Counted from the first letter of the stretch, positions 1-39,643 are shown. The stretch: DNA of 39,643 nucleotides from an uncultured bacterium (GCA_937928475.1 CALFVE010000217.1:1-39643), one strand, 5' to 3'. The notes: generated by a model not told the origin, from the sequence alone. Program-made: numbers and translations.

Positions 1-1317
1 CGAGGGGGCCGCCCCCTCGATGACTTTTTCCAGGTCGGCCAGCGCTTCCGGCGACTTGTCTTTGCGGTACTTGGCCCAGGCCAGGTAGGCGGCGGCCTGC
101 TGCTTGTGAGCCTCGTCCGCCGCCACCTTGGCTGCCGTCTCGAAGGCGGCCACGGCGCCCTCCGCGTCGCCGGCGGCGGCCTTGAGGCGCCCTACATGCA
201 GGTAAGCGTCGGTCAAGCGAGGGCCGTCTCGATGCTCCTTAGTCAGGCGCTCGAAGGTGGCCAGGGCCTCGGCGGTCTTGTCGGGCTGCTGCTCATAAGT
301 GACGCCCAGCCAGTAGAGCCCCTCGGCGGCCCAGGGATTCTGTGCTTCTTCCGCCACGCGGGTGTACTGCTCCGCGGCTTCCGGCCAGCGCCGCAGGTAG
401 AAGAGGCAGTCGCCGATGCGCAGTTTGGCCTCCGCCGCCGTGGGGGAGTCGGGGTACTTGGCGGTTACCTGCTTGAACTTCTCCAGGGCGCCGGCATAGT
501 CGCCCTGTTGGAATCGGCACCAGGCGGCTCCGGCCAGGGCCGGCGCGGCAAAGCCCGAAGTGGCGTACTGGGCAATGACCTTCTCGAAGGCGGTCTGGGC
601 CGCCACGTAGTTCTTCTGGTTGTAGGCAGTCGCTCCCAGCAGGTACTGGCACTCAGCGGCCACCGGGCTAGAGCCGTACTTGTTCAGGACCTGCTGGAAC
701 ATGGCCGCGGCCTGGTCGGGACGGTCGAGTTTCAGGTGGCATAAGCCGATGGAGTAGATCGCGTAGGGGGCTTCGACGTCCCCCAACTTGAGGCGCAAGG
801 CCTCTTCGTAGGCGGCCCGCGCTTGCTCGTAGTTGGCCAGATGGTAGTGGCTTTCGCCTTGCCAGTAGGCGGCCTTGGCGGCGTGAGCGGATTTGGGGAA
901 ACGGGTAAGCAGCGCCTGGTACGCTTCGGCCGCCTGGGCGTATTGCTGCGTCTGGAAGCAGGCGTCTCCCAGCCAGAGGTAGCCGAGTTCCGCTTCCTCC
1001 CGGTCGCCAAAGCGCGTGGTCAGTTGCTGAAAGTAGGGCACGGCCTGATCCGGCTTGTTCAGGCGGCTGTAGCACTCGCCGGCGCGGAACAGAGCGAGGG
1101 GAAGGTTGGCGTGGTTGGGGTATTTCTTGATGAACTCGACGTATTTCTCGGCAGCCAGGGTGTAGTTTTGCTGTCCGTAGAGGCCCTCCGCAAAGGCGAA
1201 CTCCTGCTCGCCCGGCTGAGCCGCCTGGGCCAAAGCCAGTCCGGTGGCCGGCCCGAAGAGCGCCAAGGCGCAGAGTAGAGCGCCCACTGCTAGCCGCCGC
1301 CGTCGCCGGTGCCGCAT
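1..1317 (-). CDS. Secreted tetratricopeptide-repeat protein (YbgF/CpoB/BamD-like TPR units); 3' end runs off the window
   Basis: Absent from the ORF track because no stop codon lies in the window. The reverse-strand frame is open from ATG (complement of 1315-1317) to base 1, exactly 439 codons. My translation begins MRHRRRRRLAVGALLCALALFGPATGLALAQAAQ (signal peptide). It continues with many ~36-aa units such as YTLAAEKYVEFIKKYPNHANLPLALFRAGECY, YAQAAEAYQALLTRFPKSAHAAKAAYWQGESHY and YAGALEKFKQVTAKYPDSPTAAEAKLRIGDC. The start lies 5 nt downstream of the PD40 gene stop. Confidence 0.85.
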   Translation of the reverse strand, partial: MRHRRRRRLAVGALLCALALFGPATGLALAQAAQPGEQEFAFAEGLYGQQNYTLAAEKYVEFIKKYPNHANLPLALFRAGECYSRLNKPDQAVPYFQQLTTRFGDREEAELGYLWLGDACFQTQQYAQAAEAYQALLTRFPKSAHAAKAAYWQGESHYHLANYEQARAAYEEALRLKLGDVEAPYAIYSIGLCHLKLDRPDQAAAMFQQVLNKYGSSPVAAECQYLLGATAYNQKNYVAAQTAFEKVIAQYATSGFAAPALAGAAWCRFQQGDYAGALEKFKQVTAKYPDSPTAAEAKLRIGDCLFYLRRWPEAAEQYTRVAEEAQNPWAAEGLYWLGVTYEQQPDKTAEALATFERLTKEHRDGPRLTDAYLHVGRLKAAAGDAEGAVAAFETAAKVAADEAHKQQAAAYLAWAKYRKDKSPEALADLEKVIEGAAPS

Positions 1318-1322
1318 AGTGG

Positions 1323-2378
1323 TCAAGTCCTCCCCCCGATAGTGACCGCCGCCCAAGGCCCTGCCGGCCACAACAGCGAGGCTAGAGGCCGACTCAGAGG
1401 GCGCCAGGCGTGGTCCTTGCCTTTTACGGGTCCGCCGCTGACCTCGCGCACGCCGCTGCCGTCGGCGCTCATCACGTACAGCCGCGCCTGACCGTCGCGG
1501 TCAGAGAGAAAGGCAATCCGCTCCCCATCGGGAGACCAGCGCGGCGCCCAGTCGTTGGCGGGATGGTTGCTCAGGTTGAACCTCTCCCCGGAAACCAGCG
1601 ATTGCACAATGATCTCGCGATTGCCCGCCGGCGAGGAGGCGTAGACCAGCCGGGTGCCGTCGGGCGACCAGTCCGGCTCCTCGTTCCACACTTCGTTCTG
1701 GCTGATGTTGACGATGGCCAGGGTCGCCAGGTGGCAGAGGTAGACATCAATATTGCCGTCGCGATGGCTGCGGAAGGCCAGGCGGGCGCCGTCGGGCGAG
1801 AAGGCGGGGTCGCCGTCCCAGGCCTCGTGGCGAGTAAGGTTGATGGCCTGGGAGCCGTCCGGGCTGCAGAGCATGATCTCCTGGTTCTGCTCGCGGTCGG
1901 TCAGGAAGGCAATCCAGTCGCCGCGCGGGGACCAGACGGGAAAGCAGTCCCAGGCGTCGTGGCGGGAAAGACTGGCCACCCCTGTGCCATCGCGGCGGCA
2001 GCGGTAGACGTCTGACTCGCCATCGCGGTCGGAGGCGAAGGCGAGCCACTGGCCGTCGGGCGACCAGCAGGGGTATTGGTCAAAGTCGGGATGCCGGGTG
2101 AGGTTGCGCAGGCCCGAGCCGTCGGGGGCCATCAGGTAGATTTCGGGGTTGCCGTCGCGATCGGTAGTGAAAGCCAAAAGGTCGCCGGCAGGAGACCAGG
2201 CGGGGCTGACATCAGCGGCGGGGCTGCGGGTGAGACGAACGAGGCCGCTGCCGTCGTCGTTGACCAGGTAGATCTCTGGGTTTCCTTCGCGGGCGGAGAC
2301 GAAGAGCAGTTGCCCCGCGGAGACCGGGCCGAGCGCGGTGGTCAGTGCCGCCATCAGCATCCAGAGTCTGAACGACAC
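1323..2378 (-). CDS. PD40/TolB-like WD40-type beta-propeller protein, secreted
   Basis: GTG start at 2378 with GGAGGA about 11 nt upstream. Signal peptide MSFRLWMLMAALTTALGPVSAG. Recurring PD40 repeats: WSPAGDLLAFTTDRDGNPEIYLMAPDGSGLRNLT, WSPDGQWLAFASDRDGESDVY, FSPDGARLAFRSHRDGNIDVY, WSPDGERIAFLSDRDGQARLYVMSADGSG. No TolB N-terminal domain is visible. Confidence 0.9.
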   Translation of the reverse strand: MSFRLWMLMAALTTALGPVSAGQLLFVSAREGNPEIYLVNDDGSGLVRLTRSPAADVSPAWSPAGDLLAFTTDRDGNPEIYLMAPDGSGLRNLTRHPDFDQYPCWSPDGQWLAFASDRDGESDVYRCRRDGTGVASLSRHDAWDCFPVWSPRGDWIAFLTDREQNQEIMLCSPDGSQAINLTRHEAWDGDPAFSPDGARLAFRSHRDGNIDVYLCHLATLAIVNISQNEVWNEEPDWSPDGTRLVYASSPAGNREIIVQSLVSGERFNLSNHPANDWAPRWSPDGERIAFLSDRDGQARLYVMSADGSGVREVSGGPVKGKDHAWRPLSRPLASLLWPAGPWAAVTIGGRT

Positions 2379-2650
2379 GATAACTGAGGTCCTCCTCGGG
2401 CCAATGACGGTGGCCGAGACGGTGAGGCCTACCTTCGTGCGTACACGTCCTATAACAATTTTGCCCTATGTCGGGTTCGGGTCAGCCGGCCAAGTTCCCG
2501 CCTGACAGACCCGCCCGCGGGTGCCCTGTCTAGGTAGACAAGTGGCGGTCGCCGGGGAGTGGCTATTGCGTAGCGAGGGCGGTTGTACTAACATTGTGCT
2601 TCGACACGTCTGCGCAGGCATGATGGGTCACGCCGGGAGGTGGTGACGCG

Positions 2651-3577
2651 ATGGATTGTCCTAAGTGCGGATACGTGATGAGTGAGCTCGACACCGAGTG
2701 CCCGCGGTGCAAGGCGATCACACAGCGCCCGCCGCAGCCGGCGCCGGCCCCGGCTCAGGCTCCGCCGAGGCAGCAGGCAGCACCTGCCAAGGCCATGAAG
2801 AGCAAGGAGGCGGTTCCGGTAGTCGTGGCGCTCCCCCGACGTTCTGACGCCTTGACCTGGGGGCTGATCGCCGCGGGGCTGGCCATCGTGGCCCTGCTGG
2901 CGGTGCTCCTGGTGATGCAACTGCGCAGGCCCTCGCAGGCACGCATGGCTGCCGAGTCCACCGCGCAGGCACAAGCACCAGCACCGGCACCGCCCACTGG
3001 CACCCTGGCCGGCCAACCGCAGTCGCAAGTTCCCCCGGCCACCACCGGCAGCGATACCCTGGCGCAGAGCACCGGACAAGGAGTGCCGCCGGCCACCACC
3101 GGTGCCGACACGCTGGCGCAAGCGCAAGGCGCCCAGGTTCCTCCTGCGACCACCGACACGGGCGCGCTGGCGCAGGGTCAGTCGCAGAACGTCCCGCCGG
3201 CAACAACAGAGGGCGGGACTCTGGCGCAGGGCGAGGAGGAGTGGTATGACCCGCGCACCGTCTGCTCGTGGCGGCAAGTGTACGTCACCTCGGGAAGCGG
3301 GCTGAAGGTTACCCCTGCGCTGACGCTGCGCCGCCCTTGGCGCATTCGGTATTATACCGGGCAGATGCAGACCTCGGACAATCCCTGGTTTATCTTTGCG
3401 ATATCAGTTCCAACGATGGGCGTGGACGTAGTCCGTGTATACGAGTCGGCGCCGAACACGCAAGGCGTCATGCCGATGGGCAAGACCGGCACTTTCCCCC
3501 TGACGGTAGCCGCGACCAACTCGCTCAACTGGTGGATTGCGGTGGACCAGGGCGAGTTTTGCCCTCAGCGACGTTAG
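2651..3577 (+). CDS. Zinc-ribbon, single-pass membrane protein with PPATT..LAQ tandem repeats and an unassigned C-terminal beta-rich domain
   Basis: ATG 2651 is preceded by GGGAGGTGG. The N-terminus has a CxxC...CxxC zinc ribbon (MDCPKCGYVMSELDTECPRCK), then a Pro/Ala-rich linker and one TM helix (LTWGLIAAGLAIVALLAVLLVMQL). Four 18-aa repeats follow, then a ~110-aa non-repetitive C-terminal domain (WYDPRTVCSWRQVYVTSG...WWIAVDQGEF). Confidence 0.75.
   Translation: MDCPKCGYVMSELDTECPRCKAITQRPPQPAPAPAQAPPRQQAAPAKAMKSKEAVPVVVALPRRSDALTWGLIAAGLAIVALLAVLLVMQLRRPSQARMAAESTAQAQAPAPAPPTGTLAGQPQSQVPPATTGSDTLAQSTGQGVPPATTGADTLAQAQGAQVPPATTDTGALAQGQSQNVPPATTEGGTLAQGEEEWYDPRTVCSWRQVYVTSGSGLKVTPALTLRRPWRIRYYTGQMQTSDNPWFIFAISVPTMGVDVVRVYESAPNTQGVMPMGKTGTFPLTVAATNSLNWWIAVDQGEFCPQRR
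3032..3232 (+). repeat. In-frame imperfect 54-bp tandem repeat, about 3.7 copies (units start at 3032, 3086, 3140, 3194)
   Basis: Read directly from the sequence. The units encode PPATTGSDTLAQSTGQGV / PPATTGADTLAQAQGAQV / PPATTDTGALAQGQSQNV / PPATTEGGTLAQG, with an exact 54-nt period inside CDS 2651..3577. Confidence 0.85.
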
Positions 3578-3664
3578 CGCGGCGGCGTTGGCCTGGACGG
3601 GAGCCGCCGATTCGCCAAGACCGGAGCTAGTTTGCCGAGCGGAATGATCTCTGTGAGGTCCTAG

Positions 3665-4891
3665 ATGAACAACCAGCAGCCGCCGGAATCGGACGAGGAA
3701 CATATTCTCGAGGTAGACCTCGAGCAAGACGAGGAGGCGCTCCCGCCGGTCACCTCGGCACCGGAGGCGGGCGGCGAAGTGCTGGTCATCGAGCCCGAGC
3801 ACCTGCGGGACCTGTCACCGGCCCGCGCCAAGACCCCGCCGGCCGACTTGTACCCCCGCGTGGCGGTTCCGCCCGCGATGGAGAAGGCCGACAAGGCGGG
3901 CAAGACCGCCGTCGGCCCGGCGGACCTCGTGGGCGTGCTCAATACGATGCTGATCGGCGCCATCGGCGGGTTCATCGCCTGGCTGCTGGTCGAGCCTTTC
4001 ATCACGGATCCGCCGGCCGGCGCGCCGCCGGAGCAGCGGCTGCTAGTCTATGTACTGGGGGCGATGGGGCTGTTCGCGGCCTGCCTGGGGGGGATGATCG
4101 GCATGGCCTTGGGCAGCGCCGAGGGGTTAACCTCCCGCGCTTGGGAGAAGGCGGCCCGGGGCGCGCTGCTGGGGTTGGGCATCGGCACCGCTGGCGGCTT
4201 CGTCGGCGGTGTGATCGGTCAGGCGGTCTATGGGGGCCTGACACAGGCCTTTGGCCCAGCGCCGGGAACCCCGGGACCACCGACCGTTGCTCAGATTGCG
4301 GCCCGCGGGCTGGGCTGGGCTCTGGTGGGGCTGTTTGTAGGGATTGGTCAAGGGGCGGTGACCCGCGCCCAGCGGAAAATGGTCAACGGCCTCATCGGCG
4401 GCCTGCTGGGGGGACTAGCGGGAGGGTTGCTCTTTGACCCGCTGGCGGCGGTGGTCGCCTTCGCGGCGCGCTTGACGGGGGGCACGGTGGGCGGCGAGGT
4501 GAGCCGCCTGGTGGCGATCGTGGTCATGGGCGCGGCCTGCGGCGTCGCCATCGGCCTGGTCGAGCAGGTCCGCAAGGAGGCCTGGCTGCGGATCGTGGAG
4601 GGACCGCTCACCGGCAAGCAGTTCATCGTCTACCGCTCGCCGACCATCATCGGCGCGAGTCCCAAGTGCGACATCACGCTCGCCCTGGACAAGCTTGTCG
4701 CTCCCCAGCACGCCACTATCACGCACCAGGGCGCGCGCTACCTGCTCGGCGACCTGGGCTCCCCCACCGGCACCCGCGTGAACGGCCGCCCGGTGCGCAC
4801 GCACCTGCTGCGCAGCGGCGACCGCATCAGCATCGGGCAAACGACCATGATCTTCGCCGAGCGGGCTATACGCGGAGAGGGGCAGGCCTAG
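3665..4891 (+). CDS. FHA-domain polytopic membrane protein (acidic N-terminus, Gly-zipper TM region, C-terminal FHA)
   Basis: ATG 3665 has GAGG upstream. The N-terminus is acidic (ESDEEHILEVDLEQDEEA). Several Gly-rich hydrophobic helices follow (GAIGGFIAWLLV, LGAMGLFAACLGGMIGMALG, GLGIGTAGGFVGGVIG, GLIGGLLGGLAGGLLF). The C-terminal FHA signature is TIIGASPKCDITLALDKLVAPQHATITHQGARYLLGDLGSPTGTRVNGRPV...LRSGDRISIG (nt ~4616-4870). Confidence 0.85.
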   Translation: MNNQQPPESDEEHILEVDLEQDEEALPPVTSAPEAGGEVLVIEPEHLRDLSPARAKTPPADLYPRVAVPPAMEKADKAGKTAVGPADLVGVLNTMLIGAIGGFIAWLLVEPFITDPPAGAPPEQRLLVYVLGAMGLFAACLGGMIGMALGSAEGLTSRAWEKAARGALLGLGIGTAGGFVGGVIGQAVYGGLTQAFGPAPGTPGPPTVAQIAARGLGWALVGLFVGIGQGAVTRAQRKMVNGLIGGLLGGLAGGLLFDPLAAVVAFAARLTGGTVGGEVSRLVAIVVMGAACGVAIGLVEQVRKEAWLRIVEGPLTGKQFIVYRSPTIIGASPKCDITLALDKLVAPQHATITHQGARYLLGDLGSPTGTRVNGRPVRTHLLRSGDRISIGQTTMIFAERAIRGEGQA

Positions 4892-5062
4892 CGCGGAGAC
4901 GGCTTACGGGCCTAGCGCACGCCAAGGGACCCCGGGCGGCCGGGCTCGCCGCTACACTGTCCTCAGGCTGGAGTTCCCCGCGACACGCCCCTGGCCGGCT
5001 CGCCCTGCCCCCGGAGGTCGCCGCAAGCAGGCGGGCCGGCCAAGAGGCAGTAGCTGAGCGCC

Positions 5063-5365
5063 TTATTGGGCGGGGCCGGGAGCGCCGGCTCCAAGCGTGG
5101 GCGGCTGCAACCAGACCCAGCCCACCATCTGCATCTGGTTCACGTCAATCTTGTACAGGACGTTCCCGAGAACGATGTACAGGAAGCCCTCGTTGAAGGC
5201 CATAGCGGGAGAGCCCATGCCGGGCATCCCAAATCCGAAACCGGTGCGGCCGCCGATGCGGCCGCCGGGTTGGTTGCCACCACCACCCGGCGCGGCCTGG
5301 GCCAGAGCAGCGGCGGCCATCGCGACGAGCAACAGCACTAAGATAGTGACATACAGCGGCTTCAT
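5063..5365 (-). CDS. Small secreted Gly/Pro-rich protein (100 aa), function unknown
   Basis: The internal ATG at 5365 (MKPLYVTILVLLLVAMAAAALAQA, a clear signal peptide) is preceded by GAGGGGG at good spacing. The mature part is GGGGNQPGGRIGGRTGFGFGMPGMG followed by FLYIVLGNVLYKIDVNQMQMVGW. No family recognised. Confidence 0.55.
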   Translation of the reverse strand: MKPLYVTILVLLLVAMAAAALAQAAPGGGGNQPGGRIGGRTGFGFGMPGMGSPAMAFNEGFLYIVLGNVLYKIDVNQMQMVGWVWLQPPTLGAGAPGPAQ

Positions 5366-5492
5366 GAGAACTACCCCCTCGGCAGGATGATGGGCCGGCA
5401 AGTGCGCCAGCCGGGCAGCAGGGCGCTGCGCATATTAGCAGACGCGCCTCACGCGCCGCAGATTCCCGCTTTCTGCCCCTGCCCGAAGCGAA

Positions 5493-5520
5493 GGTCCCTG
5501 CCAGCGCCGGCCGAGGGACC
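5493..5520 (-). terminator. Possible intrinsic terminator hairpin directly after the isomerase stop codon
   Basis: Perfect 7-bp GC-rich stem GGTCCCT(5493-5499)/AGGGACC(5514-5520) with a 14-nt loop. On the minus-strand RNA it starts at the G of the TAG stop and is followed by UUCGCUUCGGG, which is only partly U-rich. A stem of this size can arise by chance in GC-rich DNA. Confidence 0.25.
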
Positions 5521-6383
5521 TACATCGCGAAGATACGGTCTAAGGCTAGCGAGTTCACCTGGAGGATATGCTCGGGCGCGTAAGGGTTGGGGGGCATGAC
5601 CTCGGCGGTTACCCAGCCGTCATAGCCAATCTCGCGCAGGGCCTTCATCACCTCCGGCCAGTTGACATCCCCGTCGAGCAGGTCGCAGAAGCCTTGGAGA
5701 TTGCCGAGGGCGACCTTGAAGTCTTTGACGTGGACGCGGCTGATGCGCGAGCCCAGAAGGCGAATCCACTGCTCGGGGAAGCCGGTGCGCAGGACGTTGC
5801 CGCAGTCGAAGTAGACGCTGACCCAGGGGCTGGCGAAGCCGTCCACGAACTCTACCCATTCCAGCGGGCTGAGCAGGAAACCGTTCCAGACGGGCTCCAG
5901 GCCGAGTTTGACCTGCCACTTCTCAGCAGCAGGGAGAAGCGTCTCCAGAGCCTCCCGCGAGCGCTGCCAGCAGAGTTCATAGGGCACCGGCGAGCCGCCC
6001 GGCCCGAAGGACCCAGCGACCACGCCGGGGATGACCAGGGCAGTGTCCACGCCGAGGATGGAACCTGCCTCGAGCATGACCTCGGTGAGGCGCAAGGCCC
6101 TGGCGCGAACCTCGGGGTCGTCGGCGGTGAGCGGGTAGGACCACAAGAGACCGGTAGCCACCGCGGCGATGCCGAGGCCAGCGCGCTCCGCGGCTTCCCG
6201 GATGGATTCGGCCTGCTGCTGCGCTGCCTCGACGGTGAGCAGGCCCCGGGCAGCTTTGCTACCGTCGGGGTCTTCTTCGAGAGTGACCTCCAGACCCTCG
6301 AAGCCCGCCTCGAGCGCCAGGGCCAGGATGTCCTGCATGGTGAGGCCGGCCTGGAACGACCACTGGCTGATTGACTTTTTCAT
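5520..6383 (-). CDS. Sugar phosphate isomerase/epimerase (xylose isomerase-like TIM barrel family)
   Basis: ATG at 6383 (MKKSISQWSF) has GGGAGG 7 nt upstream; the track's longer start at 6440 would overlap the upstream gene. Family-like features include GFEGLEV, a Glu-containing LGLEP segment, VYFDCGN and RISRVHVKD. Confidence 0.85.
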   Translation of the reverse strand: MKKSISQWSFQAGLTMQDILALALEAGFEGLEVTLEEDPDGSKAARGLLTVEAAQQQAESIREAAERAGLGIAAVATGLLWSYPLTADDPEVRARALRLTEVMLEAGSILGVDTALVIPGVVAGSFGPGGSPVPYELCWQRSREALETLLPAAEKWQVKLGLEPVWNGFLLSPLEWVEFVDGFASPWVSVYFDCGNVLRTGFPEQWIRLLGSRISRVHVKDFKVALGNLQGFCDLLDGDVNWPEVMKALREIGYDGWVTAEVMPPNPYAPEHILQVNSLALDRIFAM

Positions 6384-6402
6384 CAGCGACCCTCCCGTTT
6401 GG

Positions 6403-7425
6403 TCAAAGGGCGACCGGCTTGCCGGTCTGGGCAGATTCAAACTCGGCGGCGCAGATGCGCACCGACTCCCGGGCCGATTCGGGAGTTACCCGCAGCGGAG
6501 CACAGCCCGAGTTTATACACTGGAAGAAGTAAGCCATCTCCCGCACGTAGCCAGTCTCGGAGGCAATTGGGGGCACGGTCTGCTCCCCGTCGGGCCGATA
6601 AAGAATCAGGGCCGGGTCTCGGCCCAGGGCAAAATCGAGCAGGCCCTGGTCGCCCAGGATTTGGAAGGCCATGGTGAAGGGGAAGCCGGTTGGCATGGCC
6701 CAGCCCGCCTCGGCGACGCAGAGGAAATCATCATAAAGATACTGAGTGAGCACGTGGTTTACCTTGGGGCCGACGGTGAAAGCGTTGGCGGCGCGGGAGA
6801 AAACGGCCGGGGGCGTGCCGAAGACCGAGGCGATGAAGTCCACGTCGTGAATGTGCAGATCAAGCAGCGCCCCGCCGCTGAGCGCGGGATCGAGGATCCA
6901 GTTGCTCTCCGACCAGACCGGGGTAGCGGAGAGTCGAGTGAACTTGGCGGAGACGATCCTGCCCAGGGCGCCGCGGGCGACCAGATCGGCGGCGACCTCG
7001 TAGGCCGGCCAGAAGCGGATGCATTGGGCGATGAACAGGAAGCGGTCGTTGGCGCGGGCGGCGTCAATCATACGCTGACACTCAGGCACGCTCAGGGCCA
7101 TCGGCTTCTCGCAGATGACGTGCAACCCCGCCTCCAACGCCTGCACAGCCATGTCGGCATGAAGGAAGGTGGGTGTGCACAAATCTACGCAGTCCAGGCC
7201 CCCGGCTGCGAGCAACTCCTCGAAAGAGGTGAAACGAGCGAGCGCGGACAAGTCCAGCGGGGTGGGGTCGCCACCCAGGTTGCCCGCGAGGCTGGGCACT
7301 TGTTCCGCCACCCGCTCGGGGAGTTTGTCGCAAACAGCCACCAGGTCCACTCCCGAGGCCTCCCGATGCACGCGGAAATGGGCTTGGCCAATGAAGCCGA
7401 GGCCAACTAGGGCGAGACGGATCAT
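6403..7425 (-). CDS. Gfo/Idh/MocA family NAD(P)-dependent oxidoreductase
   Basis: ATG at 7425 has GGGAGG upstream. The N-terminal Rossmann motif is MIRLALVGLGFIGQAHF. The family motif VICEKPMALS is present, along with a C-terminal alpha/beta dimerisation-type region. The gene sits 19 nt upstream of the isomerase gene, so a likely operon. Confidence 0.9.
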   Translation of the reverse strand: MIRLALVGLGFIGQAHFRVHREASGVDLVAVCDKLPERVAEQVPSLAGNLGGDPTPLDLSALARFTSFEELLAAGGLDCVDLCTPTFLHADMAVQALEAGLHVICEKPMALSVPECQRMIDAARANDRFLFIAQCIRFWPAYEVAADLVARGALGRIVSAKFTRLSATPVWSESNWILDPALSGGALLDLHIHDVDFIASVFGTPPAVFSRAANAFTVGPKVNHVLTQYLYDDFLCVAEAGWAMPTGFPFTMAFQILGDQGLLDFALGRDPALILYRPDGEQTVPPIASETGYVREMAYFFQCINSGCAPLRVTPESARESVRICAAEFESAQTGKPVAL

Positions 7426-7658
7426 GCGCGGAACCTCCCGAAGGCGGAAGTCGCAAGTTGAAGATCGGAAGTGGAGAGAAGCAATGCCCACTCGATGTGG
7501 GGTTGTTTCCTCGTCTCCTTGCGACGCCCCTTCTTGCGGGAGGTAATCACTTCAGCGGAGGCGAAACGTGCAGCACAGTTTGCGCGGTTTTCGACCCGGC
7601 TGTGCGACTAGCGGCTTCCGACTTGGGACCCGCGCCTTCCGACCGGCGACCTGCGACC

Positions 7659-8441
7659 ATGCGAACCATCGGCCTCATTCCGGCCCGCTATGCTTCCACG
7701 CGCCTGCCCGGCAAGGCCCTGGCGCTGATTGCCGGGGAGCCGATGGTCTGGCACGTGTACCGGCGAGCGAGGGCAGCAGCCTGCCTGGAGCGGGTGATTG
7801 TGGCCACGGACGATGAGCGGATCCGGGCGGCAGTGGTTGAACGCGGGGGCGAGGCAGTGATGACCCGACCGGATCACGTCTCAGGGACAGACCGCCTGGC
7901 GGAGGTTGCCGCCGACCTGGAGTGCGACCTGGTGGTCAATCTCCAGGGGGACGAGCCGCTAATGGACCCGGCGATTATCGAGGCGACGGTAGCGCCGTTT
8001 CTTTCAGAGCCGGCCTTGCGCATGAGCACGGCGGCCACGCCGATTCAAGATGCGGGCGAGTATCGCGATGCCGCAGTGGTGAAGGTGGTGCTCGACGAGC
8101 GGGGCTATGCCTTGTATTTCTCCCGCTCCCCTCTCCCCTACTTCCGGGTTGACAGTCCCGGGGGCGCTCCCGATAATACCTGCCGAGACCCGGAGACCGG
8201 CCTGAGCGCGCTCAAGCATCTGGGGCTGTACGTGTACCGGCGGGAGACACTGCTTTGGCTGAGCGGCCTGCCGCCGACGGCGCTGGAGAGAGCGGAGAAG
8301 TTGGAGCAGTTGCGGGCTCTGGGACACGGCTGTCCGATCCGGGTGGTGGTGGTGGACTACTCGCCGCTGGGGGTGGACACCCCGGAGGACCTGGAACGAG
8401 TACGCCGACTGCTAGAGGATCAGACGACTTGTCCACCCTAG
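7659..8441 (+). CDS. kdsB: 3-deoxy-manno-octulosonate cytidylyltransferase (CMP-KDO synthetase)
   Basis: ATG at 7659 gives MRTIGLIPARYASTRLPGKALALIAGEPMVWHVY, then VIVATDDERI, NLQGDEPLMDP, LGLYVYRRETL and LEQLRALGHG. This is the typical KdsB motif order. The track ORF start at 7458 adds an implausible N-terminal extension. Confidence 0.92.
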   Translation: MRTIGLIPARYASTRLPGKALALIAGEPMVWHVYRRARAAACLERVIVATDDERIRAAVVERGGEAVMTRPDHVSGTDRLAEVAADLECDLVVNLQGDEPLMDPAIIEATVAPFLSEPALRMSTAATPIQDAGEYRDAAVVKVVLDERGYALYFSRSPLPYFRVDSPGGAPDNTCRDPETGLSALKHLGLYVYRRETLLWLSGLPPTALERAEKLEQLRALGHGCPIRVVVVDYSPLGVDTPEDLERVRRLLEDQTTCPP

Positions 8442-9268
8442 TGCGAAGAATCGAGGCAGCGGAAGGGGCCTTCGTGATCGGAGGCGAGCGGCTGGCGCTA
8501 GTGGCGGGACCGTGCGTGGTGGAGGAGGCGGCCTTCACCCGTGCGCTGGCCGAGCAGATTGCCGAGATCGCAGAGGGCTTGAACATGCCCTTCTGCTTCA
8601 AGGCCTCCTACGATAAGGCCAACCGCAGCGCCCTAGCGGGAGCGCGAGGGCCGGGCTGGGAGGAAGGCCTGGCGGTGCTGGCCTCGGTCGGGGAGGCCAC
8701 GGGGCTGCCCATTCTTACCGATGTGCACGAGACCACGCAGGTTTCCGCGGCGGCCGCGGTAGCCGACATCCTGCAGATACCGGCGTTCCTGTGCCGCCAG
8801 ACCGACCTACTGCTGGCGGCGGGAGCCACAGCGAAGCCCGTCAACATCAAGAAGGGGCAGTTTGCGGCGCCCGGCGATATGAAGAACGCGGCAGAGAAGG
8901 TGGCAGCCGGCGGCAACGACCAAGTGATGTTCACGGAGCGCGGCACCACCTTCGGCTACCACAATCTGGTGGTGGACATGCGCAGCCTGCCGATCATGCG
9001 CGCCCTGGGGTACCCGGTTCTCTTCGATGCGACCCACAGCGTGCAGTTGCCGGCGGGGCAGGGCACGTGCTCGGGAGGGCAGCGGGAGTTTGTCTTCCCG
9101 CTACTGCGGGCGGCAGTCGCGGCCGGAGTGGACGGCCTGTTTCTGGAGGTGCACCCCGATCCGGACCGGGCCCCCTGCGACGGGCCGAACATGCTGCCGC
9201 TGACGGAACTGCGCCGGGTGCTGGAGACGGCGCTGCGGATACATGAGATCGTGAAGGAGGCGACCTAG
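8429..9268 (+). CDS. kdsA: 2-dehydro-3-deoxyphosphooctonate aldolase (KDO-8-phosphate synthase)
   Basis: Motifs LALVAGPCVVEE, MPFCFKASYDKANRS, LPILTDVHE, DILQIPAFLCRQTDLL, VNIKKGQF, VMFTERGTTFGY and FDATHSVQLP. The start is uncertain. TTG 8429 has GAGGA 10 nt upstream and overlaps the kdsB stop by 13 nt; GTG 8441 is the alternative. The track start at 8255 lies deep inside kdsB. Confidence 0.9.
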   Translation: MSTLVRRIEAAEGAFVIGGERLALVAGPCVVEEAAFTRALAEQIAEIAEGLNMPFCFKASYDKANRSALAGARGPGWEEGLAVLASVGEATGLPILTDVHETTQVSAAAAVADILQIPAFLCRQTDLLLAAGATAKPVNIKKGQFAAPGDMKNAAEKVAAGGNDQVMFTERGTTFGYHNLVVDMRSLPIMRALGYPVLFDATHSVQLPAGQGTCSGGQREFVFPLLRAAVAAGVDGLFLEVHPDPDRAPCDGPNMLPLTELRRVLETALRIHEIVKEAT

Positions 9269-9328
9269 GGCTCGCCCAGGTCCGGAGCGGTTGGCCTTCG
9301 GCCCAGTTTCCGGCTGCTTTTGGCGAAT

Positions 9329-10312
9329 ATGGACAGGCAAGCGGTGCTCAACCAGGCGCGGGATACCTTGCGCATAGAGGCGGAGGCGGTGGCGGCGCTG
9401 GCCGAGCGGCTGGGCGACGATTTTGTGCGGGCGGTCGGGATGCTCCTGGAGACCAAGGGGCGCGCCGTGCTGACCGGGGTCGGCAAGTCGGGAGCAGTGG
9501 CCCGCAAGTTGGCAGCGACCCTGGCCTCAACGGGAACTCCAAGCGCTTTCATGCACCCCACCGAGGCGGCGCACGGCGATTTGGGCATGGTTACCGGGGA
9601 AGATGTAGTCATCGCGCTATCGCAGAGCGGGGAAAGCGACGAGTTGAGCACCATCTTGCCCGCTATCAAGCGCCGAGGCGCGCGGCTCATCGTTATCTGT
9701 GGGAATGCGGAGTCGACCTTGGCCCGGTATGCCGATGCCTACCTCGACGCGGCCGTGGAGCAGGAGGCCTGCCCGCTGGGCCTAGCGCCGACGGCGAGCG
9801 CGGTGGCGGCGCTGGCGATGGGAGACGCGCTGGCCATGGCCACGATGGCCGCGCGGGGAGTCACCGTGGAGGAGTTCGCCGCCTGCCATCCCGCCGGGAC
9901 TCTGGGCCGCAAAGTGCTGCTGCGGGTGCAGGACATCATGCACGGAGGACCGGACAGTCCCACCGTTGCTCTGGGCGCCACGGTGCTGGAGGCCCTGATT
10001 GCTATGAGCAAGGCCTCGGTGCGCGGGGCGGTCATGGTAGTTGACGACGAGCAACGCTTGTGTGGATTCTTCACGGACGGGGATCTGCGGGTGCTGATGC
10101 AGAAGGTGCCCGACCGGCAGCGGGTGATGTCGGAGCCGATTGAGCGGGTGATGACGCGGCAGCCCACCACCTGCTCGCCGGAGATGCTGGCAGCAGAGGC
10201 AGCGCGGATCATGCAAGAGCGGGAGTTTGATAACCTGCCAGTGGTAGACGCCGAGGGGAGAGCGGTGGGCGTGCTTGACATCCAAGACCTGATCAAGGTC
10301 GGGCTGGCCTGA
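9329..10312 (+). CDS. kdsD: Arabinose-5-phosphate isomerase (KdsD/KpsF: SIS domain + CBS pair)
   Basis: SIS-domain motifs GVGKSGAVARKLAATLASTGTPSAFMHPTEAAHGDLGMV and ALSQSGESDE, followed by two CBS-like segments (VALGATVLEALIAMS...GAVMVVDDE and LPVVDAEGRAVGVLDIQDL). ATG 9329 is preferred over the in-frame TTG at 9320. Confidence 0.92.
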   Translation: MDRQAVLNQARDTLRIEAEAVAALAERLGDDFVRAVGMLLETKGRAVLTGVGKSGAVARKLAATLASTGTPSAFMHPTEAAHGDLGMVTGEDVVIALSQSGESDELSTILPAIKRRGARLIVICGNAESTLARYADAYLDAAVEQEACPLGLAPTASAVAALAMGDALAMATMAARGVTVEEFAACHPAGTLGRKVLLRVQDIMHGGPDSPTVALGATVLEALIAMSKASVRGAVMVVDDEQRLCGFFTDGDLRVLMQKVPDRQRVMSEPIERVMTRQPTTCSPEMLAAEAARIMQEREFDNLPVVDAEGRAVGVLDIQDLIKVGLA

Positions 10313-10326
10313 AGGCGAAGCCCGGC

Positions 10327-11049
10327 ATGGCCCGCCTCGTCATCCTCCATACCGCCGACCTGCACGGACGCCTCGGCCAGCGGCAGGCCCAACGGCTTAG
10401 CCAGGAGCGGCGTGAGCGCGACGCCCTGCTGCTGGACTCGGGCGATGCGGTGACGGCCCCCAACGTTTTTGTGTGGCCCTGGGCTGAGCGAGTGCTGCTG
10501 AGGATGAACGAGGCCGGCTACGGCGCCATGGCGTTGGGCAATCGCGAGTTCTTCTTCCGATGCGGGGGGCTAACTCATAAGATTGGACCGGCTCGCTTCC
10601 CCGTCTTGGCCGCCAATGTGCAAGTACAGCGAAGGTCGCCCGTACAGCCGCACACTTGGCTGGAGACGCGGCAAGGAGATCGCGTGGGAGTCATCGGCTT
10701 GGCGAGGGAGATGGTGCGGCCGGGGTCGTGGGAGGAGCGTTTCTGCAGCGTGCGGTTTGTCCCGTGGCGAGAGGTGCTCCCCAGGCTAGTCGCGGAGTTG
10801 CGACAAGAGGCTACCTGGCTGGTAGTCCTGAGTCACCTGGGCCCGGAGGCCGATGAGGAGGTGGCCCGGCTCTGCCCGGAGTTGGACCTGGTGCTGAGCG
10901 GCCATTCCCACACGCCGCAAGGGACGGTGCGGCGGATTGGTCAGACGACAATAGTGCGAACGGCGCCGTACCTGCGCGAGTTGCAGTTGATTCGGAGCCG
11001 CAGCGAGGCCTCCCCCAGCGAATTCGAGGTGGAGGCGGTGGCGTTATGA
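10327..11049 (+). CDS. Calcineurin-like metallophosphoesterase (5'-nucleotidase N-terminal-domain type, 240 aa)
   Basis: Metallophosphatase motif series HTADLHG ... DSGD ... GNREF ... LSHLG ... SGHSH. The gene starts 14 nt after kdsD, and its stop overlaps the coaX start (ATGA at 11046-11049). Confidence 0.8.
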   Translation: MARLVILHTADLHGRLGQRQAQRLSQERRERDALLLDSGDAVTAPNVFVWPWAERVLLRMNEAGYGAMALGNREFFFRCGGLTHKIGPARFPVLAANVQVQRRSPVQPHTWLETRQGDRVGVIGLAREMVRPGSWEERFCSVRFVPWREVLPRLVAELRQEATWLVVLSHLGPEADEEVARLCPELDLVLSGHSHTPQGTVRRIGQTTIVRTAPYLRELQLIRSRSEASPSEFEVEAVAL

Positions 11050-11819
11050 GCCAGGGCCGCCTGTACCTGAACCTGGGTAACAGCAGCGTGCAGTGGGGCT
11101 GGTGGGAGGGCGAAGAGTGGACGGCCACAGGACGCATCAAGGCCGAAGAGCCGAAAACTGTGGCGGAGGAGATGCGGGAGGCCTTGAGGCTAGCCCTTCC
11201 CACCAGAGCAAGGCCGCAAAGCGTCGCCGGCTGTGCCAGCCGGGGGGAGGTAGGCTCGTGGCGCGTTGCCTTCGAGAGGGCCTTCGGTCAGCCGCTGCTG
11301 TTGTTGGGAACTGATTTTCGGGTAGAGCTTGCGACCTGCTACCGTCACCCTGAGCAGTTGGGAGCAGACCGGGTAGCGAACGTGCTGGCGGCGCGGCAGG
11401 CGGGGCTTCCGCCATGCCTGGTCCTGGACGCGGGGACGTGCCTGACCGCGGACGTGGTGGACGCGAGCGGTCGCCATTTGGGGGGAGTGATCGCGGCCGG
11501 GCTGCCGGCGCTGAAGGCGGGAATTCTTGAGCGCGCGCCGCACCTGGGGCTGTTCCTGTCGGGACTGGCAGAGGCACCCCAGGTCTGGGGACGGGACACC
11601 GCGGAGAACCTGAGTCTGGGGCTGTCATTGGGGTTGCTGGGCACGGCCCGGGCCCTGGTGGAGCGGTACCGGGAGATGACAGAGGGAGTGGGGAGAGTTA
11701 TACTGACAGGCGGAGACGCCGACCGGCTGGCAGAGGGACTGCGCGGGGCGGGCGAGGTGCTACCCCTGCTTACCCTGGAGGGCGTGCGCCTGGCCTATGA
11801 GAAGAGTCTGGTGCGGTAG
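11046..11819 (+). CDS. coaX: Type III pantothenate kinase
   Basis: LYLNLGNSSVQWG (phosphate-1 type DxGNT-like), EQLGADRVANVLAA, LVLDAGTCLTADVV, GGVIAAGL and ILTGGDA match CoaX motif order. Confidence 0.85.
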   Translation: MSQGRLYLNLGNSSVQWGWWEGEEWTATGRIKAEEPKTVAEEMREALRLALPTRARPQSVAGCASRGEVGSWRVAFERAFGQPLLLLGTDFRVELATCYRHPEQLGADRVANVLAARQAGLPPCLVLDAGTCLTADVVDASGRHLGGVIAAGLPALKAGILERAPHLGLFLSGLAEAPQVWGRDTAENLSLGLSLGLLGTARALVERYREMTEGVGRVILTGGDADRLAEGLRGAGEVLPLLTLEGVRLAYEKSLVR

Positions 11820-11821
11820 GC

Positions 11822-12874
11822 ATGGCGAGGCCGCTGCTAATCGGCGCTGTGCGCGTGGACCCGCCTCTGGCGTTGGCCCCAATGTCAGGCTACACCTCGC
11901 TGCCGATGCGCCTGCTGTGCCGCCGGGCCGGAGCGGGGATCGTCTACAGTGAGTTGCTGTCGGCCACCGGCTTACACTACGGCAGCCGGCGGACGACGGA
12001 AATGATGGCCACCTGCGCGGGGGAGCATCCGGTGGGGATCCAGATTTTCGGTAGTGATCCCGACTGGATGGCAGCGGCAGCCGAGGCGGCGGTGGCCCGG
12101 GGCGCCGATGTGGTGGACATCAACATGGGCTGTGCCGTGCCCAAGGTGATGAAGACGGGAGCCGGCGCGGCGCTCCTGGGGGACCCGGACCGTGCCGTGG
12201 CCATCGTGGAGGCGGTATCTCAGCGGATTGAGCGACCAGTGACGGTGAAGATGCGGGCCGGCCTGCGCGAGGGAGACCGCAGTTGGCTGAGCCTGGCCGT
12301 GCGGCTGGTCGAGGCGGGCGCCGCTGCGATTTGTCTGCACGGGCGTACGGCAGCCCAGCGTTTCCGGGGGCAAGCCGACTGGGGGGCCATTGCCGCCCTG
12401 GTACGCGAAGTTCGGGCGCCGGTGATCGGGAATGGGGACGTGGATAGCCCCCAGGCGGCCCGACGGATGCGCGAGGAAACGGGCTGCGCGGGAGTGATGA
12501 TCGGTCGCGCCGCGTTGGGCAACCCCTGGATCTTCGCGCAGGCGGCCGCGGAGCTGCGAGGGAAGGTTCCGCCCCGCGACCCCACGCCGCGGGAGCGGGT
12601 GGCAATAGCGCTGTGTCATCTGGGGATGCTGGCTGCGGAGCAGGAAGAGCGGCGGGCGGTGCTGGAACTGCGCCCGGTGCTCGCTAGGTACCTGCAGGGC
12701 CTGCCCGGTGCCCGGCAACTGCGGACGGGGATCATGAGAGCGACCGCCGTGCGCGAGGTGCGCGACTTGCTGCTCGGTTTTGCCCGAGGGCTGGAGCCGA
12801 TTCCGGAGTCCGAGGGGGCGGGGGATTATGCGGCATATCCTCAGCGTCAGCCTGGGGTCATCGAAGCGGGATAA
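11822..12874 (+). CDS. dus: tRNA-dihydrouridine synthase
   Basis: LALAPMSGYTSLPMRLLCRRAG, VGIQIFGSDP, VDINMGCAVPKVMKTGAGAALL, VTVKMRAG, ICLHGRTAAQRFRG, GNGDV and VMIGRAALGNPWIF. Confidence 0.9.
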   Translation: MARPLLIGAVRVDPPLALAPMSGYTSLPMRLLCRRAGAGIVYSELLSATGLHYGSRRTTEMMATCAGEHPVGIQIFGSDPDWMAAAAEAAVARGADVVDINMGCAVPKVMKTGAGAALLGDPDRAVAIVEAVSQRIERPVTVKMRAGLREGDRSWLSLAVRLVEAGAAAICLHGRTAAQRFRGQADWGAIAALVREVRAPVIGNGDVDSPQAARRMREETGCAGVMIGRAALGNPWIFAQAAAELRGKVPPRDPTPRERVAIALCHLGMLAAEQEERRAVLELRPVLARYLQGLPGARQLRTGIMRATAVREVRDLLLGFARGLEPIPESEGAGDYAAYPQRQPGVIEAG

Positions 12875-13745
12875 AGTTGCGCACACCAGCGTGCTCGGCG
12901 AGGACTTCCTCCTGGAGCGGCGGGGGACGGATGGGGACTTGGCCCGATTGGGCAGGCTGATGGTCGAGCACGACGGCAGGGTAGACGCGCTCTGTCTGGG
13001 CGGAACCAATCTGGGGCTGCACTGGAAAGGCCGGTTCTACCCCTTTCGGGAGATTGAGCACATCACCCGACAGATCCGGCACACGCCGGTGGCGGACGGA
13101 GCGGGGGTCAAGAACACCCTGGAGCGGGAGACTATCCGGCTCCTGCAGGAGCAGGGGGTAGTAGATTTCTCTCGGGCCAAAGTCTTTTTGGTATGCGCGA
13201 CGGATCGGTTTGGGATGGCGGAAGCCCTCGCCGAGCAGGGGTCTCAGATGGTGATTGGGGACCTTATGTTCAATGTCGGACTGCCCGTGCCTATTCACAG
13301 CACGCGCACAGTGGACATACTCGCGCCGCTGGCACTGCCGCTGTTGCGCCGGCTGCCTTTCCGCTGGCTATACCCGACCGGCGGGGCGCAGGACGTGATC
13401 AGGCCGAAGTATGAAAGGTATTACCGGTGGGCAGAGGTCATCGCCGGGGACTTCTTGCTGATCCGCAAGCACCTACCGGATGACCTACGCGGCAAGATCA
13501 TTATCACTAACACAACCAACGAAGAGGACGTGGAACAGTTGCGACGCCGAGGGGTGCGGCTGCTGATCACGACCACGCCGGTCGTGGAAGGGCGGAGTTT
13601 CGGGACGAACGTGCTGGAGGGGATCTTCGCGGTGCTGCTCGGGCGTCGGCCTGAGGAGATTAGCGCCGAGGAGTATTTAGACCTGGCCCGGCGGATAGGC
13701 TGGGCACCGGTTATCCGCGACCTTGCTGCTGGGCTCGGAGCGTGA
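12828..13745 (+). CDS. Uncharacterised protein of the family often auto-annotated 'quinate 5-dehydrogenase' (SxGSSKRD N-terminus)
   Basis: ATG 12828 has GAGGGGGCGGGGG upstream. The N-terminus is MRHILSVSLGSSKRDKVAHTSVLGEDFLLERRGTDGDL, followed by PVADGAGVKNTLERETI and a C-terminal TTTPVVEGRSFGTNVLEG. I recall this family from Firmicutes genomes, but no biochemical function is known to me. It overlaps the dus 3' end by 47 nt. Confidence 0.7.
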   Translation: MRHILSVSLGSSKRDKVAHTSVLGEDFLLERRGTDGDLARLGRLMVEHDGRVDALCLGGTNLGLHWKGRFYPFREIEHITRQIRHTPVADGAGVKNTLERETIRLLQEQGVVDFSRAKVFLVCATDRFGMAEALAEQGSQMVIGDLMFNVGLPVPIHSTRTVDILAPLALPLLRRLPFRWLYPTGGAQDVIRPKYERYYRWAEVIAGDFLLIRKHLPDDLRGKIIITNTTNEEDVEQLRRRGVRLLITTTPVVEGRSFGTNVLEGIFAVLLGRRPEEISAEEYLDLARRIGWAPVIRDLAAGLGA

Positions 13746-13755
13746 GGGAGCCAAC

Positions 13756-14826
13756 TTGCACCGCTTTGCTTTCATTATTCATCCGCTGAGCGTGGCCGAT
13801 GTGGCGCGCAAGCCGAAGTACCGAGTGGCCCGCTGCCTGCCGGAGTCCTGGGTGGAGGCGGGCCTGCGCTTTGTTAAGCCGCAGGTGCTTAGCGAGATCA
13901 CCGGGATTCGCTCCGTCACCGGCGCCGAGACGAGCGGGTGGTTCATCGGGTGCCCGCTGACCGCACGGCAGCTGGTCCAGGGCAACGTCAAGCGCAACCT
14001 GAGCACGATCATCGCCTGCGGGCGGCTGGCGGAGGAGCAGGGCGCGGAGATCGTGGGCCTGGGGGCCTTCACTTCGGTGGTAGGAGATGCAGGCATCACC
14101 GTGGCCCAGGCGCTGGACATCGGGGTCACCACCGGGAACAGTTACACAGTGGCCACGGCGGTGGAGGGAGCCCTGAAGGCGGCGGAGATGGTGGGCATCG
14201 TGCCGGCCCAGGCTCGCGCCGCCGTGCTAGGCGCCACGGGCTCGATCGGGAAGGTCTGCGCTCGGCTCCTGGCGCCGCAGGTGGGGGCGCTCACCTTGGC
14301 CGCGCGGCGCCAGGCAGAGTTGAATGGCCTGGCGGGCCAGCTGACGGGCCTAGGAGCCGTGGTGGACGTCACTACCGAGGTCAACCAGGCGCTTCATGAT
14401 GCCGACCTGGTGATTGCGGTCACGGCGGCGGTGGACGCCATCGTGCAGCCGGAGATGCTCAAGCCCGGCTCGGTGGTCTGCGATGTGGCGCGACCGCGAG
14501 ACGTCAGCCGCAAGGTTGCTGAGCAGCGACAAGATGTGCTAGTGATTGAGGGCGGGGCCGTGGAGGTTCCCGGGGAGGTGCAGTTCAACTTCGACTTCGG
14601 CTTCCCGCCCCGTACCGCCTATGCCTGCATGGCGGAGACGATGATCTTGGCCTTGGAAGGGCGCACCGGCGACTACTCCCTGGGGCGCGATATCAGCCTG
14701 GAGCAGGTAGAGGAGATCAGCGGACTGGCTCGCAAGCACGGCTTCCGGCTAGCGGGGTTCCGCTCCTTCGAGCGTACGGTGACGGAGGAGCAAATCGCAC
14801 GGGTGCGGGAGGCAGCCGGCCGGTAG
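13756..14826 (+). CDS. NAD(P)-dependent reductase resembling cyanobacterial long-chain acyl-ACP reductase (AAR); often auto-annotated shikimate/quinate dehydrogenase-like
   Basis: Segments that match my memory of AAR: FAFIIHPLS, GLGAFTSVVGDAG, TTGNSYTVATAV, AAVLGATGSIGKVCARLL and AYACMAETMILALEGRTGDYSLGRDISLEQVEEISGLARKHGF. TTG 13756 has GAGGGAG 5-6 nt upstream and is preferred. The in-frame ATG at 13723 overlaps the upstream gene and is the alternative. Confidence 0.72.
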   Translation: MHRFAFIIHPLSVADVARKPKYRVARCLPESWVEAGLRFVKPQVLSEITGIRSVTGAETSGWFIGCPLTARQLVQGNVKRNLSTIIACGRLAEEQGAEIVGLGAFTSVVGDAGITVAQALDIGVTTGNSYTVATAVEGALKAAEMVGIVPAQARAAVLGATGSIGKVCARLLAPQVGALTLAARRQAELNGLAGQLTGLGAVVDVTTEVNQALHDADLVIAVTAAVDAIVQPEMLKPGSVVCDVARPRDVSRKVAEQRQDVLVIEGGAVEVPGEVQFNFDFGFPPRTAYACMAETMILALEGRTGDYSLGRDISLEQVEEISGLARKHGFRLAGFRSFERTVTEEQIARVREAAGR

Positions 14827-14902
14827 GCGGTGGGCGCAGCATCTGGTCGCATTGGGGGTACGACGGGCAGGCCGCCCGTCGTCTCCGTACCGAGGTGAGG
14901 CG

Positions 14903-16372
14903 ATGGAGATCCCCGATCAAGAAAGGGTGCGCCGGGAGAAACTCGAGCGCCTGCGCGCGGCAGGACGCGATCCGTTCCTCCAGCACGGCTACCCACGCAC
15001 ACACAGCGCCCGGGAATTGGAGAAGCACGCCGAGGCTCTGCTGGGCCAGCAGGCAGCGGTGTGCGGACGCCTCCAGGCCCGGCGCGGGCACGGCAAGGCG
15101 ATCTTCGCCGACCTGGTTGACGAGAGCGGGCGCATCCAAGTGTACGCGCGGCTGGATGATCTCGGCGAGGAGCAGTTTGCGGCTTTCGATGATCTCGACC
15201 TGGGAGACATCATCGGCGCCAGGGGAGAGGTTTTCCGCACGCGCACCGGGGAATTGACGGTGCGAGTGAGTGAATTTGCCCTGCTGGCAAAAGCCCTGCG
15301 TCCCCTACCTGAGAAGTTCCACGGTTTGCACGACCCCGAGATTCGCTACCGCCAGCGGTATTTGGACTTGATCGCGCAGCCGCAGGTGCGGGAGGTCTTT
15401 CGGGCGCGGGCAGCGCTGATCCAGGCCTTCCGGAGCTACCTGTGCGAGCGAGGGTTCCTGGAGGTAGAGACCCCCATCTTGCAACCCCTCTACGGGGGCG
15501 CGGCCGCACGGCCTTTCACCACCCACCACAACGCGCTGGACATGAATCTGTACCTGCGCATCGCGCCGGAATTGTATCTCAAGCGGCTGTTGGTGGGGGG
15601 CTTCGAGCGGGTCTTCGAGATCGGGCGGATGTTTCGCAACGAGGGGATTGACACCCGCCACAATCCCGAGTTCACCATGATCGAAGTCTATCAGGCCTAC
15701 ACCGACGCGAACGGGATGATGGAGCTGGTGGAGGGACTGGTCGGCGCGGCTTGCCAGGCCCTGCATGGGAGCCTCAAGTTTACCTACCGGGGCAACCAGA
15801 TTGACGTGACTCCGCCCTGGCGTCGGGTGCCCCTGCTGGAGGCAATCCGCGCAGCCTCGGGGCTGGACTTTGCGACGATTCCGGACGCCGCCACGGCCAG
15901 GCAAGCAGTCGCGGAGCGGAACCTCGACATTGGAAATACCGCGGCTCTGGGTCTGTGGGAGATCGCGGACAAAGTCTTTGACCGCTATGTCCAGCCTGCG
16001 CTCGTGCAGCCGACTTTCGTTACTGACTACCCGGTCGCTATCTCGCCGCTGGCCAAGCGCAAGCCTGATAACCCTGAACTGACGGCACGCTTTGAGCCTT
16101 TCCTAGGAGGCGAGGAAATTGGGAACGCCTTCAGCGAACTGAACGACCCCGACGAGCAGCGGGCGCGGTTCGAGCAGCAAGTGCGGGCCCGGCAGGAGGG
16201 GGACCTGGAGGCCCACCCCATGGACGAAGACTACATCACCGCCTTGGAATACGGGATGCCGCCGGCCGGGGGCTTGGGCCTAGGGATTGACCGACTGACC
16301 ATGGTGCTCACGGATCAGCCCAACCTGCGCGAAGTCATTCTGTTCCCTCTCCTCCGCCCGCTGAGTGAGTAG
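14903..16372 (+). CDS. lysS: Lysine--tRNA ligase, class II
   Basis: ATG 14903 has GAGGTGAGG upstream. OB-fold N-domain ([27 protein letters not shown]). [13 protein letters not shown], class II motifs [10 protein letters not shown] and [17 protein letters not shown], and [14 protein letters not shown]. Confidence 0.95.
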
Positions 16373-18056
16373 TCGGGGCGAGCCGCGGAGTCTCGCCGCA
16401 GGGCGTCAGGCGCAACTCTGGGAGGGCCGCCGACCGGACGCACGTGACGTAGCGGCCAAAGTTGCAGACCGGCGCGAAGGTACGACGGAGGTAATCGTCG
16501 AGGAGCGGAGAGTCCGGAGGGCCGACGTGCTCGTGGGGAGGGAGAGGCATGTCGGCCAGCACCACAAAGCGGACTGCCTTCGACTCGAGTTCTCTGATGA
16601 TCTCCTCCTGGATGGGGCGGGTGGTGGCGATTCCAGGGTGCAGTTCGTAGTAGCGCGTGGCAGGCGGGCGGCCCGAGAGGAAGTAGAAGAGGGCATCGTT
16701 GATGAAAATGCGGTCGTGACGGAAGTTGCCCACGAAGATCGGCTCGTCTGGGGGAACGTTGCGCTGAATCCAGAGCAGGGCGTCCTGGTAGCCAACCTCC
16801 TCCGGCCCCAGGCAAATGCCCCGGGCTCGTTCCACCTGAAAGCGAGGCAGCAGCGGGCCAGCCAGGCGATTGAGGAGCAGGTGAGTGCGGGTCCAGACCG
16901 GATGGAAGAGGAGCAAACCCACGATGGCAATGGCGCCGGCGGTCAGCGCCCGGCGTCGGGGGGAGCCTGTAGGGAGAAGCGCGGTCAGATCTTGAACGAT
17001 CGCGGCGAGGAGGAGAGCGCAGGGCAGGGCGGTTGCCAGCAAGTGGCCCTGGTCATGCCGTACCAAGGCATGTAGAAAATACAGCACGCTAACCGCCAGG
17101 AGCAGGAGGAAACGCCAGGGGCGGGTCTGCTGCCAGTCCAGCCGGCGGGTGCGGGTAGCAGCCACTAGCCAAGCGAGCGCAACCAACCACACGGCAAAGG
17201 GAAAGTAGAAAGGAAAGGTGCCCAGGAGATCGCGAACCACGCTGCGCAGGTCGCCGGCACCGGCTAGGGCCGAGCGCAGCACAGACAGCGGGCAGGGGTA
17301 GGGCACGCCGCGCACCCGCGGGTAGATGCGTAGGGGAAAGTCCACAAAGTCATAGCGCAGGATCGGTAGGGGAACCTTGACCAGAAAAATAACTACGACG
17401 GGAGCGACGACCAGGGCGAACCCGAGCAGATAAGCGCCCAGTCCTTGCCTGAGGAGATAGGTCAAACGCCCGAGCAGGGGGCGGCCCCGGTTTGTTTGCC
17501 GCCAGAGAAAGTCGCCCACGACAAGGGAGTGCGAAAGCAAGGTGTACACACCCAAGTCATGGCGGAACAGCGCCGTCAGGCCGGCCAGCAGGCCGGCGGC
17601 GAGCGACCAGGCTCGCTGTCGGGTCCCCAGGAAATTAAGCCAGCAGAGATAACTGCCCAGGGCGCACAGGAGGCTGGTGCCCAGATTGCCGGCGGCGACA
17701 GGCAAACCCACCCAGGCCAGCCCGACGGCCCAGGCGGCGTAGGACCACTTATGCGCCTCCAGCCGTCGGGCTAAGTGATAGACCAGGGTAAGAAGCAGGG
17801 CCATCACCAGCGTGGCGAAGAGGCGCTCCGCCCAGAGGGAGGCACCGAAAAGGCGGAAGACGGCTGCCAGCGCGTAATACTGGCCCGGCGCATAGTTGGA
17901 CCAGAAGTCGCGATGGGGCATGCCGCCAGCCAGCACGACCATCGCGCCGGTAGTGACCAGGCCTTCGTCATAGTGGCTCAGGCCGGAGTCCACGCCGATC
18001 AGCAGGTAGGCCAGGGTCACGAGAAATAGCAAGATAACCGCGGTCCGGGTGAGCAT
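16335..18056 (-). CDS. GT-C fold polyprenyl-phosphate-sugar-dependent glycosyltransferase (GT39/GT83, PMT_2/ArnT-like), with a C-terminal periplasmic domain
   Basis: ATG 18056 (MLTRTAVILLFLVTLAYLLIG) has GGAGAGGAAA upstream. The first-loop acidic motif is LSHYDEGLVTTGAMVVL, followed by PHRDFWSNYAPGQYY. There are about 11-13 hydrophobic helices, then a ~170-aa soluble C-terminal region. The 3' end overlaps the lysS 3' end convergently by 38 nt. Confidence 0.8.
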   Translation of the reverse strand: MLTRTAVILLFLVTLAYLLIGVDSGLSHYDEGLVTTGAMVVLAGGMPHRDFWSNYAPGQYYALAAVFRLFGASLWAERLFATLVMALLLTLVYHLARRLEAHKWSYAAWAVGLAWVGLPVAAGNLGTSLLCALGSYLCWLNFLGTRQRAWSLAAGLLAGLTALFRHDLGVYTLLSHSLVVGDFLWRQTNRGRPLLGRLTYLLRQGLGAYLLGFALVVAPVVVIFLVKVPLPILRYDFVDFPLRIYPRVRGVPYPCPLSVLRSALAGAGDLRSVVRDLLGTFPFYFPFAVWLVALAWLVAATRTRRLDWQQTRPWRFLLLLAVSVLYFLHALVRHDQGHLLATALPCALLLAAIVQDLTALLPTGSPRRRALTAGAIAIVGLLLFHPVWTRTHLLLNRLAGPLLPRFQVERARGICLGPEEVGYQDALLWIQRNVPPDEPIFVGNFRHDRIFINDALFYFLSGRPPATRYYELHPGIATTRPIQEEIIRELESKAVRFVVLADMPLPPHEHVGPPDSPLLDDYLRRTFAPVCNFGRYVTCVRSAALPELRLTPCGETPRLAPTTHSAGGGEGTE

Positions 18057-18245
18057 TGTTCGTTTCCTCTCCGCCGGCCGGGAGTGACCGGCCGGTTGAC
18101 CGGGGCAGGAGTAGTGTGCGATCCCTGCGAACAGGAGTCGAGGGAGAGACAGGCGAAAGGCCTGCACTGCGCGAAGCGCGGTCTCGGCGCGGGGAAGACG
18201 AGGCATGACCGGCCGCCGCGCGGCCGCTCGAGCGGAGCACTCACC

Positions 18246-19130
18246 ATGCGCAAACTGGTCGGCTGGATACGCGCCTTACGTCCCAAGCAATGGACTAAGA
18301 ACGGCCTGGTTCTGGCGGCGCTGCTCTTCGCGCACCAGTTCCGCGATCCGCAGCGGGTGGGGCTGGCGGTGCTCGCCTTTGCCCTCTTCTGCGCGCTGGC
18401 CAGCAGCGTCTATCTGGTCAACGACGTCTGCGACCTGGAGGAGGATCGAAGGCATCCCCGCAAACGACACCGGGCGCTGGCCTCCGGGCTGATCTCCCCC
18501 ACGACGGCGCTGAGCAGCGCCGTCATCCTGGCACTGGTCGCCCTAGTCGGCTTCTTCCTCATCAACGCTCCGACCGGCTATCTGGCCATCTCGTACGTCC
18601 TGCTCCAGATCGTCTACACGCTCTGGCTGAAGCATGTGGTGATCTTGGATGTCCTGTCGGTGGCGGGAGGCTTTGTGATTCGGGCCGCCTTGGGAGCGAC
18701 CGCGATCCACGTGGAGATCTCGCCCTGGCTGCTCATTTGTACTATTCTGCTGGCGCTCTTCCTCGCCCTGAGCAAGCGCCGACAGGAACTCCAGACCTGG
18801 GGTCCCGAGGCGGCCAACCACCGCCCGATTCTGGGTGAATACACTCCCTACCTGCTCGACCAGATGATTGCCGTGGTGACCGCCTCCACGCTGATGTCCT
18901 ATGCCCTGTACACTATTAGCGAACGCACCGTCACCCAACTGGGCACGGACAAGTTGATGTATACCATCCCCTTTGTCATCTATGGCATTTTCCGCTACTT
19001 GTACCTGGTGCACCAGCGCGAGGAGGGGGAGGCACCCGACCGCGTGCTGCTCACCGACGCTCCGCTGCTGATCAACGTGCTGCTCTATGCCGTGGCGGTG
19101 CTGCTGCTGCTTACTGCCTTCGGCAAGTGA
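18246..19130 (+). CDS. UbiA-family prenyltransferase of the decaprenyl-phosphate 5-phosphoribosyltransferase (Rv3806c-like) type
   Basis: ATG 18246 gives MRKLVGWIRALRPKQWTKNGLVLAALLF. First Asp-rich motif YLVNDVCDLEEDRRHPRKRHRALASG. About 8 TM helices and a second motif region RTVTQLGTDKLMYTIPFVIYGIFRYLYL. The LRPKQWxKN + NDxxDxxxD pattern is what I recall for the DPPR synthase clade. Confidence 0.82.
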   Translation: MRKLVGWIRALRPKQWTKNGLVLAALLFAHQFRDPQRVGLAVLAFALFCALASSVYLVNDVCDLEEDRRHPRKRHRALASGLISPTTALSSAVILALVALVGFFLINAPTGYLAISYVLLQIVYTLWLKHVVILDVLSVAGGFVIRAALGATAIHVEISPWLLICTILLALFLALSKRRQELQTWGPEAANHRPILGEYTPYLLDQMIAVVTASTLMSYALYTISERTVTQLGTDKLMYTIPFVIYGIFRYLYLVHQREEGEAPDRVLLTDAPLLINVLLYAVAVLLLLTAFGK

Positions 19131-19157
19131 GCAAGCGCCGGGCGCCCTAGCGGAGAA

Positions 19158-19529
19158 TCAGCGAGACATGCTCACCATGGCGATTCCCGCAGCCACGACC
19201 AGCGTCCCCAAAGCCCGCAGCAGGTTGACGTTCTCCCCGAACCACAGGACCGAGCCGGCCATGACAATCAGAAAAGCCGCGCTGACGAAGATCGGATAGA
19301 CGACACTGATGTCCATCATGGACAGCAAGGCTAGCCACATGACGAAAGAGACGATGTAGAGGCCCACCCCGATGAGAATCTGGGGCTTGGTAAAGACCAG
19401 GAGAGCATATTGGGCCAGAGGCAGGTGGGTCTCGGAGACGCTGCCCGCGGCGTTCATGCCGGATTTGAGCAGCAGATTGCCGCCGGCCGCGAAGATTATG
19501 TTAGCTAGGATCATCAGTACCTTAATCAC
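19158..19529 (-). CDS. Small 4-TM membrane protein, SMR/EamA-like (ArnE/ArnF-type candidate lipid-linked sugar flippase subunit)
   Basis: GTG 19529 has GGAGAGGAGAG 7 nt upstream, giving ~123 aa (VIKVLMILANIIFAAGGNLLLKSGMN...). There are four hydrophobic helices ending in VVAAGIAMVSM. Size and topology fit the SMR superfamily. It is convergent with the UbiA gene, with a 27-nt gap. Confidence 0.68.
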   Translation of the reverse strand: MIKVLMILANIIFAAGGNLLLKSGMNAAGSVSETHLPLAQYALLVFTKPQILIGVGLYIVSFVMWLALLSMMDISVVYPIFVSAAFLIVMAGSVLWFGENVNLLRALGTLVVAAGIAMVSMSR

Positions 19530-19733
19530 CAGGACTCTCCTCTCCGCGAGGCTGGTTGCAAGCATCAGAGCGTGAAGGCACGGGCCGAGACAGACCGGCG
19601 TGGCCACTCATCACCGCCGGGTCTTGCGCGATCAGTTCCGCCTACGCAGGGCGGTAACCTCTTGGCGCAAGGAGGTATTGTTCGTTGCCCTCGCGAAAGC
19701 CTCCGCACACGGCTGCTGGGCGAGAGGTGAGCG

Positions 19734-20411
19734 ATGGGCTTTTTGGCAGATCCTCCGTTAGTATTCGATAACTGGCCGGTGGCGTTGCTCCGCTTGGTGG
19801 TAGCCTTCGTGGTCGGCGCGGTGCTGGGATTCGAGCGAGAGCGACGGGAGCGGCCGGCCGGCCTGCGGACGCATGTGCTGGTGTCAGTCACGGCATGCCT
19901 GAGCGTGGTCGGCTGCTATGCGCTGAGCGGCGATCCTACCAACCCCGCGCGGGTGGCCCAGGGAGTGCTGACCGGCATCGGCTTTCTGGGCGCGGGGACG
20001 ATCATACGCCATGGGAACGTGGTGCGAGGTCTGACCACGGCGGCCAGCATCTGGGCAGCGGCGGCGCTGGGCCTGGTGGTGGGGAGCGGGCTGTACCTGG
20101 CCGCGATCGCCGCGGCGCTGCTGGTGGTGGTGGCGCTGACCCTGCTTCGCCGGCTGGAGGCGCTGGTGCATCAGGAGACGGGGCCAGTGCACGTGCGGGC
20201 GAGACTGCGTCCTGGCGAGATATTTCCCCTGGGCCTGGCGCAGACCCTGGCTGAGAACGGAGTGGAGGTGGTTGCTATGGACCTGGTGCCGGGAGAGAGG
20301 CCCCAGGTTCGTCTGAGTCTGGAAGTGACCGGACACCTCTCCGAGCAGGCGGTGGTGGCGCTGGTTCGGTCCTGTCCGGCCCTCGAGGAGGCCAGGCTGG
20401 AAGTGAAGTAG
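19734..20411 (+). CDS. mgtC: MgtC/SapB family membrane protein
   Basis: GAGAGGTGAG lies upstream of ATG 19734. Motifs VVAFVVGAVLGFERERRERPAGLRTHVLVSV, GVLTGIGFLGAGTIIR and VRGLTTAASIWAAAALGLVVGSGLY, plus a soluble ACT-like C-terminal domain. Confidence 0.87.
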   Translation: MGFLADPPLVFDNWPVALLRLVVAFVVGAVLGFERERRERPAGLRTHVLVSVTACLSVVGCYALSGDPTNPARVAQGVLTGIGFLGAGTIIRHGNVVRGLTTAASIWAAAALGLVVGSGLYLAAIAAALLVVVALTLLRRLEALVHQETGPVHVRARLRPGEIFPLGLAQTLAENGVEVVAMDLVPGERPQVRLSLEVTGHLSEQAVVALVRSCPALEEARLEVK

Positions 20412-20462
20412 ACGCGCCCGCCGGCGGCGCTGAGCGGGTGCGGGAGGGAGGTCGTCACAGTG

Positions 20463-21698
20463 ATGAACACGCGCTGGATGTACGTCGTGCTGCTCGGCGC
20501 GGTCAGTTGCGTCTGCGCGGAAGCCGCCTACACGCCGCCGGTGGTCAGCGTACCTCTGACCACCAAGGCGCCGCAGTTGGATGGGCGCTTAGAGGCCGCC
20601 GAGTGGGCGCGCGCCGGCGTTCTTTCCGACTTCGTGCTGGTAGGCGGCGCCTCCCTGCCTGCGCTGCCCACCACCGTGTACATGCAATATGACGCCAGCA
20701 ACCTCTACGTGGGCGTGTTTTGCAGCGATCCCAACCCCGGCGGCCTGAAGGTGGAGGCGACGCGGCGCGACGGGGCGGTGCTGCAGGATGACTGCGTGGA
20801 GTTGTTTTTCGACACGCTGCTCCAGCGCAAGGACGTCGCGCACCTCGCGGTCAACGCAGCGAACGTGCAGTTCGATGCCTGGAACGAGGACGTTACTCAG
20901 GACTTCAAGTGGACCTCGGCAGTCCAGCGGCTGCCGGACGGCTGGAGCGTGGAGATCGCCCTGCCCTTTGCGCAGGGCATCGGGCCTAAAGTAGGAGACA
21001 CCTGGCTGATGAACGTGGGGCGCAGCGCCCCGGGACTGGGCGAGAAGTCGTGTTGGGTAGCGACAACCAATTCTTTCATGGAACTTGACCGTCTGGGCAC
21101 GCTCATTTTTTCCGGACCGCCCTTCCGAGTGAGTCTGCGAGGCCTGGGCGACCTGTGGCTGGGCCAGAATCTGGCGCAGGTCGAAGTCGCGAGCCTGACG
21201 GGTGGGTCTGCTCCCCTGGCGGCGAAGTTGAACGCGCGCGTCGAGGGGGCGTTTCCCGCCAACGGCTCGTTCAATGCGGTGAAAATCAAGGTGAGCACAG
21301 AGCCGACGGTCTGGGAAGTGCCCTACCGGGTGCCGGGAGACGGACTCAGCACGGTGATCTTCTCGGTCACCGATGAGAAAGGGACAGCCGCCTGGCGGTC
21401 CGCCCCCTATCCTGTGAACATACCGCCGTTGACGGCGGCTTTGCAGCGACTGGAGCGAGCGCTGAGCGAGGCCTTGGTGATCTGGAGTCGGCTGGAAGCC
21501 GGCGAGCAGCGGGAATCCCTAGCGGCGAGCCTGACCGAGATGCAGACCGCGTGGGAGGGCATCAACGCGCGGGTGCTCGCGCAGCGGCAGATCGCCGACC
21601 GCACGCAGTATGCCAGCCTGCTAGCCGAGGTGGACTTCCTGGCACAGGCGGCAGAGGCGCTCAAGGCCCAGGCGGTAGCGGCGACGGCCGCGGAATGA
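20463..21698 (+). CDS. Secreted protein with N-terminal CBM9-like (carbohydrate-binding family 9-like/DOMON-like) domain and C-terminal coiled coil
   Basis: ATG 20463 has GGGAGG about 11 nt upstream. Signal peptide MNTRWMYVVLLGAVSCVCAEA. CBM9-like pattern: APQLDGRLEAAEWARAG, YMQYDASNLYVGVFCSDPNP, DDCVELFFDT, WSVEIALPF and DTWLMNVGR. The C-terminal ~90 aa are heptad-like (LQRLERALSEAL...LAEVDFLAQAAEALKAQ). Confidence 0.75.
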   Translation: MNTRWMYVVLLGAVSCVCAEAAYTPPVVSVPLTTKAPQLDGRLEAAEWARAGVLSDFVLVGGASLPALPTTVYMQYDASNLYVGVFCSDPNPGGLKVEATRRDGAVLQDDCVELFFDTLLQRKDVAHLAVNAANVQFDAWNEDVTQDFKWTSAVQRLPDGWSVEIALPFAQGIGPKVGDTWLMNVGRSAPGLGEKSCWVATTNSFMELDRLGTLIFSGPPFRVSLRGLGDLWLGQNLAQVEVASLTGGSAPLAAKLNARVEGAFPANGSFNAVKIKVSTEPTVWEVPYRVPGDGLSTVIFSVTDEKGTAAWRSAPYPVNIPPLTAALQRLERALSEALVIWSRLEAGEQRESLAASLTEMQTAWEGINARVLAQRQIADRTQYASLLAEVDFLAQAAEALKAQAVAATAAE

Positions 21699-21750
21699 GG
21701 CAGGCGCTGGCGGCTCCAGACTCTGCCTCGTGTATCGAGAGGCATATCCC

Positions 21751-22548
21751 TCAGGCCAGGTCTGCGATACTCTCCAGCACGTAGTCCGGCTGCACGCCGG
21801 AGGCGGCGAGCCGGCGTCGGTCGGTCACACCGGTCAGCACCAGGGCCACCGCCACCCCGGCTCGTCGGCCCAGTTCCAGGTCGGTTTCCAGGCGGTCGCC
21901 TACTAGCAGGCACTCCCCCGGCGCCAGTCCCCACTCGCGGGTGATCACTTCCAGCATCAGCGGAGAGGGTTTGCCCGCCACTGCTTCCACGCGACGCCCC
22001 GAGGCAGCCTCCAGCAAGGCGACGAAACTGCCAGTGTCGAGGACCTCCTCCCCGCCGGGCAGCGGGCAGGTGACATCGGGGTTCGTGGCCACAAACCGGG
22101 CGCCCCGGCGCAGGGCTTGGAGCGCGCGGTTGAGATCGGCATAGGTGACGCTGCGATCCCAGGACACCGCCACCACCTCCGCTTGCTCAGGATCGTCGGT
22201 GAGCGCAAAGCCACCGCGCAGCAGTTCCTCCCGCACCGGCGCTTCCCCCAACACGAGGAGGCGCCGGCCCATGCCGGCCTCCTGCAGATACAGGCGCAGG
22301 GCGACCGGAGAGTTGATGACCTCGGTGGCCTCGGTCGGGATGCCCAGCCGGCTGAGTTTCGCCGCATACTCCTCCGCGCGGCCGATCGGCTTGTTGGAGA
22401 TGTAAGCCAGGCGCTTGCCGGCGGCGCGCAAACGGGCTACCGCACGGTCGGCGCCGGGGATAAGTCGCTCCCCGAGGTAGACGGTGCCGTCCAGGTCGAG
22501 TATGTAGCCGGCATAGTCATGCAAGAGGCGCGTGCGAGGGTCAATCAT
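21751..22548 (-). CDS. HAD-superfamily hydrolase, subfamily IIA (NagD-like sugar/nucleotide phosphatase)
   Basis: ATG 22548 overlaps the mtnP stop (ATGA at 22545-22548). Motif I is YILDLDGTVYLG, motif II is AYISNKP, and the C-terminal motifs are GKPSP and LLVGDRLETDLELG. Confidence 0.85.
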   Translation of the reverse strand: MIDPRTRLLHDYAGYILDLDGTVYLGERLIPGADRAVARLRAAGKRLAYISNKPIGRAEEYAAKLSRLGIPTEATEVINSPVALRLYLQEAGMGRRLLVLGEAPVREELLRGGFALTDDPEQAEVVAVSWDRSVTYADLNRALQALRRGARFVATNPDVTCPLPGGEEVLDTGSFVALLEAASGRRVEAVAGKPSPLMLEVITREWGLAPGECLLVGDRLETDLELGRRAGVAVALVLTGVTDRRRLAASGVQPDYVLESIADLA

Positions 22549-23309
22549 GATGACGGGCAGCGGCAGGAACGCTCCGGGGGGATGCGCACGACGGCTTCTT
22601 CGAGCAGCCGAATCAGGTCGCGACGCTTGGCGTCTATGAGCGCGGTTACTTCCTGGGCGGAGAGACGGTGCTCCGGCTCCACCCCGGCCGCCGGGTTGGT
22701 GACCACGCAGATGCTGGCATAGCACAAGCCGGCCTCGCGGGCAAAGACCACCTCGGGCACGCCGGTCATGCCCACCACGTCTCCGCCCAGCAGCCCGAAC
22801 ATTCGAATCTCAGCAGCGGTCTCGAAGCGGGGGCCTTCCGTGCAGACATACACAACTTCCTGCGTGGGGCCCATGCCCAGCGCCTCGGCGGCGGCCGCAA
22901 GGTGCGCGCGGAGTTCTTCGCAGTATGGTTCGGTCATATCTACGTGCCGCGGAGGATAGTCGGGAGGCTCGAAGAGCGAGCGGGGCCGCCCGCAGGTGAA
23001 GTCGAGGAACTGCGCGGCCAAGCACAACGAACCGACGGGCAAGGAGGCGCGGAGCGCACCGACGGCATTGAAGGCAATCACGCGGTCGCAGTGCAGCATC
23101 TGCAGAGCCACCAGGTTGGCGCGATAGTTGACCTGATGGGGCAGCAGACTGTGTTCGCGCCCGTGGCGGGGAAGAAAGACCGCTTCCCGGCCGCTGATGG
23201 TCCCGGCGTAGGCCGTGACTGCGCCAAACGGGGTGGTGACCGTGATAGGCTCCCAGCCCGCTTCGCCGATTTCGTAGAGTCCAGTACCGCCGATGATGCC
23301 GAAGGCCAT
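22545..23309 (-). CDS. mtnP: S-methyl-5'-thioadenosine phosphorylase / MTAP-family purine nucleoside phosphorylase
   Basis: GGGAG lies upstream of ATG 23309. Motifs MAFGIIGGTGLYE, FLPRHGREHSLLPHQVNYRANLVAL, YVCTEGPRFETAAEIRMF, GGDVVGMTGVPEVVFAREAG and VTNPAAG. Confidence 0.85.
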   Translation of the reverse strand: MAFGIIGGTGLYEIGEAGWEPITVTTPFGAVTAYAGTISGREAVFLPRHGREHSLLPHQVNYRANLVALQMLHCDRVIAFNAVGALRASLPVGSLCLAAQFLDFTCGRPRSLFEPPDYPPRHVDMTEPYCEELRAHLAAAAEALGMGPTQEVVYVCTEGPRFETAAEIRMFGLLGGDVVGMTGVPEVVFAREAGLCYASICVVTNPAAGVEPEHRLSAQEVTALIDAKRRDLIRLLEEAVVRIPPERSCRCPSS

Positions 23310-23342
23310 GATACGAGCTCCCTGAGGGATGGCGCCCGCCCG

Positions 23343-25331
23343 CTAGGGCCAGGGAAACATAGGCGCCTGGGTATGGTAAATGAAGGAGATGACACTCCAG
23401 AATACCGCCATGACGAACTCCCCAAAGATCAGGCCCAGGAAGAAGGGACGCAGCCGAAGGTAGGTCTTAATCCCCCCGTAGCGAGTGATGGCCGTCTTCA
23501 GCAGCCAGGCGATAAGCGCCGGGAACCAGAAGACGCACATAATCCAGGTGACGGAGAGCGCCGCGCCCAGGGGGTGCAGCGGCCACCAGACGTAGAGGCG
23601 GCGCATCGTGCCCAGGAACAGGCACAGAGCAATCCCGACGGCGAACCAGAGGAGGCGCGAGATGCGGTACTCTTCGATGCCCTCCATGAGCGGGGCCATC
23701 TCGTGCCAAAACTGCTGGTTGTTCCCAATGTACAGATACCTGTACATGGTGATCGCGCCGCGCTCATAGGTAAGCGCCAGGTGGAAATACCCGGCAACCA
23801 CAATCGCAAAGACCAGCGCCAAGATGATGACCGGGGTCATCTTGCGGCGAGGGAGGCGGACGCCATCGGCGAGGTTCTGGGCGTCCAGCATGCCGGTGAG
23901 GGTGACCCCGCGCAGGTCCCGGGTAAACATGGCGTTGGTGAAGGCGAGGAGGGTGAGGTTGGTCTTGCCCATGAGACTGCGTCGTGTGAAGAAGCTCCAG
24001 ATATCGGAGGGAGTGAAGGAACCTTCGGCCATCGGCGCGCCCGCCTCGGAGGTGGCGCGCGCCATGATTACTGCCTGCACGAACATGTAGATGCCGAACT
24101 CAGTCAAGGCGACGCCGACGCTGCCGCCCGCGGCCCGCCACCAGAAGACGATTCCCACCACTGCTAGCACGATGAGCCAAACGGCAGTGCGAAAGCGAAC
24201 CAGAGTATTGGTGGCAGAGGGGTCGCCCACGGCCTGCCGCCGCCACACGTCGCGGACCCGCACCCAGCCGGTAAAGACCATTAGGCCCACCAGGGCGAAG
24301 GACACACCAGCGGTTTGGTCAGCCACGAAGGCCATGGCCGCAGCGTGCGCCCCACCGGGGGCTACGCCCAGGGCAGAGCCGACCACCTCCTGGAGCCGCG
24401 CCAGCACAAAGAAAAACCACAGACTGAAGACCATTTCGCTGGAGAGAAGATAGAAAAAGCCGACCCCCGCCATCGAGAACCACATCTCGGTGTAGCCCAT
24501 ATTTCTCCAGGGCATTTGCTGAAACTGAATGCGATACTGAACCCGCATCAGGGGAAAAACCGGCCAGATGTTGTGGAGGCCCTTGAGGCCGAAGTAGAGG
24601 GTGGGGAGGGCAAAGCCGATCCACATGAGCGGATTGCGGAGGAAGTCGGCAGCGGCGGTGGGGGTAGCGGCTAGTTCCAGCGGCAATCTGGTGAGGGGAA
24701 AGGCGAGGTGCTCCTCGTCCGCCCAGAGGCGGTAGACGATGGCCGCCATCCCCACGAAGCACATGTAGACCAGCCCGTAAAGCACCAGCCACAAAGCGGC
24801 GGGGGCCAGCCAGGCAGCCCAGGGAAGGGCGACGCCGGCCGGAAGTCCCTCATAGTACCACTTGATCACCGGCTGGGCCGCGTCGCGGGCGGGATTCCAG
24901 GGCACGAGCGCGGGCTTGATGTGAGGGAAGTACAGGGCCTGCCAGTGATTGGCGGGAGTCGCGAGGTAGTTGAGGCCGGCCAAGGTCGGATAAAGGTCCT
25001 CAGTGAGGCCTCGGGAGGCAACCATCGAGGACAGCACCATCATGACATAGATGACTACCAGTTCGCCCGGACGCAGGCGGGCGCGGGGCGAAAGCCAGCC
25101 AGCTACGCGGTTGAGAAGGACGATAACGAACAAGAGGGCGATGGCGACCGGCGGGATTTGCAGGAAGCCGATCATGATAGCGCCGGTGACGTACTCCGCC
25201 CAGGCTACCACCGCGCAGACGACCACCGATATGCCTAAGCCGAGTACCACAGCGCGAGGGGTGATGCCATCCCGAAGTCTGGGGGACTCCCGGGCGGGGA
25301 GCACAGCGGCTAGGGGCGGGTTGGCGGCCAT
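23343..25331 (-). CDS. Large (~662 aa) polytopic membrane protein of unknown function (about 14+ TM helices); possibly the DUF6785/DUF6784-type family
   Basis: The long ORF has real hydrophobic periodicity (VVLGLGISVVVCAVVAWAEYV, PPVAIALLFVIVLLN, LVVIYVMMVLSSMV, WLVLYGLVYMCFVGMAAIVY, FSLWFFFVLARL, WLIVLAVVGIVFWW, VIILALVFAIVVAGYF, WFAVGIALCLFLG, WIMCVFWFPALIAWLL, FFLGLIFGEFVMAVFW). I recognised no transporter signature. The DUF assignment is only a recollection. ATG 25331 is preferred over 25391. The stop is 33 nt upstream of the mtnP start. Confidence 0.8.
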   Translation of the reverse strand: MAANPPLAAVLPARESPRLRDGITPRAVVLGLGISVVVCAVVAWAEYVTGAIMIGFLQIPPVAIALLFVIVLLNRVAGWLSPRARLRPGELVVIYVMMVLSSMVASRGLTEDLYPTLAGLNYLATPANHWQALYFPHIKPALVPWNPARDAAQPVIKWYYEGLPAGVALPWAAWLAPAALWLVLYGLVYMCFVGMAAIVYRLWADEEHLAFPLTRLPLELAATPTAAADFLRNPLMWIGFALPTLYFGLKGLHNIWPVFPLMRVQYRIQFQQMPWRNMGYTEMWFSMAGVGFFYLLSSEMVFSLWFFFVLARLQEVVGSALGVAPGGAHAAAMAFVADQTAGVSFALVGLMVFTGWVRVRDVWRRQAVGDPSATNTLVRFRTAVWLIVLAVVGIVFWWRAAGGSVGVALTEFGIYMFVQAVIMARATSEAGAPMAEGSFTPSDIWSFFTRRSLMGKTNLTLLAFTNAMFTRDLRGVTLTGMLDAQNLADGVRLPRRKMTPVIILALVFAIVVAGYFHLALTYERGAITMYRYLYIGNNQQFWHEMAPLMEGIEEYRISRLLWFAVGIALCLFLGTMRRLYVWWPLHPLGAALSVTWIMCVFWFPALIAWLLKTAITRYGGIKTYLRLRPFFLGLIFGEFVMAVFWSVISFIYHTQAPMFPWP

Positions 25332-25581
25332 GCGGGAACCTCGACAGTAGAGCGAATGCGATCGGCCAGCGGCCCGTGGGGAGTTCGTCAAGCAAGGCCC
25401 CGCAACCTTCCGCGTACGTGTTCCCCGCGCCTCCTCCCTCAGCGCTCCGGGGGCCGGCGCGCCGGGTTGCTGCCCGGAACCGAACTTTGCGGGAGCAGCG
25501 CCGTCCTGAAGGAGTACAGCCCCCCTCGAAAGAAATCACTGAGGGTAGGGGTCAATCTCTGTACCGGCGGGAGGTGCGGCT

Positions 25582-26001
25582 ATGTCCCACCACGTGCAGA
25601 AGGTCACTGCTTTCGGCCTGCCCATTGAGGACCGTCCTGGGGCGCTGTGCAAGGTCACCTGCGACCTGAAGGCGCACGACACGAACCTCAAGGCCTTGTG
25701 GGCTTGGGCGGAGGAAGAGGGCCAGGCGCAGGTAATGTTTGTGCCCGAGCGCCCTGAGCAGGTCTCCGGCTGCGGCTGTGAGACCTGCTGCGCGGCCGAA
25801 CCGCGCGCCGTGCTCTGGATTGAGGGCGAGGACAAGGCCGGCGCCTTGGGCGAGAACCTGCAGAAGATTGCCGCCCAGGAGATCAACATCCAGGCGGTGA
25901 TGGCCGGCGCGCTGGAAGGCAAGTACGGCGCGATCCTGGTGTTCGCCGACGAGGCCACCCTGGAGGCAGCCGCCAAGGCGCTGGGCGCGTGCTGCGCTTA
26001 G
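25582..26001 (+). CDS. Small cytoplasmic protein with two ACT-like halves and Cys-rich motifs (hypothetical)
   Basis: GGCGGGAGGTG lies upstream of ATG 25582. Two similar halves: FGLPIEDRPGALCKVTCDLKAHDTNLKAL and WIEGEDKAGALGENLQKIAAQEINIQAV. This G-A-L plus regulatory-fold pattern is typical of ACT domains. It also has the Cys clusters GCGCETCC and a C-terminal GACCA. Confidence 0.55.
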   Translation: MSHHVQKVTAFGLPIEDRPGALCKVTCDLKAHDTNLKALWAWAEEEGQAQVMFVPERPEQVSGCGCETCCAAEPRAVLWIEGEDKAGALGENLQKIAAQEINIQAVMAGALEGKYGAILVFADEATLEAAAKALGACCA

Positions 26002-26057
26002 CGCTGGAGACGTGACCTGGCCAGGCTGCGGAACTGGGGCGGGGGGGCCCGCCGGGC

Positions 26058-26513
26058 CTATTGGGGTGCTCCGAACTCAAGATACGGCTCGCCGATGAAC
26101 TTGCCGTCGCGGGTGGCGCGGATCAGTTCCTCGGATTGCAGGGCCCAGAGGATATCCACGTCGCGATCCTGCCAGCGGCAGACGATCCTTCGCTGGCTCT
26201 CGTAACGGCTGTCGGACAGTTCGACCTCCCGGCAGGCCTGACGGAAGTGCGCAAAGTCTCCCCATTCCCGCTCCGAGCCGATGCAGAAGACCAGCCCGCC
26301 GCAGGTCTGACGGATCTCCGCTCCCAGGAAGTTCCGGGGCTCACCCTCGTAGTTGTAGAAGGACACTACCCGGAAATGGCCGACCCGGGTGATCTCCACC
26401 GCCTTCTGCCTGCCGTGATTGGTCAGGACGAGAGGTCGAAGCCCCAGATAGGTGAGGCCATCGCGGAGGAAGACCCACTCCTGGGCCTGGCTGGAGCCCT
26501 CCGGGCCGAGCAC
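26058..26513 (-). CDS. Hypothetical protein (151 aa), possibly a remnant of a larger gene
   Basis: The translation is non-low-complexity (EWVFLRDGLTYLGLRPLVLTNHGRQKAVEITRVGHFRVVSFYNYEGEPRNFLGAEIRQTCGGLVFCIGSEREWGDFAHF...). The only start is GTG 26513, six codons after an in-frame TGA, with AGGAG only 3 nt away, which is too close. No family recognised. Confidence 0.45.
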   Translation of the reverse strand: MLGPEGSSQAQEWVFLRDGLTYLGLRPLVLTNHGRQKAVEITRVGHFRVVSFYNYEGEPRNFLGAEIRQTCGGLVFCIGSEREWGDFAHFRQACREVELSDSRYESQRRIVCRWQDRDVDILWALQSEELIRATRDGKFIGEPYLEFGAPQ

Positions 26514-26807
26514 CGGCTCCTGAGGCGGTCATGGGAAAGTTTTTTGCGGTGCCGGTGCTACGGTTGAGGCCTTGGCGGGGGCAGTTCGTCTGCCGGCGCA
26601 GGGTTTCGTGCAAGACAGCGACGGCGAGGAACTACCCGCTGGGGACAGGCGTTCTCTATCCACAGCATGCCCGAGTGGCCTCTGGGGGGGCGGCAGGTGG
26701 CCGAGGCGTGCCGCCTGAGGCCAGAACCTCGTTTTGGGGGGAATGCGTCTAAAGAGGCAGAAGCTCGCGGACGGGCGAGTATGTCTGTTGGTTTCGGATG
26801 ATGTAGG

Positions 26808-27650
26808 ATGAACACTGCAAAGACTGTCTTCTTAATGCTGATATTGACCGGCCTGTTTCTCTTCATCGGCTACCTGGTCGGCGGCGAACAGGGCATGATC
26901 TTTGCCCTGGCGCTGGCTGCCCTGCTGAACCTGGGAACCTACTGGTTCTCAGACCGCATCGTGCTGGCGATGTACCGTGCGCAGGAGGTAGACGAAAGTC
27001 AAGCACCGGGGCTTTTCCGAGTGGTGCGGCGGCTGGCGCAGCGCGCCGGATTGCCGATGCCGCGGGTCTTTGTCATCCCTGAGAACTCACCGAACGCGTT
27101 CGCGACGGGCAGGGACCCCCAACATGCGGTGGTGGCAGTGACGTCGGGGCTGCTGAGTATGCTTGGCGAAGAGGAACTGGAGGGGGTCATCGCCCACGAA
27201 CTCTCGCACGTGCGTAACCGCGATTTGCTCATCGGGGCCATCGCAGCGACGCTGGCCGGAGCGCTCATGATCCTGGCGAGGATCTTCTACTTCTTCGGAG
27301 GCGGTGGCAGAAGCCGCGAGGGTAGCGGCCTAGGGGCGCTGCTGCTTCTGATCGTCGCTCCTCTGGCCGCCTTGTTCATCCGCCTGGCGATTTCCCGCTC
27401 GCGGGAGTACCAGGCAGATGAGAGCGCGGGGGTCCTGACAGCCAATCCCAGGGGGCTGGCCAGTGCGCTGGCGAAGCTCGACCGGGCGGCGGAGCATTAC
27501 CCCATGGAGCAGGCTGAGCCGAGCACCTCGCACCTGTTCATTGTGAATCCGCTGCGAGGCGACTGGCTGGCCGGCCTGTTCAGCACGCACCCGCCGATCC
27601 GCGCCCGCATTGAGCGTCTGGAGCGCCTGGCTCAGGCGCAACTGCGCTAG
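26808..27650 (+). CDS. htpX: Zinc metalloprotease HtpX (peptidase M48)
   Basis: N-terminal TM helices, SPNAFATG, the catalytic HELSHVRNRD motif, a second TM pair, SREYQADESA and the C-terminal FSTHPPIRARIERL. Confidence 0.93.
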   Translation: MNTAKTVFLMLILTGLFLFIGYLVGGEQGMIFALALAALLNLGTYWFSDRIVLAMYRAQEVDESQAPGLFRVVRRLAQRAGLPMPRVFVIPENSPNAFATGRDPQHAVVAVTSGLLSMLGEEELEGVIAHELSHVRNRDLLIGAIAATLAGALMILARIFYFFGGGGRSREGSGLGALLLLIVAPLAALFIRLAISRSREYQADESAGVLTANPRGLASALAKLDRAAEHYPMEQAEPSTSHLFIVNPLRGDWLAGLFSTHPPIRARIERLERLAQAQLR

Positions 27651-27692
27651 GCCCGGTCCAGTGCTGTGCCCCTGGGGGAACGTCGCGGGTTC

Positions 27693-28331
27693 CTACCGCC
27701 CGTAGAGGACCTCCAGGCTCGTCTTGGCCAAGACCTTGCCCTCGATGGCCTTGAGGACCTCTTCGCGGTTCGCTCCCGGTGGCAGCCCTGACTTCTCCTT
27801 GAGTGCGTACAGGGTGAACTGGTAGCGATGGGGCGGTCCCGGCGGCGGCGCCGGGCCCATGTAACCGGGCTTTCCCGCGCTGTTCAGCCCCTGGCGGCAG
27901 GCAGGGGTCGCGACCTCCGTCTGCTTGAGCACGTTTTCCGGCAGGCCGGAGAGGCCGGGGGACAGGTCATAGACCAGCCAGTGGTTGAAAATCCCTCGCG
28001 GCGCGTCCGGGTCATCGCAGATCAGCGCCAGTTCCTGAGTCTCGGCGGGCGGCTCAGTCCAAGACAGGGGCGGAGAGACATCCTGCCCGTCGCCCGTGTA
28101 CTTGACCGGCATGCGCTCGCCCGCCTGGAAGGCAGGGCTGGTGAGTTTCCAGGTGGTGCTGGGCTGCTCTGCGGGGGGGCTGGATACCGCGGGCGGGGGC
28201 TGTGTAGGTAGCGAGGGAGGCTGGGTGGCAGCCCGCTCCCTCCCGCAGGCGGTGAACACCGCCAGAACCGTTGCTGCCAGGAGCAGGCGCCCGGCGGCGA
28301 AAATTCGCTCTTTCCTTCGCATTTTGCTCAT
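27693..28331 (-). CDS. YbhB/YbcL family Raf-kinase-inhibitor-like (PEBP) lipoprotein
   Basis: Lipoprotein signal LLLAATVLAVFTACG, then a Pro-rich linker. PEBP motifs DVSPPLSWTEPP, ALICDDPDAP, FNHWLVYDL, GYMGPAPPPGPPHRYQFTLYAL. The start may be ATG 28322 rather than 28331 on RBS spacing. Confidence 0.9.
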   Translation of the reverse strand: MSKMRRKERIFAAGRLLLAATVLAVFTACGRERAATQPPSLPTQPPPAVSSPPAEQPSTTWKLTSPAFQAGERMPVKYTGDGQDVSPPLSWTEPPAETQELALICDDPDAPRGIFNHWLVYDLSPGLSGLPENVLKQTEVATPACRQGLNSAGKPGYMGPAPPPGPPHRYQFTLYALKEKSGLPPGANREEVLKAIEGKVLAKTSLEVLYGR

Positions 28332-28388
28332 CTCCCCTCTCAGGCACGGCAGCCGGGGCCGGCGAAAGACGGGTCTGCTGCCGCGTTC

Positions 28389-29548
28389 TCAGTTGTCTCT
28401 TCCGACGATCAGATCCGAGAAGAAGGTCTGGTGTGAACTGGTTGGCGAGAAGAACTGGGTCATGACGTTGTCCAGGTGCGGCTGATCGCCGGGGCCGCCA
28501 CTGCCCAGGATCAGGTACTGCGGCGCGCCCTGGTGCTGGCGGCCGCGGGCGACCTGGTGGTCCTGAACCCACTGCTTCCCGTCCGCCGAGCAGGAGAAGG
28601 TGATGGTGTCGGGCTGGAGGGATATACGGACCCAGTTGGCCGTGTGGGGCCACCAGTTGGGCACGTAGGCGGTGCTAATCGGCAAGCCCGCGCGCGGCGG
28701 CTGGTCGCTGACCACATAGATGAACTTTCCGCTGGTGGGGCCGGGAGTGGCCTGAACGTATTCGCCGTTGGGCCAGTACAGGAAGAGGCTCCCGCCGCGC
28801 AGGCGTCGTTGAGAGCACCGGAAGCGTTCCAGGCATTCCAGAAGTACCCCAAGTAGGTGCGGTCCAGGTTGGGCCGCCAGACGGTGCCGTCGGCGGGGGG
28901 CTGGAGGCTGATCGAGGCCAGGGGCACGCGCATCTCACAGACCCAGCGGGTGCCGTCCACCGAGTTGGCCAGGTCTGCGCCGCTTTCCCAGGAGTTGTGA
29001 GCCTCGTTGAGCAGGGCCACGAATTTGCAGTCCCACAGGGTACCGAGGGCGTTGGCGGCCAGGTAGTAGGTGCAGAAGTCGTAGCGGTTGACCTGCTCGC
29101 CGGAACCCGGCGCGAGCATCATTTCTAGGCAGTCGTCGCCGATGATGCGGAGGTTATCATGCTCGGAGCAGGCGGCCACGATGGTGCTGGTGTTGGAGTC
29201 AATCGAGTCCAGGGCCACGTAAAGGTACTGGGAATCCCAACAGAGGTAGAATACCGGCTGCTCCTCGCGTACCACCTGGGGCAAGGCGTTGGGGTAGGCC
29301 TCGAACATGGTGAGGGTGGCCGCGTACTGCCACTCGCCGGGCGAGAGGCGGCCGTCGAGGACCGGGGCCTGCCGGCAGCGCGGGATCGTGACCTCCGGCT
29401 CGGAACGCTCCGCCGGAGCGCACCACGTCGCAGTGCGCAGCGCGCAAGCAAGCAGGGACCAGAGCAGCGCAAGGAGTCTGAGGCGAGCGCTCAAGGGCAG
29501 AGACTTCACCCTCTGACAAGAACTCGGGTTCGAGGCGCGGCTATTCAC
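28389..29548 (-). pseudogene. Frameshifted gene for a secreted CBM9-like + C-terminal jelly-roll-like domain protein (either a true pseudogene or a 1-nt sequence error)
   Basis: The span is 1160 nt, not a multiple of 3. Track ORF 28511..29548 is credible up to ...RPNLDRTYLGYFWNAWNASGALNDA (signal peptide LLALLWSLLACAL; CBM9-like APVLDGRLSPGEWQYA, QYLYVALDS, DDCLEMMLAPG, RWVCEMRVPLASI). After that it becomes Ala/Pro/Ser/Arg junk. A second frame is open from the same point and reads RGGSLFLYWPNGEYVQATPGPTSGKFIYVVSDQPP...NWVRISLQPDTITFSCSADGKQWV...PQYLILGSGG...DLIVGRDN* (stop at 28389). It aligns with the C-terminus of the upstream 1175-aa protein. The frame switch is near 28795-28812. Confidence 0.7.
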
Positions 29549-32500
29549 GGCCCAGGATCAACTCCCCGATCCAGCCCTGGTACAACCCCGTGTCCCACTG
29601 GGCGTCGTTGCTGAAGACTTCGTTCTCGCCTTTGGAACCGCGACCCAAGATAAGTAACTGAGGAGGGCCGGCGAAGGCCTCGGGTCGGGGCACCTCGGCT
29701 TCCAGGGTCCAGGCGCGACCGTCGAGGGAGGAGCAGAAGGCGAGACTAGCAGGGCGCAAGGCAAGGCGGAGCCAGAAATCGAGCCGGTTGTCATCTTGTA
29801 CGCTGAAGGCGCGGCCCCCCAGCGGGATGCGCCGGGCGCCCCAGCCGCGTATGTTGAGCGTGTCTTCGCCGGACTTGCCACCGGTGAAGAAGGTGTAGCG
29901 GCCCCGGCCCCAGTACAGCCCGAGGCCCGGGTTCCATTCGGCCGCGCCCCCGCTAGGGTAGACCTGCACGCGGGCCTGCACCACCGTCGCCTCGGGCGGG
30001 AAAGGGCGGGAGAGGTACTCGTACTTGTAGTACTTGCCGAGGAAGGTCACCATGCCTCCGGCCGGTACAATTTTCGCCTCGGCGGGATTTGCCGGAGAAA
30101 TATGTGTGCTCCAGATTGGCTCCAGCTCGGGGCCGGCGAAGTTGGCGGCGTAGAGCACCTCTCGCGGCCCCCGGAGGTCCGTGCCGGAGAGCGGAGCCAA
30201 GGAGTTGGGGTTGTGGTCCACACGGACTCGACCGAACAGAGCGGGGCGGTCGTTCGAAGAGGCAGGGACATCCTCACCGTAGGAGTTCTGCGCGGAGAGC
30301 GTGACCAGGACTTTGCGCCCGCGATACTCAGTGAGGGGGACCTCGCGAGGTTGCCACTCCCGGGTGACGGGGACCGTCTCCTCCCAGACCTGCTTGCCGT
30401 TGACCAGCACACGAAGCACGAGGGGCTTGGGGAGGTAGGACTGCTTGCTGTCGTGATCGGGGGCGTAGGCCAGGTCGAATCTGAGCATCGGCTGCCCCTC
30501 GGGGACGAGTTGCACCCACTCTTCTGCCCAGCCTCGGAACAGACCGGACCCAATACACAGCGTGGGATACTCCTGCTCCCCGACTTTGCGCTTCTCCACC
30601 CAGATACGCGAATTGTAGGACCACCGGAGATTGGGAACGCCCCGGGCCAGCGACTGCCCGGTCGCGCCGGCAAAGTCGCTGCGGAAACGCGTGTCCTTCG
30701 GCGGAGAGTCCTCCCAGACAAAGACCAGACCGCCGGGAATGGCAGTGGGGATACTGACTTCCTGGCCCGGCTCGAAGGGTCCTTCGAGGTCCCGTTCGGC
30801 AGTGCATATACGGAGGCACTGGCGGCGGAGGGTAACGGCGACCTCTCCCGTGGAGGCAGAATTGGACAGGCTGCCTAGTTCAAGCACTAGTTGCTTTCGG
30901 CTGGGGCGCAGGGCATTAAGGAAGGCCTGCGGCGGGAGCGCGGTGACGAGCCGTGTGTCCGAGGGTGGGGGCGCGCCGAGCAAGAAGGGATAAGTGCGCT
31001 GGGGATTGAGCCCAATTGGCCGGCCGTCCCGGTAGGCAAGCCAGTGCTGGAGGTGGGTCGGCTCGCCCAGCGGGCTCTGCGCCTGGCCCCGATAGCGCCC
31101 CAGGCGGATCCGTAGGTTGGCGCCCTCCTCCTCGACGAAAGCGTCCCCGAAGGGCATGCGCCGGAACTGGAACCACCGACCTCCTTTGCCGCGGTAGTAG
31201 GCCAGCGCTGGTTCCTCCCAGGTCAGCGGAAGGTCGTTGAAGAGTTCTTCCTCCGTGAAGAGGCGGGCCCGCGCTTCAGACCACTCATCGCCCACCACTA
31301 ATTCGGGAAGGCAAGCGAGCAGGGCGCTGTGAGCGGGATCTATGCCCTCCTCGCGGCACCAGGTGTAACTGCCCCAAAGGGCGGCACGGAGGGGGTGATT
31401 GACCACGGTCTCGACGCTGGGATAGGCGCGGGGAAGGTTCAGGTGGGACCCGCCTTCCCAGGTGTAGAAGACGCGATTCATGATCCATTCGCCCTGAACC
31501 TCGCTCATCAGCGCCAGTTCCGGGTACGCCGCCTGGCTCTTTCCGAGCGCCTGCTCCTCGCCCTGCCGATAGGTGAGACCGCCCCTCACTTTGCGGTCAG
31601 GAGGGAAATGGTGGCCGCCGTCACAGCCGGCCACATCCAGGTAAGCGCCGTCCATTTGATGGAAGCGGCAATAGTTTGCGAAATTGCGCACAAAGTACTG
31701 CTGGAAGATCTTGGCCCCAGGATGCAAAAGCCAGAGTGAGGCCACGTCGAGGGGCGAGTAGTACCCGGCGGCGATCGGGCGGAAGTGGTCGTGGAACCTT
31801 TCGGGAGGGCCGTCATAGTCCGGGTTGAACCGGTAGCCTTCCGGCAGCCAGCCCTTGGCGGCCAGGTCCTTGAGGCGTTGTTCGGAGGCAGCGGGAGGCA
31901 TCACCAGTACCCAGGGGTGGTAGCCCAGCCAGCGGAAGCCGTGCTGCTTGAGGGCGGCGATTGCTTCGGGCGCGGGCCGCGGGGTGGTGGAGTGACGATG
32001 GTCACCGAAGAGCACGATGCGGTCGCCGTTCCAATAAAAGAGCAGGAGTTTGGTAGGGTCAACGCGGCGGGCCAGGTCGGCGTAGTAGGCAGGGGCGTCC
32101 TGGGGAGAGGGCACTTCGGTGTACACGGCGTGAATGTTGCGGACCCAGGTACAAGGATTCTGCCACAGAGGCTTTGCGCCGGTTTCGGCCTCAAACTGCG
32201 CTCGGTACCGGCGGGCAGCCGCCACCCAGGAAGAGTGGACACTGAGGCGCCAGCGACCGGAGGCCAGGGTGCCGGGTTCGGTTTCCCGAGGGTCGCGTGT
32301 AGTAGTGAGAATCAGGCTGTCGGCGGAGGGCGTGTGGGCAACACTGAGGTTGCCGTAGGTGAACACGGACTCGCGCCATAGCGCCAGCCAGCCTCGCTCG
32401 CCTTCGATGAGAGCGATGAGGGGAGAATACAGGTTGTTGGCCCGATGGACGCAGTGGTCCACGCGGGGGGAGTCTTCGCGAGTATATTGCGTCCCGCAGC

Positions 32501-33068
32501 CGAGCACCACCGACTTGCCGCGCAGGTTCAACAGGGGCAAATCGAGCGAGAGAACGGGCTGAGGCGTGCCAGGTTGGCGCGAAACGGCTTGCAGCAGGAG
32601 GTCGCCCGTGTCGGGGTCCACCTGGGCTCGATAGCGCAGTTCATCGCCAGTCCCGGCTCCGGGGAAGCCTCGATACACAGCCTCCATGTCTGTCGGCCCT
32701 AACCGCCGGTACTCAGGAACAGCCTGGGGATCGGGTCGGCGGCGGGCGGCCTGCAGCACTTGGTTCCCTACCCATTGCTGAGGGTCTTTCTTCCAGCCGC
32801 TGGCGAACTGCCAGGAGTCCTCAACGGTGGTGCTGCCGCGAGGAATGAGTTGCCAGGCCTCGCTGGGATCGCCCGAGGAGAAGACCTCGCCGGTGGTGAG
32901 ATCCTTGACTGAGGTGACAGCGCCGGCCTGCAGGATCACTTCCAGCACAGGGCTGCGGATGACCAAGCGGTTGTCCTGGGGCAGGAAGAGCGCTTGGCCG
33001 TCGCCCCACGCAGAGGTGCAGCCGGCGAGCGTCACCGCGAGGAGAAGCCCCGTGCGGCCGAAGGTCAT
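29541..33068 (-). CDS. Large (~1175 aa) secreted lipoprotein with an unassigned (possibly glycoside-hydrolase-like) core and a C-terminal jelly-roll/LamG-like domain
   Basis: ATG 33068 gives MTFGRTGLLLAVTLAGC (lipobox LAGC); GTG 33080 and GTG 33077 are alternatives. The long ORF has normal amino-acid composition throughout. The central region (FYWNGDRIVLFGDHRH...HGFRWLGYHPWVLV...MDGAYLDVAGCDGG...LMSEVQGEW...) has alternating beta/alpha character suggestive of a TIM barrel, which is inference only. The C-terminal domain is DFWLRLALRPASLAFCSSLDGRAWT...PQLLILGRGS...ELILGRE. Confidence 0.85.
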   Translation of the reverse strand: MTFGRTGLLLAVTLAGCTSAWGDGQALFLPQDNRLVIRSPVLEVILQAGAVTSVKDLTTGEVFSSGDPSEAWQLIPRGSTTVEDSWQFASGWKKDPQQWVGNQVLQAARRRPDPQAVPEYRRLGPTDMEAVYRGFPGAGTGDELRYRAQVDPDTGDLLLQAVSRQPGTPQPVLSLDLPLLNLRGKSVVLGCGTQYTREDSPRVDHCVHRANNLYSPLIALIEGERGWLALWRESVFTYGNLSVAHTPSADSLILTTTRDPRETEPGTLASGRWRLSVHSSWVAAARRYRAQFEAETGAKPLWQNPCTWVRNIHAVYTEVPSPQDAPAYYADLARRVDPTKLLLFYWNGDRIVLFGDHRHSTTPRPAPEAIAALKQHGFRWLGYHPWVLVMPPAASEQRLKDLAAKGWLPEGYRFNPDYDGPPERFHDHFRPIAAGYYSPLDVASLWLLHPGAKIFQQYFVRNFANYCRFHQMDGAYLDVAGCDGGHHFPPDRKVRGGLTYRQGEEQALGKSQAAYPELALMSEVQGEWIMNRVFYTWEGGSHLNLPRAYPSVETVVNHPLRAALWGSYTWCREEGIDPAHSALLACLPELVVGDEWSEARARLFTEEELFNDLPLTWEEPALAYYRGKGGRWFQFRRMPFGDAFVEEEGANLRIRLGRYRGQAQSPLGEPTHLQHWLAYRDGRPIGLNPQRTYPFLLGAPPPSDTRLVTALPPQAFLNALRPSRKQLVLELGSLSNSASTGEVAVTLRRQCLRICTAERDLEGPFEPGQEVSIPTAIPGGLVFVWEDSPPKDTRFRSDFAGATGQSLARGVPNLRWSYNSRIWVEKRKVGEQEYPTLCIGSGLFRGWAEEWVQLVPEGQPMLRFDLAYAPDHDSKQSYLPKPLVLRVLVNGKQVWEETVPVTREWQPREVPLTEYRGRKVLVTLSAQNSYGEDVPASSNDRPALFGRVRVDHNPNSLAPLSGTDLRGPREVLYAANFAGPELEPIWSTHISPANPAEAKIVPAGGMVTFLGKYYKYEYLSRPFPPEATVVQARVQVYPSGGAAEWNPGLGLYWGRGRYTFFTGGKSGEDTLNIRGWGARRIPLGGRAFSVQDDNRLDFWLRLALRPASLAFCSSLDGRAWTLEAEVPRPEAFAGPPQLLILGRGSKGENEVFSNDAQWDTGLYQGWIGELILGRE

Positions 33069-33261
33069 TCTCGTCACCACTTACCCAGGCAGGGAGCGTT
33101 CGCGTCAATATTTCCCTCGCACGCAGGGTATTCCTTCTGCTGTACACCACCCGCAAACTTTCGGGCGGCCCGAGGGAGGAAAGGACGGTCGAGGGGAGGA
33201 AGCGGTCTTTGTCTGTGCGCAGTCTTGCCCGAACGCTTATGGACTCGGAGGCTGACTTGCC

Positions 33262-36200
33262 ATGAGAACTCCGCACGCTGTTCGACGCTTCGTGCTAGTG
33301 CTGCTGCTGGGGGCACCGCTCCTGCAGTGCGCTTCGCGGCCGGCGGGAGCCGCGGCCTACCCCTTGCCGGGGCCGCAGTTGGAGGAGGTGCCAGGGCCGG
33401 TTCTGTCTCAAGAGGGTATTCCTGCGCCGGCGACCTGGCCCGCCTTGCGCTATGAGCAGCCTCTGCGGATCCTGGCCATCACCAGCAAGGGGAATTCGGC
33501 GGCGGCGTATCAGCGGATTGCGCGGCGGATGCGCGCCAGCCTTGACCTGCGTTATCTAGGCGGAGGGGATGACATCTACCATGTCAACGACAAGTGGATT
33601 GAGCCGAAGGACAACCCGACGGCCCAAGAACTGCGGGAGTATACGGTCAAGGTCATCCGCGACACGGTGAGCGCGGCGGCCGCGGAGCCTCGCTATGAGG
33701 TAATCTTCTGCGACAATCCCGGCCAGATTCTGGCAGACGCTCAGTTGCAGGAGGGCCTATTGGCATGTGCCCGGCAAGGGACCGTGCTGGTGGTATGCGC
33801 CAACTATTATCCGGCAGAGGGTAGTCCCCTGGCGCCGCTGTGGCCGGGAAAGGCCGAGCCGCGCAACTCCTGGATGGCGGGCGGAGCCCGGCGCACGGAG
33901 GCGGCGGAGGTGGCGGGGCTGCCCCTGGAGCGGCTGATGGGGCACACCTGGATACCGCTTACCTCCGCGGCGGAAGGAGCAGTGGCGCTGGCCACGGGAG
34001 AGTCGGGGGCGTGTTTCCTGCGACGAGTAGATCGAGGGGCGGTGGTGTTCTGCCCCACGGGGCCCATCTCCCGCAGGCACGACGCCATCGCGGCGCACGG
34101 GCGGCGCTATGACCACGATGAGATCTGGCTGCGCTTGTGGGATCAGGTCTTATACCTGCTGGTGCGGGGCGAGAAAGCCTTCCCCGCCCTAACCGATCTG
34201 ACTGCGGGAGAGACAGAGGCGCCGCCAGGGCAGGAGTATGTGCTGGCGGGCAAAGTGATCAACCGCACTTTCGCGGGCCCGCTGACCTTGTCGGTGCATG
34301 TCACCACGCCGCGGGGGAAGGTGGTTTACTCGAACACCGAGACGGTGAATCTGCCCGCAGGTCAAGAGGCGGCGCGGGAGATACGCGTACCGATCCGACC
34401 CGAATGGGCCGCCGGGCTCTATCCGGTGTACCTGACCCTGGGCGAGGCCAAGACGAAACGGCAGTTTCATCAGTCGCTGCAGTACATCCCGGTCACCGGG
34501 TCCTTGAAGTTGACTCTGGTCGCCGACAAACGGGGGTATCAGACAGGCGAGACCGCGAATTTGCTGCTCACGGCCACGGCGGCGGCGCCTTGGCAGGGGC
34601 GGCTTCTGTTCGGCGTGTATGACTTCCGCGGGCGGCTCCTGGCCGCGGAGGAGAGACCGGTGACGCTAGGCGCGGAGCCTCAGGACCTGACCTTCACCTA
34701 CCGAATGAGCGACCACGGGGTGCGGGACGATACTTTCTGGGCGGAGGTGGCGGCGGTGCGGGACGGTCAGGAGTGGGAACGGGCGGAAGCCAAGTTCTAT
34801 CGGTATGATCGCTGGAGCATGCGCAACGAGTATCAGTGGTCCACCTGGTCAGGAGTGGCTTGCGCGGCGCCCTCGCTGGTGCCGATGGGGATGCGGATGA
34901 TGGCGCACGCTGGGATGAATGCCTTCGGCTACCCGGGGCGGAGTGAACTCTACTACCCGGCAGAGCGGTGGAGTTGGCGGTACTACAACGAGGGAGTGGG
35001 GATGAACACCTGGGGGCCGGTGATCGAGTACGAGAATGAGGCGGAGATTGAAGCGCAACTGCTGAAAGAGGCCGAAAAGGCTCCCAGCAACCCGGACTTG
35101 ACCTCCGCCGCCCTGGTGCTCGCCTCGGTGGGCGAAGAGGCGGGTTTCAAGCACGGCTGGGGGACGCGCTATTACTGGGAGGAGCCGGTAGCGCCGGAGA
35201 AGGCTTGCCGGGCCTTTCAGTGGTACCTGAAAACGAAGTATCCCGACCTGGCAGCGTTGAACGCGGTCTGGAGGACCAACTACCAAACCTGGGACGAGGT
35301 CAAACTGACCGAAGAGTTCTCCGGCAGGAGTCCGGCTCTGGAGGCGGACGGCTGGGCTCACCCCAAGGGGTCGCCGCTAGGGGCCGGGGTGACCGCGGTC
35401 AGCCTGGCCCCCTATCAAGATACCGCCGATTTCTATAACTGGTACTATGACCAGATCGTGAACACAGCCCGGCGGATCCTGCGGGAGAAGATCAACCCGG
35501 TGACGCTGACCATGTCCTCGGCGCCCACTATCGGTTCGGCCAACTACGACGTGCGCCTGACCGGGCCCAGCGCTTGGAACGAAAGCCAGTCGTACAGCAT
35601 CAACACGGGGCCGGAGCCGGGGTTTGGCCTGATTTGGGGGCACTTTGACTGGTCAGTGATGACGGAGAACATGTTCTGGGGATGGCTGCTGACCCGCAGC
35701 GGGCACAACAATTACTGGGTGGATATTCCACTCATGTTCAATGGTGACATGAGCCATACGCGGGCCTCCTTCGCCATGCGGCGCTGGACGCACCGGCTGG
35801 CCGGGCATGAGCGGATCATCCTGGACAGCCGGCCCTTCGTCTCCGAGGTGGGGGTTCTGGGGCACAACGGGCTGGGACAAGATCGGACGCGGCTGAACAT
35901 GACGGACTCGGTGAAAGTGGCGCTGCAGCAGAGCGGCTTCGGCTTTGGCGAGGCGGACCCGCAAGACCTCAGAGGCTACAAGGCGTTGTTCGTGGTCGGC
36001 AGGCAGGCGATTTCGGCCGCGGAGGCGGAGCGGCTGGATGAGTTCGTCCGCGGTGGAGGGACGCTGGTATTCACTTCGCGCTTCGCGACACAGACAGAAC
36101 TGGGGATGCCGCAGCCGGTGACGCCGGGAGCGGGGCTGGCGGAGAAGTGGGGGCTGCAAACCACCCCAGAGATAGCCAACATCCCTCAGTATCACAGCAA

Positions 36201-38100
36201 CGAGACCCTGCCCTTCTCCTTGGACGGAGTTGACCCAACCTTGGCGGGGGCAAAGATGGTGGGGTTCAAAATCTTCCGTGAGCAGGTCAAGGCAGAGGGC
36301 TGGCAGCAACTGGCGGCCTATGAGGACGGGACGCCCGCGCTGCTGACCCGCACACTCGGCAGGGGGAGGCTCGTATACCTCAACGCCATCTACCAAAGCC
36401 ACTGGTACATTCAGTGGGTGACGCCGACGGGGCCGGAGCGCCAGGGCTTCTACCGGCTCATTGAGTGGCTGTGCGGTCAGGCTGGCGCGCGCCGCAACCT
36501 GCGCCTGGAGGGCAACCTGAACCAGGTTCTGCACATGGCGGTGCAGCATTTCACCGATCCCACTGGGCAGATTCAATACGCGATTGTGCGCACCAACGGG
36601 GAGGTGCCGTGGACCAACGGAACGCTTCGGTGGCTGGGGCCGCAGACGGCAGCGTACGATGTCCTGGCGGGCGAGGTGGGGCAGCCGACGCCGCTGAAGG
36701 GCAAGGAGATTGCCCTGAACCTGCGACCAGGGGATGGGAAGTTGCTGGCCTTTGTGCCGGCGCCAGTGCAGACGATCCAGGTAACGGCTGCCCCCGCGCG
36801 AGTCACGCTGGGCAGTCCTTTGCGAGTCAGAGTGGAGATTCTGGATCGGCAGGGCCGGCCAGTGGCGGGCGAGTTCCCGCTGGAGTTGCGGGTGGAAGGA
36901 CAAGGCGGCCGCATCCGAGGCTTGGACCGCTCCTTTTCGCTACGCAGCAGCGGGGAGTACGTGGTCAACACCGCGCTGAACGAACCGGTCGGGCGCTGGA
37001 CCATCACTGTCACGGACGGCATCAGCGGCCTTTCGGGGAAGGCCCAGGTCGAGGCAACCGGGGCACCGGGGGCAGCAACTGCGCCGGGCTTCCTCGCCTG
37101 GGGCTGGCCCTCGGAGGTGATGGAGCCGATGCAGGTATCCGCCGAGGAGTTCGTCTCTCGCCTCCGGGCCCTGGCTGATCTATATCGTCGGGACTTGTCC
37201 GACGAGAACTGGATGGTCAAGCAGTACCTGGGCTACTACTACGACTACTTCCCGGGCACGCGACACGACCTGCTGCGTCCGCTGAACGACTGCAACTGGC
37301 CGGACTACGTGCAGGCGCTGCGGGAAGCGGTGAACGGTGGCGCGACCTTTATCCTCACCGGAGAGGATGTGGGGATTGACCCGGCGACAGGGCTGGGGAC
37401 CTGGCCGCACCATGAGGGTCGGCAGTTGGAGGCGCTGAGCGCGGCCCTGGCCGGCGCGAGGTGGACGCTGGGCACGCGCGACGGGGACACGGTTGTGGCT
37501 CGCCTGGGAGCCGGGCGCGTTGTTCTTTGCCGGGAGTCCATAGACGCGGCGGGCAACACCAATCCGGAGATGGCGCGGTGGCAGCAGCGCTGGCTGGCGG
37601 AACTGCGGCAGGCGACCGGCGGAACGGAGTCGGCCGTGTCCGTCCCGGCGCCGAACGCGGAGAAACTGGTCCGCTGGTGGGCAGGGCAGGAGGCCTTGAC
37701 CTCGGGGCCGCGCACCGTGACTTGGTTCGGCGGCAACTACCGTGAAAGAGAGTTCACGCTGAGTCCCAATCGGCCGCTGGGGGAGACCTTCGCCGTCGTC
37801 CTGCCGCCGACCGGCGAGTTGCAGGAGGCCCAGTTCTCACTGCTGGTCGAGGAGGGGGCCGACCCCCTACAGGTGGACGTGGGCTGTGATGACGTGGTGG
37901 ACAGCGAGATTGAGCCAGCCGGAGGACAGGCCGCACCGGTCAAGTTGACCGAGGAGATTCGCCGGTACCTGGGATGGCGGGCCAAGCAAGGGGACCTGCC
38001 CTACCGGGACGACAGCCGCTGGCGCGTGGTGCCCATCCGCATTACCTCGGCCGGCGCCGCCAAGGTGCAGGTGAAGGATCCGATCGTGACCGTGCAGTAG
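33262..38100 (+). CDS. Giant (1612 aa) secreted multidomain protein with GH42-like beta-galactosidase-type core plus trimerisation (GATase1-like) domain, Ig-like modules and unassigned regions
   Basis: GGAGG lies 11 nt upstream of ATG 33262. Signal peptide MRTPHAVRRFVLVLLLGAPLLQCASRPAGAAA. GH42-like order of elements: RYYNEGVG (candidate NE acid/base), CRAFQWYLKTKYPDLAALNAVWRTNYQTWDEV (a hallmark GH42 segment), SVMTENMFWGW (candidate nucleophile region), then YKALFVVGRQAISAAEAERLDEFVRGGGTLVFTSRF (GH42 middle-domain pattern). Ig-like segments include LTLSVHVTTPRGKVVYSNTETVNL, LKLTLVADKRGYQTGETANLLLTA and IQVTAAPARVTLGSPLRVRVEILDRQGRPVAGEFPLELRV. Confidence 0.85.
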   Translation: MRTPHAVRRFVLVLLLGAPLLQCASRPAGAAAYPLPGPQLEEVPGPVLSQEGIPAPATWPALRYEQPLRILAITSKGNSAAAYQRIARRMRASLDLRYLGGGDDIYHVNDKWIEPKDNPTAQELREYTVKVIRDTVSAAAAEPRYEVIFCDNPGQILADAQLQEGLLACARQGTVLVVCANYYPAEGSPLAPLWPGKAEPRNSWMAGGARRTEAAEVAGLPLERLMGHTWIPLTSAAEGAVALATGESGACFLRRVDRGAVVFCPTGPISRRHDAIAAHGRRYDHDEIWLRLWDQVLYLLVRGEKAFPALTDLTAGETEAPPGQEYVLAGKVINRTFAGPLTLSVHVTTPRGKVVYSNTETVNLPAGQEAAREIRVPIRPEWAAGLYPVYLTLGEAKTKRQFHQSLQYIPVTGSLKLTLVADKRGYQTGETANLLLTATAAAPWQGRLLFGVYDFRGRLLAAEERPVTLGAEPQDLTFTYRMSDHGVRDDTFWAEVAAVRDGQEWERAEAKFYRYDRWSMRNEYQWSTWSGVACAAPSLVPMGMRMMAHAGMNAFGYPGRSELYYPAERWSWRYYNEGVGMNTWGPVIEYENEAEIEAQLLKEAEKAPSNPDLTSAALVLASVGEEAGFKHGWGTRYYWEEPVAPEKACRAFQWYLKTKYPDLAALNAVWRTNYQTWDEVKLTEEFSGRSPALEADGWAHPKGSPLGAGVTAVSLAPYQDTADFYNWYYDQIVNTARRILREKINPVTLTMSSAPTIGSANYDVRLTGPSAWNESQSYSINTGPEPGFGLIWGHFDWSVMTENMFWGWLLTRSGHNNYWVDIPLMFNGDMSHTRASFAMRRWTHRLAGHERIILDSRPFVSEVGVLGHNGLGQDRTRLNMTDSVKVALQQSGFGFGEADPQDLRGYKALFVVGRQAISAAEAERLDEFVRGGGTLVFTSRFATQTELGMPQPVTPGAGLAEKWGLQTTPEIANIPQYHSNETLPFSLDGVDPTLAGAKMVGFKIFREQVKAEGWQQLAAYEDGTPALLTRTLGRGRLVYLNAIYQSHWYIQWVTPTGPERQGFYRLIEWLCGQAGARRNLRLEGNLNQVLHMAVQHFTDPTGQIQYAIVRTNGEVPWTNGTLRWLGPQTAAYDVLAGEVGQPTPLKGKEIALNLRPGDGKLLAFVPAPVQTIQVTAAPARVTLGSPLRVRVEILDRQGRPVAGEFPLELRVEGQGGRIRGLDRSFSLRSSGEYVVNTALNEPVGRWTITVTDGISGLSGKAQVEATGAPGAATAPGFLAWGWPSEVMEPMQVSAEEFVSRLRALADLYRRDLSDENWMVKQYLGYYYDYFPGTRHDLLRPLNDCNWPDYVQALREAVNGGATFILTGEDVGIDPATGLGTWPHHEGRQLEALSAALAGARWTLGTRDGDTVVARLGAGRVVLCRESIDAAGNTNPEMARWQQRWLAELRQATGGTESAVSVPAPNAEKLVRWWAGQEALTSGPRTVTWFGGNYREREFTLSPNRPLGETFAVVLPPTGELQEAQFSLLVEEGADPLQVDVGCDDVVDSEIEPAGGQAAPVKLTEEIRRYLGWRAKQGDLPYRDDSRWRVVPIRITSAGAAKVQVKDPIVTVQ

Positions 38101-38158
38101 CGCCAGGCGGACCGGTGCGGCTGGGCCGAACTGAGAGTCGAAGCGAGGTGAGCCGATA

Positions 38159-39643
38159 ATGTTCGAAGCGGGCATCAAGAGGCGCAGGTTGGTGATGAGT
38201 ATCGTGGCTTTGGTCGCATTGCTGATGGCCGCCGCCAGGTTGGTGGCGGCCGATGAGCCGTTCGTGCTGGTGCCGGCGCCGGGGAAGGTAGTGGTGGACG
38301 GCAAGCCCGATGACTGGGATCTATCGGGAGCCTACGGCCCGCGGACCTTCGACGCGGAGTTCTTGGGGGAGTATGACGCCACGTTCTACGGGATGTATGA
38401 CGATACCAACCTGTACCTATTCTTTCACGTGCACGACGCCACGCCTCTGGTCAACAAGGGCATCGTGGAAGAGGGCAACTACTGGGCGGGGGACTCGATT
38501 GAGGTGCGTTTCTCCTTGAACCCGGAGGACGGCGTGCCGCCCAAGCAGGACAGCCCGGACATTCGCCACATCGCCCTGTGGTACAACAGCGACCGGGAGA
38601 AACCGCAGTACAAGGTGCAGGCGACCATGAAATACAACGCCTGGCCGGATACGGGTCTGCAGGTGGTCTTCCGCAAGTGGGAGGACGGCCGGGGGTGGGA
38701 CTGCGAGATGGCGGTGCCCTGGAACACGCTATCGGAGACGCAGCGACCGAAACCAGGCGAGTATATCGGCTGGTGCATGGCCGTGCTGATGGGCAACCAG
38801 CCGGGAACGGGTTTTTGGCGCAAGATCAACGTGCTGGCCAACGACATCAACTACCAGAGCACCTCGGAATGGCATACGCCGGGAGCATTCTTCTCGCCCA
38901 CCGGGAAGGTAGCCCCCAATCCCAAGACGCAGACACCGCCGGCCACGACGGCCCCGGGGGCGGTGCCGATCACCCACATCGAGTACACGCTGCCGCGAGC
39001 AGGGGAGGTTTCGCTGGCGGTGTACAACCCCCAGGGGCGGATGGTGCGGACGCTGCTGGTGGCCGAGCCACAGGATGCCGGGCCTCAGCGGGTAGCCTGG
39101 GACGGATACGACGATGACGGCAATCCGCTGCCGCCGAGGGAGTACCGCTGGAAACTGGCGGTGGGAGACGGCGTGCGGGCGACATACGTGATGGGGCTGC
39201 TCAACGGCGGCACTCCGAAGTACCCTACCGCCGACGGGAAGGGCAGTTGGGGCGGTATCTGGGGGAATGTGGTGGATACCGCGGCGGACGAAAGCGGGGT
39301 GTATCTGCTGTGGGAGATGGAAGAGGGACAAGGAGCGCTGGTCAAGATTGACCCGCAGGGGATGGTGATTTGGAAGCAGCACATACCCCAGGCGCTGGCG
39401 GCGTACCAGTCATGCTTGGCTTCCAACGGCGAGTACGTGGTGGTGGCATGTGGGCGCGGGCTGTGGCGGGTCAAGGCCTCCAACGGAGAATACGCGCCCT
39501 TCACTGCCAAAGACCCCTATGTGCAGTTACCCCCGCCAGACGGTTGGAAGGACCTGAAGCCGGAGGAGCGGGTGCAGCGGGTGCCGGAACTGGCGCGGCT
39601 GCCTTTCTTGAGCGCTGTAGAGCAGCACCTCACCGGCATCGCG
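38159..39643 (+). CDS. Secreted protein with CBM9-like N-terminal domain, FlgD-Ig-like domain and a further (beta-propeller-like?) region; 3' end runs off the window
   Basis: Absent from the ORF track because no stop lies in the window. ATG 38159 has GAGGTGAG 8 nt upstream, and the frame is open for exactly 495 codons to base 39643. My translation begins MFEAGIKRRRLVMSIVALVALLMAAARLVAADEPF (signal peptide). CBM9-like elements: APGKVVVDGKPDDWDLSGAYG, FYGMYDDTNLYLFFHVHDATP, GDSIEVRFSLNP, GWDCEMAVPWNTL. FlgD-Ig-like segment: ITHIEYTLPRAGEVSLAVYNPQGRMVRTLL...QRVAWDGYDDDGNPLPPREYRWKLAV (nt ~38960-39155). Confidence 0.82.
   Translation, partial: MFEAGIKRRRLVMSIVALVALLMAAARLVAADEPFVLVPAPGKVVVDGKPDDWDLSGAYGPRTFDAEFLGEYDATFYGMYDDTNLYLFFHVHDATPLVNKGIVEEGNYWAGDSIEVRFSLNPEDGVPPKQDSPDIRHIALWYNSDREKPQYKVQATMKYNAWPDTGLQVVFRKWEDGRGWDCEMAVPWNTLSETQRPKPGEYIGWCMAVLMGNQPGTGFWRKINVLANDINYQSTSEWHTPGAFFSPTGKVAPNPKTQTPPATTAPGAVPITHIEYTLPRAGEVSLAVYNPQGRMVRTLLVAEPQDAGPQRVAWDGYDDDGNPLPPREYRWKLAVGDGVRATYVMGLLNGGTPKYPTADGKGSWGGIWGNVVDTAADESGVYLLWEMEEGQGALVKIDPQGMVIWKQHIPQALAAYQSCLASNGEYVVVACGRGLWRVKASNGEYAPFTAKDPYVQLPPPDGWKDLKPEERVQRVPELARLPFLSAVEQHLTGIA

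Follow-up and report, generated by a model that had tools for sequence, protein, structure and literature searches.

A probable loose island of exported, glycoside-hydrolase-like protein genes on a metagenomic contig

Introduction

Glycoside hydrolases of families GH101 and GH129, the former including endo-alpha-N-acetylgalactosaminidases (5A55, 3ECQ) and the latter the alpha-N-acetylgalactosaminidase NagBb (5WZN/5WZQ), work with an Asp as nucleophile and a Glu as acid/base. The GH42 enzymes, which are beta-galactosidases or alpha-L-arabinopyranosidases, are represented by Thermus thermophilus A4-beta-Gal, Gan42B (4OIF) and the Bacillus circulans enzyme (3TTS), and their further relatives in clan GH-A include GH164 and a GH35-like beta-1,2-glucosyltransferase. 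Family GH123 consists of beta-N-acetylgalactosaminidases, and DUF6259 (PF19773) is an uncharacterised, presumed glycosidase-like barrel family. In Bacteroidota, genes for glycan processing are organised in polysaccharide utilisation loci (PULs) with SusC/SusD; absence of SusC/SusD is expected outside Bacteroidota, and planctomycete CAZyme genes are typically scattered.

Here we describe the last 12 kb (positions 27,693 to 39,643) of a 39,643-nt stretch of DNA from an uncultured bacterium (GCA_937928475.1, CALFVE010000217.1), referred to below as the window. An earlier note had proposed that its genes for large secreted proteins form an undescribed cell-surface glycan-processing system.

Results

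The first gene of the region encodes a 212-aa PEBP (YbhB/YbcL-family) lipoprotein on the minus strand (27693..28331), with matches to Pfam PBP (E 3.2e-39, 134.8 bits against a cutoff of 24) and TIGR00481 (E 3.6e-32, 111 bits against 57.75). On the same strand, 57 nt away, lies a broken gene (28389-29548), followed by the ORF of a 1179-aa lipoprotein (29541..33080), or 1175 aa if the ATG at 33066-33068 is the start. Beyond a divergent spacer (33081..33261, or 33069-33261 and 193 nt with the ATG start), the plus strand encodes a 1612-aa exported protein (33262..38100) and the 495-codon 5' part of a gene interrupted by the end of the contig (38159..39643). The ORF coordinates, the position of the PEBP gene and, given the ATG start, the divergence of the two largest genes from the 193-nt spacer are as the earlier note had them; of its four consecutive secreted-protein genes, three are intact (one being cut by the contig end) and one is a deletion remnant. 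In the divergent spacer, neither a sigma-70 promoter of consensus type nor a terminator was found. Upstream of 27.7 kb the genes are unrelated housekeeping genes, those at 16.3-27.7 kb being MgtC, HAD, PNP, DUF6785, ACT and HtpX.

Exported N-termini were confirmed for all five products. PROSITE-type lipoboxes are present in the PEBP protein (VFTAC), the broken gene (SLLAC) and the 1179-aa protein (TLAGC), and the 1612-aa and partial proteins have hydrophobic, signal-peptide-like N-termini without a lipobox. The lipobox is rare in the 1179-aa family (2 of 23 members) and is therefore a local feature of the window protein.

The AlphaFold model of the 1179-aa protein (pLDDT 90.8) consists of a beta-sandwich (aa 30-282), a (beta/alpha)8 barrel (aa 285-611), a beta-sandwich stack (aa 625-960) and a ConA-like domain (aa 970-1179). 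Foldseek matched this model to GH101, GH129, GH31 and GH36 enzymes (E 9e-22 to GH101 5A55; TMt 0.62-0.64 and rmsd ~6.4 to GH129, with 0.64 for 5WZQ), and the N-terminal beta-sandwich, barrel and beta-sandwiches of the GH101/GH129 fold can all be seen in it. The sequence itself has no match in Pfam, NCBIfam or the PDB, and so does not place the protein in GH101 or GH129. A profile of the core (A4) had no match in the PDB, and the full-length profile (A1) matched only through the ConA-like C-terminal domain (6e-6 to the GH43_C2-type C-terminal domain of a GH43 xylosidase). The candidate nucleophile and acid/base, D482 (31635-31637) and E527 (31500-31502), are invariant in all 32 sequences of A1 and all 13 of A4, and in the model two consecutive strands of the barrel (478-481 and 523-526) have them at their C-terminal ends; their codons, which were checked, delimit the segment 31500..31637 on the minus strand. 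Natural variants of ~690 aa (core only) and ~950 aa exist, which indicates that the N-domain and barrel are the conserved unit of the family.

Against DUF6259 (gathering cutoff 28.7 bits), the window protein gave no match at E <= 0.1 and just two of 32 close homologues gave weak ones (best E 0.005), while among nine distant relatives found with the core profile four scored above the cutoff and three below it, so that a link holds only at the level of the superfamily. Weak GH66 matches were seen in three of the nine distant relatives scanned. The clade is small, with 76 clusters at E <= 1e-30 among 1.84 billion representatives. As judged from these profiles, the 1179-aa protein represents a rare and divergent branch within the DUF6259 superfamily, and its model predicts an alpha-glycosidase-like enzyme of GH101/GH129/GH31/GH36-type architecture.

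The 1612-aa protein comprises an N-terminal alpha/beta domain, two Ig-like beta-sandwiches, a GH42-like core (aa ~520-1165; 34819..36756, plus strand), another Ig-like domain and a C-terminal region (aa 1231-1612); the modelled part, aa 31-1230, has a pLDDT of 89.1. There are 52 homologues, 50 of which are 42-75% identical over 74-100% of the query length, and by this sequence comparison the protein is a member of a conserved ~1600-aa family. No characterised member was found in either this family or that of the 1179-aa protein. The GH42-like segment recognised previously is real and extends to an entire three-domain core of TIM barrel, GH42M "trimerisation" domain and C-terminal beta-sandwich. 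Foldseek aligned this core to GH42 enzymes at TMt 0.60-0.68 over ~750-780 columns, hhalign against seven real GH42 sequences gave 98.5% (E 1.9e-15, 511 columns), the profile reached 4e-9 against the PDB, and GH42M was found at E 2e-9 (37.6 bits against a cutoff of 25.8). The GH42 catalytic model PF02449 stayed below its cutoff of 21, at 15.6 bits over residues 646-687 only.

As in the 1179-aa protein, acidic residues of the core are conserved: all 48 family sequences compared have E625, E626, D821 and D829, and all but one have an acidic residue at position 774 (38 E, 9 D, 1 H). E626 (35137-35139) aligns by hhalign with the Thermus acid/base Glu141, and E625 with N140, at low per-column confidence, and both residues follow model strand 618-623. 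Opposite the GH42 nucleophile strand, F-W-V-M-E, the alignment has a gap; the flanking W-N-E774-S-Q motif (E774 codon 35581-35583) fits by eye; the invariant D821 is an alternative nucleophile candidate. Because of this gap and the E/D variation at 774, the nucleophile is uncertain. Model and sequence together make the core a candidate divergent GH42-type (clan GH-A) beta-glycosidase.

The broken gene had been described as frameshifted. We found instead an internal deletion of ~3 kb, with the frame lost at the deletion junction. Its halves correspond to the two ends of intact CBM9/GH123_N/ConA-like proteins of ~1360 aa, namely their first ~230 and last ~134 residues (orthologues of 1356-1398 aa, 54-68% identity), and ~1000 central residues are missing. 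The N-terminal fragment (28816..29548, minus strand, ~236 codons), with the signal peptide/lipobox and a CBM9-like domain, shares 62-68% identity with residues 23-230 of a 1358-aa protein encoded at locus L001. The C-terminal fragment (28389..28796, minus strand, the last ~134 codons), which has a weak DUF1349 match and comprises all but the proximal third of a ConA-like (GH43_C2/DUF1349-type) jelly-roll, is 59% identical to residues 1225-1358 of the same protein and, by tblastn, 54-60% identical to orthologues in L025, L032 and L033. Orthologue comparison places the junction and frame break at 28797..28815, where the minus strand reads AAC GAC GCC TGCGC GGC GGG AGC; both breakpoints lie, in the orthologues, in similar "G-G-(L)-N-D-A ... 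G-G" peptide motifs. GH123_N, found in the intact orthologues at 84 bits (E 7e-24), and the catalytic region are absent from the remnant, which retains the equivalents of residues 1-~230 and 1225-1358. On this comparison the broken gene is a pseudogene, out of frame and deprived of its whole catalytic body.

The partial protein has a signal peptide, a CBM9-like domain (CBM9_1 4.5e-5), a FlgD-type Ig domain (FlgD_ig 2.9e-10) and the start of a beta-propeller. It is 69% identical over 481 aa to L004:15016-18879, a full-length orthologue of 1287 aa with an NHL-type propeller. Scores for CBM9_1 (PF06452, cutoff 23.4 bits) are 20.0 bits in the remnant, 23.9 in the partial gene and 44.1 in the L004 orthologue. 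The modules reported to link these genes are indeed shared, strongly for the C-terminal jelly-roll of the broken gene and the 1179-aa protein (34% identity over 80 aa, E 4e-13) and more weakly for the CBM9-like N-termini of the broken and partial genes (24% identity, E 0.01). The CBM9-like and ConA-like modules are shuffled accessory domains with a presumed binding role.

Related loci come mostly from Planctomycetota MAGs, and the host is probably a planctomycete with a high-GC genome. Many such giants in these genomes have CBM9-like or ConA-like modules in common. Across the ~50 related loci that were examined, the four genes never recur in this order, the 1179-aa and 1612-aa genes are never joined divergently, and the PEBP gene is never a neighbour; what is conserved is two sub-pairs, the 1179-aa gene followed by a GH123-like giant (7 of 10 orthologous loci) and the 1612-aa gene followed by the orthologous CBM9/FlgD_ig gene (one locus only, L004). 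By tblastn there was no 1179-family gene in the 19 distinct 1612-family loci (L004-L024 less two duplicates), no 1612-family gene in the 34 loci of the 1179 family, and no match to the PEBP protein in any fetched locus. The two halves of the cluster are on different contigs in GCA_900174595.1, the closest available assembly. An 1179-family gene is divergent from a GH42M-containing giant in L002, and that giant has no tblastn match to the 1612-aa protein and is thus not its orthologue.

As previously remarked, no SusC/SusD-like, ABC-transporter or regulator genes occur within the 12 kb. The scan (27.7-39.6 kb) covered five coding regions: the partial gene and four ORFs that reach 200 aa, among them the N-terminal half of the remnant. 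Six further ORFs of 200 aa or more, all of them shadow frames within the partial gene or one of the two large genes, were left out. Since it is expected outside Bacteroidota, the absence of SusC/SusD is no sign of novelty.

Discussion

We suggest that the region is probably a loose island of exported carbohydrate-active enzyme genes, in which two independent pairs lie back to back and one gene has decayed. It contains candidate new glycoside hydrolases, and we see no evidence for a four-gene system. The minus-strand pair would consist of a lipid-anchored 1179-aa enzyme and its usual operon partner, a ~1360-aa CBM9/GH123_N/ConA-like enzyme that appears here to have lost ~1000 central codons; the plus-strand pair would consist of a GH42-type 1612-aa protein and a CBM9/Ig/NHL-propeller protein without a recognisable catalytic domain. 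The 1179-aa enzyme would most likely work by a retaining double displacement as in GH101, GH129 and GH66, with Asp482 as its putative nucleophile and Glu527 as its putative acid/base. In the 1612-aa protein the acid/base role would fall to Glu626 and that of nucleophile probably to Glu774. We infer these roles from strand position and profile alignment, and the substrates may be complex glycans, possibly hexosamine-containing or sulfated. The description of the products as exported, multi-domain, glycoside-hydrolase-like proteins agrees with their folds, domains and N-termini, and the more than 2000 residues once counted as unassigned have nearly all been placed in known folds by structure prediction and profile searches.

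It seems quite improbable that the four genes, with or without the PEBP gene, are one co-regulated cell-surface glycan-processing system with a shared 193-nt divergent promoter region. The genes adjoin, all their products are exported, they share CBM9-like and ConA-like modules, and the 1179-family gene of L002 has a similar divergent arrangement; but the L002 giant is a different gene, the 1179 and 1612 families were never neighbours in the loci searched, the pairs are separated in the closest assembly, the PEBP neighbour recurs nowhere, and the region has neither regulator nor transporter. The spacer could nevertheless provide co-regulation in the window organism, though it is not conserved. 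With the full arrangement absent from the other loci examined, only sub-pairs kept and one gene dead, the word "system" is not supported. Since the window is a single metagenomic contig, the break in the dead gene could also reflect an artefact of sequencing or assembly, or a minority variant. Its fragments are stop-free and as similar to orthologues (59-68%) as the adjacent intact gene (54%) and thus show no trace of prolonged decay, as would be expected if a collapsed assembly concealed an intact ~1360-aa gene or a single-base error interrupted an intact short CBM9+ConA protein. We consider either unlikely: the breakpoints share few bases or residues, which should be far below assembler k-mer sizes, and none of 5.8 billion proteins spans the two halves of a reconstructed in-frame fusion. 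Such a fusion would still hold a truncated domain, because the C-terminal fragment starts inside the jelly-roll, whose onset is at about residue 1148 in the orthologue.

The large proteins might also be non-catalytic surface, structural or adhesin-like proteins that have kept glycosidase-derived folds. The sub-threshold GH42 catalytic model, the replacement of Asn in the N-E motif by Glu625, the E/D variation at the nucleophile position, the lack of any sequence match between the 1179 family and a solved enzyme, and the many Ig-like and lectin-like accessory domains would all fit. We regard this as very unlikely, given that acidic residues do not vary at the expected ends of barrel strands in 32 and 48 divergent homologues, that conservation in the 1179 family is highest in the barrel, and that relatives have typical catabolic genes as genomic neighbours (those for sulfatases, GH20, GH116 and GFO/IDH/MocA oxidoreductases).

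Within the preferred reading of a loose island of enzyme genes, we put forward a tentative proposal, more doubtful than probable, that the 1179 clade and its downstream GH123_N-type partner, which have the same C-terminal ConA-like domain, form an undescribed two-enzyme module of Planctomycetota and allied phyla that cleaves a specific glycan. If so, the target might contain alpha- and beta-linked hexosaminides, and the 1179 clade would found a new CAZy glycoside hydrolase family, with the ~1600-aa GH42-like family as a second candidate. Either family may already have a CAZy number.

Among known enzymes, GH129 NagBb and GH101 resemble the 1179-aa protein in domain order. The invariant Asp and Glu on consecutive barrel strands of the window protein may correspond to their nucleophile and acid/base, as judged from strand position and not from superposition. 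The window protein differs in its extra beta-sandwich stack and ConA-like C-terminal domain, and sequence similarity to GH101, GH129, GH31, GH36 or GH66 is undetectable; DUF6259 is matched by its distant relatives but not by the protein itself. For GH123, the intact orthologues of the broken gene match just part of the GH123_N model (positions 301-484 of 969), they have no sequence match to solved structures, and the region is wholly deleted in the window. The 1612-aa core has the three-domain layout of GH42, and its W-N-E-S-Q resembles the GH42 nucleophile motif V-M-E-Q-Q. However, the protein is ~2.4 times longer than GH42 enzymes (~500 extra N-terminal and ~450 extra C-terminal residues), is exported, has E-E for N-E and falls below the cutoff of the catalytic Pfam model; the helix preceding the nucleophile strand appears to be deleted, and identity to solved structures is only 10-16%. 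From a Bacteroidota PUL the region differs in having no SusC/SusD, regulator or transporter and a gene order that is not conserved as a unit, and what it has in common with one is the clustering of genes for exported glycan-active proteins.

Gene layout and conservation

The gene layout, exported N-termini and shared modules described in the earlier note were borne out, with one important correction that concerns the broken gene. A PEBP gene (27693-28331, minus strand; confirmed by Pfam and NCBIfam, 3e-39) lies beside the broken gene (28389-29548, minus strand), whose CBM9_1 match of 20.0 bits is below the Pfam cutoff, and a 1179-aa ORF on the same strand (29541-33080; 1175 aa if the start is the ATG at 33066-33068) has no match in Pfam or NCBIfam. 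A spacer of 181 nt, or 193 nt if the ATG start is used, separates it from a divergent 1612-aa ORF (33262-38100, plus strand), which matches Pfam GH42M at 2e-9 and the GH42 catalytic model below threshold. The partial gene (38159-39643, plus strand) starts 58 nt past this ORF and is open at the contig end; in Pfam it matches CBM9_1 at 23.9 bits, just above the cutoff, and FlgD_ig at 3e-10. Lipobox patterns were found in the PEBP, broken-gene and 1179-aa products, and hydrophobic signal-type N-termini in the 1612-aa and partial-gene products. A consensus scan of the divergent spacer found no promoter or terminator, scans for repeats, Rfam families and tRNAs in the region or the window gave nothing meaningful, and no tRNA gene or Rfam match was detected across all 39.6 kb.

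The earlier note proposed that the four genes, with the PEBP gene alongside, form an undescribed glycan-processing system. When their order and the PEBP neighbour were checked in relatives, only sub-pairs recurred. A 1179-family gene is followed by a giant gene matching GH123_N in seven of the ten full-length orthologous loci that include downstream DNA, on the same strand and with gaps of 4-230 nt (present in L001/L035, L025, L026, L032, L033, L063 and L065; missing from L002, L064 and L066). A 1612-family gene followed by a CBM9/FlgD_ig gene is a true orthologous pair only in locus L004; a few other 1612-family loci have more distant FlgD_ig giants nearby, and the orthologue nearest to the 1612-aa protein (L005, 75% identity) has unrelated neighbours. 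1179-family genes are absent from every 1612-family locus and 1612-family genes from every 1179-family locus, and the PEBP gene was never a neighbour in the related loci examined. Clustering of flanking ORFs also caught antisense "shadow" ORFs of conserved genes, which were disregarded. Since order, pairing and PEBP gene are not conserved jointly, the apparent cluster consists of two pairs in a lineage-specific juxtaposition, and one pair appears from its sequence to be half decayed. The two pairs are on separate contigs in GCA_900174595.1. Nothing here points to a new kind of system, and the case, a juxtaposition that is not conserved, is a cautionary one.

Neighbours in the relatives include sulfatases, GH20, GH116, further GH123_N and CBM9 giants, and GFO/IDH/MocA oxidoreductases, which fits a general repertoire for complex-glycan catabolism. 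Sus-type genes are missing, as is to be expected outside Bacteroidota. At the metagenomic locus L064, a PhdYeFM antitoxin/PIN toxin pair (4972-5642) lies directly upstream of the 1179-family gene, which has no GH123-like partner downstream; a GH123_N gene is found ~5 kb upstream of it.

The genes at 16.3-27.7 kb (PMT_2, UbiA, MgtC, HAD, PNP, DUF6785/6784, ACT and an HtpX-type M48 protease) are unrelated to the cluster. Among them, a 682-aa protein (23343-25391, minus strand), encoded between the PNP/UDP phosphorylase and ACT-domain genes, is covered end to end by DUF6785 (1e-122) and DUF6784 (2e-29), a strongly conserved domain pair of unknown function. As listed, the HAD-hydrolase ORF (21751-22725, minus strand) and the PNP/UDP phosphorylase ORF (22545-23309, minus strand) overlap by ~180 nt, probably reflecting an over-extended GTG start of the HAD gene and not a true overlap. 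The window is an entire contig of 39,643 nt, and its G+C content is ~65-67%; every 2-kb step has a positive GC skew and cumulative skew climbs monotonically, whichever strand the genes use.

A probable deletion remnant and shuffled modules

The broken gene had been read as frameshifted, and comparison by tblastn of the window proteins with related loci shows that this is not a simple frameshift. Downstream of P0001, the closest orthologue of the 1179-aa protein (54% identity, assembly GCA_900174595.1), lies a gene of 1358 aa with a GH123_N match of 84 bits. The N-terminal half of the broken gene is 62-68% identical to the first ~230 residues of this GH123-like giant and the C-terminal half is 59% identical to its last 134 residues; both halves likewise match intact genes of 1356-1398 aa in L025, L026, L032, L033, L063 and L065. 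Because the halves match the two ends of intact genes, ~1000 codons must be absent from the window, including the entire GH123_N-matching part.

The frame change sits exactly at the junction (~28797-28815; minus strand ...AAC GAC GCC TGCGC GGC GGG AGC...), and the intact orthologue carries similar short motifs at both breakpoints, GGLNDARVGG and GGNDASGG, which suggests a microhomology-associated deletion with an out-of-frame result. The broken gene may instead be an assembly artefact. A naturally short architecture was also considered: with a reconstructed in-frame fusion as query, no protein spanning both halves was found, evidence against it that is only moderate, as the same search missed known full-length orthologues. 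We favour the remnant of a 3-kb internal deletion, the reading to which the matching ends and the junction point, and regard the gene as a caution against taking a seeming frameshift at face value. The ConA-like domain of the orthologue begins near residue 1148 and the C-terminal piece in the window starts inside it, so that even an in-frame product would be crippled.

The modules said to link the genes are real. The jelly-roll of the broken gene and that of the 1179-aa protein are 34% identical across 80 aa (E 4e-13), and the CBM9-like domains of the broken and partial genes show a weak yet detectable similarity (E 0.01). In intact loci, the 1179-family protein and its operon partner, the GH123-like giant, share one type of ConA-like domain at their C-termini; the C-terminus of the L001 giant (13034-17110) is 28% identical over ~210 aa to that of the 1179-aa protein (29541-30173). 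Such a module common to adjacent genes may point to common targeting or substrate binding.

Seven kb upstream of the cluster, a 412-aa ORF (20460-21698, plus strand) with a signal-peptide-like N-terminus and no Pfam match resembles, in its N-terminal region (20481-21065, ~195 codons), the CBM9-like domain of the L001 giant (27% identity over 215 columns, E 5e-7); its predicted product is an additional CBM9-like exported protein. Locus L002, around the 1179-family homologue P0007, contains two more GH42M giants that also bear CBM9 (1460-9332, minus strand; 17144-23579, plus strand) and are not orthologous to the 1612-aa protein, and three CBM9/Laminin_G_3 giants. L002 shows that the same accessory modules have been extensively shuffled among many giant genes of these genomes.

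For the partial gene, the L004 orthologue (69% identity over 481 aa) is 1287 aa at full length and carries CBM9_1 (44 bits), FlgD_ig and an NHL-type beta-propeller. The propeller strongly matches NHL-derived "Pizza" designs as well as the PAL and PknD propellers, and none of the domains recognised is catalytic.

Candidate enzymes and their relation to known glycoside hydrolases

Planctomycetota and their relatives break down recalcitrant glycans with enzymes that are largely uncharacterised. On sequence and model evidence, the cluster encodes plausible new glycoside hydrolases whose folds are known and whose sequence families are uncharacterised, possibly future CAZy families. Some ~2800 residues that had been left unassigned now fall into a rare GH101/GH129-like branch of DUF6259 and a conserved GH42-like 1600-aa family, giving two testable enzyme candidates with named candidate catalytic residues, the first with the GH123-like giant as its conserved operon partner. 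The value is incremental for CAZyme discovery, with no new kind of biology.

The 1179-aa clade is notably rare: an index of 5.8 billion proteins holds only 31 homologues, one of them named as a Planctomycetes MAG. The confident AlphaFold model of the 1179-aa protein (32 sequences; pLDDT 90.8, pTM 0.82) comprises an N-terminal beta-sandwich (aa 30-282), a (beta/alpha)8 barrel (285-611), a beta-sandwich stack (625-960) and a ConA-like jelly-roll (970-1179). Natural variants of ~690 aa (N-domain and barrel) and of ~950 aa, which lack the ConA-like domain, identify the barrel unit as the conserved core. Against 1.84 billion representatives, the core profile finds only 344 clusters at E <= 1e-3, of which 76 reach E <= 1e-30; seven of nine distant relatives match Pfam DUF6259, four of these above the cutoff, and three of nine match GH66 weakly. 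The few clusters and DUF6259-matching relatives thus mark the family as a divergent, rare branch of the DUF6259 superfamily, itself uncharacterised. Literature on DUF6259, PF19543/PF19773, GH123 with Planctomycetota and GH101/GH129-related new families yielded nothing relevant.

The core has no match among PDB sequences, by single sequence or profile; only the ConA-like tail finds a counterpart there, in the C-terminal ConA-like domain of GH43 xylosidases (6e-6). With Foldseek the model returned alpha-glycosidase architectures from the PDB: GH101 endo-alpha-GalNAc-ase (9e-22), GH129 NagBb (TMt 0.62-0.64, rmsd ~6.4), and GH31 and GH36 enzymes, including the GH36-like galactosaminidase of Flavonifractor plautii. 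Every homologue has D482 (motif M-D-G-A-Y-L-D) and E527 (M-S-E), each of which follows directly on one of two consecutive barrel strands, at its C-terminal end. In GH101, GH129 and GH66 the nucleophile is an Asp and the acid/base a Glu; by analogy, D482 and E527 are the candidate residues for what we infer to be a retaining mechanism.

The 1612-aa protein has 50 homologues at 42-75% identity from metagenomes and MAGs (besides the protein encoded in the window itself and a single partial match of 961 aa); 47 are 1472-1685 aa long and three 1307-1312 aa, with high conservation over the full length. MAG labels are mainly Planctomycetota (Thermoguttaceae, Pirellulales, Planctomycetaceae), besides Lentisphaerae and one Armatimonadota; the taxonomic placement of the window is based on such labels of related MAGs. 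The model of residues 31-1230 (pLDDT 89.1) runs from an N-terminal alpha/beta domain through two Ig-like sandwiches, a TIM barrel, an alpha/beta domain and a beta-sandwich to another Ig-like domain.

The GH42-like core noted earlier stands, given GH42M, Foldseek and hhalign. The family profile matches GH42 structures in the PDB at 4e-9, and hhalign of the core against seven GH42 sequences gives 98.5% probability (E 1.9e-15, 511 aligned columns); when two real GH42 sequences were searched with the core profile by hmmsearch, the only match was a local one of 27 residues. The seven templates were real annotated genes from plasmids, retrieved with a Thermus GH42 sequence that served only as query. 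Acid/base Glu141 of Thermus GH42 aligns, at low per-column confidence, with E626, the candidate acid/base, preceded by E625 in place of the usual Asn; both glutamates occur in 48 of 48 family sequences. The alignment has a gap at the nucleophile strand, adjacent to which V-M-E312-Q-Q ... P-T-P-G of GH42 is paralleled by W-N-E774-S-Q ... P-E-P-G, which makes E774 the candidate nucleophile (position 774: 38 E, 9 D, 1 H). A two-template alignment put the invariant D821 beside the nucleophile at low probability; the seven-template alignment is preferred, with D821 kept as an alternative nucleophile candidate. By the Pfam criterion the protein is not a GH42 member; we regard it as a candidate for a highly divergent GH42-type (clan GH-A) enzyme, with a core that superposes on complete GH42 enzymes (TMt 0.60-0.68, Foldseek) and slightly less well on a GH35-like beta-1,2-glucosyltransferase and GH164.
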